DNA of 52,974 bases from a virus. Lineage: Duplodnaviria > Caudoviricetes. The translations under genes were made by a program, and so were the position numbers. How positions within the stretch are numbered: the first letter of the stretch is position 1; each line of letters opens with the position of its first letter. Location: the IMG/VR virus record IMGVR_UViG_3300032073_000043, positions 1 to 52,974 of that record; one strand, written 5' to 3'. Under the pieces are notes generated by a model. The model did not search any database. It had not been told where the DNA came from and saw only the letters and a program-made list of their open reading frames with translations. Below are positions 1 through 52,974 of this stretch, piece by piece.

Positions 1-1
1 A

Positions 2-250
2 TCTGATAAGGCAGGGAGATTAAGTGCGGCTGATCCTCATAGTTGGCATTTACCTTGTTATGCAATGCAAAAATCTGCTCATGATAAAAATCTAGAACAA
101 GAGTATGTTTCTTTCTTAAAAAGAAGAGGAGATATTAATTGGCATTTGTTAAGCGACTTAGATACTAAGTTGTTAAAATATGATGGTTGGATGACAGATG
201 AGAAGCTAATTAGAAGCGCTCCTAAGTATTCTAAAATATCAAAAATTTAG
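2..250 (+). CDS. C-terminal part of a plus-strand gene truncated by the window edge; function unknown
   Basis: The frame of ORF 65..250 is open back to position 2 (SDKAGRLSAADPHSWHLPCYAMQKS...). It converges on the minus-strand late region. Confidence 0.6.
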   Translation, partial: SDKAGRLSAADPHSWHLPCYAMQKSAHDKNLEQEYVSFLKRRGDINWHLLSDLDTKLLKYDGWMTDEKLIRSAPKYSKISKI

Positions 251-353
251 CTATAACTTCAGCTACAACTTCAACACATAGTAGCAATATAATAGGTATT
301 ATATATTCCCACCAATCATATTTACCATTGTTATTTAAATCAAAAAACTTCAT
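231..353 (-). CDS. Small membrane protein (40 aa) with EF-hand-like DxNxNG loop
   Basis: The likely start is MKFFDLNNNGKYDWWEY at 353, just after the stop of 355..639. A hydrophobic helix IIPIILLLCVEVVAEVIAKFLIF follows. Confidence 0.6.
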   Translation of the reverse strand: MKFFDLNNNGKYDWWEYIIPIILLLCVEVVAEVIAKFLIF

Positions 354-354
354 A

Positions 355-639
355 TTAACACTTCCATCTACGTCTAGCAGCTTTACCTCTTTCACCTGTC
401 CAACCTTTTGATCTTGCACAAAAAGATTTTCTACGCTTAGCGGCTTTACTACCAGGTTTTACTTTACCTGTTACAGCCGTTTTTAGTTTACTGCCTGGGT
501 TTTTCTTTCTATATTCTTTGACACCTTTAGATGTCATACCCGCACCTTCTTCTTTTGTTCTGAAGTTACGGCCTTTGCCTTTAGTAGTTTTTCTTATTTT
601 ACCTTTCTTTAAAAAGGTTGATTCTGGTAAGTTAAACAT
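355..639 (-). CDS. Small very basic phage protein (DUF6321-like)
   Basis: The motif KNPGSKLKTAVTG...AKRRKSFCARS...RRRWKC resembles a family I recall from marine phages. TAATG stop/start coupling. Confidence 0.65.
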   Translation of the reverse strand: MFNLPESTFLKKGKIRKTTKGKGRNFRTKEEGAGMTSKGVKEYRKKNPGSKLKTAVTGKVKPGSKAAKRRKSFCARSKGWTGERGKAARRRWKC

Positions 640-959
640 TACTTCTTTATCTTAACACAGTTGTTAACCATTTTAACTTTACCACCCTTAGTTTTCTTAC
701 CGCTAGGTGATTTCTTTTTACCTACAGCTTTATAGCCTTTCCAGCAGTTAGCTTTCTTTTTATTAGAAGAGTCTGGAGCTTCATTATCAATCATAAACTT
801 TAAATAGTCAGGATCTTTTTTAGCATCCGCAGCTTCTTTTCTATAAGCTTGATCTATTTCTTTAGCTTTACTAGCAACTTTAGCTATCTTACTAATCATT
901 TTATTAGGTGAACCTAATGCTTGTGGTCCACATCCTTTTCCTTTGTATACACTTTCCAT
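639..959 (-). CDS. Basic phage protein with CWKGY...VNNCV motif, possible internal head protein
   Basis: Lys-rich ORF with a C-terminal CWKGYKAVGKKK...KMVNNCVK motif recalled from marine phage proteins. Confidence 0.6.
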   Translation of the reverse strand: MESVYKGKGCGPQALGSPNKMISKIAKVASKAKEIDQAYRKEAADAKKDPDYLKFMIDNEAPDSSNKKKANCWKGYKAVGKKKSPSGKKTKGGKVKMVNNCVKIKK

Positions 960-965
960 AATTAA

Positions 966-1391
966 TTAATTACCACCTTTCTTTTTTAGAACATCACCAC
1001 TTGGTCTTACTATAATGTCTGGCGTTGGTCTAGGATCAGGCTTATTGTTATTATTGTTGTTGTTATTGTTATTATTATTATTATTATTGTTACTAGAACC
1101 TGAACCACTGCTAGGAGCGTATATAGGTCTGTAGTTGTTATAACTAGGTCGGTAATAACCATTGTACCAATTACCATAATATCTATTAGGATATGATATT
1201 ACGTTATAGTATACATTAGGTTTAATCATACTTATAGGTAATCTCAATGTATCACCTTGTTCAGTAACAGCTAGTACATGTGTTACTTGTATTTTAGGTT
1301 GGTTATTGTAAGTACCACAACCAAATAGTAGTGTTAAAAAAAATCCTAGTCCTACGCATCTAATAAAAATTCTTTTGTTTCTGTTTGTCAT
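966..1391 (-). CDS. Lipoprotein with poly-Asn tract (possible spanin/lysis accessory)
   Basis: Basic N-terminus, hydrophobic stretch and lipobox LFG-C. Tyr/Asn-rich middle, 16 consecutive Asn and a Pro-rich tail. Directly downstream of the endolysin. Confidence 0.65.
   Translation of the reverse strand: MTNRNKRIFIRCVGLGFFLTLLFGCGTYNNQPKIQVTHVLAVTEQGDTLRLPISMIKPNVYYNVISYPNRYYGNWYNGYYRPSYNNYRPIYAPSSGSGSSNNNNNNNNNNNNNNNNKPDPRPTPDIIVRPSGDVLKKKGGN
1044..1091 (-). repeat. (AAY)16 trinucleotide tract encoding poly-Asn
   Basis: 48 nt of att/gtt triplets on the + strand. Confidence 0.9.
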
Positions 1392-1392
1392 T

Positions 1393-1860
1393 TTATATAA
1401 TTTTATAATAAGTTTTTCTTGATCCCTCTTTTCTATAAGCTTTCAAGCATCTATTTCTATTCACTCCTTCGTTTACAAAGCTAACATGTACCCAGTCTGG
1501 GTTTTCATCAGTGCCAAACTCCCATATCATTTGATCGTAATCTAGGTTTTTCTTTATCCACTCATACATATAAGCATTAGTAGAGTTACCATAGCTATCG
1601 TCAATATCTATAGCTTGGCCTTTACAATGCTGTGACGAGTGACTTCCGCCAATAGCTTTGTTAAGTTGAGGTCCACGAAAGAACGAATTAATCTTTATAG
1701 GATGCGATACGTGCTCTCTAAGAGGTTCAAACACTTTTTCTGCAACTAGCTTCATATTTTCTAATTGCTCTTCTGTAGGATCATTTGCTAAACCAAGTCT
1801 ATTAGCTGTGTTACTATAAGTACCTTCTTTATAGGTTACATGTTTACTTATGTTTTTCAT
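1393..1860 (-). CDS. Endolysin, peptidase M15 family
   Basis: Contains INSFFR..LN.AIGG..SSQHCKGQAID and WVHVS, the Zn-binding H/D/H signature of M15 peptidases. Confidence 0.9.
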   Translation of the reverse strand: MKNISKHVTYKEGTYSNTANRLGLANDPTEEQLENMKLVAEKVFEPLREHVSHPIKINSFFRGPQLNKAIGGSHSSQHCKGQAIDIDDSYGNSTNAYMYEWIKKNLDYDQMIWEFGTDENPDWVHVSFVNEGVNRNRCLKAYRKEGSRKTYYKII

Positions 1861-2270
1861 TAAAATTTACTTGCTGTGTTAATCTCGTTTATTGTTTCTT
1901 GTATTTCATTTAGATCTGTTGGTAGCAACAAGTCTAGTCCAGCTTTAAACGTTGCTTGTTTTTCACCACCCTTAAATATTAGCAAAGTTGGCGCCATACG
2001 TATTCTATATTCTTTTTTAGCTTTAGCGGCTTTAGATATATCTACTCTATAATATAAAGCATCTTTTACTTGTTCCCATTCATTAAAGCAATTTTCTTTA
2101 TTAAAATCTGCCCAAAACTCTATAAGAATAGTTTGATCATCATCATCTCCAAAGGCAGAATTACCAGAAACTACATCTTCAAAATTATCATCAGTTAACC
2201 AGTATTTATCAGGAACATCTGATTGTGAAAAAGATAAAAATGGTATTAAAATTAAAATTAAATATTTCAT
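1860..2270 (-). CDS. Secreted thioredoxin-fold protein lacking CxxC
   Basis: Signal peptide MKYLILILIPFLSFSQ. Thioredoxin-like segments LTDDNFEDVV, ILIEFWADFN, YRVD and APTLLIFKGG, but no active-site cysteines. Confidence 0.75.
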   Translation of the reverse strand: MKYLILILIPFLSFSQSDVPDKYWLTDDNFEDVVSGNSAFGDDDDQTILIEFWADFNKENCFNEWEQVKDALYYRVDISKAAKAKKEYRIRMAPTLLIFKGGEKQATFKAGLDLLLPTDLNEIQETINEINTASKF

Positions 2271-2590
2271 TATCTATTTTTTTGTATTTCGTATATTCTT
2301 TCGTCTAGCTTATCTAGTTTTTCTAATATCATTTCTACGTCATCTTGAGTGTCCATGATAGTGTTACGTATTAACTCGTCTTTCAACTCCCACTCTGTTT
2401 TAGATATAGTAGGCTCAGGCATTTCCATAGCTAAAGCTATATCTGCCTTTAAGCTAAACCAAACACCAGCTAGTGATACTATACCAAACACTAACGCTCC
2501 TATTGTTTTTATTGATAAACCAAAATCTGGTTTACCATCACCATCGATGTCTAAACCTATTTTATAATTTTCATCTAAATTCTTTGCCAT
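2270..2590 (-). CDS. Single-TM plus coiled-coil membrane protein
   Basis: TM segment LSIKTIGALVFGIVSLAGVWFSL and a C-terminal heptad region. Paralogous to 2590..2895. Confidence 0.7.
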   Translation of the reverse strand: MAKNLDENYKIGLDIDGDGKPDFGLSIKTIGALVFGIVSLAGVWFSLKADIALAMEMPEPTISKTEWELKDELIRNTIMDTQDDVEMILEKLDKLDERIYEIQKNR

Positions 2591-2895
2591 TACTTTTTTT
2601 GTTTTAGTTCTTCAATTGTTGCTATAAGTTTTTCTACATCTTTCTGCAGGTATTCAATTCTTAAATCTTGCTTAGCATCATCTGGCAAAGCACCCATTTC
2701 ACCTCTGGGCCATTTTATTCTAAACTCATCATTTAAGGTTTGGTTATATTCTAATCTAACAAGCTGACTATCTATAGTGCTTATCTTTGCTGTTAGATCA
2801 AACCATATACCAGCTACAGATACAATACCTACGATTATACCTATTAATGTTTTTATGTCAAGTTTTACTTGTGACTTTTCTGATAACTCTTCCAT
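2590..2895 (-). CDS. Single-TM plus coiled-coil membrane protein
   Basis: TM segment LDIKTLIGIIVGIVSVAGIWFDL and a C-terminal heptad region. Paralogous to 2270..2590. Confidence 0.7.
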   Translation of the reverse strand: MEELSEKSQVKLDIKTLIGIIVGIVSVAGIWFDLTAKISTIDSQLVRLEYNQTLNDEFRIKWPRGEMGALPDDAKQDLRIEYLQKDVEKLIATIEELKQKK

Positions 2896-4100
2896 TATTT
2901 AAATGTAAAATTAAGTCCAACGCTACTGTTATATATTTCACTATCCCAAAACTTAGTATATTCACCTTCTATGAATACACCTATTGATTTACTAACTTTC
3001 CAACCAAACATTAAACCAGCTTGATAATCGTCCCATTGCTCTCCCGCAAGTTGATTGTTGTGACCACCTTTACCCCAACTATTACGATGTAAATAACTAA
3101 AATCTACATTACCTTTAACATACTTATGATAAGGTAATATGTAGTTAGCGTAAGCATGTAACCAAAAATTAGATTTATAGTGGTAAAAATCAATTCCGAC
3201 AATAGGGGCAATTTCTGCAAATGGCTCTAATTCGTCCCAAGCTTCATTGTTAAATCTGTTCATTAAATCACCAAATACTTCGTCTCTAAACTGTAAATCC
3301 GTATAAGCAACTATACTACCGTCACCATCAACCCAATACCAATCAGAAGTTGAGTTACCATTTTCGTCGTTAGACGAATAGTATATATCGTCATAACCAT
3401 ATAAAAAACCTAGCGAATACCAAGGGTTAGCTGGGTATTCAAATTCTTGACCCGTATTAGGATCCGTATACATTTCAGTTTCGTTTAACCATATTTCAAT
3501 TGGATTATATCCGTAAGGTTGTTGATGCGTTCTATATATTGCACCTGCGGATATACTTAATTTTTTACCAATAGGTAATCTAGCTCTTATCTCACCAGAA
3601 GTATACTCAAAACCTACGTTACCTGATTCTCTTGATTCAAATTTAGCGATGTGATATTTACCAGTATGTCTTACAAATAATCTTTTATTAGTAAACTCAT
3701 CACCGTTTTGTCTTTCTTTTTCCCAATGTAACAAATACTCTAAACCTTTAACAGCTGATGTTGGTGCTGATAAAGCTGTTTGTTTTTCAATGTCTGCATC
3801 ACCTGTCCAAAAATTACCTGGTTTATTTTCGTAACCAAATCTAGCTAATTTACGTATACCAAAACCAAACCTATAATCATAAGGGTGGTACGTTGTTTCG
3901 TCTATAACATCTGGTATACCATAAAAATCCTGAGGATCTGTTCTAACAAAATATTCTTTAACCTCCATTTGAGGATTATTTACGTCTCCAGCCACATACA
4001 CCGTACCGTATTTTAAAAAGTCTTTATAAACTTCTTTTAAAAACTGTCCGCTTATGTTGCTATACACAAGTAATGCTATTATAGTTATTAGTTTTCTCAT
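2895..4100 (-). CDS. Putative outer-membrane beta-barrel protein
   Basis: Sec signal peptide, aromatic-rich amphipathic strands and a C-terminal beta-signal-like SSVGLNFTFK. Confidence 0.65.
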   Translation of the reverse strand: MRKLITIIALLVYSNISGQFLKEVYKDFLKYGTVYVAGDVNNPQMEVKEYFVRTDPQDFYGIPDVIDETTYHPYDYRFGFGIRKLARFGYENKPGNFWTGDADIEKQTALSAPTSAVKGLEYLLHWEKERQNGDEFTNKRLFVRHTGKYHIAKFESRESGNVGFEYTSGEIRARLPIGKKLSISAGAIYRTHQQPYGYNPIEIWLNETEMYTDPNTGQEFEYPANPWYSLGFLYGYDDIYYSSNDENGNSTSDWYWVDGDGSIVAYTDLQFRDEVFGDLMNRFNNEAWDELEPFAEIAPIVGIDFYHYKSNFWLHAYANYILPYHKYVKGNVDFSYLHRNSWGKGGHNNQLAGEQWDDYQAGLMFGWKVSKSIGVFIEGEYTKFWDSEIYNSSVGLNFTFK

Positions 4101-4102
4101 AG

Positions 4103-7100
4103 TTATTTTCTGTATTTAGTTTTTCGTTTACTAGATGATTTTTTATTTTTAGCTTTAGCTTTTTCAACAGCGGTGTTTTTAACACCAACATCCCAAGTGT
4201 TCCAACCTAAAAACGTAGCAACTCTTTGCCAAGCTTGATTTTGTGAATCAGCAGCAGCTCTTAAGTTGTTTAATTTCATTATAGCTCTATCTAAAGGTAC
4301 GTTTGTAGTAGCAGATACTATATTGGCTATAGCTAAATAAGCTGGGTTATCAATACCCATACCCATTTGAGGTATAATCTTTTTATTAAACTTATATGTT
4401 TGTGTAGCTGAGTAAATTTTTCTAATCTTACTACCAATCGGAGGAGACAAGTTGACAGCTTCAATCATTGTATAAGCGTGGTCTGCTCTATAACCTTTAT
4501 CATTTTGAGCATTAAATTGAAGTATCATGTTTTTTATAGTAGATATACCAGCGCCGTATACACCACCACCTCTTAGTAAACTATCAAGAGAAGTGTTTAA
4601 CGCTCTTAGCTTTTTGTTCTCTAGTTTTTGTGTTAGCTCTTCATCTTCTTCATCATCAAAAGCTAATGCAAATAAACCAGATTGTAAAGTGGAAAATATT
4701 ATATTTTGTAATACACCATAATATAGTATTTTGGATATATTAGTCTTTACATCTCCACGACCATTTTTAATGTCTAGAACAGCTTTTTTAATTAACCTAG
4801 CATACTGCATTGGTGTGTTTTGAAACGCAAGTACTAGTCTACCAAGCGGTCCAGCTTGTTGTTGTGATATTAAAGCAGGATCAGCAGATTGTTGTGATTC
4901 TTCAGATGTTTTAGCAAAATCAGCAAAAGCTTTATCTTTAGCTTGTGCTTCAGTCATACCTTGACTCTTATATGTATTAAATCTATTTCTATAAAAACTA
5001 GCACCACCCATTGATATTGCGAAGCTATCCGCCATCTGTGTAGGTAAGAAACCTTTTTTCAATAAATAAGATATAGCTGCAGAAGCTTTATCTGTTTTAC
5101 CAGCGACAGCTTGAGCTATCTCAGCCTCGTTAACATCACTCTGTAATCCAGCTCTTCTTTGTTTTAGCATGTCTGAATTAAATATCATACTAAAATCAGA
5201 CCAAAACTGTGGTTGATTAGCAAAAGCCATACCAGCTTTTAATGGATTATTATCAGACCAATTTATAAAGTTTATCATAGATATTGTCTGAAGTATAGCT
5301 GATCTACTGTTAAAGAACATTATAGCACCAACAGAATTATTAACCCAATTCATCCAACTATTAACTAGTTTGTTTTTACCGGTGGTTCTGTTCGTACCAT
5401 TTTCCATTCTCCATAATATATCTTCTAAAGCACTTCTATAATCTTCACCATATATAGCTTCAATTTTATTCATGTTCTTTTCAGAAAATATTTCATTTTT
5501 TCTTTCTATCCAATTAGCTAAATACTTTTTTCTATTTGTTTTTTGAGCTATACTAAAGTAATCATAAGCTATGGTACCACTAACCCAGTCTTGACCAGGT
5601 TTTATATAACCTTCTTCTAGTTTAGTTGTAGCGCCAACAAGATCAGCAAAACCTCTCATGTTGTGATTGTTTCTTACTATATCAGATAACTTCTCTATAT
5701 CAACTTTAGACATACCTGGTATTTCAAAACCAGCTTTATTCCATAAATAAACTCTTATGGCTTGTTCGTTTGAATATTGTTTATAGCCTACATCTTTTAA
5801 TAATGATCTGAAAGCTTTTGGAAATCTTTTCTTTAAAGCATAAAAGTCATTACCTAAAGCTTGCTTAGCCGCGTTTAATGATCTTACACCTGCCCAGTAT
5901 GGATCTATTAAAGCTTGTGTAAAGAATTTAAAAGATTTTTCTCCAGCTTTACCTTCAGGTAGCATATTGTACATTAGACCTACAAAGTCTTCAGCTGAAG
6001 GTGGCATCCAGAATTTATACTTACCTTTACCTAATCCAGCTGCTTTACCAGCTGCTCTACTATATTCTTCATTTTTATTAATACCAGATTTTCTTTCTAA
6101 TATAGTGTTAAAGTTTTCATCTAGTGTTTTACTAAATTTAACTTGAGCTAGCTTAACATCATTTTTAACATTAGCAGCTTCTAAAACTTCTTTTACAGCT
6201 TGTACGTTTTTTATTGCATCATCAGCAAATAATATGTTATTGTAACCACTGTTTATTTTATTTACAACCCAGTTGGCTTTAGCGGATGCTTTACCATCTT
6301 CTAAACCAGTTATATTTTCTATAGGTATATTTAATCCCATACCTTTTAAAAACGCATGTATTGCGTAAGCGGCTTCTTGTGGTCTTGCTGTTAGTACATA
6401 TATATCTTTATTACCAAACTTACTGTTTATTTGTTGAGCTAAGTCAAAGAAAGGTCCTTTCTTACCATCAATAACTTTATTAAACTCACTAAAATCAAAT
6501 GCAGCTCCAGCAGCTTCTAAGTCAGCAGATTCAACAGCAAACTCAGTGGCAGTGATTTTTCTCTTTTTACCGTTAGGCATCGTAACACCCACCTTACTAT
6601 TTGACTGAGCTAACGTGTCATCAAAATCAAATATGCTCATACCTTTTTCAACCTTAGAGAATTTAGCTATAACATTATCTTTAGCCATCATTAAAGCTCT
6701 CTCTTGTGGTGTAGCTATTTTAGAAGCTTGAGCATCTGTTAAAACCCAACCTTGACCAAGAACCTCTGGCTTTTTAGGATTTAATGATTTTATAGCAAAA
6801 ATATTTTTATAACCCCAAGTTGCTGGATTATAATATCTCTTATCTATAGGATCTTTAACTATATCAGCTATAGTACCTTGTCTGAACTGTATGTTTATAT
6901 TATCGTCCATAACCTTAGGTATAATAGCTACTTTGTATTTTGCTTTTAACTGATCTGGTGTAAGCTTACTTTTACCATCGTAAAACAATACTAATCTAGT
7001 TAATGCAAATTGAGTTGCCAGCATGTGTTCGTATGTTCTAGGACCCTTGTGTTTTCCCTCAAAGAAAAACTCTACAGGCGCAGCGGACTTAAATAATCCT

Positions 7101-10100
7101 TGCATATCTTGTTTCATAGTTGTCGCTAGCATTGCTTTAACTACTGGATCTATTTTTTTTGATTTAACTATATACTTAATGTAAGAATTTGCTTCATTCC
7201 AAGCTGGATCAGTGTATTCAAATTGTTTTTTGTAATTATCTTGAAACCTTTGTTTTGCTGTTTTTCTTTTACCATCAAGCGTAGATGTAGATGGAGCTGT
7301 TAAGGTTTGTATTTCTTTACCATCAAAAAAGTATTTAGTAACTACAGAATTAACTTCACCATCTTTTTTATATGAAATATTTTCAGCGTAAGTTATACCG
7401 TATTTTTCTAAAGGCTTAACAACAGTTTCGTTAAAATCTTGAGATCCATAAAAGAACTGATAGTATCTAGCCGCTCTTTGTTTATTTACACCAGCTGATG
7501 TATTATGTTTTCTATGTAAACCAAGGATTTTTATAGCTGCTTTAACTTCTGCTTCGCTCATATCAGGCTTAAACTTACTGTGTAAGTAGTCAACTGTTGC
7601 TGTTCTACCTTTAGTAACTGTTGCTGAACCTGGATCATAATAGGTTTGCATCTTACCGGTTTCACCTGTAAACAGCTTTAGCAAGCTATTCGAAAATTCT
7701 GCGTCAGTAATTTTTAACTGCTTATCAGCCTTTAAAAATTCATCTACATTTATGTTTACACCTTTGTCTTCTCCAATAACTTTTTCTATAAATCTTTTTA
7801 TAGGGTTATATATATCGTTTGTTAATCTCTGTATTTCTGCTTTTGTTTCGTCAGGTAACAAAGATGCGATAGTATTTTTTACATTAGCTTTAGTTACGTC
7901 AAGATTATCTTTATTTAACTTCTCAACAATTTTAGTACCATCAACCTTACTAAACTTTAAATCTGGGTCTCTACCTATTTGTTTACCTATAATAGATCTT
8001 AGTGCTTGATTTTTAAAGTTACCTTTATTAACTAGTACTTGCTCAGCTTTACTCATTATTTCTGGTTCAGCTAAAACTTCCATAGTAGCATCGTGAGCAA
8101 ACTCTATAGCTAGTACTTGAGCTAAACTTTCTTTTCTACCACGTTTTAAAAAATATTGTATTAATTCTTCTTTAGTTTTTGGTACTTTTTCAAATTTAGC
8201 ATTACCAGCTGTTTTGCTTTTAACTTTTTTATCTAATGATGATTGTTTTGAGCCTTGTCTATCAATAACTTTAACAACGAGATCTTTGTATCTATTGTTT
8301 ATTAAGTTTTGATCCATCATTTCAAAAGCTTCTTCTATAAATTGATCTAAAAAGTTAGTATAATCTACAGTACTTCTACCCATAACTTCATACATAGTTT
8401 CTTGTAAGTCTAAACCTAATGCTCTACTTATTTCTTTTTGCCATCTTAAATCTGTTATATCTACAGCTTCAGTTATTTTATCACCTTTCTTGTATTGACC
8501 AGTAGCTATATCTTTTTTCAATGCTGATCTTGTAACCATCATTTTTCTAAGAATATTTGTTTTAATAGCTTTTTTAATTCTATTGTGAACTTTACCATCT
8601 CTTTCAAAGCCCATCTTTCTTCTTAATGTTTCTTTGACTTTTACAGGAGCTTGTTTAGCTTTTCTTTCTTCTGCTAGTTTTAAATCTAGTATTTCATCAG
8701 GAGTTAACTCTGTGGTGTCTTCTATTTGAGTAGCAAAAGAATCACCCTCAGCGTTTTTCTTAGCTTGATCGATACTTTTAGTCTGTTTATCTTTTTTAGC
8801 TTCTATAGCTAAAGCTTTGTTAGCTTCTCTTTTAGCGTATACTATGTTACTACCAAACCATTTATATAAACTAGGTGTTTTAGATGGATCATAGTTAACT
8901 AATCTATTTGCTAATTCTTCTCTTGCTAAATCTTTTTGTTGCTTATTTAGACCAGATCCAAATAGCTTATCAAAGTCACCATCTATTATAGCTTCATACA
9001 CTTGTCCAAACCCACCGTTAGCACTTTGAAACTCAGCTTTTGTTTTAGCACCTTTAGTTAAAGCATCTACTATAGGACCAGGATCAGCATCTTGATCTAA
9101 GTTTACTTTACTAAATTTTCTCTTACCTGTCGTTGCTAGTTTTTCACTAGTGAACTTTTTAAATCTTTTATCTGCTTTTTTATTAGCGAAAGCTTTGTTG
9201 TGAGCTATCATAAAGTTTGTAACGTCATCTGCTGTTTCAAAGTTAAGCTCTGCTTTAGGTATACCTAATGCTTCTGATATAAGATCTTTAACATTGTCTA
9301 TAAAAGATTCTATTCTACCTTTGCCTTGTATTTTTCTAGCTATACTTTTATCCTTTGACATTAGATCTGCTAGCTGAGCCAAGTACTCATCTGAGTTTAC
9401 ACCAGTAACTTCTTCATTAGTGTATTTACGTTTTTTAAACTGGTCTAAAACTTGAGCGTGAATATCAGCGTTATTCTTAGACATGTTTTGTTTAAACTTT
9501 TCTATAGCTTTTTGTGCTACAGCGCTAGTTGCTTTGTTATTTAATCTAGCGTTTAAAGCTTGATGAATAAACTCGTGAGCAGCAACGTTTAACATACCAT
9601 TATTTAATGATACGTCTTTGTTTAATACAGCTTTACCATCTTCAGTTATAAAACCAGCACCATTAGATGCTTCATCTCCATATTTATTTTTAATTTCTTC
9701 TTGTGATAAAATTTCTGTTTTACCACCCATGCCTTCAGCTATGTCAGCACCTAACACTTGTTTAACTTGAGCTTGCTCTGTGGCTTTTTTATTTTCTTCT
9801 AATTGTTTGTTTCTTTCAAAATAACTATTAGTTATGTCTTTTATCTCAGCTTTCTTGTTGCTTATCTGATTTTTTTGAGATTGTGTTACTGAGCCTTTTG
9901 ATTCTAAACCTTGTAATTCTTTTTCTAATTCAAAAAGTTTTGTTCTATCACCTTCATCAGTAACTCTAGTATCTAGGTTATTTTTTATAACACCATCTTT
10001 TCTTCTAGCTTCTAAGCCTTCTAATATGGAACTGTTGTTTTTAACATCAAAAGTTATTTGAGCTAATTGTTCGTCTGTCATAGCACCTGTTAGATTCATG

Positions 10101-11296
10101 AAATCTGCTTGGCTATGTTCTTTACCGTTTAAAGTATATTGAGAAGTACCTATATCATTAAATGCTTGGCTTAATGCTATTGGTCCACCAACAACACCTT
10201 CACCTAAAAATTCACCAGCAAGTTCAACACCATCTATACTGCTTATGGCTTCATCTAATGTTTTACCAGCTATAACATCTTTAGCAACAGAACCAGTAGC
10301 TTCAGCAACAGCACCAAGTGTACCTTCAGTGCCAATAGCAGCTCCAAATCCAGCGCCGATACCTAACACTTTACTACCAGTTGCTTTTTGCACAGCCGTA
10401 TTTGCTTTACCAAATCTATTAACACTTAGTTTAACACCTAGCTTATCAACAGCTGCTGTAGTAGCACCTTTACCAAGAGCGGCTAATCTTAGTTGTTGAA
10501 ATCTATCTTTGTCCTCCATTAAAGCTTTTAAATCTTCGCCGCTATAACCTTGGCCCAACTCTTCAACTAGTAGTTCATCTAAAGCGTAAGCAGAATCAAC
10601 TTGACCTTGAGCAAGTGCATACATACTTCCAGCAAAACTACCAATTTTACCACTTAATGTTCTTTGTTTTCTCATAGCATTTGCCCCAGCAACAACAGCA
10701 CTCATTGTTAAAGCTCTTTTGTCACCAGAAAATAAAGATATAGGGTTTTGAATTAAAGACTCATACGTTGTTAACAAAGCTTGTTTTGGATTATTACCAA
10801 AAGCTTGAAAAGCCATAGCTGTGTCTTCAAACATATTTGGCTCTTCTCCGTTTTCTAATCTAAATTTTCTTCTTTTATCTTCTATATCTTTTTGAAAATC
10901 TTTAGTATAATCGGCTATAGGTCTATATTTATCGTTTTGAGCAATTATCTCATTTATTTCATTTTGATTATACTCACCATCTATGTCAATTAAAGCATCG
11001 TTCATAGATTTTATCTTATCAGCTTTTGAAAAAGGATTATAAAGATCCCAGAAGCTTGGCTCCTTTTCCATCTCTATAATTTTTTCCCTATTAGAAGGTT
11101 CTTCAGGTTGATTAATATAGTTCGATATGTAGTTTGCTTGTTCTTCGCTCGGACCTGAGCCTGTGTATTTTTGATAAAACGCATTAATAAACTCTCCTGG
11201 ATCTTGTTCAGAAGCATATTGAAGTTTAGAATTCAACTCTTCTTGACTTAGACCTGGACTATACTTAGCATATAGTTGTCTATAAAGTTCTTCCAT
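4103..11296 (-). CDS. Giant (2397 aa) virion ejection/polyvalent protein with zincin, sigma-like and HAD phosphatase domains
   Basis: Lies after the tail and pilot genes. Gly/Ala hydrophobic segment; HEFIH...DEYLA zincin motif; HAD motifs IFDFDDTL, VLTARP and LFADD; four KFSK motifs. Confidence 0.75.
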   Translation of the reverse strand: MEELYRQLYAKYSPGLSQEELNSKLQYASEQDPGEFINAFYQKYTGSGPSEEQANYISNYINQPEEPSNREKIIEMEKEPSFWDLYNPFSKADKIKSMNDALIDIDGEYNQNEINEIIAQNDKYRPIADYTKDFQKDIEDKRRKFRLENGEEPNMFEDTAMAFQAFGNNPKQALLTTYESLIQNPISLFSGDKRALTMSAVVAGANAMRKQRTLSGKIGSFAGSMYALAQGQVDSAYALDELLVEELGQGYSGEDLKALMEDKDRFQQLRLAALGKGATTAAVDKLGVKLSVNRFGKANTAVQKATGSKVLGIGAGFGAAIGTEGTLGAVAEATGSVAKDVIAGKTLDEAISSIDGVELAGEFLGEGVVGGPIALSQAFNDIGTSQYTLNGKEHSQADFMNLTGAMTDEQLAQITFDVKNNSSILEGLEARRKDGVIKNNLDTRVTDEGDRTKLFELEKELQGLESKGSVTQSQKNQISNKKAEIKDITNSYFERNKQLEENKKATEQAQVKQVLGADIAEGMGGKTEILSQEEIKNKYGDEASNGAGFITEDGKAVLNKDVSLNNGMLNVAAHEFIHQALNARLNNKATSAVAQKAIEKFKQNMSKNNADIHAQVLDQFKKRKYTNEEVTGVNSDEYLAQLADLMSKDKSIARKIQGKGRIESFIDNVKDLISEALGIPKAELNFETADDVTNFMIAHNKAFANKKADKRFKKFTSEKLATTGKRKFSKVNLDQDADPGPIVDALTKGAKTKAEFQSANGGFGQVYEAIIDGDFDKLFGSGLNKQQKDLAREELANRLVNYDPSKTPSLYKWFGSNIVYAKREANKALAIEAKKDKQTKSIDQAKKNAEGDSFATQIEDTTELTPDEILDLKLAEERKAKQAPVKVKETLRRKMGFERDGKVHNRIKKAIKTNILRKMMVTRSALKKDIATGQYKKGDKITEAVDITDLRWQKEISRALGLDLQETMYEVMGRSTVDYTNFLDQFIEEAFEMMDQNLINNRYKDLVVKVIDRQGSKQSSLDKKVKSKTAGNAKFEKVPKTKEELIQYFLKRGRKESLAQVLAIEFAHDATMEVLAEPEIMSKAEQVLVNKGNFKNQALRSIIGKQIGRDPDLKFSKVDGTKIVEKLNKDNLDVTKANVKNTIASLLPDETKAEIQRLTNDIYNPIKRFIEKVIGEDKGVNINVDEFLKADKQLKITDAEFSNSLLKLFTGETGKMQTYYDPGSATVTKGRTATVDYLHSKFKPDMSEAEVKAAIKILGLHRKHNTSAGVNKQRAARYYQFFYGSQDFNETVVKPLEKYGITYAENISYKKDGEVNSVVTKYFFDGKEIQTLTAPSTSTLDGKRKTAKQRFQDNYKKQFEYTDPAWNEANSYIKYIVKSKKIDPVVKAMLATTMKQDMQGLFKSAAPVEFFFEGKHKGPRTYEHMLATQFALTRLVLFYDGKSKLTPDQLKAKYKVAIIPKVMDDNINIQFRQGTIADIVKDPIDKRYYNPATWGYKNIFAIKSLNPKKPEVLGQGWVLTDAQASKIATPQERALMMAKDNVIAKFSKVEKGMSIFDFDDTLAQSNSKVGVTMPNGKKRKITATEFAVESADLEAAGAAFDFSEFNKVIDGKKGPFFDLAQQINSKFGNKDIYVLTARPQEAAYAIHAFLKGMGLNIPIENITGLEDGKASAKANWVVNKINSGYNNILFADDAIKNVQAVKEVLEAANVKNDVKLAQVKFSKTLDENFNTILERKSGINKNEEYSRAAGKAAGLGKGKYKFWMPPSAEDFVGLMYNMLPEGKAGEKSFKFFTQALIDPYWAGVRSLNAAKQALGNDFYALKKRFPKAFRSLLKDVGYKQYSNEQAIRVYLWNKAGFEIPGMSKVDIEKLSDIVRNNHNMRGFADLVGATTKLEEGYIKPGQDWVSGTIAYDYFSIAQKTNRKKYLANWIERKNEIFSEKNMNKIEAIYGEDYRSALEDILWRMENGTNRTTGKNKLVNSWMNWVNNSVGAIMFFNSRSAILQTISMINFINWSDNNPLKAGMAFANQPQFWSDFSMIFNSDMLKQRRAGLQSDVNEAEIAQAVAGKTDKASAAISYLLKKGFLPTQMADSFAISMGGASFYRNRFNTYKSQGMTEAQAKDKAFADFAKTSEESQQSADPALISQQQAGPLGRLVLAFQNTPMQYARLIKKAVLDIKNGRGDVKTNISKILYYGVLQNIIFSTLQSGLFALAFDDEEDEELTQKLENKKLRALNTSLDSLLRGGGVYGAGISTIKNMILQFNAQNDKGYRADHAYTMIEAVNLSPPIGSKIRKIYSATQTYKFNKKIIPQMGMGIDNPAYLAIANIVSATTNVPLDRAIMKLNNLRAAADSQNQAWQRVATFLGWNTWDVGVKNTAVEKAKAKNKKSSSKRKTKYRK

Positions 11297-11297
11297 A

Positions 11298-12506
11298 TTA
11301 TATTGAGTTTGGATCTATACTAGATGATGATGCCGTGGTGTTTCCACCACCAATTATATTGTCCCAATATCTTTTATGATCTGGGTTTGTTGGGTCTAAA
11401 TTTTTTCCTAAAACTTTTATAGGTGCGTTATCTCTAGATCTATATACAACATCAAAAGTTCCATCTCCATTGTCAACAACCTCATGTGTAGTTGGCCAAC
11501 CTGGTTCATTTGTAATCATATTTAAATTACCACTTCCCCAGTATTGATCTCTATATTCTACAGAAGTTAAAGCTCCTTGAGCATTACCTCCGCCACTTGT
11601 CGATGTTTTTGATTTCTTTTTTTGATAACCATTGTTAGCAGCTTCCTCCATACCGTTAACATATTTGTCTATAACGTATTGTTGAAGTTGATCGTGATTT
11701 TCTTCTTGTAACAACCAACTTTCTGGCTGATCCTTACTTATTATAGGCTCATCTAAGAAGTTATCTGTTGCTAAAGATAGTAAACCCTCTCTACCTTTTT
11801 CTTGTACAATATTTCTAACTTTTCTTTCATACATTGATCTTTGATAATCGTCCCATTGTGTTCCAGAATTATAAGATGATTCGTTAAGTTGCATTAATTT
11901 ATTAGCGCCATCAGAATTTTTGTTAAAATACTTAGGTAGGTTATTGCCGTCTACCATGCTTCCGTCTTCAAGTTGATATTTTACTTGACCATTTATTAAA
12001 CTGTAGCTAGGCTGACCTGAATAAAGTAATTTTAATTGATCTGTGTTAGCTCCTTCTGATATTGTTTTACTATCATAGTCTTTTAAAAATTCTGTTTTAG
12101 AAGCTTTAAACTGATCTAAATTTGAGCTTATATTTTTAAATTGATTTTTTACATCATTAAACATAGAGTTAGCGTTTATATATTCAGCAGATCCAGGTTT
12201 TGTTTTCTTCATTAATCTAGCGAAATTACCAGCTTGTAACTGCATATCTTTAGACCAATTAGTAACACCTTGCCTCATGTACGCGGGTAGTTTTTCAACT
12301 TCATAACCAGGTGGTAAGTTGTCTATGTAAGTATCAACTTTTTTATTTAAGAATTTTTGCATAGCTCCGTATGGCACAGGTATATTACCACCATATCTAC
12401 CAGGCATCCTGCCTTGTTTCTTAGCTATGCTATTTAAATATAAGTCAGCTATACCCGCGTTTTGCGGTCCCATATATGCTCCTTTAATTAAGTTTTGATT
12501 TGCCAT
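11298..12506 (-). CDS. Putative ejection/internal virion protein
   Basis: 402-aa ORF between the pilot-like protein and the giant protein. No recognisable motif. Confidence 0.55.
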   Translation of the reverse strand: MANQNLIKGAYMGPQNAGIADLYLNSIAKKQGRMPGRYGGNIPVPYGAMQKFLNKKVDTYIDNLPPGYEVEKLPAYMRQGVTNWSKDMQLQAGNFARLMKKTKPGSAEYINANSMFNDVKNQFKNISSNLDQFKASKTEFLKDYDSKTISEGANTDQLKLLYSGQPSYSLINGQVKYQLEDGSMVDGNNLPKYFNKNSDGANKLMQLNESSYNSGTQWDDYQRSMYERKVRNIVQEKGREGLLSLATDNFLDEPIISKDQPESWLLQEENHDQLQQYVIDKYVNGMEEAANNGYQKKKSKTSTSGGGNAQGALTSVEYRDQYWGSGNLNMITNEPGWPTTHEVVDNGDGTFDVVYRSRDNAPIKVLGKNLDPTNPDHKRYWDNIIGGGNTTASSSSIDPNSI

Positions 12507-12518
12507 GTTTTTTTTATA

Positions 12519-13172
12519 TTAAAATCCTAATCCTGATGTTAATTTACCCATAAAACTATCTCCTTCTCCTCCTGCAACCGCACTTCCAACTCCACCCGCA
12601 AGACTACCTATACCAGACACTAAAGACTGTGTTGCTTTATCTCTAGCTTGATTAGCAGCGCCAAGTCTTTGTTGTGACATACCTAGTAATGTTTCTGTTT
12701 TATCTAACTCTGCAGCTCTAGATTGTTGAGCACCTTGTAGTTCCATGCTTTGAACAGTCATATCTCCTTGAGCTGCTTTCATCTGGTTTGATGATTCTTG
12801 CATACCAATACTAGCTGAAGCTTTTTGTAAGTTTTGTGATTGTTGACCAGCCATAGCTTGTGCTAAAGCAGCAATACCACTACCACCAGCTGCACCTTGC
12901 ATACTACCCATTGTGTTGGCTAACGCTTGCTGTTGTTGTTGAGCTGCAAAATCTGCAGCTTGTGTGTTAACTGTTAAGTCTTCATATGCGTTTTCTAGAC
13001 CAGTAGCTAAATTGCTAGTGTCTAAGTTTTCATATCTTGCTTTGTTGCGGTTAAATTCTTGTTGAGCTGCTCTTTGTTCTCTTCTTCGTTTTCCTCCACC
13101 AATTAACCCACCGGCTATACCAGTAAGTCCTCCAATTATGCCCTGTGCTGCACCCATTGCTGCGCCTATCAT
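12519..13172 (-). CDS. Gly/Ala/Gln-rich DNA pilot (ejection) protein
   Basis: Gly-rich hydrophobic N- and C-termini around a Gln/Ala helical core, typical of podovirus ejection proteins. Confidence 0.7.
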   Translation of the reverse strand: MIGAAMGAAQGIIGGLTGIAGGLIGGGKRRREQRAAQQEFNRNKARYENLDTSNLATGLENAYEDLTVNTQAADFAAQQQQQALANTMGSMQGAAGGSGIAALAQAMAGQQSQNLQKASASIGMQESSNQMKAAQGDMTVQSMELQGAQQSRAAELDKTETLLGMSQQRLGAANQARDKATQSLVSGIGSLAGGVGSAVAGGEGDSFMGKLTSGLGF

Positions 13173-13209
13173 ATTTTTATTAGTTTTAAGTTATTATTAT
13201 AATTACACA

Positions 13210-13527
13210 TTATTTGCTTGATTCAAAGATTTCACTACCAACATCATATAGTTCACAAGCTGTGGTAGCATCGTTTTTCATTTTAACCTCAGCAAAGTAA
13301 CCTCTTATTGAGGAAGTGTTACCTCTACTATCTTTACTAAATAGTATAAAGTCACTGGAAGTAGGTCTAGTAACTAAACCACCTATATTACAACTCACGC
13401 TAGTTTCAGTAACGGCTGTAACCGCACCCATTTGCACTATAGTACCACTAGTGTTTTGATAATAAGCCGTATCACCAGTTTGTACTGAATCTTGTATGTG
13501 CGGAAATGTCATTGTTATATTTGGCAT
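13210..13527 (-). CDS. Small tail-associated structural protein
   Basis: Beta-rich ORF immediately after the tail stabilisation gene. Ends in ...SIRGYFAEVKMKND...SEIFESSK. Confidence 0.6.
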   Translation of the reverse strand: MPNITMTFPHIQDSVQTGDTAYYQNTSGTIVQMGAVTAVTETSVSCNIGGLVTRPTSSDFILFSKDSRGNTSSIRGYFAEVKMKNDATTACELYDVGSEIFESSK

Positions 13528-13537
13528 ATTTTATCTA

Positions 13538-16500
13538 TTAAGGTTCTTGAGCAAGTGATACTGCTATATTGAAAGTCATATCAGACGCAGAGTCGATCAC
13601 TTCGTCTAGTTGAGCTGTCCAACTATAATGTAAATCTTGTGACGGCGCAACACCTACTAAACTTGTTTTAGTTATTGTTAATCCACTTACTTGATGGAAC
13701 GCTGATGCTTGTGTAGCCGATATTGATAACGATATATCATTGTATCCGTTATTATAGAAGTTACCGTACATAACACCAGTACCACTAGTTAAGTTAGTTC
13801 CACTTGCTGTTCCGATTAATACGTTTTTAGCTGCTGTTCCACTATTTCCGTTACCATCGTTATACGTTGCTCTGTGTGCTCCTAGTATTAATCCACCACC
13901 TGCTCCAGTAACTGTAGGTGTATATAACCTTGAACCACCACCACCAGATCCACCAGTTATAGAGGCAAAGTTATTAATAGCTAGGTTAGATGTTAAGTCG
14001 TCACTACCGTATTTATTAACACGCATGTCACTAGTTATACTTATTGTTTTAGGTGATGCAGTGTTATTTATAGCTATTATAGGTGTTTGATAGTCTAACT
14101 CAAAACCATTTGAAAACAAGTCTATATCATCAGAATTTGTAGATAAGTAGTTAGACCAGTCTTCTATTTCTGGATCTCTTAATTTTGTAATATTTCCAGT
14201 AGCTGTTGCTGTTAAGCTTAAGCTAAAACTAGCAACGTCAGAGTCTTCGTCTGTGTGCAAATTAGCTATATATGTTTTTGTAATATTACTAGATGTTACA
14301 GTGAAATCAGCAGTTGCTGCCATACCTAGCGTTAAATCTACATTCGCAAGTTGATTTATGTAAAATGGGTTTTGAACAACATTAGAAGAGCTGTATACAT
14401 TTCCTTGTAAAACAGGATCTCCAGTGCTTGATGGTGTTATAGGTAGCAAAGTTGTTGGACTTATAGCTTCAATAAGTATATAATATCTTTTAGAAACAGT
14501 AGTTTCAAAGAAAGGTATTGATACTAAAGAAAACCCAGTTGAAGGTATTTCTAAATCAGTCTCAGATCCAACAAACGTTGTTCCATTCCACCATTCAGAA
14601 AATGTTATAGTAGTACTACTAATTGTTTGTGCTGTGTTTAGTGTTATAGACGTGCCATTTACACCGGCCACAGTTACAGTACCACTTATACCAGTACCAG
14701 TAACCAACATACCTACTTTAATGTCGTTGTTTACAGCTGTTAAAGTTAAAGTTGTGCTAGATCCCGATGTACTAGCTGTTGATGTTGTAAAGTTTTTAAC
14801 TCTAAAGTCAGCACCTATAGCTCCAAATATTTTTAATTCTTTTGTTTGAGCAAATCTACCCACGGTGTTACCACCAACTAAATCATATCCACTTATTTTG
14901 TTTACATCAGCAGCATTTTCCAATACAGACTTACTGTGGAATATTATTTCGTTTTTATTTGTATCTTGTGCAGGGAATTTATAAGCTACAGTATACACTC
15001 TTTTGTCTACATCAGCTAAAACTTTACCACCAACACCAATAGTTATATTATTGTTACTAACATCCTTATCTTGATGTGTTATAACATAATAGCTTTCAGG
15101 ATCGTTATCCTCTACGGTTATTTTAAAACTAGGTTGTTCGTTAAAGTTATAACCGGTAGCTAAATCTATAGTTACAGTAGCAACTGTATTTTGTGTAGTG
15201 TAGTTAGCTTGATAACCTAGTTGATTACCACTTGGATTAGCTGTTTCGTTATTTCCTGAACCAGCATAACTAACTGTTTGTGTTATGTTACCGTCACTTT
15301 GATCTATTATAACTAAGTTTTCTAGCTTGTACTTATTTAAAGCGCCATCACCTGTTACAGCTAAATTAATAGCTAAGTTACTAGATGGCATGTTAACACC
15401 ATCTGTAAAGCTTACTTTTGCTTTAACATTAAGACCATCTTGAACAAATACTACACTGCTAACATAAGTACCTGTAGAACTTACACTTAAGTCACTAGCG
15501 GTTAATGTAGAACCAGTATCAGGAGTTATAGTTATAAACACATGTGTGTTAGTACTATGTATTTCAGTACCAACCTCAACGTCAAATGTAGAACCTGGAT
15601 TAGTTGTGTTAGCTATACCAGTTAAGCTTACTGTAACTGTTTTATCACTAAGAGCTAGATCACCAGATATAGCTGTTAATTGACCTATACCTTGTACGTT
15701 AAATTCTTTTGAATCTAAATTCTCTAACGTTGTAGCTTCACCTTTAATGTGATTATAGAACCTACCTTCTTTTTTCTTGAACTCTTTTATAAAACCTTGT
15801 TGAGTGTCCGTGTGTATATGATCACAGTACCAACCCTTAGTGTTAGTAGAGGTAGCATTGTCATAATTATTTGTATAAACTCTTGATAAGGATCCACCAT
15901 AGTTTAATGTTTTAAAACCTTTAATAGTTTCTGGCATTTCATTTATTAAAAGAGTAACAGATGATTCATACTGTACTCCATAGAAATTATTTCTAATATC
16001 ATTTTCATGTACAAATAATTCTCCTGTTTTAAAAGAATAGTACTTGTTGTTTAAAGACAAAGCACCCTCAGGTACAAAAGATTTAAAACTAGGGAAACCT
16101 TTTACTTTTTCATCAAAAGAAACCGTTTGACCATCTAAAGTTAAATTGTATAAACCTTTACTGCCATCGTAACTACCTAGTATTAATGTTGAACCTGGTA
16201 AAGTATCTTTAAAGAAATCTTCCATACCAGCATCTGATATAGCCGTTAAACCATCTCTTGATAATCTAATAACAGCGCCTCTTGATTTATCTGTAAAATA
16301 ACACCTATAAGCATATGAAGCAAAAGACTCTGGGTTTTTTGATATACCGTATTCACCTATAAAAGGTACTGCTTGCCCTAAAACTTTATTAGTAGCTGTT
16401 AATTGTGGGTTGCCGTTTGCTTCAAATATTGCGTCTTTATTAGCTAAAACTTTTAAACACTTATCTTCGCAAAGTACTATTAAGTCTGTATTTCTAGCGT

Positions 16501-19500
16501 GTAACTTTTGTATACCACCATAATGTGGGTTTAAATCTTTGGTTATAGCTTCACCTTGTATAAATTGATTAAGCCTATTAATACCACTAGTTGAATTAAA
16601 TATACCTGAGTATATTAAACCATTCTTTCTTCTTTCTTCTTCGTAAGGTTCATCTAAAACAGCTGAAACCTTAACACCTTTACCCATTCTAGGCGCGTTA
16701 AAGTCATCATTTATTCTATCAGACTCAACGCCGTTACCAAACGAATAACAATTTTTAAAGTCTAAAACATGTGTTGAACCATGTTGTGATATTGGTCTAG
16801 ACAAACCAGTTTCGTAATAAATATCTAACTCAGCTGATTCCTTAGGTTCTGTTTCCCAAATTGCTGGATTACTTGATGTTAAAACTTCTACATCAGCACT
16901 AACAACATTTTGCATTATTTGTATTTCACTAATATAATTAGTTGGATTACCGCTAGTTGGATATGTAAAAGGATCAGTATAACCATCAGTACTGTCTTTC
17001 TTTTTAAACTCTAAGTTGTATTGTCTTCTTTTTGCTGATTGATACCTTTTTCCAGATGTTCTTCTATATTTATACTTTCTATCTTCTTGCGCGTTTTTAG
17101 TTATTTCATATATTGGACTTAACGCATCCGATTGACTACCTTTAAATCTAAAAAGAGTACCTTGTAGTTCTATTAATTTTAAAAAGTTATTTATAGTGTT
17201 TGATTTATCAAATGATGTTGATCTACTTTTTGGTGATCCGCAAAAATAAAACGTCATTTTCTTTTGACCAAGCTTTGGATGGCCATTGTTGTCTTGTGTA
17301 ACCCATCTACTTCGTCTTCTGTCTGCTGTATCAAACCAAGAAGCCTCTTGTCTAGAGGAGCCAGCACCCGTGTTTTGTGCGTTACCAAAAATAGTTCTAG
17401 TTTCTATTATACCAAATTGCTCATCTTCTTCTGGAAAAGAAGCTATAATATTAGTATCAAAATTACTATCTCTATTTATTTTTACAAAAAATCTACCGTA
17501 AAACTCAGCTTTTCTTTCAAATTTTTCTTCAAATAATATAATTTCAAAGCTATCACCAGCGGATATACCAGAAACCATAGTATCACCAGTTTTAATAGGT
17601 TCTTCTAAAGTTACTTTATATATATGTTCTTTAGACTCATTTGATCCTGTATCGTCTGTATCACCAGTTGGACCACCACTAACAACCTTGTATTTATCTG
17701 ATTTAACACCACCATTAGCAATTTGTATAACAGCGTCTGATGAAAAACCTTCACCAAAGCTAGGATTAGTTTGAGGATTTGGACCTCTAAACTCAAACGA
17801 CACACTACCTATTTGAGGTATACCTGAAGTTCTAGCTTCTACATCACCAGTTGCTATGGCTCTTTCTTTTAACTTTAAAAAATCAGGTGCATCGTTAGAT
17901 ATATCTAGTATTTTATATCTAGACTTTGTTGCAACAAAATCATCAGAGTCATGTTTTTTCTTTAATATTAAATAAGTTTCTTCATCTACTTTGTTTCTTT
18001 CAGATGAAGGAAAGCTTAACCAAACATTACCATCTTCAGCTAGATAATATCTATCCATAGCTAAATTGTAATATTCATTAGAAGTTTCTTTTATGTAGTA
18101 TTTAAAATGCGTAGCCCAGTCTGGTGGTTGATTACTTAAACTAACGTTTATGCTATTTACTGTTTTAGCATAATCTTTACTTGTTTGCTTAGAAGCATTT
18201 GCACTAGTAAAAACAGGTGATTGTCTGTTGTATTTATCTAAATAAACAACACCAACTTGATAAGTTCTAAGTGATTTTATTGATAACTGAGGTTCTTTAA
18301 CCGTTGTAATAGCAGCTTGTGAAATGCTCATGCTGATATTCGGTAAGTTAAAATCAGGTATATCGTAGTTTTGTAAGTAGTTAGCGTATATAAGTCTATT
18401 TGCTGTAACCTCTTGAGCGGTAGCTTTTCTTGGAACGTTATCCCAAGGGCGAAGTGTTTGATTAGACTCTACAACTTTACTTATTATTTCTGACTCTAAC
18501 TTATACTCTGTTGGAAAAGTGCCATCAGAAGCGTACTTAAGCGTGTCTACGACATATACATTACTATTGTTTGTCTCTTTATATAGTATATCAACCTCTT
18601 CTACGTCAATAGGTCTTGATTCTGTTATGTTTATTGATAATTGTCTTAAGTTGTTTATCATACCATCGTTATAACCGTTGGTAGATAAATATTCAAAAGT
18701 GTCAGGTAAGAAAGCTAATTCGCTAAAAGGTGAAAACGTAGAATATTCACCAGAGTAATATTTCCATCTATAAGCAAAGCTTACAAATTTCTTTTCAAAA
18801 AGTACACCCTCTTCACTTAGTATAGCTTCCCATGTTAATGGTATATAAGGTATTTCAACTGGTATACTTTGTATTGTACAATTAAAAACGTTAGATGCAC
18901 TTATACTATTTATTAATAGTTTTATTTCAAGATTTTCTTGTTGTCCTAATTCTTCATATATAGACGTACAAGTTATTATATCACCTGCTTGCCAATTTGG
19001 TAGTGGTGAAAAAGTTAAGTTTAAAACAGTCCCAGCATCTTTAGCAACACCTTCTGTATCTGTGAAAGTTGTATTAACAGCATTACTTATAACAACTGTA
19101 GATGTGCCTGTACCAATACCACCTCTTGTAGAAGAGCTCATTACTAATGTTGGTTTACCCATCGGCGCTTTTTTAGCTACTGTTATATGTTCTTCTGTAA
19201 AACTAGAAGAAGAAGCTAGATCTGAAGAAGCTATTATTTGACCAGTGTATTTAGTGTGTGTTGTAAAATTAGAACTACAACCAGATTTAAAAACACTTAT
19301 ATCTATTTTTTTAGGTTCTTTTTCACCATCCGTCCACATTAACATACCATCTAGAACGTTTATACCTGTTATATATGTACTTGCTTTAAAATCAAGTATG
19401 TTATTTGTATCTACCAACACCGGTGATATTACACCGCTAGCATCATCATACTCGGCTATGCAATCGGCTTCGTCAGCTTTTATAAACCAGTATATTCTAT

Positions 19501-19777
19501 CGTGCTCGTTATTTAGTTTAGTACCAACACAAATAGCGTTAGTTAAACCAAAGCTATCTGTATTCCAATTATCAGTTATAACTTTTTTATTCGAGTCATA
19601 CGCTTTACCTAATATTTGCGTTGTACCTTTAATGTTTTGAACACTACCAACATTGCTACCTTCAGATGTAGAAATCTCAATGTTAAGAGCGTCTCTATAC
19701 TCTCCATTAGGTACTAATCTTTCGTCCAGGTCTTTATTCATTTTACCTAAACGGAAGTGATGTTTAATATCTGGCAT
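13538..19777 (-). CDS. Tail stabilisation/nozzle protein (crAss-like 'muzzle' type) with long C-terminal extension
   Basis: N-terminus GKMNKDLDERLVPNGEYRDALNI and internal NCYSFGNGVESDRI and EYGISKNPESFA match the family pattern I recall. Follows the ring proteins. Confidence 0.75.
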   Translation of the reverse strand: MPDIKHHFRLGKMNKDLDERLVPNGEYRDALNIEISTSEGSNVGSVQNIKGTTQILGKAYDSNKKVITDNWNTDSFGLTNAICVGTKLNNEHDRIYWFIKADEADCIAEYDDASGVISPVLVDTNNILDFKASTYITGINVLDGMLMWTDGEKEPKKIDISVFKSGCSSNFTTHTKYTGQIIASSDLASSSSFTEEHITVAKKAPMGKPTLVMSSSTRGGIGTGTSTVVISNAVNTTFTDTEGVAKDAGTVLNLTFSPLPNWQAGDIITCTSIYEELGQQENLEIKLLINSISASNVFNCTIQSIPVEIPYIPLTWEAILSEEGVLFEKKFVSFAYRWKYYSGEYSTFSPFSELAFLPDTFEYLSTNGYNDGMINNLRQLSINITESRPIDVEEVDILYKETNNSNVYVVDTLKYASDGTFPTEYKLESEIISKVVESNQTLRPWDNVPRKATAQEVTANRLIYANYLQNYDIPDFNLPNISMSISQAAITTVKEPQLSIKSLRTYQVGVVYLDKYNRQSPVFTSANASKQTSKDYAKTVNSINVSLSNQPPDWATHFKYYIKETSNEYYNLAMDRYYLAEDGNVWLSFPSSERNKVDEETYLILKKKHDSDDFVATKSRYKILDISNDAPDFLKLKERAIATGDVEARTSGIPQIGSVSFEFRGPNPQTNPSFGEGFSSDAVIQIANGGVKSDKYKVVSGGPTGDTDDTGSNESKEHIYKVTLEEPIKTGDTMVSGISAGDSFEIILFEEKFERKAEFYGRFFVKINRDSNFDTNIIASFPEEDEQFGIIETRTIFGNAQNTGAGSSRQEASWFDTADRRRSRWVTQDNNGHPKLGQKKMTFYFCGSPKSRSTSFDKSNTINNFLKLIELQGTLFRFKGSQSDALSPIYEITKNAQEDRKYKYRRTSGKRYQSAKRRQYNLEFKKKDSTDGYTDPFTYPTSGNPTNYISEIQIMQNVVSADVEVLTSSNPAIWETEPKESAELDIYYETGLSRPISQHGSTHVLDFKNCYSFGNGVESDRINDDFNAPRMGKGVKVSAVLDEPYEEERRKNGLIYSGIFNSTSGINRLNQFIQGEAITKDLNPHYGGIQKLHARNTDLIVLCEDKCLKVLANKDAIFEANGNPQLTATNKVLGQAVPFIGEYGISKNPESFASYAYRCYFTDKSRGAVIRLSRDGLTAISDAGMEDFFKDTLPGSTLILGSYDGSKGLYNLTLDGQTVSFDEKVKGFPSFKSFVPEGALSLNNKYYSFKTGELFVHENDIRNNFYGVQYESSVTLLINEMPETIKGFKTLNYGGSLSRVYTNNYDNATSTNTKGWYCDHIHTDTQQGFIKEFKKKEGRFYNHIKGEATTLENLDSKEFNVQGIGQLTAISGDLALSDKTVTVSLTGIANTTNPGSTFDVEVGTEIHSTNTHVFITITPDTGSTLTASDLSVSSTGTYVSSVVFVQDGLNVKAKVSFTDGVNMPSSNLAINLAVTGDGALNKYKLENLVIIDQSDGNITQTVSYAGSGNNETANPSGNQLGYQANYTTQNTVATVTIDLATGYNFNEQPSFKITVEDNDPESYYVITHQDKDVSNNNITIGVGGKVLADVDKRVYTVAYKFPAQDTNKNEIIFHSKSVLENAADVNKISGYDLVGGNTVGRFAQTKELKIFGAIGADFRVKNFTTSTASTSGSSTTLTLTAVNNDIKVGMLVTGTGISGTVTVAGVNGTSITLNTAQTISSTTITFSEWWNGTTFVGSETDLEIPSTGFSLVSIPFFETTVSKRYYILIEAISPTTLLPITPSSTGDPVLQGNVYSSSNVVQNPFYINQLANVDLTLGMAATADFTVTSSNITKTYIANLHTDEDSDVASFSLSLTATATGNITKLRDPEIEDWSNYLSTNSDDIDLFSNGFELDYQTPIIAINNTASPKTISITSDMRVNKYGSDDLTSNLAINNFASITGGSGGGGSRLYTPTVTGAGGGLILGAHRATYNDGNGNSGTAAKNVLIGTASGTNLTSGTGVMYGNFYNNGYNDISLSISATQASAFHQVSGLTITKTSLVGVAPSQDLHYSWTAQLDEVIDSASDMTFNIAVSLAQEP

Positions 19778-19782
19778 ATGTG

Positions 19783-20886
19783 TTAGTGTTTTATTTGCTT
19801 AGATTTATTTCTTAATACTTGAGAAATTTCTTCAGCTTTTATATTACTTAATCTTATTTTTGCTTTTCTTATAGCGGCAAACTTTTCTTTTTTAAATCTT
19901 GCTACTAAATACTCAGGAACTAATGTTCTAGCCGCTAACATAGCGTGTATCATGTATTTGTATATTGCATCTTCAGCAAATTTATGTACAACTGAATCTC
20001 CATCAACAGCTAATCCATCACTTATGTATTTTAGTGTTATTATTTTGTCATTTAAATCAGAGCTAAAATGTATAAAACCTTTAGCGTGATCTATGTAATA
20101 TACACCATTTGCTTGCGCATACTCAGGTGTTAAACCATATCTTCTACCCTGCGCTAAAGTAGCGTCGTATTGATCATCATCTCTAGGGTTGTCTGAAGTA
20201 TTTGAAGAGCTTGTTAATTTAAATTGTTTCCAAGTTTCTGATTCAAATGATTGTAGTATTTCACCACCGTCTGTAAAAACATATTCAAAATCATTGCTTT
20301 GAAGTATTGCAGTTGGGTTACCTGTTTTATAAGCAGGATATATTATTCTTTCAATACCAGAGCCATCTCTCCAGCTTACCTTAACGTAATTAACATAATC
20401 GTGAGGTAACTTCATTTTAAGGGATGGTGGTATTTCTATTTCTTGTGATTTTTCACATCTTAATGTATCGTAGTTTAACTCTTGAATACCTCTTTGAGCG
20501 TGAAACATTACATCTGTTCTTCTTGCTTTTGGCAACAGCTTGTCTTCACCTACATATGTTATTATGAAATTTTGAACAATATCTTTTAACGTTATATGCT
20601 CGTAATTACCTAAACTCTCCTCTAGTGATTTTTGTTTAACTATTACAACCGCACCAACAGCAGGATTAGCACTAGACACAAATGTAACTCTACCATTAGA
20701 GCTGTTATATGAATATAAACTTTCGTTTAATTGATCTCCGTTAATAAATACATCAAAATCACCTTCAGCTGTTGGTAAAGGGTTAAACGTTAATGTAACA
20801 TAACTGTTTGAGTTTATAGTAGAATCTACCGTAAACTGATTTGCGTTGTTGTAATATTGCTGTTGTGTTCCTGTGAATAAAGGCAT
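19783..20886 (-). CDS. Tail ring/adaptor (tubular) protein
   Basis: Contains LPHDYVNYVKVS and LKYISDG motifs. Located between capsid and nozzle genes. Confidence 0.7.
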   Translation of the reverse strand: MPLFTGTQQQYYNNANQFTVDSTINSNSYVTLTFNPLPTAEGDFDVFINGDQLNESLYSYNSSNGRVTFVSSANPAVGAVVIVKQKSLEESLGNYEHITLKDIVQNFIITYVGEDKLLPKARRTDVMFHAQRGIQELNYDTLRCEKSQEIEIPPSLKMKLPHDYVNYVKVSWRDGSGIERIIYPAYKTGNPTAILQSNDFEYVFTDGGEILQSFESETWKQFKLTSSSNTSDNPRDDDQYDATLAQGRRYGLTPEYAQANGVYYIDHAKGFIHFSSDLNDKIITLKYISDGLAVDGDSVVHKFAEDAIYKYMIHAMLAARTLVPEYLVARFKKEKFAAIRKAKIRLSNIKAEEISQVLRNKSKQIKH

Positions 20887-20892
20887 GTTCTG

Positions 20893-21618
20893 TTATTTTT
20901 CTTGTTGGACGTTTTGTGCTTCTTCTTGAGCGGCTATTGGATAAAGCTGAGGATCTTTTATCGTTATACCAGCTAGTTCTAATATCTTTATAACTAATTC
21001 AGACTCTTCAGACTCATGTAGCTCAAAATCTACAGCAAGTGTAGCATTGTAAAGAGCTTCATCTAAAACAGTAGTATAAGCCCATTGTACTTTAATTGGC
21101 TTAGCTATATAGTTACACACAACTGTGTCACTTGCACCTATTGTTGTTGGATAAATTTGTATTAATCTTTTTCTATTTATAGCTGTTGATCCTGAGTTTC
21201 TAACATAAACAGGATATGTTGTTGTTGGGTTTGTTAATGGGGATGCTAATATGTGATGTATTTCGTTTTGATTTATTTTTTCAATCTCAACATAACTACC
21301 ACATTTATTAGTATATAATTCTCCCATACGATAATGATCTGGTAAAGTACCTACACCACCGTCTGCCATAACTACGGCTGCTCTGTATTTTTCAAATATA
21401 TCTATTTTTTCTTGAATAATATCTACCATGTCTGCATGAACCGAATCATTACCAGGCATTTTTAAAAATTGATCCAAGTCATAAAAGTATTGTTCGAATA
21501 TATCTAATTGAGCTTGATTAGCAAACAAGTTAAACTCTTGAGGTGTTATATAACCTCTTTGTTCTTTGTTAGCTATTGCTAAAACTCTTTGATAAACTGT
21601 ATCTACACTAACTGCCAT
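20893..21618 (-). CDS. Head-tail connector/ring protein
   Basis: Likely start is MAVSVDTVYQRVLAIANKEQRGYITPQEFNLFANQAQ at 21618. Ends with DFELHESEE. Confidence 0.7.
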   Translation of the reverse strand: MAVSVDTVYQRVLAIANKEQRGYITPQEFNLFANQAQLDIFEQYFYDLDQFLKMPGNDSVHADMVDIIQEKIDIFEKYRAAVVMADGGVGTLPDHYRMGELYTNKCGSYVEIEKINQNEIHHILASPLTNPTTTYPVYVRNSGSTAINRKRLIQIYPTTIGASDTVVCNYIAKPIKVQWAYTTVLDEALYNATLAVDFELHESEESELVIKILELAGITIKDPQLYPIAAQEEAQNVQQEK

Positions 21619-21630
21619 ATTTATTTTTTT

Positions 21631-21670
21631 TATAGTAAGTAACCACCTCACAGAGATGGTTACCTCTATA
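21631..21670. other. Intergenic RNA hairpin
   Basis: TATAG..GTAACCA-CCTC-ACA-GAG-ATGGTTAC..CTATA. It is followed by an A-run rather than a U-run on the coding strand, so it is not a clear terminator. Confidence 0.55.
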
Positions 21671-21678
21671 AGTGATTG

Positions 21679-22455
21679 TTATTTTAATCTTTTTTCTAAA
21701 TTACTAAAGACTTCTAAACCTTCATCTGTTTGAAACCACGCAGCTAATGCTGAATATGGGTGCTCATCAAATGGCACTGTCATTAGTTTTCTGCCGTTGC
21801 TAGCCCAAGTAAACTGTCTATTATCAGGCGACAATTTAATCAAGTTTGCTTCCGCTGCTTTGATACCAAAGTTTCTTAGCTGTACATTTTCATCTTGTGC
21901 TAAGCTTATAAATAAAGCTGGATTTCTTTTAGCAAATAAAAGTAAATCTCTCTTTAGTTCTTTGGATGTCATTTTTGTGACTTTACTTCCAAGCTCTACT
22001 CTTAATATACCTTCAGCTATATCTAAATCTAAATCTTTAGCTATAGTTAAAGCTTCTATTTCAAGCTCCATGTAATCTAAGTCATCACTTGCTATCTCAA
22101 CCTCGTTATGTTCTTGATATATAACATTTTTAAGAGGGTGATAAATTGAAAGCATTTTTTGTAAAGATTGCTCTCTTGCAGGTACTGTTAAAGCACCATC
22201 TCTAAAAACTATACGACCTAAAGTGGCCATACCTTTTTGTTCATCTACCAATGGTGATGGTTGATTAGTAGCGTATCTTAATTCTTTTTGAAAACCCGCT
22301 TCTGTATCGAACCATAATAATGGTTTTCTTCTAGTATGTTTACTAGGCAAAGAAAAAACTAATGGTTGTTCCTTTGTTGTTAGATAGTAAATTCTATCTT
22401 TTATTTCCCATTGTGTACCTACTGGTACTCCAACGGCTTGTTTTACTTGTGACAT
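21679..22455 (-). CDS. Hypothetical protein downstream of the major capsid gene
   Basis: 258-aa ORF with an AT-rich leader. Position suggests a head-associated role. Confidence 0.6.
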   Translation of the reverse strand: MSQVKQAVGVPVGTQWEIKDRIYYLTTKEQPLVFSLPSKHTRRKPLLWFDTEAGFQKELRYATNQPSPLVDEQKGMATLGRIVFRDGALTVPAREQSLQKMLSIYHPLKNVIYQEHNEVEIASDDLDYMELEIEALTIAKDLDLDIAEGILRVELGSKVTKMTSKELKRDLLLFAKRNPALFISLAQDENVQLRNFGIKAAEANLIKLSPDNRQFTWASNGRKLMTVPFDEHPYSALAAWFQTDEGLEVFSNLEKRLK

Positions 22456-22480
22456 AATATAATATAATTAAAAAGTTTAT

Positions 22481-22523
22481 AAAAAAAATAAAAGGGTTGG
22501 GTGCCGAAGCACCCTTACCTTTT
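22481..22523 (-). terminator. Rho-independent terminator after the major capsid gene
   Basis: Minus strand reads AAAAGGTAAGGGTGC-TTCG-GCACCCAACCCTTTT-ATTTTTTTT. Confidence 0.85.
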
Positions 22524-22535
22524 AAGTACTATTGA

Positions 22536-23957
22536 TTATCCTTGGATACCATCAGTAGATTTTAACAATACAAAGTTGTTAGCTGCTTGAACACATAAAC
22601 ATCTCTCAGATAAGAAATGTACGTTCATTGCATCTTCGTCGCTTGTATAGTTACCTCCAACTGAACCAGTGATCCATGATTTCATTCTTCTGTCGTCAGC
22701 TTCAGAAGCTCTGTATCTAACGTGTAAGAATGGTCTTTGGATGTTTTTACCCATAATCTGATCGTAAACTGTTGAAGTTCCAGCAGGAACGATAACACCT
22801 TCAATATCAGCTACAAGTCCTCTAGTAGTTGAATCATTTAAGTATTTCCAGTCAGTTTTGTAGAAGTCATAAGAACCTCTTCTGAAACCAGAGAAACCTA
22901 AATTTAACGCCATTTCCTCAGAGTTGTTGAATACTCCGTAAGAAGTACCACCAGTTCCGTAAGAATTTTGAGCAGCAAGCATGTTATCAATAGATAGAGA
23001 CGTAGCTCTGTCTAAGAACATCATGTTTTCTTCAATTGATCCTTGCTTGTCAAGCTCTTGTAAGATGCTATCAAATTCAGCAAGTCCAACGTGAACTCCA
23101 CTAGAAATAGGGTCATCAAAATCAGCGTTGTTGTATACTAATCCTCTTGAGCTAATAGCAGCAAAAAGACCTTCAGATCCAGAAATACCTGCAGCAGAGA
23201 TAGCAGATGATCCTGCTTTTTTCTCAGCTTCAATCATAGCCATTTCTAATTGATCTTCAAATCTAATTCTTGCTTCGTGCTCAGATTTTAAGTACCATAA
23301 GTATCCAGAAGTACCAGCTTCAGTAGCAACTTCGACCCACCCAATTTGAGCAGTGTCAGATCCATTTACACTGTACTTGTCTCTTAGAATAATTGGCTTA
23401 TTCGAGAAAGAAGTAAATGTTGCATCTTTTTTGTTACCAGCGTTGCTTGATCCTTTTGCATATTCTGAACCGTAAACAAATACTTTTACAGCAGCAACAC
23501 CATCAGAACCGATACTTGAAATATCAGCAGCAGTATAAGGTTGCGCAGTAATTGTAGTTGCAGCAGGTACAGCAGATACGTAACATTTTAATGTTGCACC
23601 ACCTTTGCTAACGATAATAGTATCGCCAATGTTTAGTAAGTGAGCAGCAGAAAATGTTAGTAAGTTTGCAGAAACGTCAGTACCTACGACATCGTCGTAA
23701 GCTACGTGGATTCTACCTTGTTCAGACCATACGACCTCGTCAGAAGCCATAGGCATTTCAGCACCGACCATAGATAAGAAACCAGAAATAGTTCTGTTTC
23801 CGTATCTTTCAACTTCTTTTTCATAAACTTCCGGTAGGAATTGTTTTGTGAAATTAAAGTCGTTGCCAGCGATTGATAAATAATTTGAACCAAATAAAGT
23901 TTTATTCGGTCTCGGCGTTAAGTGCGATAACTCCGCGCCTGTTCCAGCTAATGCCAT
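22536..23957 (-). CDS. Major capsid protein
   Basis: 473 aa, after portal and scaffold and followed by a strong terminator. Distinct highly-expressed codon bias; contains QFLPEVYEKEVERYGNRT and WSEQGR. Confidence 0.85.
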   Translation of the reverse strand: MALAGTGAELSHLTPRPNKTLFGSNYLSIAGNDFNFTKQFLPEVYEKEVERYGNRTISGFLSMVGAEMPMASDEVVWSEQGRIHVAYDDVVGTDVSANLLTFSAAHLLNIGDTIIVSKGGATLKCYVSAVPAATTITAQPYTAADISSIGSDGVAAVKVFVYGSEYAKGSSNAGNKKDATFTSFSNKPIILRDKYSVNGSDTAQIGWVEVATEAGTSGYLWYLKSEHEARIRFEDQLEMAMIEAEKKAGSSAISAAGISGSEGLFAAISSRGLVYNNADFDDPISSGVHVGLAEFDSILQELDKQGSIEENMMFLDRATSLSIDNMLAAQNSYGTGGTSYGVFNNSEEMALNLGFSGFRRGSYDFYKTDWKYLNDSTTRGLVADIEGVIVPAGTSTVYDQIMGKNIQRPFLHVRYRASEADDRRMKSWITGSVGGNYTSDEDAMNVHFLSERCLCVQAANNFVLLKSTDGIQG

Positions 23958-23983
23958 AATTTTTAATTTTTAAATTGTTAATG

Positions 23984-25216
23984 TTATTTTCTAATCTTAA
24001 TCTTAAAATCAGAAACTGTATCACCAGGAACAGCTTTTACAGACCAACCAGAAGTAGGTATCACATTTGACTGTGCTTCCCTAGGATCCATGTTGATGTT
24101 TTTAGACTTAGCTATACTATCCTTGATAGCATCTGCTTTGCCCTGTTCGTAAAAGTGTTTCGCTACAGCGTCAGGATTATTAGCAGTAAATAAAGATTTA
24201 TGATAACCTTTAGCATCACTCATATTTTCATTTTTATCAAGAAACTTCTTAATAAAATTGTTAATATCGCTTTGGTCATTTTTAACCTTGTCACTATCTT
24301 TTACATTAAACCTAAACTTTTTTTCACCAATATTATATTCAAAACCTTTGAATTTATCGTTAAAAACCTCGTTGGTTTTATTTAAAAAGTTGGTTTGTTG
24401 TTCCTGAACTACCTTTTGTGTAGTTTCTGCTTCTTGATTGTAACGGTTGAAAAAATCAATTGCTTTCTTTTGCTCAGGCGCTAACCTGCTTCCAGCTTTA
24501 ATTTCTTCGTAATATTTAGACTTTAGCCCGTCTAAGTGGCTTTTAGCACTGGCAACTTGCTCTTTTAGCGCTAATTTTTTTCTTTTAATATCTCTATCCT
24601 CATCAACTTCTTCATCATATTCAAAATTGTCTTCCATTAAGAAACCAATTTCATCATCATTTAAATGAGGTTTTGTTTGCTTGTAGTATTCCTTAAGTAA
24701 AGATTTATCATCTTTTTTAGAGTAATCTTGATTTAATCTAACATACTCTTCTAAGCTACCGCCAGTTTCATTCATAAAGTCCACGACTTTTTGTATGTTT
24801 TCTGGTAATGGTTCAGATGTGTCTTGAGCTTCTTGTACAGCTTCTTCTACTTGTTCTTGTAGCTCCTCTGTTTGCTCTTCAACTTCTTCATTTGTAATCT
24901 CTTCAACTACTGAAGTTTGCTCTTCTTCTTTAACCTCTTGCTCGACAACAGGTGTATCTTTTACCTCTGTTTCTTCTACAGGAGTAACTTCTTCTTTTTT
25001 TGAAAGATCAACCTTAATAGCATCGTTGTCTTCATTTTGATTGACTAATTGCTTTGGTCTTTTAGGTTTTTCTTTCATTTTCATATCTCCACCCTCTTTT
25101 ATAGGAGCTTCGATTTTAGCATCAGTTATAGTTTCACTATCTTTGATTGCTGCTTGTTCTTGTGCAACTGGTTGAATTTCTTCTACAACCTCTTGCGGCT
25201 TTTCTTTTTCTGCCAT
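23984..25216 (-). CDS. Capsid scaffolding protein
   Basis: Very acidic, low-complexity N-half and helical C-half. Lies between portal and capsid genes. Confidence 0.75.
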   Translation of the reverse strand: MAEKEKPQEVVEEIQPVAQEQAAIKDSETITDAKIEAPIKEGGDMKMKEKPKRPKQLVNQNEDNDAIKVDLSKKEEVTPVEETEVKDTPVVEQEVKEEEQTSVVEEITNEEVEEQTEELQEQVEEAVQEAQDTSEPLPENIQKVVDFMNETGGSLEEYVRLNQDYSKKDDKSLLKEYYKQTKPHLNDDEIGFLMEDNFEYDEEVDEDRDIKRKKLALKEQVASAKSHLDGLKSKYYEEIKAGSRLAPEQKKAIDFFNRYNQEAETTQKVVQEQQTNFLNKTNEVFNDKFKGFEYNIGEKKFRFNVKDSDKVKNDQSDINNFIKKFLDKNENMSDAKGYHKSLFTANNPDAVAKHFYEQGKADAIKDSIAKSKNINMDPREAQSNVIPTSGWSVKAVPGDTVSDFKIKIRK

Positions 25217-25244
25217 AATATAATATTATAAAATTAAACGATTA

Positions 25245-27671
25245 TTATCTTGGGTCAAAACTACCTAGATTACCTAGGTTACCTAAACTATCATTACCCA
25301 TTGATTCAAACTTTTTAGGTGCTTTATTGTTATTTCTTTGATCTATTAGCTCAGATTGTTGACTAGCTTGTATTCTAGTTCTTTCATCTTTACGATCTTC
25401 TTTATTTGTTTCTTTTTGTTTGCCTATGTTAAGCTCCATGTTTTTAAGTCTCATATTAATCATAAACTCATGATTCATAAGATCTTTCTTGATTATAGCT
25501 TCTTGTTGCATTTTCTTTTGATCTAGCATCATTTTGGCTTCTTCAAGTTGCATAGTGCTTTGCATTAAAGCTTGGTTTTTTTGTACCTCAGCTTCTGCAG
25601 CTATCTTTTGAGCTTGTGCATTAGCGTTTGCTTGAGTTTCTATATTTTTTTGTTGTAGCAACTCGTCTCTTTCTCTTTTCTTTTTTCTTCTTACTTTTAG
25701 TAATTGATTAGCAAGCTTGACATTTTTAATATTTCTTAAATCAATAGCATCTTCAAGATCTATCATTTGCTGACCTAAAGCAACTTGTATATTGTTTTCA
25801 AGTAATGATTTTTCTTCTTCATCAGGAGATACGTCTAAAAATATACCAAAATCATATAGATGTAAACTAGCTATATCTTCTAACGTACCAACATTATGAC
25901 CACCTATTTTTTGTATAAATGCTTCTTTTGTTGGAGAGTATTCTAATATATCAGATATTCTTAATGATATTGATTCAGCTAATTCAGCTGTAAGATATAA
26001 GCCAGAGTTCAATATATGTCTAGTAGCGGTGTTACTATTAGCAGCGGCTAGTTTTTGAACACCAACTAAAGCTCTAGAATCAGGAGTACTACCATCTCTA
26101 GCTTCGTTTAAGCCGGTTGTATCTCTAATCATCTGCATGTAGTAGTTGTAATTCTGTATTAACACAGGTATTTTACCACCACCATTACCACTTGTTATTT
26201 CTTGAATAGGTATTTTACCAGGATTCATATCTCCTTCTGACGTAAACGATCTACCTATTACGGAACCAGTTTGAAAAAACATATTCAACGCTTCTTGTGG
26301 ATTATAATTAGTTCCGTTACCTAAATCTATTTCAGCTAAACCGTCAGCGTCTAGATAAATACCATCTGGCACCATTCTTGATAATACTTGTTGTATTTTT
26401 AAATGAGTTAATTGAATCATGTCAGCAAAACCAGTTATACGCTTTACTAAAGACTCAATTTTACCTTTATACATTCTAGGAGCCACTAAATTATAATTCA
26501 TTTTAACCTTAGTGTAATCACTTTTAGGTCTCATCATGTTTTTAGACATTTCCCATTTAAGCAATTTATCTGTTCCTAAAACCAAAGCTCCTTCATATAA
26601 AACCTCTAAAGATCTTTCAATTTTCTCAAATTGACCAACCATTTCTTGTATTGGTGGATCAAAAGTATCATCTCTTAATATAACTTTGCTACCACCACTC
26701 ATAGTATCTTTAACTTTATAAACTTCATTCATGTAAGTTTTATAATTAAAGTATAATACCTCTACAGTGTTATTATCGTTGTTATCGTTAGTGCTAGCTG
26801 TAGTATACCTAAAGTTAGATTTTTGATTAGGTTGCTTTTTTATTTTTAAAAGTTGCTCTTCATCTAAATTAGGAAACTCTTTTTTTAATTCATTTATAGG
26901 TATTGTTTTTACCTCGCCAATGTAATATATATCTTCAAAATAAGGATTTTCAGTATAAGAGTAAACTATATTTGCAGGATCCACGTATTCAACTTTAATA
27001 CCTTCAGCTGTTGTAAATTTATCTTTTACACAAGCTATACCAATAGTTGTTAAATCATAAAATAATCTTTTTCTTGTTTCTTCAAACTTATTACCATTTA
27101 ATATAGTTGTTATGGCTTGTTCCTCTGCTAGTTCAACTTCTTGCTTGTAACTAAGTTGCATATGTAAACTTAACTCTTCTTCACTATCGGGTAGTTTTTC
27201 AGGTGGATTTTCCTGTAAGTTTATACCTAAAGAGTCTTGAGCAAACTTTATAAGCTCTTGAGTTTCTATGTCTCTCATTACAGATTCCATATACTCTGTT
27301 CTCTTACTCATACCGTAAGGATCTTGAGAATATGCTTTTATATCGTATGTTCTTTCGGCCATACCATTAACTACAATATCAACAAACTTAGGTATTATAG
27401 GAACTGGTTTCCAGTCTAAATTAAGATAAGACAAATCACCATTTATAGATAATTCATCTTTATATTTTTGTATCGATTGTTCTCCTCTAGCATATAACCT
27501 TAACTTATGAAACTCGTTTTGGTTGTTATAAAATCTATTAGTACCAGAATCACGTTTAAACCATTCCGCTTCTATAGCTTTGGCAACCTTTAAACCGTAG
27601 TCAAGCCCGATCTTCTCAGAGTCGCTAACAACCTGACTTGGGAAATAACCTTTTGATATTGATTCTGCCAT
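25245..27671 (-). CDS. Portal protein
   Basis: 808 aa, directly after the terminase. Contains PIIPKFVDIVVNG and TGLNEARDG, plus a long C-terminal Gln/Lys coiled coil. Confidence 0.85.
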   Translation of the reverse strand: MAESISKGYFPSQVVSDSEKIGLDYGLKVAKAIEAEWFKRDSGTNRFYNNQNEFHKLRLYARGEQSIQKYKDELSINGDLSYLNLDWKPVPIIPKFVDIVVNGMAERTYDIKAYSQDPYGMSKRTEYMESVMRDIETQELIKFAQDSLGINLQENPPEKLPDSEEELSLHMQLSYKQEVELAEEQAITTILNGNKFEETRKRLFYDLTTIGIACVKDKFTTAEGIKVEYVDPANIVYSYTENPYFEDIYYIGEVKTIPINELKKEFPNLDEEQLLKIKKQPNQKSNFRYTTASTNDNNDNNTVEVLYFNYKTYMNEVYKVKDTMSGGSKVILRDDTFDPPIQEMVGQFEKIERSLEVLYEGALVLGTDKLLKWEMSKNMMRPKSDYTKVKMNYNLVAPRMYKGKIESLVKRITGFADMIQLTHLKIQQVLSRMVPDGIYLDADGLAEIDLGNGTNYNPQEALNMFFQTGSVIGRSFTSEGDMNPGKIPIQEITSGNGGGKIPVLIQNYNYYMQMIRDTTGLNEARDGSTPDSRALVGVQKLAAANSNTATRHILNSGLYLTAELAESISLRISDILEYSPTKEAFIQKIGGHNVGTLEDIASLHLYDFGIFLDVSPDEEEKSLLENNIQVALGQQMIDLEDAIDLRNIKNVKLANQLLKVRRKKKRERDELLQQKNIETQANANAQAQKIAAEAEVQKNQALMQSTMQLEEAKMMLDQKKMQQEAIIKKDLMNHEFMINMRLKNMELNIGKQKETNKEDRKDERTRIQASQQSELIDQRNNNKAPKKFESMGNDSLGNLGNLGSFDPR

Positions 27672-27674
27672 TTT

Positions 27675-29879
27675 TTAATCTATTAGTTTTGAGTGCATAC
27701 CTTTGTTTTTATATCTTGATATGTTTATGTTTAGTTTTTGTTTTTTTATGTCTGCATGCGGTCTATATAAATGTCTGTTACAAGCCATTATAGCTAATCC
27801 CGAACTTATTGCAGCATCGTATTTTGTTCTGTTATTTATATCAAACTTAGCCCAGTCTTGCAATGTTTCATTAAAATATAAATCACCGTGGGATCCATCT
27901 CTCTTTTTACCAACGTGATCTTGTATATACATTTCAATAGCAGCAGCGTGAGCTTGCTTAATATCTTCACTTGAGTTTGGTATACCACCTACTTCTTTTT
28001 CAGCTGTGGACAACTTGTTCCAAGTTCTATCAGGTCTATTCATAGAATAACCTCTGTAACCTCGCCTTTTTAAATAATACAATAGACGTGGTTTATTATT
28101 TTCTGCTAGTATAGGCATCCCGTAAAACACAAGTGCCATTAGAACGTCCTCAAAGAAGATCTCAGCAGTCTGAGGTCTAGCTATATACTCTAAAAAGAAA
28201 GAGTTTGGAGGACAATCTTCCATACTAAATTTTGTTAACCCGTGCAAAGCACCTTTAGATCCTCTACCATCAACAGTACCAGATATATCATAAGAGTCAC
28301 ATCCAAATGAACCCATGTGTTCGTTAGCAGGGTATTTAATTCCATTTTTTATTATATGTCTATTCTGTAATTCAAACTTAGGTGTCCAGCTAACCTTAAA
28401 CCTACCTTTTGAATCTGGGTAAAATATAACTTTAGTATCTTTAATACCGTTAACCCATTGAAAATTACCTTTAGTTAATGGCGCATTTAGCTCTTCGTTA
28501 TAATCTATTTGCTCGTATATTTTCGCTAAATTAAATATACTGTTTTGTGTTTCATCTCTAAAAGCGTGCTCTTCAGTTCTAGGAAATTGCCTATAAAATT
28601 CATTTAAAGCATCTCCATCATTTTTTAAGCCGTCGACTTCGTTTTGCCAGTGTTCGATGATACCTGTATCGATATATTCTCCATAAGGCCCTTTAACTTC
28701 TTCTTCTGGTGTGTCAAATACAGGTAGTCCATAAGAATCAATGAATCCTTCGTAGTTCCATTCCATAGGAATGAACAGACTATAGAGTCCTGTACTTGTT
28801 TGTCCATTTCTGTTTCTTTTTGTAACATCTGACCCATTATACAGTTTTTTAAAGTTATCACCTCCTTTGTCAAGAGCGTTGCTCGTTGATCCCATCATGC
28901 ACTTACCAATAATTCTACTACCTAACCTAAGACATGTTTTTGTAACACGCCAATTGTTTAATATATTATTAGGTCTTTCCCATTTACCACTTTCATCGTG
29001 AGCTAATAGTTTTAACTTTTCACCATCATAACTATTGTCACCTGTATTTTTCCAGTCAATAGTAGTGTCTAATCCTTGTAAATCATGATCGTCACTACCT
29101 GCTTCTATCTTTCTTCTAGTTAATTTAGAAGCTGGAACTCTGTATGCTAATTCTGTTTTAGGTCGATCCATACCATCTTGAATCGGTTTAAAAAAGAAAG
29201 GGTAGTTGACTGATATAGGTACAACCTTGTCAGTAAACATTTTTTTAGCATCTGGTCCAGTTTTAGATAATATTCCTAATCTAGCATCACTTGATATTGT
29301 AGCCATATTTACTAGCTCTCCTGATGCCATAAATGAAAACCCAGATCTTCTATTTTTAAGATAACACATACCATAACATCTAGTATCAGCTTTGCAAGCT
29401 TCCCAAAACAAATAAAATAATCTATTTGCTTCTCTAAAATCAGGTTGACCAACATCAATTTTTGACCACTGTAGATACATATAGTGAGTACCGGTTATGT
29501 AAGTAGCTTTTCCTTTGTTATAAAACCAAAAACCTTCTTCTCTTCTTTTAAACTCTTTTTCTATGTAATCTATATGTTTTTCCTTAAAATCTTTTGGTAT
29601 ATCTTTCCAGTCAAATATAGTTTTTAAACGAGATAAAGCTTTAGGTTGTGGTGTAACCTCCCACTTATCACTTTTAAATTTATTAATATCAGTTGCCTGC
29701 GGCAATGCTATTTTCAAATTCTGTATGCTATACACCTCACCGATCTTACCGGTTTTACTTATAACAACTAGATCATGCTCTTTGTTATAACCATACTTCC
29801 AGGCTTTTTTTTTGTTAAGCCTTTTTATGGTGTTTATTTTAATAGGTTCTATAACCTTATATAAACTTTGCTCGTACAT
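27675..29879 (-). CDS. terL: Terminase large subunit
   Basis: Walker A-like LKNRRSGFS, Walker B LLAHDESGK, MMGST coupling motif and nuclease motif FGCDSYD. Confidence 0.92.
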   Translation of the reverse strand: MYEQSLYKVIEPIKINTIKRLNKKKAWKYGYNKEHDLVVISKTGKIGEVYSIQNLKIALPQATDINKFKSDKWEVTPQPKALSRLKTIFDWKDIPKDFKEKHIDYIEKEFKRREEGFWFYNKGKATYITGTHYMYLQWSKIDVGQPDFREANRLFYLFWEACKADTRCYGMCYLKNRRSGFSFMASGELVNMATISSDARLGILSKTGPDAKKMFTDKVVPISVNYPFFFKPIQDGMDRPKTELAYRVPASKLTRRKIEAGSDDHDLQGLDTTIDWKNTGDNSYDGEKLKLLAHDESGKWERPNNILNNWRVTKTCLRLGSRIIGKCMMGSTSNALDKGGDNFKKLYNGSDVTKRNRNGQTSTGLYSLFIPMEWNYEGFIDSYGLPVFDTPEEEVKGPYGEYIDTGIIEHWQNEVDGLKNDGDALNEFYRQFPRTEEHAFRDETQNSIFNLAKIYEQIDYNEELNAPLTKGNFQWVNGIKDTKVIFYPDSKGRFKVSWTPKFELQNRHIIKNGIKYPANEHMGSFGCDSYDISGTVDGRGSKGALHGLTKFSMEDCPPNSFFLEYIARPQTAEIFFEDVLMALVFYGMPILAENNKPRLLYYLKRRGYRGYSMNRPDRTWNKLSTAEKEVGGIPNSSEDIKQAHAAAIEMYIQDHVGKKRDGSHGDLYFNETLQDWAKFDINNRTKYDAAISSGLAIMACNRHLYRPHADIKKQKLNINISRYKNKGMHSKLID

Positions 29880-30154
29880 TATTTAGATCTTCTTTCTGCA
29901 AAACCACCAAAAGTAGACTTTTCCTCTTCCTTTTTAGGTTTATTATCTAACATGTCTTGCTCATCTTGTATTCTATTTAATATCTCAAAAGCATCAAATA
30001 TAGCTAGCTTTTTAGTTGCAGCCGCGTTTTTTAATCTATCAGCTGATATATCGTCGTCTGTTTCTACTATAGGCTCTTTTGCAACCTTTATTAATTCATC
30101 AACAGCTCTATGTCCAGCTTGGATTATATTCTTTTTCGTTTCCTTGATATTCAT
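29879..30154 (-). CDS. Probable terminase small subunit
   Basis: Small helical ORF (likely start MNIKETKK at 30154) translationally coupled to terL. Confidence 0.55.
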   Translation of the reverse strand: MNIKETKKNIIQAGHRAVDELIKVAKEPIVETDDDISADRLKNAAATKKLAIFDAFEILNRIQDEQDMLDNKPKKEEEKSTFGGFAERRSK

Positions 30155-30692
30155 ATTTGATTGTAATAAATTTAGATAAAACCCTATATAATCTCTCACC
30201 GTTAATTACAAACTCGTATTCACTATTAGGTGTGAAACCTATTAAATCTCCTTCGTTTATATTTAAATGCTTGTTAGTATATTTAACAACGCCTATCAAT
30301 GGTTTTTCTTTATCGTCATATATATTGTCTGACTGTAAAGGTTTTACAAAGCAATAATCAGTTTGACTTGACCATTTACCTTTTTGTTTGTATAAAAATA
30401 TTTGATCTGTATTAACAAAATATTTATCTTCTTTAAAATAAGATCTGCTGTTTTTTTCTACACCTTGTTGATCGTGCCATCTTCTAAAAACATTGTGGTG
30501 TATAATAACAGTGTCACCTACTTTTATATCTGTTTTAACAATTTTAGGCAAAGAAACAACTATAGCTTCTCTGTTAACGTACTGATGACTAAATATCTCG
30601 GCGTTTAATATGAGCTCTTTATCACCTATTTTTTTTACGTTATTGTATCTTGATCCTTTTGGTTTAACTACAAAGTTAAATAATCCTTGCAT
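30108..30692 (-). CDS. GroES-fold-like protein (apparently two tandem units)
   Basis: Two similar units, FVVKP...IKVGDTVII and CFVKP...INEGDLIGF, resemble co-chaperonin beta-barrels. Confidence 0.55.
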   Translation of the reverse strand: MQGLFNFVVKPKGSRYNNVKKIGDKELILNAEIFSHQYVNREAIVVSLPKIVKTDIKVGDTVIIHHNVFRRWHDQQGVEKNSRSYFKEDKYFVNTDQIFLYKQKGKWSSQTDYCFVKPLQSDNIYDDKEKPLIGVVKYTNKHLNINEGDLIGFTPNSEYEFVINGERLYRVLSKFITIKYEYQGNEKEYNPSWT

Positions 30693-30913
30693 TAATATTC
30701 TAAATTGTATTCTACGGCTATTGCCATATTTTTATTAAAATCTTTCCAAGGCAAAACCTCTTCTTTTTTCATAATGTAAATACTAAACTTTTCATCTTCT
30801 TCTATTATATCACAAATCGTATGACCACCGTAGACCTCTTGGCCTACGGAATAGTGCATAGCTTCGTTTTTATAGTCTTTACCTATACTTATTTTTCTAA
30901 TTAGATTTTTCAT
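30692..30913 (-). CDS. Small hypothetical protein
   Basis: 73 aa, coupled to its neighbours (IRKISIGKDYKNEAMHYSVGQ). Confidence 0.65.
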   Translation of the reverse strand: MKNLIRKISIGKDYKNEAMHYSVGQEVYGGHTICDIIEEDEKFSIYIMKKEEVLPWKDFNKNMAIAVEYNLEY

Positions 30914-31181
30914 CTTTAGGTAACTCTTTTATAGTTCCGTCCTGAATATTAACAGAAACGTCACCGTATTTTTCTTTCAGCTTATCATTGTTCTTGTAAA
31001 GGTTAGCTTGGGTTTTTGCAACTTCCACTACTAACGCATTTTTTTGAACTTCTAAACCTCCAACTTTCATTTGTAGTTGGTTTAACGTGTCTACAAAAGT
31101 TCTTATAACTTTTAACTCTTCTTCTGTTATAGACTTAGGTTTTAAATCTACTGCTTTTGGTTTTTTCTTATATGTTGCCAT
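30897..31181 (-). CDS. Small coiled-coil protein (possible fibre assembly chaperone)
   Basis: Heptad helix ending in KEKYGDVSVNIQDGTI. Follows the fibre cassette. Confidence 0.55.
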   Translation of the reverse strand: MATYKKKPKAVDLKPKSITEEELKVIRTFVDTLNQLQMKVGGLEVQKNALVVEVAKTQANLYKNNDKLKEKYGDVSVNIQDGTIKELPKDEKSN

Positions 31182-31204
31182 AATATTATTATTTAATTAA
31201 AATT

Positions 31205-32104
31205 TTACTTCTTTTTTGCTGGTGAAGATATGTACCAGTTTTTGTATCTATCTCTTTTTTCACACACGTAGCTAATATATTTATCAACTTTAGTTTTCCA
31301 GTCTTTATCTACGTTTGGATTTATTATACCAGACTTGTAACTAGAAAATGTCTTGTTTACGTATTCTACTATGTTTTTTTGATTGTGATAAAGGAAACTA
31401 TTTATGCAGTAGAATGAGCCTCTCTGTATATCGTTCCAAACATCCACAGGTTCTATATTTTTACCTAATACACCAGCAAACAAAGGGCTTTCACTTATAT
31501 GAGTTGAATAAACGCCTTTAGCTTTCTGCATGTAGTAGTACATGTCTACATTTTTAGGAAGAATATTCTCTTCACCAAAAAAGTCTTTTAACTCACCAAT
31601 TATTTGGTGTGTAGTTATAGGGTGTGGTTTGAATAAAACATTATTACCGTGGGTGTTTACAATGTGCTTTAATCTATTTAAGCAAACATTTTCTCTAAGT
31701 TTGTTAGAACCCGGTAAAATTATTAAATAGTCCTTAGGAGGAAATCTGTCCAATTCTTCTTTTCTGTATTTATACTTGTTAGCGTTGCTATCAACAACTT
31801 TTTTTACTAACCAAGAAGAATAGTCTAGCACTTCACTTTCGTTATCGTGCCAAGCGTCGATCATTTGTTCGTTACGCATTTTAAAATTTAAAGGTTGAAG
31901 GTAAAAATTACCTGCATACTCGGTATACGCCATTGTTTTAAAGTATGGCATTTCTTCTGCCATTACATCATAGCTAGTTTCTAAGCCATTTTCTTGGCAC
32001 TTTCTAATGACATATCCTTCAACTTGTTCTAAGTCATAAAGACTGTCAGCTTTTTTAAGAGGACCTATTCTTTTCTTAAGCTCCTGCTCGTTAAACATTT
32101 CCAT
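31205..32104 (-). CDS. Glycosyltransferase-like protein (GT-B, KpsS/KpsC- or sialyltransferase-like HP motif)
   Basis: YLIILPG, VLFKPHP and GVYSTHISES..AGVLGK resemble the C-terminal domain of CMP-sugar-dependent transferases. Confidence 0.55.
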   Translation of the reverse strand: MEMFNEQELKKRIGPLKKADSLYDLEQVEGYVIRKCQENGLETSYDVMAEEMPYFKTMAYTEYAGNFYLQPLNFKMRNEQMIDAWHDNESEVLDYSSWLVKKVVDSNANKYKYRKEELDRFPPKDYLIILPGSNKLRENVCLNRLKHIVNTHGNNVLFKPHPITTHQIIGELKDFFGEENILPKNVDMYYYMQKAKGVYSTHISESPLFAGVLGKNIEPVDVWNDIQRGSFYCINSFLYHNQKNIVEYVNKTFSSYKSGIINPNVDKDWKTKVDKYISYVCEKRDRYKNWYISSPAKKK

Positions 32105-32160
32105 ATAATTAAATTTAATTTGTTATAGTACTATAGTCACATATTATTACGCTTTTCTAA

Positions 32161-34302
32161 CTACTCGTTATTATCTTGAAACGGATTAGTACCTAATTGC
32201 CCAAATTGATTAAAGTTAACATAGTTACCAGTGTTAGTTGTATACGTAGTCGTATACGTAGTTGTTGTATTAAAACCAGTGCTTGTAGCTGTAGACGTAT
32301 TAAAAACTGTTGACGTTGATGTGTTATAAACAGTAACGTGATTTGTATTAGTTGTAGTACTTGTGTTAAAAGTAGTAGTCGTGTTAAACGTAGTTACTGT
32401 AGCTGTAGTAGTGTTGTAAACAGTACTTGTCGATCTAGTTGTTGCTGTATTTGTACTAGTGTTATAAACTGTTGTTGTCGCTCTAGTTGTTGCTGTGTTT
32501 GTAGACGTGTTAAAAGCTGTTATAGTTATTGTTTGCGTTGTTGTAGATGTATTGTAAACAGTTGTATAAACAGTAGTCGTATCTCTTGCTGTACTTTTTA
32601 GAACTGTGTTTCTAGATGTACTAACAGTTGTGTTTCTAGATGTAGTAGTGCTAGTATTATAAGTTGTTGTATAAGTAGTGTTTGTACTAAATACAGTTGA
32701 TGTACTAGTATTAAACACAGTACTAGTTGCTCTACTTGTAGATACAACCGTTGTTGTACTAGTATTATAATGAGTTATTGTTATAGTACTAGTTGATCTA
32801 GTTGTATTTCTATACGTAGCGGCTTGAACATCAGTTAACCTCATTGTTTGTTGAGACGTAGTGTATACTGTATTAGTACTAGTATTAAACGTAGTTGTTG
32901 TGGATTTACTGGTATTAAAAGTTGTAGTCGTACTGTACGTAGTTAAAGTAGACGTATTATAAACTGTAGTAGTTGCTCTAGACGTTGATATTGTAGTTGC
33001 TCTACTAGTTAATGTAGCAGTACTAGTATTAAAAGTAGTACTTGTTGTGTATACCGTAGTTGTAGATCTAGATTCTATTGTAGCTCTACTAGTTGCAAAT
33101 GTAGTTACAGTTGATCTAGTGGTAGACACAGTAGTGGTTCTTTGTTCTGTTGTTACCGTGCTAGTATTAAAAGTGGTTGTAGTAGAGTATGCTGTTGTTG
33201 TAGCTCTTTGCTCTGTTGTTGATCTACTTGTAGCAAAAGTAGTCGTTGTCGAGAATACTGTAGTTGTGCTAGTGTTAAACACAGTTATAGTAGCTGTACT
33301 AGTGTTAAAAGCTGTGTTAGTAGTATATGTCGTAGTGGTAGACCTTGAGGTTGCTGTACTTCTAGTTGTAGTAAATGTTGTTGTAGTTGACTTACTAGTT
33401 ATAGTACTTGTGTTAAATGTTGTGCTAGTAGTGTATACTGTTACTGTACTTCTTTGCTCAATTGTAGCTCTTGATGTAGCAAAGGTAGTTGTAGTTGACT
33501 TAGTAGTTACAGTTGATGTATTGAAAGCCGTATTAGTAGTATATACCGTGGTTGTACTTCTAGATTCAATTGTAACTCTATCCGTAGCGAAAGTAGTAGT
33601 TGTAGCTCTAGACGTTAGCGTCGAAGTATTAAAAGCAGTTGTAGTCGTAAACGTCGTAGTAGTAGACCTACTTTCTATAGTGTTTCTGCTAGTAGCAAAA
33701 GTAGTAGTTGTAGCTCTAGTAGTATTAAATGTTGTTGTTGTTGTATACAGTGTAGTAGTACTAAACGCGGTAATTGTATTACGGCTAGTTGCTATTACTG
33801 TTGCTCTACTCGTTGATGTAGTTCTACTAGTAGCAAAAGTTGTTGTAGTAGCTCTAGATGTGGCAAACGTAGTTGTAGTAGACCTAGTAGTGTTAAATGT
33901 AGTTGTTGTATTAAATACAGTCGTGGTACTAGTATTAAATAATGTAGTTGTACTTTTACTAGTATTAAACGTAGTTAAAGTTGTGTAGGTAGTGGTAGTA
34001 GACCTACTTTCAGTTGTAGCTCTAGACGTATTAAAAGTAGTAGTCGTAGTATACGTAGTCGTAGTAGATCTACTTTCAGTCGTAGCTCTAGACGTATTAA
34101 ACGTCGTAGCTGTAGTGTATGTAGTAGTAGTATTTCTAGACTCAAGTGTGCTTCTACTTGTAGAAAAATAAGAAATATAAGTAGTGTTAAAAGACGTTGT
34201 AGTGTTTCTACTTTCAGCGGTGCTTCTTGACGTACCTCTACTCGTGTTTCTTATAGTAGATTGTGATGTGCTTCTTGATGTGCTTCTTGTAGTATTAGGC
34301 AT
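32161..34302 (-). CDS. Thr-rich repeat fibre protein A (713 aa)
   Basis: Almost entirely T/S/N with F/Y and R/K spaced 4/6/8/10 residues apart. No Pro in the repeat region. Confidence 0.85.
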   Translation of the reverse strand: MPNTTRSTSRSTSQSTIRNTSRGTSRSTAESRNTTTSFNTTYISYFSTSRSTLESRNTTTTYTTATTFNTSRATTESRSTTTTYTTTTTFNTSRATTESRSTTTTYTTLTTFNTSKSTTTLFNTSTTTVFNTTTTFNTTRSTTTTFATSRATTTTFATSRTTSTSRATVIATSRNTITAFSTTTLYTTTTTFNTTRATTTTFATSRNTIESRSTTTTFTTTTAFNTSTLTSRATTTTFATDRVTIESRSTTTVYTTNTAFNTSTVTTKSTTTTFATSRATIEQRSTVTVYTTSTTFNTSTITSKSTTTTFTTTRSTATSRSTTTTYTTNTAFNTSTATITVFNTSTTTVFSTTTTFATSRSTTEQRATTTAYSTTTTFNTSTVTTEQRTTTVSTTRSTVTTFATSRATIESRSTTTVYTTSTTFNTSTATLTSRATTISTSRATTTVYNTSTLTTYSTTTTFNTSKSTTTTFNTSTNTVYTTSQQTMRLTDVQAATYRNTTRSTSTITITHYNTSTTTVVSTSRATSTVFNTSTSTVFSTNTTYTTTYNTSTTTSRNTTVSTSRNTVLKSTARDTTTVYTTVYNTSTTTQTITITAFNTSTNTATTRATTTVYNTSTNTATTRSTSTVYNTTTATVTTFNTTTTFNTSTTTNTNHVTVYNTSTSTVFNTSTATSTGFNTTTTYTTTYTTNTGNYVNFNQFGQLGTNPFQDNNE

Positions 34303-34304
34303 AG

Positions 34305-34868
34305 TTAAGTTATTATATCGCCAGATATTTGTATTAGTAATTTACCATCTGTCTTTAAGTTATTAATATAATTATTTCTTAACGCTGTCTTATGATCGTC
34401 AGATACATCGTTTGGTTCTGCAAAAATATCTACCAATATTAAATCATATAGCTTTGTTGTTGAGTAAGTCCACTCGTCATGTGTTATTACATTTATATCA
34501 CTATGCATCCAGTTTACAATAGAAACTATCTCAGAGTCTTGTTCAACAACGTCCACACTTGTTGGTGATTTAGTATTTTTTACATATTCAGGAAAAGAAC
34601 CTAAACCAAGTCCTAATATTAAAACATCACCCCAAACTGCATTATCAAAAATACTGTTATCAAAACCACAACTATTACAATCACCTGCTTTTATTTTAGC
34701 AGTATACAAAGAGTTATAATATCTATGGTAAACATCAGATTTATATTTTAAATGTGACATCACAAATTGTGTTGTACCATCTTCTACAGAGGTTTTAGTT
34801 TCTTTTATTATTTCAAATTTAGTACCATCGTGGGTACTTATTAGGTTTTCGTTTATATATGCACTCAT
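34305..34868 (-). CDS. Class I SAM-dependent methyltransferase fold (spermidine-synthase-like)
   Basis: Motifs VLILGLGLG, VDVVEQD, YDLILVDIF and LKTDGKLL. Confidence 0.8.
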   Translation of the reverse strand: MSAYINENLISTHDGTKFEIIKETKTSVEDGTTQFVMSHLKYKSDVYHRYYNSLYTAKIKAGDCNSCGFDNSIFDNAVWGDVLILGLGLGSFPEYVKNTKSPTSVDVVEQDSEIVSIVNWMHSDINVITHDEWTYSTTKLYDLILVDIFAEPNDVSDDHKTALRNNYINNLKTDGKLLIQISGDIIT

Positions 34869-37480
34869 GATTTAATTGTTTTAAATTCTACATCTAACAT
34901 ACTATAGTCAACCCACTTACTGTTTCTGTGGTTTAGTACAGCTCCATCAATATGTTCAACTTCATCAGCCATAACACCTTGCCATACACCAGCAAATTTA
35001 TCAGCATATATACCTTTTTTAAATTCAAAGCTATATATATTTATACCTTTATTAGATTTGCCTATTAACTTAATATGTTTTTTCAATTTTCTGTCTGAAG
35101 GAAAACCACCACCACCGCCACATGAGGTAGGAGCTCCCGCAACCTGACCACCACTGATTATTTTATATTTATGTGTTGGACTAAATGCAATAGCATCTTG
35201 AGCTCCATACCATGCTCCAGCCAATGCTGATGTACCAGCAGAGTTTGTATACACATAGCTATTTGCTTGGGGTAATCCACTAGAAACGTTTGTTCCATAA
35301 TATGTAGCTCCCATAAACGCATTACACGCACCATTAAAATTACTTGCAGCTGTTGAGCTAAAAGCCGTAACGCTAGCCGCTGTGTTAAACGTTGTTATAT
35401 ACGTTGTGTTAAATGTTGTTGTATATGTTGTAGCGTAAGTTGTGTTAAACGATGTTGTAGTATTGTAAGCTGTTGTTGTTGACTTGCTAGTTCCTCTAGT
35501 TGTTGATATACCAGTTGTAAACGTAGTTGTAGTGCTATAAGTTGTAGTTGTACTTCTACTTTCAGTTGTGTTTCTACTAGTGTTAAACGTCGTGGTAGTT
35601 GTATAAGTAGTCGTAGTAGATCTGCTCTCTGTTGTTGCTCTACTTGTATTAAATGTAGTTGTTGTCGTATATGTTGTCGTTGTACTCCTAGATTCAGTAG
35701 TGTTTCTTGAAGTAGCAAATGTAGTAGTTGTTGATCTACTAGTTGCTATTGTAGTTACCCTAGATGTTGATGTTGATCTAGATGTAGCAAACGTTGTAGT
35801 TGTTGATCTAGTAGTGTTAAACGTAGTCGTCGTGCTTCTACTAGTGTTAAACGTAGTAGATGTATTAAATACAGTTATAGTAGATGTGTTAAACGCGGTA
35901 GTTGTTGATCTACTTGTTGTTGTGCTTCTACTTTCAGCTGTTGATCTACTTGTAGCAAAAGTAGTTGTTGTAGTTGTACTAGTGTTAAATACTGTGTTTG
36001 TTGTGTATGTTGTAGTTGTAGATCTATTTGTTGTAGTTGTTCTAGACGTAGCAATAGTAGTTGTAAATATAGTAGTTGTTGATTTACTAGTATTAAACAC
36101 TGTGATAGTTGCATAAACTGTATTTGTTGTTCTACTCTCTGTGGTATTTTTTGATGTCGCAAATGTTGTTGTAAAAGCGGTAGTCGTAGTTTTAGTAGTA
36201 TTAAAAACAGTACTAGTGGAATATGCGGTTGTCGTACTTCTAGATTCTGTAGTGTTTCTACTAGTGGCAAATGTAGTTGTGTATACGGTTGTAGTAGTTC
36301 TAGATGTATTAAATACTGTCGTAGTAGCAAACACTGTAGTTGTACTTCGACTTTCAGTAGTATTTCTTGACGTTGCAAAAGTTGTCGTAGTTGATCTACT
36401 AGTTGATATAGTAGTAGCTCTACTTGTTGTAGTTGCTTTACTAGTGTTGAAAGTAGTAGTCGTAGTATAAACAGTTGTAGTAGACCTTTGCTCTATTGTT
36501 GCTCTAGACGTGTTAAAAGTTGTTGTCGTTGAATAAACTGTAGTAGTACTGGTGTTGAATGTTGTTGTTGTACTTTTAGTAGTATTAAAAACAGTAGTAG
36601 TAGAATACGCGGTAGTAGTGTTTCTTGATTCAGTAGTATTTCTGCTCGTTGCAAAAGTTGTTGTAGTACTAAATATAGTTGTTGTAGACGTATTAAATAC
36701 TGTAGTTGTACTTTTACTAGTGCTAACTGTTGTATTTCTACTTTCTAAAGTTGTTTTACTAGTAGCGAAAGTTGTTGTTGTGCTTCTGCTAGTGCTAATA
36801 GTTGTATTTCTATTAGTAGTTGTACTAGTGTTGTATATAGTAGCTGTTGATTTTAACGTATTTCCTAAAAACGTGTTGTATGTAGTTGTGTAAGTAGTAG
36901 TAGTGTTTCTAGCCGTATCTACAGTTGTAACAGTAGATGTATTAAAAGTAGTAGTAGTATTTCTACTAGTGCTAACAACTGTACTTCTTGATGTAGATGT
37001 GGTTTTAACCGTTACGGTAGACGTATTAAACGCTGTGTTAAAAGAAGTTAACGTACTAGTATTAAAAGTTGTAGTCGTGCTAGTATTAAATACAGTTATA
37101 GTAATTGTTGACGTTATTGTCGACGTATTGTAATTTGTAGTATAAACTGTAGTTGTATTTCTACTAGTTGCAATTGTAGTTGATGTTAAAAAAGTAGTAG
37201 TAGTATTTTTACTTGTTGAAACAACTGTTGATGTAGAAAATGTTGTTGTTGTAGATCTATTAGTAGATATAGTAGTGTTTGTACTTCTACTAGTAGCTGT
37301 AGCTCTAGAAGTGCTGTAAGCAGTAGTTGTAGACTTAACTGTTGTTGTACTAGTATTATAAGCTGTTGTTGTACTAGTGTTATACGTAGTAGTCGTACTC
37401 TTACTGGTTCCTGTAGATTTTGTTGTTGATCTACTGGTTGACTTACTGAAAAAATTAATTTTACTCCAGAGAAAGTTCAT
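34865..37480 (-). CDS. Thr-rich repeat fibre protein B (871 aa) with C-terminal intramolecular chaperone (peptidase S74)
   Basis: About 690 aa of Thr-rich repeats, then a small Cys-flanked domain and a GGGGG linker. Ends with SDRKLKKHI...GVMADEV...VDYSML, the S74 autocleavage signature. Confidence 0.85.
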   Translation of the reverse strand: MNFLWSKINFFSKSTSRSTTKSTGTSKSTTTTYNTSTTTAYNTSTTTVKSTTTAYSTSRATATSRSTNTTISTNRSTTTTFSTSTVVSTSKNTTTTFLTSTTIATSRNTTTVYTTNYNTSTITSTITITVFNTSTTTTFNTSTLTSFNTAFNTSTVTVKTTSTSRSTVVSTSRNTTTTFNTSTVTTVDTARNTTTTYTTTYNTFLGNTLKSTATIYNTSTTTNRNTTISTSRSTTTTFATSKTTLESRNTTVSTSKSTTTVFNTSTTTIFSTTTTFATSRNTTESRNTTTAYSTTTVFNTTKSTTTTFNTSTTTVYSTTTTFNTSRATIEQRSTTTVYTTTTTFNTSKATTTSRATTISTSRSTTTTFATSRNTTESRSTTTVFATTTVFNTSRTTTTVYTTTFATSRNTTESRSTTTAYSTSTVFNTTKTTTTAFTTTFATSKNTTESRTTNTVYATITVFNTSKSTTTIFTTTIATSRTTTTNRSTTTTYTTNTVFNTSTTTTTTFATSRSTAESRSTTTSRSTTTAFNTSTITVFNTSTTFNTSRSTTTTFNTTRSTTTTFATSRSTSTSRVTTIATSRSTTTTFATSRNTTESRSTTTTYTTTTTFNTSRATTESRSTTTTYTTTTTFNTSRNTTESRSTTTTYSTTTTFTTGISTTRGTSKSTTTAYNTTTSFNTTYATTYTTTFNTTYITTFNTAASVTAFSSTAASNFNGACNAFMGATYYGTNVSSGLPQANSYVYTNSAGTSALAGAWYGAQDAIAFSPTHKYKIISGGQVAGAPTSCGGGGGFPSDRKLKKHIKLIGKSNKGINIYSFEFKKGIYADKFAGVWQGVMADEVEHIDGAVLNHRNSKWVDYSMLDVEFKTIKS

Positions 37481-37489
37481 ACGCTAATT

Positions 37490-37927
37490 TTATTGTGGGT
37501 ATGAGGAGAAACCTGATACGTAGTTAACTAATACTTTTGTGGATGAAACTATAAAATAAGTCATTACAGCTATTGTTTGGCTACCTGATCCAAATGTTAT
37601 AGCGCTTCCACCTGGTGTGTAAGCTGTACTTGGTAAAGCCGGACTGTCCCAACTAATAAAATTTGTAGATACTATATTGGGGTTATTTATTATAATAGTA
37701 CCAGACTGACCAACATTACCACTAATGTTTGAAAAACTAATACTGTGATCAACAAATGATTCATTAACAACTGTGCATATATAATAATTAGCATCATCAC
37801 TAAAGTCAATAGCAAAAACACCACTACTGTGAGTTATTGATTTTGAACCTTGCCTTTGAAAACTAAAGTCTCCGTCTATAGTAAGACTGCCTTTTATTCC
37901 AACGTCAGATAGAATTGGTATTGCCAT
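37490..37927 (-). CDS. Small tail-fibre-related protein
   Basis: Beta-rich, and shares the N-terminus MAIPIL with the upstream fibre protein. Confidence 0.6.
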   Translation of the reverse strand: MAIPILSDVGIKGSLTIDGDFSFQRQGSKSITHSSGVFAIDFSDDANYYICTVVNESFVDHSISFSNISGNVGQSGTIIINNPNIVSTNFISWDSPALPSTAYTPGGSAITFGSGSQTIAVMTYFIVSSTKVLVNYVSGFSSYPQ

Positions 37928-37944
37928 ATTGTTTATTTAAATTA

Positions 37945-37972
37945 AATACAAACGGCACCCGAAGGTACCGTC
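37945..37972 (-). terminator. UUCG hairpin, possible weak terminator
   Basis: Minus strand reads GACGGTACC-TTCG-GGTGCCGTT-TGTATT. Confidence 0.6.
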
Positions 37973-37988
37973 TATATTATTTGTATTA

Positions 37989-40028
37989 TTAAGATGTTGG
38001 ATACGTTATACCTGTTGCAGTTGCAGCGTTTTCTTTACTGTGTATTTGAACAGTTACATCATACTCAGGAACTTTTGCAAATTGCACTAAAATGTGGTTA
38101 TCACTGTCTGTGCCACTAGTATCTGAGTTTGTAGTCCAATCAATTATAACTTGTCGATAATCTGCAGCAGCACCTTTATATTGAGCCGTTACCTGTAGTG
38201 CTTTAGTACCTAAATCATGTTGTATTACAGCGTTTAGTTGAGTAGCATGTAGAGATGAAACATCAATAACTTGAACAACATTTTTAGCTTGAGCTAATCT
38301 AAGAGGTGTTACAACTTTTGTATTATCAGAACCTGTTTGTACCTCAGCAACTGAAGCTACAGATCTTTGAGTGTTGTTTGTTGTTATTGAACCACCTAAT
38401 GAAATAGCAGAACCATCTATTGTTATAGCAGAGTTTGCTAATTTAGCATTTTCAATTGTAGCATCTGCAATGTGAGCGTTGTCAATAGAACCATCTGTAT
38501 AATGTTCTGAATCAATTGCGTTATCAGCAATTTTAGCTTTAGTTACAGCATCAGCGTTTATTTTAGCAGTAGTTACCGCGTTAGAATCAATTTGTCCCGC
38601 AGCTACAGTGCCTAATAATGCTAATGCACCTAAAGCTGTTCCGTTAAGAGTTATTGCGTCAGCTTCTAAAGTTCCATCAACATCAACGTTTCCAGATATA
38701 TCTAATGAAGCAGCGATTAACTGATCAACTTGTAAGTCTTCATAACTTGATCCAAGTTTTAATTCAAACTTAGGTCCTGTTGTACTGTATGTAAATGTTG
38801 CATCATCTCCAGAACCACCTTCAAGTGTAATACCAGCGCCGTTAACAACAGCTGCTGTACTGTTTCCACTATCAAGTACTATATTGTGATCGTTAAGACT
38901 TACTGTGGTTGAATTTACAGTTGTAGTAGTACCTGAAACTTGTAAGTTACCAGTTATTACTATTGTATCACCACTATCAGTACCTATAACTATATTTTCA
39001 TCAGCAGCACCACTTGCAGATTGTAACGCAGCTAATCTGGTTAATAAGTTAGCGTTAGATACATCTACGTCACTATTAGTTGTATAAGATGGAGTACCAA
39101 ATGTACCATCATGTTTTAAGAACTCTCCGTTTGATCCAGCAGCTGGTACAAAGTTATTATTACCAGTTCCAACTAAAGTTCTTATTTCTGCAGCTGTTTG
39201 ATCTGTAGTTGCACCATCTTCATAACCGAGTGCCGTTGCCATTTCAGCTTGTGTTATTCCACTCTTTAAAGTTGGCGTTCCACTATTGTCATAAATAGCA
39301 GCATTACCAGAATCACCAGAAACATTTACTTGTGCACCATCAGCTACATTAAGTATTGCTAATGCTTCAGCTTTTGATAAAGCTTTTGGAACACCAGCGC
39401 TAGCAGCAGTTCTACCTATGAAAGTATCTGTAGCTATATTAGCTAGCTTAGCCATTGTTATATTAGCATCAGCTATTTTAGCTGTAGTAACATTTGCATC
39501 AACTATACTAGCTGTAACAACAGCGTCTGAAGCTAAGTTATCAGCATCAACCGCATCATCAGCAAGCATTGAGTGAACAATATCACCAGCTCCAATTACA
39601 AAGTCTAAGTTGCCATTTGTATCGTCATAAGATACAGATATACCAGTTTCAGTACCATCAAGCATTCCACCAACATAGTCTTCAACTTGTTCTTGTGTTA
39701 ATGTGCTGTTAGCTGATATTGTAACTACACCACCAACTTCTGCTAGTGTAACGCCAGATCCTTTTTTAAGAACTAAGTTTTCTGATGTTTCTAATGTGTT
39801 GTTTACAGATCCATCACCGTTAGTGTCTATCTGCACTGTTCTAGTACCACCGCCAGAAGCTAGTGATAACCATGCAGATCCATTATACACTTTTACCGTG
39901 CCTGAATCATAAATAATTTGCCCCGTACCAGGCGACGTGACATCACCAGAACCAGTTGTGTGGAGCAGTACGTTTTGAATTTCGGCTGCATTGCCGAAGT
40001 CCATGTGATTTAAAATAGGTATTGCCAT
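37989..40028 (-). CDS. Tail fibre protein
   Basis: VTTAKIADA-type repeats, a GNLQVSGTTTTVNST motif and a T4 gp34-like EVQTGSDNTKVVTPLRL motif. Confidence 0.8.
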   Translation of the reverse strand: MAIPILNHMDFGNAAEIQNVLLHTTGSGDVTSPGTGQIIYDSGTVKVYNGSAWLSLASGGGTRTVQIDTNGDGSVNNTLETSENLVLKKGSGVTLAEVGGVVTISANSTLTQEQVEDYVGGMLDGTETGISVSYDDTNGNLDFVIGAGDIVHSMLADDAVDADNLASDAVVTASIVDANVTTAKIADANITMAKLANIATDTFIGRTAASAGVPKALSKAEALAILNVADGAQVNVSGDSGNAAIYDNSGTPTLKSGITQAEMATALGYEDGATTDQTAAEIRTLVGTGNNNFVPAAGSNGEFLKHDGTFGTPSYTTNSDVDVSNANLLTRLAALQSASGAADENIVIGTDSGDTIVITGNLQVSGTTTTVNSTTVSLNDHNIVLDSGNSTAAVVNGAGITLEGGSGDDATFTYSTTGPKFELKLGSSYEDLQVDQLIAASLDISGNVDVDGTLEADAITLNGTALGALALLGTVAAGQIDSNAVTTAKINADAVTKAKIADNAIDSEHYTDGSIDNAHIADATIENAKLANSAITIDGSAISLGGSITTNNTQRSVASVAEVQTGSDNTKVVTPLRLAQAKNVVQVIDVSSLHATQLNAVIQHDLGTKALQVTAQYKGAAADYRQVIIDWTTNSDTSGTDSDNHILVQFAKVPEYDVTVQIHSKENAATATGITYPTS

Positions 40029-40068
40029 TGTTGTTGTTTAAGTTATTTATTAATTATTAGTTGTTGTT

Positions 40069-40419
40069 TTATTTTTTTAAGTATGCATATCCGCTTTTTG
40101 CGTTCAAAAAATTAATTCTTAATGAATCCTTTGTTAAATAAGTAACAATGCCCATAGCTTGAACATTGTTAAAAGTTCCTCCACCCGATAACTTGACATT
40201 AATACAAGGTAGGTAATCTACTAAGTCTAGATTATGTGTTATGGTCCAAGTGGCGGATGCATTGTTTTGATGATGTTTTTTTACACCTACGTTGCTAGCA
40301 AAAAAAGCACTAAGACTTGATAAACTAAAGTTTTTAGTATTTCCATTTTCGTCAGATCCTAAGAGTTTATCATTATCAGTAACACTGGCGTCTTGTGCAT
40401 AGTTATTTATTCTAGCCAT
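40069..40419 (-). CDS. Small tail/fibre-associated structural protein
   Basis: DKLLGSD and ATWTITHNL motifs are typical of fibre-associated phage proteins. Confidence 0.6.
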   Translation of the reverse strand: MARINNYAQDASVTDNDKLLGSDENGNTKNFSLSSLSAFFASNVGVKKHHQNNASATWTITHNLDLVDYLPCINVKLSGGGTFNNVQAMGIVTYLTKDSLRINFLNAKSGYAYLKK

Positions 40420-40422
40420 TAT

Positions 40423-40821
40423 TTATTTCTTTTTTAGTTTTTCAAAACTTCGTCCACCGAAATAAGCACCTATAACGGTGATTAAAACAAGCTGTAGAAG
40501 ATCTGTCCATTTTTGTTCTACATTAAAACCAATTGCTCCACTATCGATAAAAACTAACAATACTGTAGAAACAATTAAAAATATAAGTACCAACGGTCTC
40601 ACTGATCTAGTTAGCCAGTTACCGTGTTGTAAATCAGCCTGCCATCGATCAGTTACATTTTTCTGCATCTCAGCTTCAGCTTTTATCATTATCTCAGTCA
40701 TCTCTTTTTCAAACTGAGCTTTTTCTTCTTTAGTTTGTATAAACTTATCGGCAACGCCTGATAATTTTTCTAATATACTTCCACCGGCTCCGCCGAATAA
40801 TTTAGCTAATAACTTACTCAT
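40423..40821 (-). CDS. Holin (GTA 3TM holin-like)
   Basis: WLTRSVRPLVLIF, TM helices and GAYFGGRSFEK with a basic C-terminus. Confidence 0.8.
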   Translation of the reverse strand: MSKLLAKLFGGAGGSILEKLSGVADKFIQTKEEKAQFEKEMTEIMIKAEAEMQKNVTDRWQADLQHGNWLTRSVRPLVLIFLIVSTVLLVFIDSGAIGFNVEQKWTDLLQLVLITVIGAYFGGRSFEKLKKK

Positions 40822-40825
40822 CTAT

Positions 40826-42670
40826 TTATTTTTGATAACCTGACCAGCCTTTTTGTCTAAATCCACTAGCCGATTTTAATTGATCTTCTAATCCTTGTAT
40901 TGTTACCTTACCACTTGTTACAGCGTCTATAGCACTTCCATTACCTAATTTCTTAACTTGGTTGTATTGTGCACCAGTCATTACTCTTGGCATAGATATT
41001 GATGATTGAGATTCAGAAGGCATGTTACCAGCTTTTCTCATTAGCTTGTTTTTTCTAACTTCTCCTCTACTTAATCCCGCGGCTTTATCTTGTTGTTTAG
41101 CTATCCTGTTTTGACGTCTTGGTGTTACTTTTCTACCTTGTAATCTTTCTAACTTATTATTAGCTTTTTCTTGTTTATTACTAATAATAGGTTTTTTTCT
41201 TTCTGGTTGAGATATTTTATCTAAATTCACAGGAGCTTTAACCTCAAGTGCACCACTTGATACTGGTGCTACTTTAGAAGGTTTAATAGAACTTACTGGT
41301 CCTGGATCCTTAGGAGCGTTCTTATAATCCCATTTGCCAGTCTTAGCAAATACATCGTTTTGTCTTTTAGCTTCTTTTATATAGTTAGATTTATTCATAT
41401 GACCATATGTCTTTCTATCTCTATTTTTGTAAGCTTCATCGTAAGACACTTTAGGTTTTGAAGGCTCAGGGCTTGGATTCGGATTGTTATCTGGTTTGTT
41501 AGTAGAACCTAATAACATTTTAGCCGCACCATATCCAAGTGTAGCACCTAAACCGATTTGACCAATGGTTTTCAAAGCACCTCCAATTGAACCTCCCGTT
41601 GCTCCACCACCAGAGGATGGTTTTGGTTTTTTAATATCTGGTAAGTTTCTACCATCTCCAATTTGTTTAGGATCTTTACTTAACTTAGTGTTTGTAGATT
41701 TAAAATCTATTTTTTTCTTCTTAGAAAATTTACCAACAATTCCACCTATAGCTTCACCAATCTTACCATAAATCTTATTTTTTTTAGGTGAAGGCGCGTT
41801 TTGATAACCACTATAACCTTTTTGTGAATATCCACTTTTAGCATTTTGCTTTTGGAAACTAATATTACCATCTACTATTGTTGGCTCAACACCGTATTCT
41901 TTCTTATATCTTTCTATATTTGCAAGTGTAGCTTGTGTTTGACCACCTTTTCCAGTACCAGAGGTTTGCTCTGTCCAACCAATAGGGTTATTCAAGCTAG
42001 AACTACCATCTTGCAGTTTATTACCAGTTATATTACCACTAGAATCTTTGTTATAGTCATTCATTTGACCACCTGTAAATCTATTTTTTTCTAAGTAATC
42101 AAATTGCTTTTGTTGCTCAGGTGTTAAAGAACCAACTTTTCTTTTTGTTTTCTTTAATAGTCTGTAGTTTCTTTTATTATCTCTTTTAGTAGATCTATCA
42201 AGCATGTTTTCTCTTCTTCTTTGATTAGCAGCTTGGCTTCTACTTAAGTTAGTTTTAAACTGAGGATCTAAATAAGCGTCTACACCAGGTTTACCTTCTG
42301 ACCCTTTAATTATTTGTTCTTCTTCTCTATTACCATATTCAACATCTTGGTTGCTCCACTGTGTAGCATCTACGTTTTCACCATTTTCGGTACCTTGAAA
42401 TCCAACAGAACCAGACTGAGCATTTTGTCTGTCTTTTAACTTCATATAATCTTGAAGAGGCATATTAGGTTGTCTTCTGTCTCTTTCAGCTGTTATGTCT
42501 TTTACGTACTGATCTCCACCGTCTTCTCCAGTGAATGTGACACCTAGATCTTTATTTATTTTAGTAACTACATCTTCTACTCCAGGTGTACCTCCTATTT
42601 TAAGTTTGTCTTGATCGATTACTACTTGTTTAGCGTACGATTTTACTCTTTGTGTTATTGGTGATGCCAT
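40826..42670 (-). CDS. Large basic low-complexity protein, putative internal virion protein
   Basis: Likely start MASPITQ at 42670. Lys/Gly/Gln-rich with one Gly-rich hydrophobic segment. Confidence 0.6.
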   Translation of the reverse strand: MASPITQRVKSYAKQVVIDQDKLKIGGTPGVEDVVTKINKDLGVTFTGEDGGDQYVKDITAERDRRQPNMPLQDYMKLKDRQNAQSGSVGFQGTENGENVDATQWSNQDVEYGNREEEQIIKGSEGKPGVDAYLDPQFKTNLSRSQAANQRRRENMLDRSTKRDNKRNYRLLKKTKRKVGSLTPEQQKQFDYLEKNRFTGGQMNDYNKDSSGNITGNKLQDGSSSLNNPIGWTEQTSGTGKGGQTQATLANIERYKKEYGVEPTIVDGNISFQKQNAKSGYSQKGYSGYQNAPSPKKNKIYGKIGEAIGGIVGKFSKKKKIDFKSTNTKLSKDPKQIGDGRNLPDIKKPKPSSGGGATGGSIGGALKTIGQIGLGATLGYGAAKMLLGSTNKPDNNPNPSPEPSKPKVSYDEAYKNRDRKTYGHMNKSNYIKEAKRQNDVFAKTGKWDYKNAPKDPGPVSSIKPSKVAPVSSGALEVKAPVNLDKISQPERKKPIISNKQEKANNKLERLQGRKVTPRRQNRIAKQQDKAAGLSRGEVRKNKLMRKAGNMPSESQSSISMPRVMTGAQYNQVKKLGNGSAIDAVTSGKVTIQGLEDQLKSASGFRQKGWSGYQK

Positions 42671-42674
42671 AATA

Positions 42675-42995
42675 TTATTTTGTTTGTTCTTTAGCTGCAA
42701 TTGAAACTTCAAGTGCATTTATTTGTTCTTGGATTTTAGCTTTTTTAGCTTCGTCTGTTTCATTTAATAAACTATCTTTTAAAGCTTTTAAAGCAACAGC
42801 GTCTGTGTCTTCACCTTCGTTTTGGTCTTGACCAGGCGGATTATAATTATTTGATTTTTGAGATTTTGGCTTTAGCTCTGCAGCAGAGTCTGCTATAGGC
42901 ACACCTCTACCAATGCTAGCAGCTCCATCAATTAATGCAGCTGATGCTCTATAAGGTGAATTAGCTTTTTGCCTTTGAAACCATGTCTTGTACAT
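42675..42995 (-). CDS. Hypothetical protein
   Basis: 106-aa ORF tiling the late operon. Confidence 0.55.
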   Translation of the reverse strand: MYKTWFQRQKANSPYRASAALIDGAASIGRGVPIADSAAELKPKSQKSNNYNPPGQDQNEGEDTDAVALKALKDSLLNETDEAKKAKIQEQINALEVSIAAKEQTK

Positions 42996-43392
42996 TGTTT
43001 ATATTGTTTTTAGCGTTAGCTTTAGCTTCTGCTTCCCATGATGCACCTGCATCTCCTTCTTGAAAAGACTTACCAGCTTTGTTAGTAATAGGTATCATTT
43101 TAGTACCTTCTCTTTTATATATATTAAATTCAGATGGTGTGTTTTCAATAATATGTTCATTAGTATATTGATTACCACGTTTCATCTGGTATATATGCTC
43201 CATCTCCTCTTCTAAAGTAAGATTAGCATTTAAATAACTATCAGGAGCTTCTTCAGCTACAAATATAGTATTATCTCTATTTGCTTCAGCAACTACACCT
43301 GGATCTAGTTTTTTGTTAAAAACAGGTATGTTACCATTGACAATAGTTCTTAAACCAAATAATTCTGCTTTACTCTTTAATTTAAAACTCAT
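42961..43392 (-). CDS. Zincin-like protein with degenerate metal motif
   Basis: AEANRDNTIF...LEEEMEHIYQM...WEAEA: EExxH sits where HExxH is expected. Confidence 0.5.
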   Translation of the reverse strand: MSFKLKSKAELFGLRTIVNGNIPVFNKKLDPGVVAEANRDNTIFVAEEAPDSYLNANLTLEEEMEHIYQMKRGNQYTNEHIIENTPSEFNIYKREGTKMIPITNKAGKSFQEGDAGASWEAEAKANAKNNINNVQDMVSKAKS

Positions 43393-44099
43393 TGTTTATA
43401 AGATTTTAAGCTTTGTCTATTAGATGATGCAACACCACCCATATATCTTTGTTTTTTATAACTACCAGGTTCTATAGGTTCTGTTTGACCAGTTGCTCCT
43501 CTATAAACACCATCCACAAAACCATAACCGGGAGCACCATATTCTAAAACTTTATCTGCTTTAGTTAGTTTAACAGGTCTATTTCCAAATATGTTAAACT
43601 TACTACCTTCTTTAAAATTCTTTTTTATATTTTTTGGTACTTGCCTTATATTATCTTTAACTACTTCTGGTAAAGCATTTACTATTTTTTTACCACCACT
43701 TGAATAAAGTTTTGAAGCTATCTTAACTGCTGAAGGATCTGTATGTTTAGCTACTTTTCTAGCTTTATTAATATCATTCATAGCACCCGCAGCTTTCATA
43801 CTTAATTTTGCTCCACCACCAAGTAATCCAAGACCTGGTATTGCGGCAGCACCTGATAAACCAGCATTCTTTAAATCACCCTCTGCTAAGTACCAAGCTG
43901 CATTTATACCATCTGCTATGTTACCAAAAGCAGGTACCATACCTAAAACATCTAAAGCACCGTGTCCCCAACTTTTCCAGTCAGTCTGTTTATTAATAGA
44001 TATAGGTCCACCACTACCATCGGCGTTCATAGTTACCTCTTGGTTTGGTGGAAACTTTAAGCCTTGTGCAGCTTTTACTCTATTTATAATGTTACCCAC
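43389..44099 (-). CDS. Protein with pre-toxin (PT-TG-like) helical domain
   Basis: HGALDVLGMVPAFGNIADGINAAWYLAEGDLKNAGLSGAAAIPGLG matches the pre-toxin helical hairpin of polymorphic toxins. Confidence 0.65.
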   Translation of the reverse strand: MGNIINRVKAAQGLKFPPNQEVTMNADGSGGPISINKQTDWKSWGHGALDVLGMVPAFGNIADGINAAWYLAEGDLKNAGLSGAAAIPGLGLLGGGAKLSMKAAGAMNDINKARKVAKHTDPSAVKIASKLYSSGGKKIVNALPEVVKDNIRQVPKNIKKNFKEGSKFNIFGNRPVKLTKADKVLEYGAPGYGFVDGVYRGATGQTEPIEPGSYKKQRYMGGVASSNRQSLKSYKQ

Positions 44100-44625
44100 A
44101 GTTACAGTTGTCTAATTTTTTTGCACAATTGCAAGGTTTTTGGTTATCTTGACTTTGTAAAGTATTAATACCTCTTCCCATTGGGTTTTTAAATACCTGC
44201 TTATTGTTGCTTTTTATACCGTTAAATATATTTGCAGCTTTAGCAGGATTTTCTTTTGCTAGTTTAGAACCTGGGCCAAACGCATTAACTTGAGACGCTG
44301 TTTGCTTATTGTTACTTTTTTGTGACTCTCTATCTGATTTCTCACTTTGATCGGTAATTAATTTATTTGGATCAAATTTAGGATTATATTCTAAAGGTTT
44401 ACCACCAACAGTAAGAGTTGGGTGTTTTACATGATTGCGTCTACCCTCTTCTTGATAGTCATCTTCTACGGTCGCTGGCATGGTTCCTTTTGGACTCACT
44501 TGCTTGTATGATGATTTACAACCTCTTTTATTGTAAGGTGAACCCATTCCTGGAATAATAGGATCTGAGTATCTACCTTTTTCTGGGTTGTTTTTAATTC
44601 CCGGGTTTTGGAATATGTTTGCCAT
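44092..44625 (-). CDS. Hypothetical low-complexity protein
   Basis: 177 aa, hydrophilic, with a C-terminal CNC...CNCG. Confidence 0.55.
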   Translation of the reverse strand: MANIFQNPGIKNNPEKGRYSDPIIPGMGSPYNKRGCKSSYKQVSPKGTMPATVEDDYQEEGRRNHVKHPTLTVGGKPLEYNPKFDPNKLITDQSEKSDRESQKSNNKQTASQVNAFGPGSKLAKENPAKAANIFNGIKSNNKQVFKNPMGRGINTLQSQDNQKPCNCAKKLDNCNCG

Positions 44626-44627
44626 AA

Positions 44628-45068
44628 TTATCTGTTTTTGTCTTTTATCATATCATCTATAGCTTTGTTATAAACTTTATCAGTATATGATTTATTGTTA
44701 AAAAATATGTTTCTTTCTGAAGTGGGTATATCCTCTTCCCCTAATAGAATTCTGTATATACGGGATATAAGTTGAGAGCATTTAAATGATGTTTTGTATA
44801 TACTATATTTAATTGTAGTGCGGTTACGATGCCTCCAAACTTCTATCCAACCTTGTTGCCTTAGACGTTCCCAGCGGTTTTTATCCCAACTGTAAGTATA
44901 AGAGCCATCTATAAAGCTATTACGTGTAAATCGCGATTTGCAATCTAAATACACTAAAAGTTCTAAATCAGCATCATTTAGCTTATAAGTTTTACAGGCC
45001 CATTTACGAACGAGCCTGTAATACTTTAGTAAGCCAATATCTCTTAAATCTTGTGGACTTAGTTTCAT
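44628..45068 (-). CDS. Hypothetical protein, possible winged-helix DNA-binding fold
   Basis: LNDADLELLVYL...RLRQQGWIEV...YKTS pattern. Coupled to groES. Confidence 0.5.
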   Translation of the reverse strand: MKLSPQDLRDIGLLKYYRLVRKWACKTYKLNDADLELLVYLDCKSRFTRNSFIDGSYTYSWDKNRWERLRQQGWIEVWRHRNRTTIKYSIYKTSFKCSQLISRIYRILLGEEDIPTSERNIFFNNKSYTDKVYNKAIDDMIKDKNR

Positions 45069-45322
45069 TCTACTAAAACTACATCTTGTATTTTTATAAC
45101 TTGCAATAGTTTATTTTTCCAGTGTATACCGTGTCCAGCGTGTTTATCATAGTATATAATGCTATTGTCATTAATACCCTCGACTAAGTTACCTTTTGTT
45201 ACAACTTTTGCTTTTATATACCTATTGTCACTGTCTGTTTTTTCTGTTAAAATTAAACCAGCAACTTTCTTAGGCTTTTCTTTGATCTTTTCTACTACTA
45301 TGTAATAATTAACTGCTTGCAT
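45065..45322 (-). CDS. groES: Co-chaperonin GroES
   Basis: YIVVE..., AGLILT mobile loop, AKVVTKG and IKIQDVV. Overlaps the groEL stop. Confidence 0.85.
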   Translation of the reverse strand: MQAVNYYIVVEKIKEKPKKVAGLILTEKTDSDNRYIKAKVVTKGNLVEGINDNSIIYYDKHAGHGIHWKNKLLQVIKIQDVVLVE

Positions 45323-46880
45323 TTGGTATTCTTATATTAGAGATTACACAATCTGCAGAAATTATAGTAGAAACAACACTAACTGCATTCTTTAGTGCTG
45401 TCTTTGTGACTAAGACTGGGTCTATTATGCCACTTTTTATCATATCAACCTCTTTTCCGGTTGTTACATCTATACCATACCCTATTTTTGTAGGAGTTTT
45501 TATTAAAACTATACCAGCATTGTCTAAAATAGTTTTAAAAGGTGCTAAAATAGCAGTTTTTAGTATTTTTTCGCCAGTATTATCTGGTTTTATTGAATTA
45601 GCAGCGTTTAATAGTGCTATTCCACCTCCAGAAACAATACCTTCTTGTAATGCAGCCTTAACTGCATAGATAGCATCTTCAACTCTATCCTTTTTTTCCT
45701 TTAATTCTACTTTAGAATCAGCACCTACGTTAATTATACCAACAGAACCGCTTAACATAGCTAATCTGTCTTGTAATCTTTTCTTAAAATAAGGTTTTTT
45801 CTCTTTTTTAATCTTATTTTTAACATCTTTTATCCTTTCTTCGAGGTCTACCGCTTTTAAACCAGTTGTAAGGACTGTAGTTCTGTTATCTGTGACAGAT
45901 TTTACTACTTCACCCAAACAATCTGGCTGGATCAGATCTAAATCGTCTCCAAGCTCTTCGTTCATAACTTGCGCTCCAGTTAAAAATGCTAAATCTTCTA
46001 TTGTATCTGCTTTACTAGGGCCAAAACCAGGTGGATCTATGATATTAACATTGATATTACCCTTAACTTTGTTCATTAGTAACGCTGATTTGACCTGTTG
46101 GTCAACCTCTGCTATAATAAGTAGAGGTTTTCTTTTCTTTATAACATATTCTAATACACTTTGTATCTTTCTTATGTTAGGTATAGGTGATGAAACTATT
46201 AAAACCGCTGGGTTTTCTAGTTCTGACACCATTTTATCTTTATTTGTAGCAAAGTGAGGTGATGTTAAGCTACTATCGAACTGTACACCCTCTACTATCT
46301 CTGTGTAGGTTTCATCGCTTTCGCTCTCCTCCATCAGCACTACACCGTCCTTACCTACTTTTTTGTAAGCTTCTGCAATAATTTGCCCCAAAGCTTTGTC
46401 ATTGTTGCAGCTAATTGCTGAAACGCTTGTAAGCTGATCGCCAGATACTGCTTTGCTGTGTTCTGAAAGGTATTCCACAACCTTTTTATATCCTGTTTCA
46501 ATGCCATGTTTTATATCTCTTATACTATCGTTAGACTTTACTTGTGAGTTGACCTCTTTTAATAGTGATTCAGCAAGGACGATAGCCGTAGTGGTACCGT
46601 CACCTGCTTCCTTCACTGTGTTTTTCGATGCTTCTTTAATAAGTGTTGCACCTATATTTTCTACAGGATCCATTAGTACTACTGAATCAGCTACAGTTAC
46701 ACCATCTTTAGTTATAACTGGTCTGCCTAATCCATCTTCGTATACTACGCACTTACCTGAGGCACCTAGAGTAGATTTAACAGCTTTCGCTAGTTTATCT
46801 ACACCATTCATAATTTTTGATTTAGCTTCATCACCAAAGTAAAGATCTTTGACAATTTCGCTAGGTTGATTAAATTCCAT
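45309..46880 (-). CDS. groEL: Chaperonin GroEL
   Basis: AVKSTLG, VITKDGVTVA, EAGDGTTTA, EKKDRVEDA and GIIDP motifs. Lacks the GGM tail. Confidence 0.97.
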   Translation of the reverse strand: MEFNQPSEIVKDLYFGDEAKSKIMNGVDKLAKAVKSTLGASGKCVVYEDGLGRPVITKDGVTVADSVVLMDPVENIGATLIKEASKNTVKEAGDGTTTAIVLAESLLKEVNSQVKSNDSIRDIKHGIETGYKKVVEYLSEHSKAVSGDQLTSVSAISCNNDKALGQIIAEAYKKVGKDGVVLMEESESDETYTEIVEGVQFDSSLTSPHFATNKDKMVSELENPAVLIVSSPIPNIRKIQSVLEYVIKKRKPLLIIAEVDQQVKSALLMNKVKGNINVNIIDPPGFGPSKADTIEDLAFLTGAQVMNEELGDDLDLIQPDCLGEVVKSVTDNRTTVLTTGLKAVDLEERIKDVKNKIKKEKKPYFKKRLQDRLAMLSGSVGIINVGADSKVELKEKKDRVEDAIYAVKAALQEGIVSGGGIALLNAANSIKPDNTGEKILKTAILAPFKTILDNAGIVLIKTPTKIGYGIDVTTGKEVDMIKSGIIDPVLVTKTALKNAVSVVSTIISADCVISNIRIPNASS

Positions 46881-46899
46881 TAAATTTGATTTTAATTAA

Positions 46900-47220
46900 T
46901 TACTTAAATGTCTTAACTACTTTTGGTCCTTTTAAGAAGTCTACTTTCTTAGCATAGTGCTCGATGCTTCCATCAATTGCAGCTTCTGCTCCGTCCATAG
47001 TTTCTCTTCTTGTAACATCATGCCATTTTTCACAGCATGTATCATCTTCAGGATTACAAGGACAATCGATGTCTTTGTACTCTGTTTGATAAAAACCATT
47101 TGGTAATTGTACTATCCTCCAGTTTTTCTTTTCTGAAAGGTGTTTCCAAAGTTTTATTTGTTCTTCGGAGATTTGTGGTTGACTATTCCACGTATTAGTC
47201 TTGTAATAAAAATACGTCAT
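46900..47220 (-). CDS. Hypothetical protein
   Basis: 106-aa ORF with an AT-rich leader upstream of groEL. Confidence 0.65.
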   Translation of the reverse strand: MTYFYYKTNTWNSQPQISEEQIKLWKHLSEKKNWRIVQLPNGFYQTEYKDIDCPCNPEDDTCCEKWHDVTRRETMDGAEAAIDGSIEHYAKKVDFLKGPKVVKTFK

Positions 47221-47252
47221 GTTTATGGTATTTTAGGTTAGCAGAGGTTTGG

Positions 47253-47486
47253 TTACTCTTTCTTCGTACCGTGTCCTCTGTTTCCACGGTTCGCTTTTAT
47301 ACTGGTAAATCTTCTGGTTTTGTGGTCATAGTCTTTACCTTTTATGTTTTTACCTGCTTTCTTAGCTGCTCTTCTCTTACGTTGGTTTTCAGCTCTCATC
47401 TTCTCTCTTCTTCGTGTGTTGGCAGCTGCTAGGTCTCTTTTCTTTTTAGCCGCTGCAGCTCTTGCGGACAATTTCTGCTTAGGCAT
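47253..47486 (-). CDS. Small basic protein with partial HNH-like motif
   Basis: KGKDYDH...ANRG resembles minimal phage HNH proteins. First gene of the late region. Confidence 0.5.
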   Translation of the reverse strand: MPKQKLSARAAAAKKKRDLAAANTRRREKMRAENQRKRRAAKKAGKNIKGKDYDHKTRRFTSIKANRGNRGHGTKKE

Positions 47487-47542
47487 AGTTTATGTATTTG
47501 TTGATACTAGTATAATCACATAAAGTAAAGTAAAGTTAAAAG

Positions 47543-47585
47543 TGACACTTGCCTGTTACTAGTATACTATTAGAGGCTAATGTCA
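47543..47585. repeat. Imperfect palindrome bounded by TGACA/TGTCA
   Basis: TGACA-CTT-GCCT...TAGTATACTA...AGGC-TAA-TGTCA. Confidence 0.7.
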
Positions 47586-47778
47586 TAAAAAAAAATGTAA
47601 GATATTTTGGGGAGTTGTGTTGCCCCCCTCCCCTATACCACCCTGCCAAAATGGAAAGTCCTTTTATTTTACCGGGCCCCACCTGTATAATCCGTTTGCC
47701 GCCGTATTTCCTATGCTAACCGTGTACAACCAGACAACTAAACTCGCTTCGCTACATAGTTTTCTATATACATTTCAC

Positions 47779-47872
47779 GTATGACACAATGACATATGTA
47801 TGACACAATGACATGACAAACTTATTTATTATTGTATGACAACGTGACACAGTGCGCAATGACATAATGACA
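47779..47872 (+). repeat. Cluster of nine TGACA direct repeats (iteron-like)
   Basis: TGACA at 47782, 47790, 47801, 47809, 47814, 47837, 47845, 47860 and 47868. GTATGACACAATGACAT occurs twice. Confidence 0.85.
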
Positions 47873-47903
47873 TATTCATTTACTAAACAATACATATACT
47901 TTT

Positions 47904-47935
47904 ACAAACCAAATACGATACACATTCGATTATAC
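47904..47935 (+). promoter_or_regulatory. Early promoter-like motif, copy 1
   Basis: ACAAACCAAATACGA-TACACATT-CGATTATAC. Confidence 0.75.
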
Positions 47936-47972
47936 TTATGTAACTAATTAATAATAAATAAATATAATAACT

Positions 47973-48200
47973 ATGAGTAATTTAATCACTAAAAGATTTG
48001 TTGTAAGACAATCACTAATCGGAAAAAATGTAACATTCGAATTCACTAACAAAAAAGGTGACAAGATAATTTACAATCACGACAAAGTATTTTCAATAAT
48101 GAAAGATACACTAACTAACTTACCATGTTGGTTAAAGTACAAGTCGTACACTGCTACTAATAACATTCCGTTAATAGTAAGAGGTAAAGAGTTAGTATAA
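47973..48200 (+). CDS. Early hypothetical protein
   Basis: 75 aa, with a TAATAACT-ATG leader behind motif copy 1. Confidence 0.7.
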   Translation: MSNLITKRFVVRQSLIGKNVTFEFTNKKGDKIIYNHDKVFSIMKDTLTNLPCWLKYKSYTATNNIPLIVRGKELV

Positions 48201-48257
48201 CTTTAACTTCACTGTGAGTTCCACTTGTTTCTAACAGTATAAATTGCGAACAAGTAA

Positions 48258-48298
48258 AGACATAATGGTTAACGTGAGTTCGATTCTCACCATGTCTA
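48258..48298 (+). ncRNA. tRNA-like minihelix (acceptor-like stem plus T-arm only)
   Basis: AGACAT...GTGAG-TTCGATT-CTCAC-C-ATGTCT-A; no D or anticodon arm. Confidence 0.5.
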
Positions 48299-48346
48299 CT
48301 AACTAAGGTAACAGAGTGTTATCAGTAACTAATTAAATATAATAAT

Positions 48347-48466
48347 ATGGCACATAGAAATACATATCTACTAAAAATCTCTTTCAGATTATACAAAAAG
48401 CATTGGAATGAACTAACTTATGATGAGCGAGCTCACGTAACTGATATCTACTATGACTTCTACTAA
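48347..48466 (+). CDS. Small early protein (39 aa, not in ORF track)
   Basis: MAHRNTYLLKISFRLYKKHWNELTYDERAHVTDIYYDFY with an AT-rich leader. Confidence 0.55.
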   Translation: MAHRNTYLLKISFRLYKKHWNELTYDERAHVTDIYYDFY

Positions 48467-48497
48467 CAAACTAAATACGACAACTAATCGATAATAT
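48466..48497 (+). promoter_or_regulatory. Early promoter-like motif, copy 2
   Basis: ACAAACTAAATACGA-CAACTAAT-CGATAATAT. Confidence 0.75.
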
Positions 48498-48518
48498 AAA
48501 CGTAATAAATAAATAACT

Positions 48519-48713
48519 ATGAGTAAAATTAAATTCGTACAGAATAAAGTGTACAACTATGTAAAAGGTAAATCAGTAACAGAACTAGCTTTTGAGCTAT
48601 TAGCCTTCGGAGTATTAATGCCAATGGCGGTTTCAGGAATACTATTCATGATAGTAGGTTTACTAACAGGTGAGATCGATGCTTCTAATGCTAACTTCGG
48701 AATATATAACTAA
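48519..48713 (+). CDS. Small early membrane protein
   Basis: 64 aa with a long hydrophobic segment. Confidence 0.65.
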   Translation: MSKIKFVQNKVYNYVKGKSVTELAFELLAFGVLMPMAVSGILFMIVGLLTGEIDASNANFGIYN

Positions 48714-49244
48714 TGAAGTGGGTATTGACGTGTGAAAACGGTAAAGAAATCGATATGACTTACTATATCGGTAAACAAATGGAAAATAAAATAACTAGAC
48801 AAGATGTTCTTGACAGAATAAAGTTCTACAAATCAACTAATAAACTATGAGAAAATTTAAACACGAAAAAGTATGGTCATTCAGTGACGAGCATGTGATT
48901 GATGGTATGATATACTCTCACGATCTACAAAAATATGTAACAATTGAAGAATATACTGATGTACACTATGGCACGCTCTAGAAAACATACAAGTAAAAAA
49001 ATACTAAAGCTAACTCGTCAAGAAATAATGATGATAGAAGATAATTGGTATAGAAAATACAATATAAATACGAATAAAGCACGATAATATAATAAATTAA
49101 AATATGAAATCATTAAAAATACTTACTTATGACGTCTTTGATCAACCTAAAAATATAAGGCTAGGTGACAAAGTAGTAACAAGAATACCTTACGTAAAAG
49201 AATATACTAACTACTGTAAAATCGGCGATCACTACTATGCATAA
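48713..49244 (+). CDS. Run of four very small early ORFs (48713-48850, 48847-48981, 48968-49087, 49104-49244)
   Basis: Read by hand: MKWVLTCENG... (45 aa), MRKFKHEKVW... (44 aa), MARSRKHTSK... (39 aa) and MKSLKILTYD... (46 aa). They tile the gap, the first three with overlapping stops and starts. Confidence 0.55.
49059..49090 (+). promoter_or_regulatory. Early promoter-like motif, copy 3
   Basis: ACAATATAAATACGA-ATAAAGCA-CGATAATAT. Confidence 0.75.
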
Positions 49245-49467
49245 TTCAGAATTTAAAGATTATCCAGCAGATCAAATTGCTGCTAAACTCAAAGAAGTAA
49301 CAGATTTCGAAACTAAGTACGGTGAATCTACACGCACTATTGCATACAAAAAATGGTGTACAGACTATGATTATCGTAAAAGAGAATGGCAGTTCAGACA
49401 AAGTGTCGCTGCATCTATAAAACCTAATGTAAACTATACTAAACCTTACTACAATGACCAAATCTAA
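49237..49467 (+). CDS. Early hypothetical protein
   Basis: 76 aa, overlapping its neighbours. Confidence 0.65.
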   Translation: MHNSEFKDYPADQIAAKLKEVTDFETKYGESTRTIAYKKWCTDYDYRKREWQFRQSVAASIKPNVNYTKPYYNDQI

Positions 49468-49876
49468 ATACACTTGGAGACAAGAACAACAAATGTTAGA
49501 AGACTCGTTTGCAAGAGCATTACTAGTCGAGTATAATATTAAAGAAATAACTACACAAAGACAAGCAATAAATGGCACAAGAGAGTTTGAATTTCCTGTA
49601 CCATCAAGAAGAAGATATAAAAACGGTGAAAATTTAAGACTTGCTGTGTTTAAAACTGGCTATGTTAGAAACCAAAACTCTTGTTCATCTAATTATCAAC
49701 TAAATCCTACATATAAACGTGAGAAAAGGTGGGTATTTTTAGAAGGTGACAAAACTATAACTAAAAAATATACAACTATATCAAGAGCTAAAATATATAG
49801 CGGTATGGCAAGACTTAAATTTATGTTAGAATTTTATTTAAGAAATTACAAAACAAATACGAAAATAGCACGATAA
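49454..49876 (+). CDS. Early hypothetical basic protein
   Basis: 140-aa ORF. Confidence 0.65.
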   Translation: MTKSKYTWRQEQQMLEDSFARALLVEYNIKEITTQRQAINGTREFEFPVPSRRRYKNGENLRLAVFKTGYVRNQNSCSSNYQLNPTYKREKRWVFLEGDKTITKKYTTISRAKIYSGMARLKFMLEFYLRNYKTNTKIAR

Positions 49877-49879
49877 TAT
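49848..49879 (+). promoter_or_regulatory. Early promoter-like motif, copy 4
   Basis: ACAAAACAAATACGA-AAATAGCA-CGATAATAT. Confidence 0.75.
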
Positions 49880-49885
49880 ATTTGT

Positions 49886-50098
49886 ATGAAAAAATGTAAA
49901 TGTAATAATACAATACCTCCACAGCGTTTAGCACTAGGTTATACCTCTTGCGTCGAATGTAGCACTACCGAGCCATATGGCTGTATTGCTGTCACTTACC
50001 ACAAAACCGGTAATACCATTCAGATTATGCCGAAAGAACAGGCGAAACGTATCAGAAAGCTAGGCGCTCGCAGAGGTTATGGCACATGTCTAAAATAA
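49886..50098 (+). CDS. DksA/TraR-like C4 zinc-finger protein
   Basis: CKC..TIPPQRLALG...CVEC resembles the TraR/DksA finger (IP..RL.A....C..C). Confidence 0.65.
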   Translation: MKKCKCNNTIPPQRLALGYTSCVECSTTEPYGCIAVTYHKTGNTIQIMPKEQAKRIRKLGARRGYGTCLK

Positions 50099-50111
50099 TA
50101 AATATAAAACT

Positions 50112-50321
50112 ATGAGTAAAACTAAAGAATTTGATATGTTAGCTGATAAAGCTACACATGAAGCAGTAGAAGAAATATACAGAATATGCGAGTGGACATT
50201 AACCGGTAGCGATGCTAAGTCATTACTAAGCTCTACACCAGATATAAACGAAGCTCATAGTTACTTGATGAAGCTCGTTATCGGTAAACTCGCTAATAAA
50301 TACTTAAATATATATGAGTGA
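50112..50321 (+). CDS. Early hypothetical protein
   Basis: 69 aa with a TAAAACT-ATG leader. Confidence 0.6.
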   Translation: MSKTKEFDMLADKATHEAVEEIYRICEWTLTGSDAKSLLSSTPDINEAHSYLMKLVIGKLANKYLNIYE

Positions 50322-50490
50322 TTCAGTAAAAAAATGGTTTGAGATGCAAGAAGAAAAAGAGCACAAAGACGTGCTATACACACATGCGCCAAACAGAAAA
50401 GCATACAGAATACTAATAGATTATGATATAAAAGATATTAGAGAAGCTGTAAAGCTATATGATAAAACAAGAAACCCGCTAGACGAGTAA
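50314..50490 (+). CDS. Small early protein (58 aa, not in ORF track)
   Basis: MSDSVKKWFEMQEEKEHK..., overlapping the previous stop. Confidence 0.6.
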   Translation: MSDSVKKWFEMQEEKEHKDVLYTHAPNRKAYRILIDYDIKDIREAVKLYDKTRNPLDE

Positions 50491-50575
50491 CTTAATTAGG
50501 TATGATTAAAGGCGTAATTCCTTAGCGGGATGTGAGAAACGGCTCGATGATTACACATAAGTGAATAGCTAGCAA

Positions 50576-50740
50576 TCGAGGTGGCGGCATACAGGTCACG
50601 TTAGTTGAAGGGTAAGAACAAACGGTTGGAACGGTTGAAAGAGTACCGGATGGCTCCGTGAAGTTTATAACTTCAACAAAACAGAAAGTGTGGATAAATG
50701 ACAATACTAGTTAACTACCTGTCCACAACTGGTGCCTCGA
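50576..50740 (+). ncRNA. Candidate structured RNA (~165 nt, nested stems)
   Basis: Nested pairings TCGAGG/CCTCGA, ACAGGT/ACCTGT and GTTGAAG/CTTCAAC in a GC-richer non-coding stretch. Confidence 0.5.
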
Positions 50741-50743
50741 AAT

Positions 50744-50829
50744 GGGAGTGATAAGGTAAGTGAGACAGTATCTTCGCCGACTATGGCAAGACAGTATCTC
50801 AAACGGCGGTTCGACTCCGCCCACTTCCA
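50744..50829 (+). ncRNA. tmRNA-like tRNA domain with Ala identity and no mRNA-like domain
   Basis: Acceptor GGGAGTG/CACTTCC with G3:U70 and discriminator A; unpaired D-loop; long irregular hairpin; T-arm GGCGG-TTCGACT-CCGCC. Confidence 0.7.
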
Positions 50830-50834
50830 CTAAC

Positions 50835-50922
50835 AGAGAGATGGCAGATATGCAGAGATATACTTGTCGACAAAACAACGGCGGATTTACGTAAGCGAAG
50901 TACTTCGTGGGCACATCTCTCT
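50835..50922 (+). ncRNA. Candidate structured RNA
   Basis: Closing 9-bp stem AGAGAGATG/CATCTCTCT and an internal CGAAGTACTTCG palindrome. Confidence 0.45.
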
Positions 50923-50930
50923 TAATATAA

Positions 50931-51009
50931 TACCGGCTTAACAGTAAATCGACGTCTCGGCTTCCTTGAGGTATCAGTTGTACAAAGCCAGTTGTAGTGA
51001 CAGCCGGTA
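50931..51009 (+). ncRNA. Candidate structured RNA
   Basis: Closing 8-bp stem TACCGGCT/AGCCGGTA. Confidence 0.45.
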
Positions 51010-51016
51010 ACTTATT

Positions 51017-51089
51017 TGCGGTATAGAGCAGTGGTCAGCTCGCATGGCTCATAACCATGAGGTCGTTGGTTCGAATCCTTCTGCCGCAA
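51017..51089 (+). tRNA. tRNA-Met(CAT), partly initiator-like
   Basis: Acceptor TGCGGTA/TGCCGCA; D-stem GAGC/GCTC; anticodon arm CATGG-CTCATAA-CCATG; T-loop TTCGAAT with two U-U mismatches in the T-stem. CCA is not encoded. Confidence 0.9.
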
Positions 51090-51120
51090 CAAAACAAATA
51101 CGAATGCTAAACGATTATAT
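51089..51120 (+). promoter_or_regulatory. Early promoter-like motif, copy 5
   Basis: ACAAAACAAATACGA-ATGCTAAA-CGATTATAT. Confidence 0.75.
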
Positions 51121-51146
51121 AAATGTAATTAAAAATAAATAAAACT

Positions 51147-51386
51147 ATGACAAAAATTAAAACCGTCTACGACAAACTATTGCCCGACGTTAAAACAAGT
51201 TTAAAAGCTAGTGCTAGAAAATACGATAGCGCTAAAAGACTAAAGTATACGCTTATGTCAAAAATGATGTGGTCGGAACTAAATGTCTATGAAGTTAGAG
51301 ATATATTAACCTACGGTGACTTAAACAGTTGGGAACTAGATTGCTACAGCTTTATGTACGGTGAAAAAATAATTGATAAATCATGA
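51147..51386 (+). CDS. Early hypothetical protein
   Basis: 79 aa behind motif copy 5. Confidence 0.65.
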   Translation: MTKIKTVYDKLLPDVKTSLKASARKYDSAKRLKYTLMSKMMWSELNVYEVRDILTYGDLNSWELDCYSFMYGEKIIDKS

Positions 51387-51844
51387 AAAAATATATAACA
51401 GACGAGATCATAGAAAAAGAAATGATCAAAAGAGGTTTACCAACTGACGGTGACAAGATACAAGATGAAGAGTTTGTGCAACAAGCAGTATTAAAATACT
51501 ATGATGTAGAAATTACTAATGACTACACACAAAACGCAGACTATTATGTTTACCCTGAATCAACGGCAGATGGCTACGAAGTTTATATTGCTACGTATGA
51601 TGATAGAAATATATGCGTAGGTGAACATGTACATTACTATGATAGTAATTTAGCTACAGAATTAGAAGATGCAATAAGAGGTATGGGTCGTATAGATTCT
51701 GTTATATATGTAGCGGATGATTTTATAGATGAGTACTGGTACTCAGATATGTTCAGCGAAATATACCAAGGTATTTGTGAAATAACAGAACAAGAAATTA
51801 AAGATATACTTATAGATGAAGGATACGAAGAGCAACCAATCTAA
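51383..51844 (+). CDS. Acidic hypothetical protein
   Basis: 153 aa, Asp/Glu/Tyr-rich, with ATGA overlap. Confidence 0.7.
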   Translation: MKKYITDEIIEKEMIKRGLPTDGDKIQDEEFVQQAVLKYYDVEITNDYTQNADYYVYPESTADGYEVYIATYDDRNICVGEHVHYYDSNLATELEDAIRGMGRIDSVIYVADDFIDEYWYSDMFSEIYQGICEITEQEIKDILIDEGYEEQPI

Positions 51845-52106
51845 ACCAAAATGGTTTAACGGCGCCTGGTACAGCTCACCAGAAGAGGTAACAAATCCAT
51901 TTAGTGGTGAAAGTTGCCTATTAACCGGAGCAGAAGCTAGTATGTATGACTTTATAATGGGTGCTACTTATACTATAGAAGTAACGTTTGATAACGACTC
52001 AGATGTAGAAGATCCATATATAACTAAACTAAGAAAAGAATTAATTAAAGGTATGGACTGGTTTAGATCAGAAAATCCTAAAGCTTATATGAAATTACTA
52101 GATTAA
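51816..52106 (+). CDS. Hypothetical protein
   Basis: 96 aa, containing VTNPFSGESC...WFR..NPKAYMKLLD. Confidence 0.7.
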   Translation: MKDTKSNQSKPKWFNGAWYSSPEEVTNPFSGESCLLTGAEASMYDFIMGATYTIEVTFDNDSDVEDPYITKLRKELIKGMDWFRSENPKAYMKLLD

Positions 52107-52107
52107 T

Positions 52108-52575
52108 ATGGCAACAAGAAATGTAACAATGGTAGTACCAAGGTCGACTGCGGAAGACAATGACCTAGGCTTTGCTTGTAACCCAAGTGTAGTCAGTGAC
52201 GATAGCTATGTAAATATGTATTTACATCACGATGGTTACCCTGAGTATAGAGCTGTAGAGCTTGCTAACTGGGTTAAGCATATGCAAGAGGTAAAAGGTT
52301 TTACAAGCTTTGGTGATGGATCAAGAATAGCATCACACTTAGTAAAAGACTTTCATTACAATAGCCAATACTTATATCCTTCTCATGACAGAATAGATCA
52401 TCATTATACTTATATTATATGGACAGGTAAACCTGACGTGTTTATAACTTGTTGGAATCAATATACTAATGAGTGTGTATTTGTAAACAAAGTAGATGAT
52501 GTGATCAAAAAATGGTCTAGAGATGAATATGAATATACTAACTATAACAAATTAAATACGAATGAAGTACGATAA
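52108..52575 (+). CDS. Phage protein with YxHxDGYP motif
   Basis: MATR N-terminus and YLHHDGYPE, a motif recurrent in phage hypothetical proteins. Confidence 0.7.
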   Translation: MATRNVTMVVPRSTAEDNDLGFACNPSVVSDDSYVNMYLHHDGYPEYRAVELANWVKHMQEVKGFTSFGDGSRIASHLVKDFHYNSQYLYPSHDRIDHHYTYIIWTGKPDVFITCWNQYTNECVFVNKVDDVIKKWSRDEYEYTNYNKLNTNEVR

Positions 52576-52578
52576 TAT
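52547..52578 (+). promoter_or_regulatory. Early promoter-like motif, copy 6
   Basis: ACAAATTAAATACGA-ATGAAGTA-CGATAATAT. Confidence 0.7.
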
Positions 52579-52852
52579 AGATGACGATATGTTAGATACA
52601 ATTGCAGACTTAGTACTAGATAAACTTCTTTACAGAATGAAGAACGAGGTTCATGCTATGTCTCCTATGTCTATTAACGAAATAATAAAAGGTCAAATAC
52701 CTTTTAAAGAAACAGACGAAGAGTTTCTTATATCTGAGTTAGCTAGGCTAATGACACTATTAAATTTGTACGAAGACAAAGAGCAGTACAGAAAAGCTGC
52801 AATAATAAAAAACAAACTAAATATAATACAAAAAAAACTAGACAACCTATGA
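52562..52852 (+). CDS. Hypothetical helical protein (real start possibly 52589)
   Basis: C-terminal EQYRKAAIIKNKL resembles a UVR-type helix. The first ATG lies inside motif copy 6. Confidence 0.6.
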   Translation: MKYDNIDDDMLDTIADLVLDKLLYRMKNEVHAMSPMSINEIIKGQIPFKETDEEFLISELARLMTLLNLYEDKEQYRKAAIIKNKLNIIQKKLDNL

Positions 52853-52974
52853 AAAAACCAATGTTAGCCCATAAGTTCAGCGAAAAACGCTGTGACTTTA
52901 ACCAACCAACCTATATACAACCAAAGCTTGACGGCGTGCGTTGTAATATATACCTAAACGATAATAAAGATATT
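52849..52974 (+). CDS. ATP-dependent DNA ligase, N-terminus (truncated)
   Basis: MKKPMLAHKF...YIQPKLDGVRC carries PMLA and the KxDGxR adenylation motif I. Confidence 0.85.
   Translation, partial: MKKPMLAHKFSEKRCDFNQPTYIQPKLDGVRCNIYLNDNKDI

Follow-up and report, generated by a model that had tools for sequence, protein, structure and literature searches.

How does an infecting phage come by its first transcripts? Phages without a polymerase of their own are thought to depend on the host holoenzyme for these, and the known exceptions, the N4, crAss-like and phiKZ-like phages, pack a whole polymerase in the particle. The locus analysed here raises the question of whether a domain carried by a giant phage protein might act on the host enzyme instead. 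A preliminary description of this DNA had proposed that a divergent sigma factor lies within such a protein, is packaged in the virion and redirects the host RNA polymerase to a phage-specific early motif, as an alternative to the virion RNA polymerase of crAss-like phages. The source phage is uncultured and of marine type, and the window (the whole stretch of DNA that was analysed) is 52,974 nucleotides long. By PHROGs and Pfam annotation no RNA polymerase or sigma gene is recognised in the window, nor is either annotated in phage phi38:1, and a phage without a recognised RNA polymerase fits the idea of an alternative to the virion enzyme.

Gene context and modular organisation of P0001

The protein in question, P0001, is a 2397-aa product of the minus strand, according to the list of open reading frames and its translation. 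The following features of the gene and its surroundings are needed here.

13538..19777, minus strand: muzzle-like tail protein of crassvirus type, 2079 aa, upstream neighbour of P0001
4103..11296, minus strand: giant ORF P0001, 2397 aa, a modular polyvalent-type cargo protein, probably carried in the virion
9563..9577, minus strand: HEFIH (HExxH) zincin-type motif, aa 574-578, found by regular expression in the N-terminal region of P0001
9107..9118, minus strand: KFSK motif 1, aa 727-730, upstream border of the sigma-like segment
7946..7957, minus strand: KFSK motif 2, aa 1114-1117, downstream border of the sigma-like segment
6656..7945, minus strand: variable module, aa 1118-1547, without a family match
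6131..6655, minus strand: HAD-type phosphatase module with a DFDDT motif, aa 1548-1722, between KFSK motifs 3 and 4
4106..6130, minus strand: C-terminal domain, aa 1723-2397, better conserved in the P0001 family than any other stretch

The P0001 gene lies in a late structural module, four genes downstream of the muzzle gene, among genes for portal, terminase, virion structural and muzzle proteins. The muzzle-like protein matches Pfam crAss_MUZ_C (E 9.1e-9) and phrog_14478, a virion structural protein (E 4e-147), and has relatives in Cellulophaga, Flavobacterium, Tenacibaculum and Maribacter phages. Because it stands downstream of a muzzle-type gene, P0001 occupies a "cargo gene" position; in PhicrAss001 the virion cargo is encoded by the genes that follow the muzzle gene, according to the available part of PMC10172136. 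The region is also syntenic with phi38:1 gp097-gp101, annotated as structural proteins. Homology with the syntenic gp101 itself was not upheld (BLASTP E 0.11 only). Taken with its polyvalent architecture, the late-module position downstream of the muzzle gene makes it plausible that P0001 is packed in the virion and ejected.

From its N-terminus, P0001 is made up of an HExxH region, the sigma2-like segment treated below, the variable module, the HAD module and the conserved C-terminal domain, a set of modules of polyvalent type. KFSK occurs at aa 727, 1114, 1545 and 1720, that is, in 4 copies against 0.079 expected, and at least 4 copies were reached in none of 20,000 shuffles; at the column of motif 2, alignment A1 has 45 rows, of which 28 read KFS and 36 read x-[FY]-S. 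The HExxH motif is retained in the family consensus as VxHExxH. No Pfam peptidase family is significant for P0001, whether searched whole or in pieces, and a relative, P0012, shows a weak match to Peptidase_M78 (E 0.022). The variable module is replaced in relatives by a DUF6934-like or a different sequence. The HAD module matches Pfam DUF2608 at E 9.1e-6, better than the cut-off of that family, and keeps its DxDxT, LTAR and DD motifs in the family consensus; in the relatives P0017-P0019 a P-loop kinase (Zeta_toxin/AAA_33) adjoins it. The C-terminal domain has no Pfam match above cut-off. A transmembrane helix in this domain was rejected, no 19-residue window exceeding a Kyte-Doolittle value of 1.6. 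A virion polymerase hidden in P0001 was provisionally set aside, as the sole DFD-type motif is the HAD DxDxT and no Pfam polymerase family was matched.

With its HExxH motif, four KFSK boundaries, HAD phosphatase and place downstream of the muzzle gene, P0001 looks like a polyvalent cargo protein. It shares with the phage polyvalent proteins, as set out in the available part of Iyer, Burroughs, Anand, de Souza and Aravind 2017 (PMC5512222), giant size, a multi-module build, a late virion-gene setting, an HExxH motif and swappable effectors. A zincin-like MPTase domain is characterised by HExxH, a downstream Glu and a three-stranded sheet, and the paper proposes that such domains release the modules of these proteins; in P0001 the conserved HEFIH at aa 574-578 may be the counterpart. 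Unlike the polyvalent proteins described there, P0001 has no Pfam MPTase or LPD match, and a regular K-F-S boundary peptide does not appear in the portion of PMC5512222 available to us.

One search returned 26 homologues of P0001, and the family comprises 91 representatives at 50% identity, with sizes from 1000 to 3800 aa. A tblastn search of P0001 against 50,697 phage records gave no match, a pattern scan of the genome contigs with P0001 matched 438 stretches and included no relatives, and a related-locus search with the sigma-like segment yielded only 2 close relatives.

The sigma-like segment at the sequence level

The preliminary description had quoted two peptides as resembling sigma70 regions 2.2-2.4 and 3.2. 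Both exist, on the minus strand, within residues 731-871 of P0001 (8685-9106 of the window); on the plus strand the same interval is full of stops. The gap between them is indeed about 15 residues, and the distance of about 383 aa given for KFSK 1 to KFSK 2 (aa 727 and 1114) is also correct. The segment divides into three parts, the first of which lies in what we call the N-part.

8762..9109, minus strand: sigma domain-2-like module, aa ~730-845, proposed from AF2 models, structure searches, a beta' co-fold and conservation
8681..8770, minus strand: acidic linker predicted to be disordered, aa 843-872, net charge -7, containing the second peptide
7949..8680, minus strand: C-part, aa 873-1116, an alpha/beta domain with a model pLDDT mostly above 85

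Searches for sigma homology were negative throughout. No Pfam sigma family was found on the whole of P0001 (E<=1), on six pieces of it (E<=10) or on nine of its relatives; PHROGs gave no family for P0001 at E<=0.1, the gp55 family included; and PDB sequences searched with phmmer and with the family profile (hmmsearch) yielded no sigma match. PF04542 found nothing in the six frames of the window at E<=10, a search that matched in 11 of 14 control genomes. For profile comparison, an E. coli RpoE search proved unfit as the source of a diverse profile, all of the 120 matches listed being orthologues at least 86% identical, and the sigma profile was built instead from 6 E. coli and 30 Flavobacterium sigma2 regions. 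By hhalign, the family aligned with the 6 sigmas at P=0.15, and its N-part with the 36-sigma profile at P=0.014, in the register of the preliminary description; when the whole family was scanned, the unrelated C-terminal domain scored just as well (18.0 vs 18.6). At the sequence and profile level, the segment shows no significant match to Sigma70_r2. The likeness to regions 2.2-2.4 that had been judged by eye is therefore not above chance in sequence, and it stands in the predicted structure.

The negative outcome of every sequence test suits a reading in which the segment is a helical domain that serves for packing or as a scaffold in a cargo or ejection protein, its sigma2-like topology convergent or vestigial and its role unrelated to RNA polymerase. 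So does the poor conservation of the domain in much of the family: of 113 proteins, a family HMM at E<1e-5 finds the N-part in 55 and the C-part in 98, the N-part being the less conserved half and the C-part the best-conserved portion of the segment across the family. We consider this reading improbable, for structural reasons given in the following two sections.

Predicted fold of the segment

The AF2 model of aa 730-1116 has a mean pLDDT of 84.7, and that of aa 730-869 reaches 88-95 over residues 11-100. When the models were compared by VIA-align with a library of 48,161 PDB representatives, sigma-factor entries filled 19 of the 20 best rows for the whole segment (Z 4.8-6.0); for the N-part at least 17 of the 19 best rows were sigma factors by title, the other 2 belonged to transcription complexes, and a clearly unrelated entry first appeared at rank 20. 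The matches are colinear and extend over whole sigma2 domains (73-101 residues, rmsd 3.2-5.7 Å), among them E. coli sigmaE region 2 (94/106 residues, rmsd 3.9 Å), the sigma2 domain of M. tuberculosis SigC (86/89 residues, rmsd 3.4 Å) and chain F of the T4 gp55 complex (101/137 residues, rmsd 3.9 Å).

These values are to be read with care, as a VIA Z of 5-6 is not clear of unrelated helical rows (AcrR, 4.8) and the tool warns that Z below 8 is common with helical models. Foldseek returned nothing at E<=0.001, either for the 387-aa model in the PDB or for the N-part model in the PDB and BFVD, its best sigma row in the PDB standing at E 1.4 and TM 0.41. The structure searches thus bear out the expected sigma fold by the VIA-align lists, mostly sigma2, and not by a significant Foldseek match. 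A Z of only 5-6 and the want of a significant Foldseek E-value would both be expected of a scaffold domain of convergent topology. Against such a domain, hardly anything but sigma2 comes up in the structural lists drawn from 48,161 chains, and a second library and a language-model search agree with sigma: in BFVD, 4 of the 10 best rows for the N-part carry the name of a phage sigma or late sigma factor (E 0.22-0.44, prob 0.35-0.80), and the ESM atlas look-alikes are viral proteins of about 130 aa at 0.96, with PF04542 on 50% of the members of a cluster at 0.95 (a lead only).

In the predicted models, helices corresponding to regions 1.2, 2.1, 2.2 and 2.3-2.4 follow one another in this order over aa ~730-845, and the likeness of this stretch to sigma domain 2 is present in predicted structure. 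Besides short helices, the module has a helix like region 2.2 (aa 785-799) and, beyond an NYDP loop, a long basic helix like regions 2.3/2.4 (aa 810-843; the net charge of aa 810-842 is +5). Its predicted topology is colinear with that of sigma2 (PF04542), including the ECF structures 2mao (sigmaE), 2o7g (SigC), 4cxf (CnrH) and 8z6g (AlgU), and at the position of A-V-x-K-F-D-P ... F-S-T-Y-A-x-W-W-I in sigma factors, a hydrophobic-x-x-R-L-x-N-Y-D-P turn leads into a long helix rich in aromatic residues.

The T4 gp55 type (PDB 7d7c/7d7d) is the best or near-best structural match (Z 5.6-6.0; Foldseek TM 0.41), and a prob of 0.80 is reached in BFVD, where the gp55-type rows come from Klebsiella phage KPV15 and Campylobacter phage CP20. 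The likeness is one of fold only, as P0001 does not fall into the gp55 family by sequence. gp55 is a minimal sigma, consisting of a sigma2-like part only, which shows that a module of this kind suffices for promoter-specific initiation; it is expressed late, as a separate protein, and acts together with gp33 and the sliding clamp. Unlike gp55, the module described here belongs to a giant late-gene protein that would act at entry. It differs from the sigma-70 family as well in that no significant sequence or profile match and no sigma4 were detected. Sigma-70 factors are free subunits of 20-70 kDa, whereas the module forms aa 730-845 of a chain of 2397 aa and is followed by an acidic disordered linker and then by an alpha/beta domain.

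The second peptide, taken for region 3.2 in the preliminary description, does not hold up as such. It falls in the low-confidence acidic linker directly behind the sigma2-like helix (pLDDT below 50 at model residues 111-134), with a conserved EG[DE]...EDT, and neither sigma3 nor sigma4 was detected. The C-part, which ends in GRK..LAQ....FAHDATMEVL...RDPDLKFS, has weak and unspecific structural matches in the VIA-align of the whole-segment model (Z<=4.7, EMSY and eIF2B-epsilon best); no sigma4 row occurs among the structural matches to residues 158-387 of that model, and an ESM atlas search with the C-part returned nothing. Because the C-part is without an informative structural or atlas match, a sigma3/sigma4 reading of it was dropped as unsupported.

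Predicted docking on the beta' clamp helices

The N-part was co-folded with residues 1-420 of RPOC_FLAJ1, a Flavobacterium beta'. This F. johnsoniae subunit is a stand-in, and may not be that of the phage host. The co-fold scored 0.66 and the best of 3 controls 0.00; among solved complexes 116 of 157 attain this mark, and among mismatched pairs 2 of 215, counts that hold only roughly here because our own alignment was supplied. Three runs share at least 92% of the contacts, with a partner pLDDT of at least 80. The contacts on beta' (299, 308-319) correspond by alignment to E. coli beta' 279-299, which we take to fall within the clamp helices (about 260-309 in E. coli). On the side of the N-part, the contact residues are conserved: F763 in 46 of 56 rows, Y767 as Y or F in 49, E793 as E or D in 35, A796 in 33 and N797 as D or N in 34.

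The module is thus placed in the model where the preliminary description had expected it, with the controls passed, and like sigma2 it is predicted to sit on the clamp helices through helices matching regions 2.1 and 2.2. The co-fold supports binding to the beta' clamp helices via region 2.2, with the proviso that a pass for a shape resembling solved complexes may reflect model memory and is a sign of likeness, not of binding. Such shape memory would again accommodate a mere scaffold domain. The predicted beta'-contact residues, however, are exposed hydrophobic or acidic residues, yet conserved at a family identity of 25-30%, which speaks against it.

The same fold and docking evidence would serve equally for a sigma2 mimic that binds the clamp helices without starting transcription, either as an injected competitor of the host sigma (shut-off) or as a tether of the polymerase at the entry site; if it were a tether, the early motif would be read by the host holoenzyme or another factor. 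The absence of a detected sigma4-like part agrees with this, as do the effectors against host functions that injected polyvalent proteins are described as carrying (available parts of PMC5512222 and PMC7824862). Its nearest phage look-alikes in fold are, however, true gp55-type sigma factors, and the aromatic/basic 2.3-2.4-like helix, which a plain blocker would not need, is retained (W813 in 38 of 56 rows, N817 in 39, K827 in 39); moreover, a shut-off that spares phage transcription needs no early gene product. We regard the mimic as an unlikely explanation, though one to be reckoned with.

The early motif

The remaining part of the original proposal concerned the sequence that the segment would read.

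47914..52573, plus strand: TACGA-N8-CGAT, six copies (extended form ACAAAnnAAATACGA-N8-CGATwATA), candidate early promoters

The motif is real: there are 6 matches in the window against 0.11 expected, all of them on the plus strand, and each copy lies upstream of a small plus-strand ORF. The claim that the segment redirects the polymerase to it fared less well, since phages with very divergent sigma-like domains share the motif, which renders its reading by the N-part doubtful. Among contigs with the same motif, the N-part is 29% identical in G005, and in G004 and G006 it is detectable only at E~0.002 with filters off. The sigma-like segment is present in 4 of the 5 multi-copy motif contigs tested, the exception being a 65%-complete fragment; this co-occurrence says little, because the contigs are from related phages. 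An ECF-like -35/-10 reading (AAC-N16-CGT) was rejected, as the C of "AAC" is not conserved across the six copies.

These observations bear on the model as first put forward, in which a complete injected sigma, with a 2.4-like helix and a 3.2-like linker, reads TACGA-N8-CGAT and redirects the host polymerase. The reality of the motif, its place in the candidate early region upstream of small ORFs and the presence of the segment in 4 of 5 tested contigs favour it, as does the dissimilarity of the motif to the Bacteroidota sigmaA promoter (consensus TTG / TAnnTTTG). On the other side, the putative recognition helix differs greatly between phages in which the motif is identical, the motif's span of about 35 bp is beyond the reach of a sigma2 domain, and the peptide read as region 3.2 belongs to a disordered acidic linker that comes directly after sigma2, with no sigma3 before it. 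In this complete form the model appears distinctly improbable. That one early motif is common to phages with such different sigma2-like helices is also what a non-initiating mimic would lead one to expect. Promoter choice, if there is any, is more likely to lie with the C-part, which is better conserved, or another factor than with the sigma2-like helix alone.

Discussion

Overall, we take the sigma2-like docking module to be real, as judged from predicted structures, and an injected sigma factor to be plausible. The whole proposal, that aa ~730-845 are a highly diverged sigma2 module of an ejected cargo protein that docks on host RNA polymerase, is the explanation we tentatively prefer, while granting that it may well be wrong. 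According to this proposal, P0001 would travel in the virion and leave it together with the DNA, as its gene position and architecture suggest. The conserved K-F-S boundaries would at the least delimit its modules and may be where it is cut, with its HExxH domain as a possible protease. Cutting would free a unit of about 387 aa comprising the sigma2-like domain, the acidic linker and the conserved alpha/beta domain. By the in silico prediction, the sigma2-like domain would dock through its region-2.1/2.2-like helices on the host beta' clamp helices and, acting as a minimal sigma of the T4 gp55 type, might capture the host core polymerase at time zero; the captured enzyme could then make the first phage transcripts and perhaps pull in the genome.

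A more far-reaching version is conceivable, although rather unlikely in our estimation: that this phage and a wide family of uncultured phages of Bacteroidota type inject a self-released sigma of about 44 kDa, composed of sigma2, a stand-in for the ECF linker and a promoter-reading C-terminal domain. Here the sigma would be released at the K-F-S sites from a self-processing cargo polyprotein, its sigma2-like domain would grip the host core polymerase at the clamp helices, the acidic linker would replace the sigma2-sigma4 linker of ECF type, and the C-terminal domain would read the upstream half of the phage-specific early promoter.

In the literature outside subscription journals and supplements, we found no account of a sigma domain packed in a virion or borne by a polyvalent protein; "sigma", as a word or Greek letter, occurs 0 times in the text of PMC5512222, and "sigma factor" is absent from PMC10172136. 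A parallel in logic is the virion RNA polymerase (crAss-like phi14:2 gp66, PhicrAss001 gp47/49/50 and N4 vRNAP). As far as the available parts of PMC10172136 and PMC5512222 go, the P0001 gene resembles these in following muzzle/tail genes, and would share with such phages the arrival of a transcription capacity together with the DNA. Those phages bring the polymerase itself, whereas P0001, in which no polymerase domain is recognised, would bring a handle on that of the host.

The predicted sigma-like fold and docking therefore suggest that the phage may seize the transcription machine of its host on entry. If this is true, a sigma-like docking module inside a cargo protein would be a cheaper solution than a packaged polymerase, and an injected sigma would constitute a third way of starting an infection, besides the mimicry of host promoters and the injection of a polymerase. 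Since the P0001 family is broad (91 representatives at 50% identity), a positive result would extend to many marine and freshwater phages.

Modular organisation of the giant protein P0001

The window (52,974 bases; G+C content 33.5%; completeness estimate 86%) reads with many stop codons on the plus strand at 8685-9106. On the minus strand, this interval encodes aa 731-871 of P0001, a giant protein of 2397 aa (ORF 4103..11296), and both peptides quoted as sigma70-like in the preliminary description are present there. A motif search located four KFSK peptides in P0001, against 0.079 expected (at least four copies in 0 of 20,000 shuffles), which split the protein into five pieces.

KFSK peptides and pieces of P0001
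aa 727, 1114, 1545 and 1720 (9107-9118, 7946-7957, 6653-6664 and 6128-6139), minus strand, KFSK
aa 1-729, minus strand, piece 1, containing HEFIH at aa 574-578 (9563-9577)
aa 730-1116, minus strand, piece 2, the segment with the sigma2-like module in its N-terminal half
aa 1117-1547, minus strand, piece 3, with a large module (aa 1118-1547, 6656-7945) without Pfam or PHROG family
aa 1548-1722 (6131-6655), minus strand, piece 4, a HAD-type phosphatase (Pfam DUF2608, E 9.1e-6; DxDxT)
aa 1723-2397, minus strand, piece 5

Of 45 rows in the family alignment, 28 have KFS at the end of the segment and 36 have x-[FY]-S. The KFSK peptides stand at module boundaries and are candidate cleavage or linker sites, the HExxH domain of P0001 itself being perhaps the agent acting on them.

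A word-indexed search with aa 730-1116 retrieved 26 proteins of 1360-3784 aa, and an exhaustive phmmer search of 1.84 billion representatives returned 91 matches, nearly all within proteins of 1000-3700 aa, those below 500 aa looking like fragments. The module that follows the segment is exchanged among relatives: a P-loop kinase (Zeta_toxin/AAA_33) adjoins the HAD module in P0017-P0019, and a DUF6934-like piece stands instead in P0021 and P0023. The HAD module of P0001 carries the motifs DFDDT, LTAR and DD; together with the adjoining kinase of P0017-P0019 it recalls polynucleotide kinase-phosphatase, a pairing suggestive of an injected module for RNA repair or counter-defence. At a domain cut-off of E<1e-5, a family HMM picked up the segment's C-terminal half in 98 of 113 proteins and its N-terminal half (the N-part, which includes the sigma2-like module at aa ~730-845) in 55, so that the N-part is the more divergent half.

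Tests for sigma likeness in sequence and in predicted fold

No Pfam sigma family was matched by whole P0001, by six pieces of it (E up to 10) or by nine relatives, and P0001 had no PHROGs family. Among PDB sequences, neither the protein nor the family profile found a sigma match, and the PF04542 model gave nothing at E<=10 across the window. When the 56-sequence alignment of the N-part was compared by hhalign with six E. coli sigma2 regions, P was 0.15; with 36 sigma2 regions (the 6 from E. coli and 30 from two Flavobacterium genomes) it was 0.014 over 68 columns, in the very register of the preliminary description (L..RL.NYDP...L..W over f.kl...f....f.tWl). The same sigma profile run along the whole giant-protein family nevertheless found its best match in the unrelated C-terminal domain, at equal score (18.0 vs 18.6). 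As every sequence test was thus negative or at background, the likeness to sigma70 first judged by eye is unproven by sequence. A reading in which the N-part has no role at the polymerase is quite unlikely in our estimate.

AlphaFold2 modelled the 387-aa segment (45 rows) with a mean pLDDT of 84.7, and aa 730-869 (53 rows) with a pLDDT of 88-95 for residues 11-100 that falls to less than 50 for residues 111-134. Foldseek against the PDB gave nothing at E<=0.001 for either the segment or the N-part model; for the N-part, sigma entries made up 8 of the 50 rows listed, the T4 gp55 complex having the highest TM-score among them (0.41). Against the VIA-align library of 48,161 representative chains, with rows identified by entry title and not by chain name, the whole segment returned sigma-factor entries in 19 of the top 20 rows, all matched on model residues 1-130, with Z of 4.8-6.0, values that are modest and that the tool cautions are common with helical models. 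These 19 rows comprised sigma2 domains on their own, complexes of sigma with anti-sigma, and holoenzymes whose matched chain was as long as a sigma. For the N-part alone, sigma entries filled 17 or more of the top 19 rows, the remaining two being transcription-complex chains, and the first plainly unrelated row was AcrR, at rank 20 (Z 4.8). The superpositions were colinear and domain-wide, namely with sigmaE region 2 (94 of 106 residues, rmsd 3.9 A), with SigC sigma2 (86 of 89, 3.4 A) and with chain F of the T4 gp55-dependent complex, which we take to be gp55 (101 of 137, 3.9 A). In BFVD, named phage sigma or late-sigma factors occupied 4 of the top 10 rows (E 0.22-0.44, prob 0.35-0.80), no row reaching E 0.001. 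As leads only, a language-model look-up placed the N-part among viral proteins of ~130 aa (0.96), and one cluster at 0.95 carried Sigma70_r2 on half its members. The weight of the assignment lies in the near-pure sigma lists rather than in any one score, and on these models the N-part very probably has a sigma2 fold; the resemblance seen by eye is in this way upheld by structure prediction.

After NYDP comes a long basic helix (aa 810-843; its net charge over aa 810-842 is +5), which keeps W813 in 38, N817 in 39 and K827 in 39 of 56 rows. The second of the two peptides, which had been equated with region 3.2, lies within the 30 residues after this helix, a stretch that is acidic (net -7) and predicted to be disordered, and two subfamilies retain the EG[DE]...EDT core of the peptide. 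Because sigma2 stands immediately before it with no sigma3 between, it is not region 3.2 in the sigma70 sense. ECF sigmas have a sigma2-sigma4 linker, to which this acidic linker is at most comparable. The C-part (aa 873-1116) gave a confident alpha/beta model whose structural matches were weak and unspecific (Z<=4.7, within the whole-segment model); no sigma4 figured among them, and the atlas offered no lead for it.

Predicted docking on the beta' clamp helices

Residues 1-120 of the N-part, with their own alignment, were co-folded with residues 1-420 of F. johnsoniae beta', taken as a stand-in for the host protein. The score was 0.66 (runs 0.70, 0.66 and 0.63), against 0.00 for the best of 3 controls. 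Among solved complexes, 116 of 157 attained the pass mark, and among mismatched pairs 2 of 215, counts that are rough here since an own alignment was used. The runs agreed in at least 92% of contacts, with a partner pLDDT of at least 80. Such a pass supports binding without showing it, and for a shape that resembles solved complexes it may reflect what the model learnt from them. Contacts on beta' fell on residues 141-143, 167-169, 299 and 308-319; through the beta' of a Flavobacterium genome found by 16S probe, 299-319 align to E. coli beta' 279-299, a mapping precise to a few residues as the two Flavobacterium sequences are offset by 3 in numbering. We take E. coli 279-299 to lie inside the clamp helices (about 260-309), the main site for sigma region 2.2. 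On the phage side, one face of a helix supplied the contacts aa 757-760, 763-764, 767-768 and 771, and the helix preceding NYDP supplied aa 793, 796-797 and 800. Over 56 rows, the residue at 763 is F in 46, at 767 Y or F in 49, at 793 E or D in 35, at 796 A in 33 and at 797 D or N in 34 (F763, Y767, E793, A796 and N797 in P0001), while 771 is an aliphatic position. Conserved exposed hydrophobics at this predicted interface are the trace expected of a real protein-protein contact, and on balance the modelling favours binding of the N-part to the clamp helices. A sigma mimic that docks without initiation, acting in shut-off or as a tether, seems to us unlikely.

Gene neighbourhood and probable virion delivery

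The same-strand neighbours of the P0001 gene encode terminase, portal, several virion structural proteins, holin and endolysin.

Other genes of the window
13538..19777, minus strand, muzzle-like tail protein of 2079 aa, upstream of P0001 (phrog_14478; Pfam crAss_MUZ_C, E 9.1e-9)
30108-30692, minus strand, GroES-like protein (phrog_13932)
45309-46880, minus strand, phage GroEL (phrog_5725, E 3e-141)
32161-34302, 34865-37480 and 40826-42718, minus strand, large ORFs of 713, 871 and 630 aa without Pfam or PHROG family

The muzzle-like protein has relatives in 87 phage records, at identity below 60% throughout, the hosts being Flavobacterium, Cellulophaga, Tenacibaculum and Maribacter. Since the Pfam family crAss_MUZ_C describes the C-terminal domain of the muzzle protein in crassviruses and the phage is otherwise akin to Pervagoviridae-like Cellulophaga/Flavobacterium podophages, a muzzle of crassvirus type seems to be present beyond Crassvirales. 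Cellulophaga phage phi38:1, which likewise has GroEL and GroES, shares the gene order gp097-gp101 with the window, and at its end a 1691-aa "structural protein" occupies the position of P0001; relatedness between the two was undetectable (BLASTP E 0.11), and tblastn of P0001 against 50,697 phage records gave zero matches. In PhicrAss001, the genes after the muzzle gene are reported to encode cargo proteins that mass spectrometry detected in virions and whose ejection is presumed (PMC10172136). Taken with the synteny with phi38:1, this sets P0001 in a cargo-gene position. Its HExxH motif and module chain match the polyvalent proteins described by Iyer et al. 2017, who propose that zincin domains free the modules (PMC5512222). 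By analogy of position and architecture, P0001 is likely packed in the virion. The window (an estimated 86% of the genome, with several large ORFs without family and with replication and any transcription functions unassigned) showed no recognisable gene for a phage polymerase or a separate sigma factor, and the phi38:1 annotation has neither.

The early motif TACGA-N8-CGAT

Six copies of TACGA-N8-CGAT, against 0.11 expected, lie in the window between 47914 and 52573, all on the plus strand, each upstream of a small plus-strand ORF (extended consensus ACAAAnnAAATACGA-N8-CGATwATA).

Copies of the early motif
47914, 48476, 49069, 49858, 51099 and 52557, plus strand

A single tRNA-Met (CAT) gene (51017-51090, plus strand) ends 8 nt before the copy at 51099. 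The motif is unlike the consensus of a Bacteroidota sigmaA promoter. Its 24-nt form recurs across IMG/VR contigs, in 149 stretches at least, and often in clusters of several per contig. Among five multi-copy contigs tested for the segment, one had a 68%-identical and one a 29%-identical copy, in two it was detected by profile search only, and in the fifth, a 65%-complete fragment, it was absent. In the two profile-only contigs (giant ORF aa ~785-880), the N-part (D-L-R-D-D-V-I-E-R-I-Y-K ... K-W-D-G-R-G-D-L-Y-G-F-I-N-G-R-I) seems, judged by eye, to resemble ECF sigma region 2 more than the window copy does.

In the same two contigs, the N-part came up only when filters were off, at E about 0.002, the C-part being better conserved; the motif was unchanged and the putative recognition helix quite different. 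A constant motif beside a strongly altered domain makes the sigma2-like helix an unlikely reader. The motif proposed earlier is real, while its reading by this helix is argued against, and a complete sigma reading it through regions 2.4 and 3.2 is distinctly improbable. If the segment reads DNA at all, the C-part is the better candidate; the motif may otherwise be used by the host holoenzyme or a host alternative sigma.

Overall reading

No description of a virion protein or polyvalent protein with a sigma-like domain was found in the open literature searched, nor in text consulted from PMC5512222, PMC7824862 and PMC10172136; "sigma" has 0 occurrences in the first and "sigma factor" 0 in the last. 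Our estimates for fold, clamp binding and virion delivery concern separate steps rather than alternatives; the complete-sigma model overlaps the best account, and the estimates for the four overall readings do not total 1. In the account that we prefer, a diverged sigma2 module within a cargo polyprotein would dock on the beta' clamp helices once the protein has entered the cell, and the full series of steps, at whose end the module would serve as a minimal sigma like gp55, is put forward tentatively as a real possibility.

What the first reader, a model, noticed from the sequence alone, without database searches (positions are those of the whole stretch)
32161..37480. Two Thr-rich proteins are 'reverse complements' of each other: an aromatic-to-Arg/Lys pairing code over ~690 residues
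SEEN: I indexed protein A (32161..34302, 713 aa) and protein B (34865..37480, 871 aa) by hand; both indices close on the stated lengths. In each, F/Y and R/K sit on one alternating face of a Thr/Ser strand at aperiodic spacings of 4/6/8/10. Aligned antiparallel at i+j=704, every R/K in A6-488 faces an F/Y of B, and every R/K in B216-698 faces an F/Y of A. That gives 80 pairs, e.g. R6:F698, R10:Y694, F38:K666, F130:R574, R174:F530, K304:Y400, Y480:R224, R488:Y216. There are no aromatic:aromatic or basic:basic oppositions; the exceptions are Q14:F690, F46:I658 and six F:T. After an irregular patch, 8 more pairs follow at i+j=703 (R502:Y201 to R564:F139), then 11 more at 704 (R573:F131 to Y687:R17), about 99 pairs in total. 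The repeat regions have no Pro and almost no Gly. This is not a DNA inverted repeat: both genes are on the same strand and their antisense frames are Val-rich. KNOWN: cross-strand cation-pi pairs stabilise antiparallel sheets, Thr favours beta structure, and S74 chaperones drive trimerisation of phage fibres. INFERENCE: A and B zip into a continuous antiparallel hetero-filament, possibly A3B3, about 230 nm long at ~0.33 nm per residue. The aperiodic spacing would act as a barcode fixing one register, like base pairing. I know of no described system like this.
Basis: partly seen in the sequence, partly recalled or inferred. Interest (0 to 1): 0.97.

Follow-up and report, generated by a model that had tools for sequence, protein, structure and literature searches.

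The report
Two phage proteins that zip antiparallel
Two threonine-rich proteins of a marine phage carry matching "barcodes" of aromatic and positively charged residues that fit only when the chains lie head-to-tail, which points to a previously undescribed kind of very long two-stranded protein fibre.

Summary
A (32161..34302, minus strand, 713 aa) against reversed B (34865..37480, minus strand, 871 aa) gives 92 aromatic:basic oppositions and 1 same-class clash at i+j=704. The next offset gives 36 and shuffles reach at most 32. Allowing two one-residue register slips gives 99 pairs and 0 clashes over 690 residues. No DNA inverted repeat explains it.

The same relation holds in every related two-gene locus examined in IMG/VR: 16 distinct pairs, then 19 more loci. 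Paired spans range from about 190 to 1,380 residues and agree within 0-3 residues in the first 16. The cognate partner is best in 16 of 16 rows, and class flips mostly occur in both chains.

In 24 of 40 further loci a single gene is self-complementary about a central loop or small tip domain. Two of these loci were inspected, and in both the gene sits in the same genomic slot. A and B are therefore best read as the two arms of a split giant beta-hairpin shaft of a tail fibre, zipped by cross-strand cation-pi rungs.

Stoichiometry (A3B3?) and length (about 230 nm?) remain untested. Structure tools gave nothing. I found no described equivalent.

The parts
34865..37480 (-). Gene B, 871 aa: first arm of the duplex plus distal domains
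   Evidence: ORF listing. Conserved in related loci.
37442..37480 (-). B residues 1-13 (MNFLWSKINFFSK): conserved unpaired head, lying next to the C-terminal tail of A in the duplex
   Evidence: M1, L4, W5, I8 and F10 are invariant in 6 homologues. The paired span starts at B14. Coordinates.
35372..37441 (-). B residues 14-703: Thr-rich strand that pairs antiparallel with A1-690
35099..35371 (-). B residues 704-794: conserved non-repeat distal domain, with invariant Cys719 and Cys787 and a GGGG run before the S74-like part
   Evidence: Alignments A2 and A4. No Pfam or PDB sequence match.
34868..35098 (-). B residues 795-871: Peptidase_S74-like intramolecular chaperone domain, beginning SDRKLKK
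   Evidence: Pfam PF13884 at E=0.0038, 17.9 bits, below the cut-off of 22. 6 of 7 homologous C-termini match at E<=0.1, best 1.2e-5. The Ser and Lys of SDRxxK are invariant.
34305..34868 (-). 187-aa ORF between B and A: weak SAM-methyltransferase-like protein, conserved in this position in one group of related loci
   Evidence: phrog_15480 methyltransferase at E=1.1e-4. Pfam NodS at E=0.012, below cut-off. 69% identical homologue in the same position in L002.
32161..34302 (-). Gene A, 713 aa: second arm of the duplex
   Evidence: ORF listing. Conserved in related loci.
32233..34302 (-). A residues 1-690: Thr-rich strand that pairs antiparallel with B14-703 (99 aromatic:basic rungs)
32164..32232 (-). 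A residues 691-713 (TGNYVNFNQFGQLGTNPFQDNNE): conserved unpaired tail next to the head of B
   Evidence: G701, Q702, L703, G704, P707 and F708 are invariant in 6 homologues. Coordinates.
32599..32823 (-). A residues 494-568: segment paired at register 703 instead of 704 (partner B135-209, window 36854..37078)
   Evidence: The same one-residue slip occurs in L002.
32800..32853 (-). A residues 484-501 (QQTMRLTDVQAATYRNTT): conserved non-repeat patch where the register slips. It faces B199-215 (TTYNTFLGNTLKSTATI, window 36836..36886). Possible bulge or hinge.
37490..37927 (-). 145-aa ORF just upstream of B. It is homologous to the C-terminal domain of the large tail-fibre protein that precedes the Thr-rich gene(s) in other loci.
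   Evidence: BLASTP against the L145 1337-aa protein: 34% identity over 97 aa, E=4e-13.
37989..40028 (-). 679-aa tail-fibre protein upstream
   Evidence: phrog_892 tail fiber protein at E=4.7e-14.
31205..32104 (-). 299-aa conserved protein just downstream of A. It was used as the anchor to find related loci.
   Evidence: phrog_26179 at E=9.4e-34. 58 related loci found. 38% identical homologue downstream of the single-gene version in L145.

Best explanation
A and B are the two arms of a split giant beta-hairpin that forms the shaft of a tail-fibre-like appendage. The phage is a marine podovirus of Flavobacteriia with crAss-type structural genes.

Each chain is one nearly uninterrupted beta strand of about 690 residues. 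The two strands lie antiparallel and in register. The N-terminus of A sits beside the end of B's repeat, next to B's distal domain. The C-terminal tail of A sits beside the N-terminal head of B.

On one face of the ribbon, every R/K (H in some relatives) sits directly opposite F/Y/W of the other chain. These cross-strand cation-pi 'rungs' occur every 4-10 residues, with Thr:Thr pairs between them. The other face carries only small residues (T, S, N, A, V).

The order and spacing of rungs are aperiodic. Only one register, and only the cognate partner, satisfies all rungs. The pattern therefore works as a barcode that sets register, length and partner choice for two otherwise low-complexity strands.

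Shown here: the complementarity, its statistics, its conservation, its co-evolution, and the existence of single-chain versions.
Inferred: beta conformation (from even spacing, Thr richness and the absence of Pro and Gly), cation-pi contacts, incorporation into the virion, and trimerisation through B's S74-like domain to give A3B3. Also inferred is a length of roughly 180-230 nm, using the textbook 0.33 nm rise per residue; the lower figure comes from a recalled beta-barrel geometry formula for tilted strands and was not computed in any call.
For: 1. Window pair.
- 92:1 at a single offset, against at most 32 in five kinds of shuffle.
- 99 rungs and 0 clashes with two one-residue slips.

2. Conservation in the first set of loci.
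- All 21 loci that held two Thr/Ser-rich ORFs upstream of the anchor gene show one dominant antiparallel register.
- These reduce to 17 distinct pairs plus the window. Each has 0-1 same-class pairs. Paired spans run from 189 to 1378-1380 aa.

3. Matched lengths.
- Paired spans of A and B differ by 0-3 residues in 16 of 16 duplexes.
- L002 has A 525 aa and B 684 aa, that is 188 and 187 residues shorter than the window's, and its register is 516 = 704-188.
- Tandem arrays of the same period face each other in the window duplex (residue positions worked out by hand from the call's coordinates):
  - 66 nt: A58-119 against B595-661.
  - 108 nt: A233-314 against B368-490.
  - 30 nt: A131-158 against B540-570.

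4. Specificity.
- The cognate B is the best partner for 16 of 16 A proteins.
- The cognate A is the best partner for 15 of 16 B proteins.
- Cognate mean score 68, non-cognate mean 16.

5. Co-evolution.
- Aromatic/basic class flips occur in both chains 29 times and in one chain only 9 times, over 11 non-independent comparisons.
- 0 same-class clashes in 17 comparisons.

6. Rule across 16 duplexes.
- 1304 of 1376 R/K (95%) face F/Y/W.
- L058 uses His: 27 pairs counting R/K, 65 when H is added.

7. Beta signature.
- Same-strand landmark spacings are 4 (1036 cases), 6 (1153), 8 (317) and 10 (401), against 2 (18).
- Each duplex holds 0-4 Pro and 0-2 Cys.

8. Single-chain versions.
- 24 of 40 loci with one complete Thr-rich ORF (22 distinct sequences) are self-complementary about their own centre. 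They show 33-140 pairs, against shuffle maxima of 15-38.
- Gapped totals over the 22 sequences are 1486 rungs and 5 clashes.
- The centre is a short loop in some, such as Y-TENTS-R in L077 and YYTRSGNQNR in L157. In L165 and L086 it is a 65-75-aa insert.
- In L145 and L165 the single gene lies between the same upstream fibre gene and downstream 299-aa-type gene as B-MTase-A. For L145 this is backed by BLASTP at E=1e-75 and 4e-13.

9. A further 19 two-gene loci found by a motif scan total 1639 rungs and 6 clashes.

10. Context. The genes sit in a tail-fibre module. An S74-like domain is found at the C-terminus of B in 6 of 7 homologues.
Against: - No structure supports any of this. The ESM Atlas model of A alone is unconfident (pLDDT 0.40, pTM 0.23). 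That neither supports nor excludes a fold that needs the partner.
- Virion incorporation and expression are unknown.
- Rung-by-rung compensation is modest. In 17 comparisons there were 0-3 strict swaps each and 0-10 one-sided losses each.
- About 20% of the partners of aromatic residues are Thr (391 of 1931), and 5% of R/K are unpaired.
- Co-location of indels measured from independent pairwise alignments is only moderate: phi 0.31-0.48 in 5 of 8 comparisons and 0.04-0.19 in 3. Gap placement in repeats is ambiguous.
- L105 has hairpin-type termini but shows no clear self-complementarity (9 pairs).
- The window's own S74 match is below Pfam's cut-off, and single-gene versions have no S74 domain, so trimerisation is not general.
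- A free two-stranded ribbon hundreds of residues long has no structural precedent that I know of (recalled).
- The related loci were found with an anchor gene and with a family motif, so they are one family, not independent inventions.
Confidence: 0.75

Rival explanations
1. The pairing is real but transient. A is a dedicated template or chaperone ('molecular ruler') that holds B's strand in register during folding and is absent from the mature fibre.
For: Phage fibres often need dedicated assembly factors (general knowledge). B carries an S74-like chaperone domain. A methyltransferase-like gene sits between the two genes. A GroEL gene is in the window. Nothing here shows that A is in the virion.
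Against: Single-gene versions place both arms in one polypeptide, so there the second arm cannot leave. A keeps conserved termini of its own. A co-varies with B over spans from about 190 to 1,380 residues, which is costly for a disposable factor.
Confidence: 0.08
2. The pairing is real, but the duplex is not an extended ribbon. The two-stranded unit folds or coils into a compact higher-order beta structure, such as a solenoid or sandwich of the hairpin. The object would then be far shorter than about 200 nm.
For: No structure is available. Very long free ribbons are unprecedented (recalled). Both faces are polar, and the small-residue face (T 31%, S 29.5%, N 17%) could pack against itself.
Against: - There is no regular period. 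Tandem arrays have periods of 4-36 aa with only 1.9-4.8 copies each.
- Parallel self-identity never exceeds 37.5% at any shift, close to the roughly 35% seen at other shifts and between A and B.
- Turn formers are nearly absent: 3 Pro+Gly in A1-690.
- No clean second register appears. Every other offset scoring at least 26 carries 11-28 same-class clashes.
Confidence: 0.07
3. Each protein folds on its own, as a homotrimeric triple beta-helix or a beta-solenoid. The A/B complementarity would then be a by-product of shared palindromic repeat modules.
For: Some modules are individually self-complementary, for example F4R6R6Y6 (22 aa). A against reversed A and B against reversed B give secondary peaks of 38 and 44. 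B has an S74-like domain, which is typical of homotrimeric fibres.
Against: - Shuffling module order destroys the signal: 20.9 +/- 1.7 against 92.
- Non-cognate partners built from the same modules score 16 on average, against 68 for cognate partners.
- Lengths and indels are matched between the two genes.
- No mechanism other than mutual contact would keep the module order mirrored.
- The Atlas model of A alone is unconfident.
Confidence: 0.05
4. The pattern is an artefact of composition, of ORF calling in a low-complexity region, or of a DNA-level inverted or mirror repeat.
For: Thr-rich coding DNA creates long spurious ORFs on the other strand (Val-rich ORFs).
Against: - There are no significant inverted repeats.
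- In-frame antisense of Thr codons cannot give Thr (genetic code).
- Both ORFs are conserved with intact frames, conserved starts and conserved ends across dozens of contigs.
- Shuffles that keep composition and parity give at most 28.
Confidence: 0.01

Closest known systems
Tryptophan-zipper and designed cation-pi beta-hairpins (12-16-residue peptides)
   Same: An antiparallel two-stranded structure without a hydrophobic core. It is stabilised by cross-strand side-chain pairs that all lie on one face, at every second position. This rests on recalled knowledge. I saw only search listings and abstract starts of PMC12271999 and PMC2705519.
   Different: - Those are single peptides of about a dozen residues with 2 Trp:Trp pairs.
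- Here there are 20-187 aromatic:cationic rungs over about 135-1,380 residues per arm.
- The structure is natural, is encoded either in one gene or split into two, and has an aperiodic pattern that selects register and partner.
Trp-Arg layered ('CWR') fold of thrombospondin type-1 repeats, and the WSXWS ladder of cytokine receptors
   Same: Antiparallel strands held by alternating aromatic and Arg side chains from different strands (start of the abstract of PMC2173040, seen in the listing).
   Different: - TSRs are about 60-residue, three-stranded, disulfide-capped domains with contiguous stacked layers.
- Here there are no Cys in the repeat.
- Rungs are isolated, 4-10 residues apart, and separated by Thr:Thr pairs.
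- The system has two strands and is up to about 1,380 residues long.
Trimeric phage fibres and spikes with a C-terminal Peptidase_S74 intramolecular chaperone (endosialidases, T5 pb1)
   Same: B ends in an S74-like domain with the SDxxxK motif and lies in a tail-fibre module. T5 pb1 is described as a trimer in passages of PMC12750041.
   Different: Known S74 fibres are homotrimers of parallel chains (triple beta-helix or coiled coil; recalled). None has a second, separately encoded chain running antiparallel along the whole shaft.
Register- and partner-specifying codes in other fibrous proteins: heterodimeric coiled coils, and charge-pair registers of collagen heterotrimers
   Same: Simple pairwise side-chain rules along a periodic backbone decide partner and register (recalled knowledge, no call).
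   Different: Those are alpha-helical or polyproline-II, parallel or short. They use charge:charge or hydrophobic pairs. This one is a beta duplex, antiparallel, with an aromatic:cation code, and it evolves by matched indels.
'Rope' fibres of podophages A1002, GP4 and VP1
   Same: A podovirus fibre built from more than one gene product, in which an extended polypeptide is bound by beta-sheet augmentation (passages of PMC13730344).
   Different: There a rope protein threads through a chain of globular fibre dimers. There is no residue-by-residue complementarity between two long strands.
Thr-rich flat beta surfaces of insect antifreeze beta-solenoids (TxT arrays)
   Same: Ranks of Thr on a flat beta surface (recalled). 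The rung face here is 62% Thr.
   Different: Antifreeze proteins are single-chain solenoids with a strict 12-15-residue period and disulfides. Here there is no period and no Cys, and the structure is a two-chain duplex. Ice or glycan binding is pure speculation.

Membership tests
Peptidase_S74 (intramolecular chaperone) tail fibre or spike | C-terminal domain matches Pfam PF13884 above its gathering score | tested here: inconclusive
   The window's B scores 17.9 bits (E=0.0038), or 16 bits on a longer piece, against a cut-off of 22. 6 of 7 homologous C-termini match at E<=0.1, best 1.2e-5. The whole protein gave no hit.
Peptidase_S74 (intramolecular chaperone) tail fibre or spike | Conserved Ser...Lys of the S-D-x-x-x-K cleavage motif (the motif's role is recalled) | tested here: met
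   The Ser (B795), Arg and Lys of SDRKLKK are invariant in 7 sequences.
Peptidase_S74 (intramolecular chaperone) tail fibre or spike | Homotrimer whose chaperone is cleaved off after folding | not testable with these tools
   Structure prediction failed and was then switched off.
Cross-strand-zippered beta-hairpin (trpzip / cation-pi hairpin type) | Interacting residues at every second position, all on one face | tested here: met
   Landmark spacings are overwhelmingly even: 4, 6, 8 and 10 account for 2907 cases, against 18 at spacing 2. All 80 rungs in A6-488 are at even positions.
Cross-strand-zippered beta-hairpin (trpzip / cation-pi hairpin type) | Antiparallel complementarity of the two arms around a turn within one chain | tested here: met
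   Met in relatives: 22 distinct single-gene proteins are self-complementary about a central loop. In the window the two arms are separate genes, so there is no turn.
Cross-strand-zippered beta-hairpin (trpzip / cation-pi hairpin type) | Experimentally or computationally confirmed hairpin geometry | not testable with these tools
   No model could be obtained.
Thrombospondin type-1 repeat (W-R layered fold) | WxxW plus RxR motifs with capping disulfides in a roughly 60-aa domain | tested here: not met
   No Cys in the window's repeat, and 0-2 Cys per duplex elsewhere. Rungs are 4-10 residues apart. No Pfam hit.
Beta-solenoid / antifreeze-like TxT repeat protein | One regular coil-length period along the protein | tested here: not met
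   Tandem arrays have periods of 12-108 nt with only 1.9-4.8 copies each. The best parallel self-identity is 37.5%, against a background of about 35%. Rung spacings are mixed: 4 x18, 6 x51, 8 x15, 10 x8.
Collagen-like or mucin-like (disordered) phage fibre segment | Gly-X-Y repeats, or a Pro/Ser/Thr-rich linker without positional order | tested here: not met
   Gly counts are 2 in A1-690 and 4 in B14-703; Pro counts are 1 and 0. The strict period-2 order and the inter-chain complementarity are not expected of a disordered linker.
Crassvirales-type / Flavobacteriia podovirus structural module (context only) | Hallmark structural genes near the locus | tested here: met
   - crAss muzzle C-terminal domain, 36.1 bits against a cut-off of 27.
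- TerL, portal and virion protein PHROGs at E<=1e-104.
- Capsid-type protein 46-48% identical to proteins of Flavobacterium phages, Maribacter phage Panino and an unclassified Caudoviricetes record; Cellulophaga phages are among the 85 records matched.

The most novel reading that the evidence does not exclude
Nature has a protein counterpart of a nucleic-acid duplex: a two-letter side-chain code (aromatic opposite cation) written on one face of Thr-rich beta strands.

The code lets two strands of about 135 to about 1,380 residues find one partner and one register, and zip into a two-stranded ribbon tens to hundreds of nanometres long. The two 'strands' can be one gene (a hairpin) or two genes. 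They evolve, as paired nucleic-acid stems do, by compensatory changes and matched insertions.

This would be a new fibrous protein architecture and a natural, programmable beta-sheet pairing code.
Probability: 0.6. Interest if true: 0.95.

Novelty: categorically new. Interest (0 to 1): 0.92.

Why it matters
If the duplex is real, it adds a fibrous architecture to the short known list (coiled coil, collagen, triple beta-helix/spiral, cross-beta). This one has no hydrophobic core and gets its specificity from an explicit residue-by-residue code.

It would explain how a phage can make a thin appendage whose length is set simply by gene length. Paired spans among the relatives found here range from about 135 residues (a truncated gene) to about 1,380.

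It also offers a rare natural data set for studying co-evolution of two chains. There are dozens of cognate pairs, plus single-chain forms, and all of their contacts are predictable from sequence.

The rule (aromatic opposite R/K/H, Thr elsewhere, spacing of at least 4) is simple enough to test with peptides. It could be used for register-specific beta-sheet heterodimers and protein nanowires.

For phage biology it flags an unstudied host-recognition organelle in abundant marine Flavobacteriia phages.

Tried and rejected
Structure and complex prediction
- Complex prediction with A1-110 x3 plus B594-703 x3 and 6-row alignments scored 0.00 in both runs. The tool's verdict was 'no answer', and the controls were not run. 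This is neither evidence for nor against binding. The job also differed from the tool's calibration, which used pairs of single chains.
- Structure prediction on B's C-terminal domain (alignment A4) failed through job interruption.
- ESM Atlas: the model of A alone is unconfident. The L073 sequence is not held. L094 is held but has no model.

Sequence searches that found nothing
- Pfam and PHROGs on whole A and whole B.
- PHROGs on five single-gene Thr-rich proteins and one further B-like protein of a two-gene locus (L118).
- PDB sequence search with A, with B's C-terminus, and with the A4 profile. The only returns were chance hits at E>=1.
- GenBank phage collection by megablast of the locus.
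- GenBank phage collection by tblastn with A and with B's C-terminus. The low-complexity filter is on in that search.
- The search for homologous proteins with A: none at E<=1e-10. This is probably HMMER's composition correction, so it is no evidence of rarity.
- Genome-contig scan with the 299-aa anchor: none.

Other negative checks
- The cultured relative Maribacter phage Panino has the same head-module gene order (structural protein, portal, TerL) and also encodes a GroEL. None of the eight ORFs I translated beyond its TerL is Thr-rich.
- I considered a second pairing register, which a closed A3B3 barrel or a wound ribbon would need. No clean second peak exists. Offsets 702 and 706 are merely free of landmark contacts, which follows from the minimum spacing of 4.
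- I considered that the small-residue face proves a buried trimer core. I rejected this as a proof. The two faces of a two-stranded antiparallel ribbon are intrinsically different (hydrogen-bonded versus non-hydrogen-bonded pair sites; recalled), so the asymmetry needs no core.

Literature
- Seven searches (plus passages read) found no description of such a pair. The library lacks most subscription journals, and supplements are closed.

Full report
WHAT IS THERE

The window is a 52,974-bp IMG/VR virus record. Evidence for what kind of phage it is:
- TerL, portal and virion-protein PHROGs at E<=1e-104.
- A crAss-type muzzle domain above Pfam's cut-off.
- A capsid-type protein 46-48% identical to proteins of Flavobacterium phages (vB_FspP_elemo group), Maribacter phage Panino and an unclassified Caudoviricetes record. 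Cellulophaga phages are among the 85 records matched.

On the minus strand the gene order is as follows:
- A 679-aa tail-fibre protein.
- A 145-aa ORF.
- B (34865..37480, 871 aa).
- A 187-aa methyltransferase-like ORF (34305..34868).
- A (32161..34302, 713 aa).
- A conserved 299-aa protein.

A and B are the only Thr/Ser-rich ORFs in the window.

CHECKING THE OBSERVATION

I scored aromatic (F/Y/W) against basic (R/K) oppositions at every offset of A against reversed B.
- There is one sharp peak at i+j=704, with 92 oppositions and 1 same-class pair.
- The runner-up offset has 36:13.
- A against reversed A peaks at 38, B against reversed B at 44, and parallel A/B at 29.

One thousand shuffles of each kind, taking the best offset each time, gave the following:
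- Residue shuffle: 19.2 +/- 1.4.
- Parity-preserving shuffle: 21.6 +/- 1.5.
- Module-order shuffle: 20.9 +/- 1.7. The maximum is 32 when only A is shuffled.
- Spacing shuffle: 22.2 +/- 2.2.
- Label shuffle with spacings kept: 46.8 +/- 4.7.

Both the spacing pattern and the order of labels therefore carry the signal.

A gapped antiparallel alignment gives 99 rungs, no same-class pair and 25 unpaired landmarks. The registers are 704 (A1-493), 703 (A494-568) and 704 (A570-690).

There is no DNA inverted repeat of note between the genes. In-frame antisense of Thr codons cannot encode Thr, so the relation exists only at the protein level.

ANATOMY OF THE DUPLEX

Landmarks sit on one face.
- In A6-488 and its partners, that face is T 284, R 68, F 60, Y 28, E 20, K 12.
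- The other face is T 169, S 142, N 58, A 52, V 27, I 15.
- Over 16 duplexes the faces are T 62% / Y 8.5 / K 7 / F 6.9 / R 5.9 / W 2.6, against T 31% / S 29.5 / N 17 / A 5.8 / V 5.4.

Each rung has a typical context: T/V-[aromatic]-N on one chain and S-[basic]-S/N/A on the other. This produces the many N:S pairs on the back face (47 in the window).

Other features:
- Rung spacings in the window are 4 (18), 6 (51), 8 (15) and 10 (8).
- Over all duplexes, same-strand landmarks are almost never 2 apart: 18 cases against 2907 at 4-10.
- The paired region of the window has net charge +35 (A) and +42 (B).
- A conserved non-repeat patch marks the register slip: A484-501 facing B199-215.
- The unpaired ends are conserved: B1-13 and A691-713 lie together at one end.
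- At the other end, B continues into a conserved 91-aa domain and a 77-aa S74-like domain.

RELATED LOCI

I used the 187-aa and 299-aa neighbours as anchors and fetched 60 IMG/VR loci. Twenty-one of them hold two Thr/Ser-rich ORFs upstream of the anchor, and every one has a single dominant antiparallel register. After removing identical pairs, 17 remain besides the window.

Gapped alignments of these give 16-161 R/K rungs and 0-1 same-class pairs. Examples at the single dominant offset:
- L002: A 525 / B 684 aa, register 516, score 59:2.
- L024: 1425 / 1424 aa, 143:2.
- L048: 1661 / >=1302 aa, 148:0.
- L045: 410 / 354 aa, 44:0.

L058 looked weak (27:3) until His was counted as basic, which gives 65:3.

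I dropped L044 (a truncated copy of the L045 type) and L054 (91% identical to L020). Among the remaining 16 pairs:
- Paired spans of the two chains agree within 0-3 residues in all 16.
- The cognate B is the best partner for 16 of 16 A proteins.
- The cognate A is the best partner for 15 of 16 B proteins. The exception is L058 scored without His.
- The cognate mean is 68 and the non-cognate mean is 16.
- Of 1376 R/K in paired regions, 1304 face an aromatic residue.
- Aromatic residues face K/R 1304 times, T 391, H 50, Q 48 and S 48.

CO-EVOLUTION

I mapped rungs between phages with independent pairwise alignments of A and of B.
- Most rungs are conserved in close pairs: 78 of 82 between L020 and L054.
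- There were no same-class clashes in 17 comparisons.
- Strict swaps numbered only 0-3 per comparison, and one-sided losses 0-10.

Counting every aromatic/basic class flip at aligned duplex positions gives 29 flips in both chains against 9 in one chain only. This is over 11 overlapping comparisons, so the events are not independent.

Most divergence is by gain and loss of modules.
- The window has about 206 (A) and 208 (B) residues that L002 lacks.
- The inserted runs roughly coincide in duplex coordinates. Against L014, for example, the runs are A58-73, 80-85 and 143-150, and B's (in partner coordinates) are 61-76, 83-88 and 144-149.
- The overall association is moderate, because gaps in repeats are ambiguous. 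Phi is 0.31-0.48 in 5 of 8 comparisons and 0.04-0.19 in 3.
- At the DNA level, arrays of 66, 108 and 30 nt in A lie opposite arrays of the same period in B.

SINGLE-GENE VERSIONS

I scanned IMG/VR with a degenerate pattern for the family motif.

Two-gene loci:
- Nineteen loci hold two Thr-rich ORFs.
- Together they give 1639 rungs and 6 same-class pairs.
- They include a new layout with the two genes adjacent and no methyltransferase, for example L118 with 1042 / 1211 aa and 187:1.
- L085 and L144 repeat contigs already seen.
- L163, whose B is cut to 259 aa, gives only 20 rungs.

One-gene loci:
- Forty loci hold exactly one complete Thr-rich ORF of at least 400 aa.
- Twenty-four of these (22 distinct sequences) are self-complementary about their own centre. 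They show 33-140 pairs at i+j close to their length, against module-shuffle maxima of 15-38.
- Gapped totals are 1486 rungs and 5 clashes.
- The other 16 mostly start like A (MPNT...) or like B (MRWLWNRIDF), and their partner presumably lies outside the fetched stretch.
- L105 has hairpin-type termini but only 9 self pairs. That is unexplained.

The centres of the self-complementary proteins are of two kinds:
- Short loops, such as Y-TENTS-R in L077, YYTRSGNQNR in L157, and a Gly/Pro loop in L073.
- In L165 and L086, an inserted stretch of 65-75 residues.

In L145 and L165 the single gene lies exactly where B-MTase-A lies in the window. Upstream is a large fibre protein whose C-terminus matches the window's 145-aa ORF. 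Downstream is a homologue of the 299-aa protein. For L145 the matches are E=4e-13 with 34% identity, and E=1e-75 with 38% identity.

The simplest reading is a chain that folds back on itself. An antiparallel homodimer cannot be excluded from sequence. The window's A and B are then the two arms of the same structure encoded separately. B's distal domains occupy the position of the hairpin tip.

HOW IT MOST LIKELY WORKS

Shown: two chains (or two halves of one chain) carry mirror-image, class-inverted landmark patterns. These patterns are specific to each phage and co-vary in length and content.

Inferred, with the basis for each step:
- The chains are beta strands. The basis is strict period 2, 58-69% Thr+Ser, and almost no Pro or Gly.
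- They are hydrogen-bonded antiparallel, so that residues i and 704-i point to the same face.
- The aromatic:cation pairs make cross-strand cation-pi contacts, as in designed hairpins (recalled knowledge).
- The aperiodic order makes out-of-register or non-cognate pairing costly. Shifts of 4-10 residues create 16-30 same-class clashes in the window.
- B's S74-like domain suggests trimerisation at the distal end, and hence A3B3. This is weak: the match is below cut-off in the window and absent from single-gene forms.
- At the textbook 0.33 nm per residue, the window's duplex would be about 230 nm if straight, and less if the strands are tilted in a closed six-stranded arrangement (recalled barrel geometry, not computed in any call). 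None of this geometry could be tested.

Function is inferred from context only. The best guess is a long, thin, strongly cationic shaft that holds a small distal domain far from a podovirus tail, as a host-searching fibre.

WHAT FAILED

The one complex prediction gave 'no answer'. Single-chain structure prediction failed and was then switched off. The Atlas gave only an unconfident model of A. Family, PDB and GenBank-phage searches with A and B were empty. The cultured relative Panino lacks the genes.

COMPARISON WITH WHAT IS KNOWN

The chemistry (cross-strand aromatic or cation-pi pairs on one face of a hairpin) is that of trpzip-type peptides. It also recalls the W-R layers of thrombospondin repeats (listing and abstract starts only: PMC12271999, PMC2705519, PMC2173040). 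The setting is that of S74-chaperoned phage fibres.

The following features have no counterpart that I could find in seven literature searches (passages read):
- A separately encoded, full-length antiparallel partner strand.
- Scale: paired spans of about 135 to about 1,380 residues.
- The barcode.
- Evolution by matched indels.
- Interconversion between one-gene and two-gene forms.

The library omits most subscription journals, and supplements were closed, so a description in print elsewhere cannot be excluded.

VERDICT

- The core interpretation, antiparallel A:B pairing with a register-fixing code, is strongly supported by comparative evidence. It is not yet supported by any structure.
- Stoichiometry, length and function remain open.
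- I rate it categorically new and of very high interest.

Noticed in passing
L063-L179, e.g. L157:2974-8316 (+), L073:4363-5661 (+), L145:5156-7432 (-), L165:1358-3226 (-): Single-gene Thr-rich proteins of 433-1781 aa are self-complementary about a central loop or a 65-75-aa insert. They look like giant one-chain hairpins. Many start MAIYVNDSGT... and end ...FWDGSQWSEN.
   Followed up: yes
L026:6744-7796 (+) and the C-termini of B-like proteins in L024, L026, L029, L030 and L058: In loci where A and B are equal in length, B ends in GGGGCxRGC(I/Q). The gene between B and A is a 350-aa methyltransferase-like protein fused to a weak Hint/intein-like domain (Pfam E=0.005-0.02, below cut-off). This could be a processing or ligation step at the tip of the duplex. 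It is untested.
   Followed up: partly
L058 (A 513 aa, B 435 aa); also L026, L029, L030: Some relatives write the 'basic' letter of the code as His (YNTSH, TSHSTTTTY). L058 goes from 27 to 65 pairs when H is counted. Gln also faces aromatic residues 48 times over 16 duplexes.
   Followed up: partly
window 45309..46880 (-) and 30108..30692 (-): The phage encodes a GroEL-type chaperonin (Pfam Cpn60_TCP1, E=5.6e-56). The 194-aa ORF sits where Maribacter phage Panino has a gene annotated co-chaperonin GroES, but Pfam did not confirm Cpn10 for the window's ORF. The two ORFs bracket the fibre module.
   Followed up: partly
window 4103..11296 (-) and 13538..19777 (-): Two giant ORFs of 2397 and 2079 aa. 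The second carries a crAss muzzle C-terminal domain (36.1 bits, cut-off 27) and matches phrog_14478. The first matches nothing in Pfam or PHROGs.
   Followed up: no
window 33047..33988 (+), 35700..36116 (+), 36141..36470 (+), 36552..36893 (+): Long Val-rich ORFs lie on the strand opposite A and B. They are by-products of the ACN-rich coding strand, not genes.
   Followed up: partly
window 40423..40821 (-): A 132-aa protein matches Pfam GTA_holin_3TM (E=2.1e-6, above cut-off). It lies just upstream of the tail-fibre genes.
   Followed up: no
L105:4610-6181 (+): A 524-aa Thr-rich protein has hairpin-type termini (MTGIYVNDNG...YWDGTQWTES) but only 9 self-complementary pairs at the best offset. 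It may use another code or many register slips.
   Followed up: no
window 32161..37480: The paired regions are strongly cationic: net +35 in A and +42 in B. The rung face is a two-rank array of Thr interrupted by rungs. Whether the shaft itself binds anionic glycans (or ice) is speculation.
   Followed up: no
window 48001..52974: AT skew and GC skew change sign near 48 kb, and the ORFs there switch to the plus strand. This marks a boundary between the structural module and another module.
   Followed up: no

Follow-up and report, generated by a model that had tools for sequence, protein, structure and literature searches.

A small RNA gene on the + strand of an uncultured phage genome (positions 50744–50829) very probably specifies a functional relative of tmRNA that is reduced to the tRNA-like domain (TLD) and has no coding part. 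The window in the following text is the whole stretch of phage DNA that was analysed (52,974 nucleotides). About a hundred contigs of uncultured marine phages, probably phages of Flavobacteriia, have kept this mini tmRNA, and to judge from their sequences it is under strong purifying selection that includes the alanine identity pair G3:U70. The explanation we put in first place, with a confidence that stays somewhat short of an even chance, is that the phage encodes a CDS-less (TLD-only) tmRNA which would compete with the tmRNA of the host, and this explanation includes the inhibitory mechanism.

The element comprises 86 nt up to the discriminator base, as delimited by sequence, fold, Rfam, a covariance model and its relatives. 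All its parts lie on the + strand and follow each other in the order acceptor 5' strand GGGAGTG (50744–50750), D-loop analogue ATAAGGTAAG of 10 nt (50751–50760), a hairpin of 41 nt at the position of tmRNA helix P2 (50761–50801), the linker AAC of 3 nt (50802–50804), T arm GGCGG-TTCGACT-CCGCC (50805–50821), acceptor 3' strand CACTTCC (50822–50828) and discriminator A73 (50829). The acceptor is formed by the pairs G1-C72, G2-C71, G3:U70, A4-U69, G5-C68, U6-A67 and G7-C66, and the T loop is of the UUCGAnU type by sequence and fold. D stem and anticodon arm are missing, and the interior consists of a single irregular hairpin with a loop of 6 nt. The minimum free energy (MFE) fold reproduces this layout (−30.9 kcal/mol, z = −2.86), contains no pseudoknot within 50744–50829, and is matched in stability by one of 200 shuffled sequences. 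The layout given in the original prediction, with G3:U70, A73, no D stem or anticodon loop and a 3-nt linker, is exact in sequence and agrees with this fold. Resume codon, tag frame and stop codon are absent from the interior, i.e. from the 41-nt hairpin, in which ARAGORN finds no tag.

ARAGORN reports for the whole window only the tRNA-Met at 51017–51090 and calls the mini tmRNA neither tRNA nor tmRNA; at Rfam gathering thresholds the same tRNA-Met is the sole call in the whole window, with nothing (including tRNA, RF00005) at the mini tmRNA. When E-value thresholds are applied and flanking sequence is added, the tmRNA model RF00023 aligns to 50744–50832 from model position 1 to 374, skips 301 interior positions and reaches 35.7 bits, both ends having posterior probability '*'. 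Under E-value thresholds tmRNA is also the top-scoring Rfam model of its clan on this stretch, and the mitochondrial tmRNA model RF02544 has no match in the window at E ≤ 10 (21 candidates scored). The score of 35.7 bits falls short of the RF00023 gathering score of 47 bits. Moreover, RF00023 gives 31–40 bits to 77-nt loci in 121 Bacteroidia genomes, and all four loci checked are tRNA-Ala genes, with 33–40 bits. Since the mini tmRNA scores in the range of tRNA-Ala, the score alone cannot tell a TLD from a tRNA-Ala; what separates the two is the lack of D and anticodon arms in the mini tmRNA, together with the comparative data. The original prediction had referred the question to Infernal with tmRNA and tRNA models: tmRNA was best in its clan and no tRNA was called, and the score stayed below the gathering value and within the range of tRNA-Ala. 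Its assignment as tmRNA TLD without coding part is upheld by the alignment of both ends to RF00023, by a plan and size as in the RNA of phage DS6A (see below) and by the lack of a tag frame in the ARAGORN output.

Relatives were retrieved from IMG/VR by exact scans with one end of the element. With the last 22 bases 21 contigs were obtained, 18 of them with a matching 5' strand at most 140 nt away; two others (L008 and L016) carry full-length tmRNAs with 77.2 and 62.2 bits, and one holds a damaged second copy. The first 17 bases found 40 contigs, comprising 34 complete elements, five chance matches without T arm and one contig (L037) with a diverged 3' half. The half left free in each of these end scans varies at one position, namely A/T at position 11 and C/T in the T loop. 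The elements obtained in these end scans measure 73–177 nt. The family was enlarged by a structure-based scan of all loci and by an exact scan with the 3' half of class 2 (65 contigs), and it now contains 86 distinct elements from IMG/VR phage contigs that fall into four acceptor/T-stem classes. The first class has the acceptor GGGAGTG/CACTTCC and the T stem GGCGG (25 distinct elements) and class 2 has GGGCGTG/CACGTCC with GCAGG or GCGGG (58 distinct elements). GGGGGTG/CACCTCC with GAGGG is represented by one distinct element and GGACGTG/CACGTCC with GCAGG by two. Changes between the classes are compensated, as pair 4:69 is A-U, C-G or G-C and the T stems GGCGG, GCAGG, GCGGG and GAGGG have matching partners. 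In the class-2 scan, where only the 3' half was fixed, a pairing 5' strand was present at 65 of 65 loci.

The G3:U70 pair is retained in 57 of the 58 distinct class-2 sequences, though A3 would pair more strongly, and an A3-U70 pair occurs in two distinct elements (L021 79–158 and L094 2708–2842). Discriminator A73 is found in every element of the family, and a D arm or anticodon arm in none of the 86 variants. Element lengths range from 68 to 177 nt with differences that are not multiples of three, so the conservation does not come from protein coding on either strand; for the same reason the minus-strand ORF at 50711–50914 (67 codons) was excluded as a conserved coding sequence. A few copies are damaged: there is a deletion in L014, both copies of L017 are defective, and L037 has the diverged 3' half mentioned above.

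In contrast with the nearly invariant parts of the TLD, the interior of the family members is hypervariable in sequence, with lengths from about 23 to 132 nt. Nevertheless its ends pair as a helix of 4–8 contiguous base pairs in all 23 distinct close variants, with 16 different helix sequences, while shuffled interiors close in 8.6% of the trials. Pair counts in a MAFFT alignment reveal changes on both sides in five of five pairs of this closing helix; its covariation score was reached by none of 500 shuffles, and slid controls were lower. A model-fitted alignment agrees with the MAFFT pair count. RNAalifold on the MAFFT alignment recovered acceptor and T arms but missed the hairpin helix, since an additional C shifts eight of the rows by one base. 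Together with the compensated acceptor and T stems this provides the covariation in related phages that the original prediction had proposed to look for. It had also named the opposite outcome, homologues that reveal a decayed ordinary tRNA, and this is not what the near-invariant TLD without D or anticodon arm in 86 variants looks like.

The interiors of the 86 elements form 45 clusters, of which 38 are confined to a single acceptor/T class and seven span more than one. The irregular helix of the window's element (GAGACAGTATCT...GACAGTATCTC) was found again, capped by another apical part, in two further classes, and a module that lies outside of the mini tmRNA in the window (at about 50499–50554) fills the hairpin position of L248 and L253, two members of class 2. 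Interior clusters common to several classes and this swap with a neighbouring RNA show the hairpins to be modules that are conserved and can be exchanged. At its base the hairpin of the mini tmRNA has the sequence ..TAAG/..AAC, whereas TTT(T/C)GAC...GGAC or a close form is present in 32 of 32 Bacteroidia tmRNAs; without GAC...GGAC at the hairpin base recognition by SmpB is not assured.

At the 3' end the element is followed by CTA in place of CCA (50830–50832, + strand), as seen in the sequence and in the relatives. This trailer occurs after A73 in all 23 distinct class-1 elements considered and at 60 of 65 class-2 loci, one of the 65 loci encoding CCA. Bacteroidia tmRNA genes (n = 32) have a C after the discriminator in all cases, with CCA encoded in three and CTA in four of them. 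As CCA is not encoded, maturation of the mini tmRNA would need 3' trimming and CCA addition.

The window, an IMG/VR virus record, is linear, has an estimated completeness of 86% and about 33% G+C, and encodes a large terminase, portal, tail fibre and a GroEL-like chaperonin. Its terminase is closest to that of the uncultured podovirus MW202828.1 (63.6% identity), followed by Flavobacterium, Cellulophaga, Tenacibaculum and Maribacter phages; among the 87 records all except the first have at most 60% identity. Based on these terminase relatives the host is probably a marine member of Flavobacteriia, and the sequencing runs in which the stretch occurs bear the labels seawater or marine plankton. 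The mini tmRNA lies amid small ORFs in a non-coding stretch of 656 nt between the ORFs 50314–50490 and 51147–51386, and PHROGs gave no function for ten small ORFs around this region. SmpB was detected neither in the window nor in any of five relatives whose completeness is rated at 100% (65–70 kb), and the tyrosine integrase profile PF00589 likewise has no match in the window or these five genomes; the phages carrying the mini tmRNA are probably lytic. None of the five complete relatives has a tmRNA above the cut-off, each containing only the mini form with 35.3–36.6 bits. Among 80 contigs retrieved via GroEL, 21 reach 6.5 kb or more on the side in question, and seven of these hold a mini tmRNA (five detected by covariance model, two by structure scan), so the element is common, not universal, in the wider phage group.

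Our covariance model of the family (R1) assigns 82.2 bits to the window's mini tmRNA; at E ≤ 0.01 it has no match in MW202828.1, elemoE, phi13:2, phi38:1 or Calle_3. The cultured relatives phi38:1 and Calle_3 possess full-length tmRNAs of 362 nt (87.6 and 86.6 bits) followed by CTA, and one tmRNA gene is noted in Calle by Bartlau et al. (PMC8776804). A full-length tmRNA was not found in MW202828.1, elemoE or phi13:2. With blastn against 50,697 GenBank phage records the mini tmRNA yielded T-arm-sized matches only (27–34% coverage, E ≥ 0.3). Among 185,579 species genomes none contains its exact 3' end with CCA added; when CCA is left off, 12 matches result, including two verified full Bacteroidales tmRNAs and one 903-bp contig with a phage-type element, and these three characterised matches pointed to no host.

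By its structural plan and size the family belongs to a known kind, the CDS-less tmRNA of phages of the DS6A type. A tmRNA of 'Mycobacterium phage DS6A (TLD only)' was catalogued by Hudson, Lau and Williams in 2014 (PMC4131195), and that paper states, citing Mao et al. 2009, that tmRNA is strongly inhibited by a DS6A-like molecule whether or not the latter can be charged, perhaps via titration of SmpB. In the 2025 tmRNA database paper (PMC11915505) the DS6A form expressed in E. coli is described as inhibiting endogenous tmRNA; the same text mentions CDS-less tmRNAs in mitochondria and two plastids (genes of about 65 bp), the mitochondrial ones being co-conserved with SmpB and thought to help with incomplete mRNAs. 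We located the DS6A RNA (tmRNA Website, tmID 11587) at 28478–28560 of JN698994.1, where it is unannotated. Both RNAs are phage-encoded and absent from annotation, and they share a 7-bp acceptor with G3:U70, a GG-containing D-loop analogue, one hairpin, a short linker, T arm, A73 and a CTA trailer. Their sizes are close (83 nt in DS6A, 86–89 nt here), and both score below the Rfam gathering value (43.2 and 35.7 bits). Nevertheless blastn detects no sequence similarity between them, and DS6A keeps the canonical ..TCGAC hairpin base instead of ..TAAG/..AAC. Furthermore, the DS6A RNA is a lone report, from a phage of actinobacteria, whereas the elements described here form a large marine family with exchangeable hairpin modules, tandem copies and an island of structured RNAs. 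In the literature search no TLD-only tmRNA was reported from flavobacterial or marine phages, and supplementary tmRNA-database tables and phage annotation files, which lay outside its coverage, could list more.

With standard tmRNA (RF00023) the element has in common the acceptor with G3:U70, A73 and the T arm with its loop, and the consensus D-loop analogue of RF00023 (A-U-n-n-G-G...) also has a length of 10 nt. The 25 nt of T arm and acceptor 3' strand are even identical in the full tmRNAs of L008, L016 and two Bacteroidales genomes, and most Bacteroidia tmRNA genes resemble the mini tmRNA in not encoding CCA. In contrast, the pseudoknots PK1–PK4, resume codon, tag frame, stop codon and the GAC...GGAC base of P2 are all typical of standard tmRNA and missing here. 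The CDS-less tmRNAs of jakobid and oomycete mitochondria (RF02544) and of plastids are also reduced to the TLD with an SmpB presumed to be encoded elsewhere (PMC11915505), but they are organellar and not viral, variable hairpin modules are not reported for them, and RF02544 does not match the window. tRNA-Ala shares the G3:U70 acceptor, A73, T arm and similar RF00023 scores, but differs in having D stem, anticodon stem-loop and anticodon.

The mini tmRNA is accompanied by further RNAs on the + strand. After the stop of ORF 50314–50490 the upstream-flank alignment reveals a non-coding block (50491–50577) with the hairpin module at about 50499–50554 and then the conserved CACATAAGTGAATAGCTAGC. 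It is followed at 50578–50738 by a conserved pseudoknotted RNA (RNA-U, 12 distinct variants) that ends 5 nt before the mini tmRNA. Its helices are the closing GAGGTG/TGCCTC, ACAGGT/ACCTGT and GTGTGGA/TCCACAAC, together with a variable inserted hairpin, and a minimal form without this insert exists. Compensatory changes read by eye from the 12 variants are GAGACG/TGTCTC, ACTGGT/ACCGGT and GCGCGGA/TCCGCGAC. RNA-U has no match in Rfam, and a resemblance of its segment GGCGGCAT..GGTC to HDV-like ribozymes likewise has no Rfam support. Two RNA-U variants contain a frame of eight codons closed by a stop. The idea that RNA-U is a detached tag template was rejected, as the differences fit helix covariation and RNA-U is missing beside several mini tmRNAs. 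Between the mini tmRNA and tRNA-Met lies a second conserved structured RNA of 88 nt (RNA-D, 50835–50922, 12 distinct variants), in which the closing helix AGAGAGATG/CATCTCTCT is replaced by AGAGGGGTG/CACCTCTCT in other variants; it has no match in Rfam either. A 7-bp complementarity between 50483–50489 and 50862–50868 was dismissed as real pairing, there being no covariation. The tRNA-Met (CAU, 51017–51090, + strand; ARAGORN, 62.9 bits with the Rfam tRNA model) has its counterpart exactly 5 nt past the mini tmRNA at six of 12 related loci and within about 100 nt at nine of the 12, and ARAGORN calls none of the mini tmRNA elements across these 12 loci.

A second tRNA-like RNA of this phage is located 2.4 kb upstream of the mini tmRNA at 48258–48298 (+ strand). 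This minihelix of 41 nt consists of acceptor and T arm with an ATGGTT insert and without hairpin, and it has A3-U70, a discriminator A and the trailer CTA. A weak Rfam tmRNA match (48226–48301, 15.6 bits) extends over it, and related loci contain 14 distinct variants of its family, in which compensatory changes affect both stems.

In the proposed course of events the mini tmRNA would be transcribed together with the neighbouring RNAs and, as expected from established tRNA and tmRNA maturation, RNase P would cut at G1. The 3' end would be trimmed after A73 and a host enzyme would add CCA. Host AlaRS is then predicted to charge the RNA with alanine through G3:U70, a step suggested by this pair and A73, and host SmpB and subsequently EF-Tu would bind it as they bind tmRNA. 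As no SmpB is encoded in the window or in five complete relatives, SmpB of the host would have to serve. The mini tmRNA most likely competes with host tmRNA for SmpB and stalled ribosomes; having neither resume nor stop codon, it cannot complete trans-translation, and host tagging and rescue may be lowered or redirected during infection as for the DS6A RNA in E. coli. A role as decoy or in tag-less rescue is plausible by precedent, and the absence of both SmpB and full tmRNA from the five complete relatives fits either of them. Three observations do not fall easily into this scheme. That G3:U70 is almost perfectly retained suggests that charging is important, and if inhibition is independent of charging, as stated in PMC4131195, such strictness argues for a role that requires alanine. 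Additionally, conserved modules which are common to several classes and to a neighbouring RNA would not be needed by a pure sponge and complicate a pure decoy model, and the latter is also complicated by the hairpin base without GAC...GGAC.

The retention of G3:U70 is the reason why productive tag-less rescue, or addition of alanine, stays a serious rival even though we regard it as unlikely. Here the alanine-charged mini tmRNA and host SmpB would enter stalled ribosomes, take over the nascent chain and add one or several alanines, with release by a hydrolase or by drop-off, and the phage would gain extra rescue without a degradation tag. The 57 of 58 sequences with G3:U70 were obtained by unbiased retrieval and, together with the universal A73, point to selection for alanylation, which an SmpB sponge may not need (PMC4131195). 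The conservation of CDS-less mitochondrial tmRNAs with SmpB (PMC11915505) points in the same direction, and the full tmRNAs of phi38:1 and Calle_3 indicate that supplying tmRNA function recurs in this phage group. Nevertheless the mini tmRNA has neither template nor stop codon and no known route to release, and inhibition is the sole experimental finding on such an RNA reported in PMC4131195 and PMC11915505. With a comparably low probability the TLD could be a scaffold that gives RNase P processing, 3' trimming, CCA addition and stability to the hairpin module, the latter being the working part, e.g. a decoy, or a site bound by some factor of the host or the phage. This would account for the seven of 45 interior clusters found in more than one acceptor/T class, for the recurrence of the GAGACAGTATCT...GACAGTATCTC helix with variable apical part, for the neighbouring module in the hairpin position of L248 and L253, and for interiors that have not shrunk to a minimum. 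On the other hand, a generic tRNA scaffold would not need a conserved tmRNA-type D-loop analogue or a G:U at 3:70, and 38 of the 45 clusters keep to a single class.

A related proposal, which we consider somewhat more doubtful still, treats the TLD as portable chassis and the hairpins as a limited repertoire of modules moved between chassis classes and a neighbouring RNA; the modules might be delivered or stabilised, e.g. at SmpB, RNase R or the stalled ribosome, and along with minihelix, RNA-U and RNA-D they could represent an RNA toolkit of the phage against host ribosome rescue and tRNA surveillance. It is quite improbable that the mini tmRNA acts as an anti-defence decoy which mimics the acceptor ends of tmRNA or tRNA and absorbs defence factors (systems with SmpB-like domains, RNase R-linked immunity or acceptor-end nucleases). 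Type II and III-A CoCoNuT systems are predicted to have SmpB-like domains and may bind tmRNA (PMC11090510), a staphylococcal phage anti-CRISPR acts via RNase R-binding fragments of t(m)RNA (PMC11662646), and the smaller minihelix at 48258–48298 would suit such a function; however, the proposal rests on analogy and leaves the conservation of G3:U70 unexplained. Least probable of all is that the element is no functional tmRNA relative at all and represents a decayed tRNA-Ala, an attachment-site relic of the 3' end of host ssrA, or a tRNA-like punctuation mark for cutting neighbouring RNAs. It is true that RF00023 scores tRNA-Ala genes as high as the mini tmRNA, that phages often use tmRNA 3' ends for attachment (PMC11590407), that the element sits between other RNAs needing processing, and that a few copies look damaged. 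But two near-invariant halves in about a hundred contigs around an interior free to change are the opposite of decay; none of the 86 variants has a D or anticodon arm, and ARAGORN calls none of the elements at the 12 loci. A relic of integration is opposed by the lack of integrase in the window and five complete relatives and by the presence and pairing of both acceptor strands, and for mere punctuation neither G3:U70 nor the D-loop analogue would be necessary.

The CDS-less tmRNAs, which so far came from a few organelles and one phage (DS6A), now include a large natural phage family. Its variation represents a mutational map, in which G3:U70, A73, the D-loop analogue, a closed hairpin and CTA are kept and the content of the hairpin varies, and which can be used to ask whether such RNAs block trans-translation, act in tag-less rescue or carry cargo. 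The relatives with full tmRNA (phi38:1 and Calle) infect culturable Cellulophaga, so that full and tag-less phage tmRNAs could be compared in hosts that are harmless and tractable. The modular hairpins could make this family more than the known CDS-less kind.

Contigs from RNA libraries cover the mini tmRNA island, and one of them bridges 50478–50843; this is weak evidence, since DNA can occur in such libraries and contigs reveal neither the ends nor the level of a transcript. In two runs from one study the summed contig depth is higher over 50538–50843 than over the ORFs on either side, but conserved blocks attract contigs from many strains, and DNA may contribute. Among these contigs, one of 82 nt from X16 corresponds exactly to 50744–50825, and other contigs bridge 50743/50744.

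Directly 3' of the discriminator of the mini tmRNA in the window the trinucleotide CTA is found (50830-50832), and this trailer occurs in nearly all phage mini tmRNAs. Among the compared loci L003-L255 it follows the discriminator in all 23 distinct elements of class-1 (acceptor/T-stem type GGGAGTG/CACTTCC, as in the window) and in 60 of the 65 loci of class-2 (GGGCGTG/CACGTCC). The published TLD-only (tRNA-like domain only) tmRNA of Mycobacterium phage DS6A is likewise trailed by CTA (JN698994.1 28557-28560); in the GenBank record no annotation covers its gene (28478-28560), which is located between gp33 and gp34. The trailer is also present in the full-length tmRNAs of the cultured Cellulophaga phages phi38:1 (NC_021796.1 26803-27164, minus strand, 362 nt, 87.6 bits; CTA near 26803) and Calle_3 (MT732434.1 42950-43311, plus strand, 362 nt, 86.6 bits), neither of which encodes CCA. 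In tmRNA genes of Bacteroidia it was detected in only 4 of 32 cases. A long and AT-rich full tmRNA is located on the 68-kb IMG/VR contig L016 (5516-5964, plus strand, 62.2 bits), for which ARAGORN predicts a tag of 25 residues, AMSKWNEVDETPVYSINRSQLAMAV*. It shares the exact sequence of its T arm and acceptor 3' strand with the window's mini tmRNA.

The hairpins of the mini tmRNAs apparently represent exchangeable modules. In the window itself one such module (50499-50554, plus strand) does not belong to the mini tmRNA; in two other loci (L248 and L253) it occupies the hairpin position within class-2 mini tmRNAs, and 7 of the 45 clusters of hairpin interiors are common to more than one acceptor/T class. 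Tandem copies occur on two contigs. On L021 (79-158 and 162-257) a GGACGTG copy, with A3-U70 and the canonical GAC...GGAC hairpin base, immediately precedes a class-1 copy, and on L017 (388-482 and 550-624) both copies have defects. A class-1 element of the phage type was also detected on L053, a 903-bp contig of a Planctomycetota MAG; its hairpin ends are those of the L023 element, and the contig is probably a phage fragment that was binned with this MAG.

The mini tmRNA of the window is flanked by further structured RNAs on the plus strand. A conserved pseudoknotted RNA (50578-50738) ends 5 nt upstream of it and comprises three helices that, read by eye, show compensatory changes among 12 distinct variants; its shortest form, of about 74 nt, is found in L074, L079 and L040, and the mini tmRNAs of L020, L026, L029 and L042 have no adjoining RNA of this type. 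Between the mini tmRNA and the tRNA-Met lies a conserved RNA of 88 nt (50835-50922) with a covarying closing helix, again in 12 distinct variants. Rfam searches with the pseudoknotted RNA and with the 88-nt RNA gave no match.

Further upstream on the same strand an acceptor/T-arm minihelix of 41 nt is located (48258-48298; AGACAT-A-ATGGTTAAC-GTGAG-TTCGATT-CTCAC-C-ATGTCT-A, then CTA), which has A3-U70 but no hairpin. Across related loci both stems vary in a compensated fashion (14 distinct variants, e.g., TGACAC/GTGTCA, TGAAGT/ACTTCA and AGTGG/CCACT). With the Rfam tmRNA model the minihelix scores just 15.6 bits. Ordinary tRNA-Ala genes of Bacteroidia genomes reach 33-40 bits with this model (all four loci checked, L185-L188), so that sub-threshold tmRNA matches with a length near 77 nt usually represent tRNA-Ala when they occur in genomes.

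The window additionally encodes a GroEL-like chaperonin (45309-46880, minus strand; PHROG 5725, E = 3e-141), relatives of which are encoded on at least 563 IMG/VR stretches.
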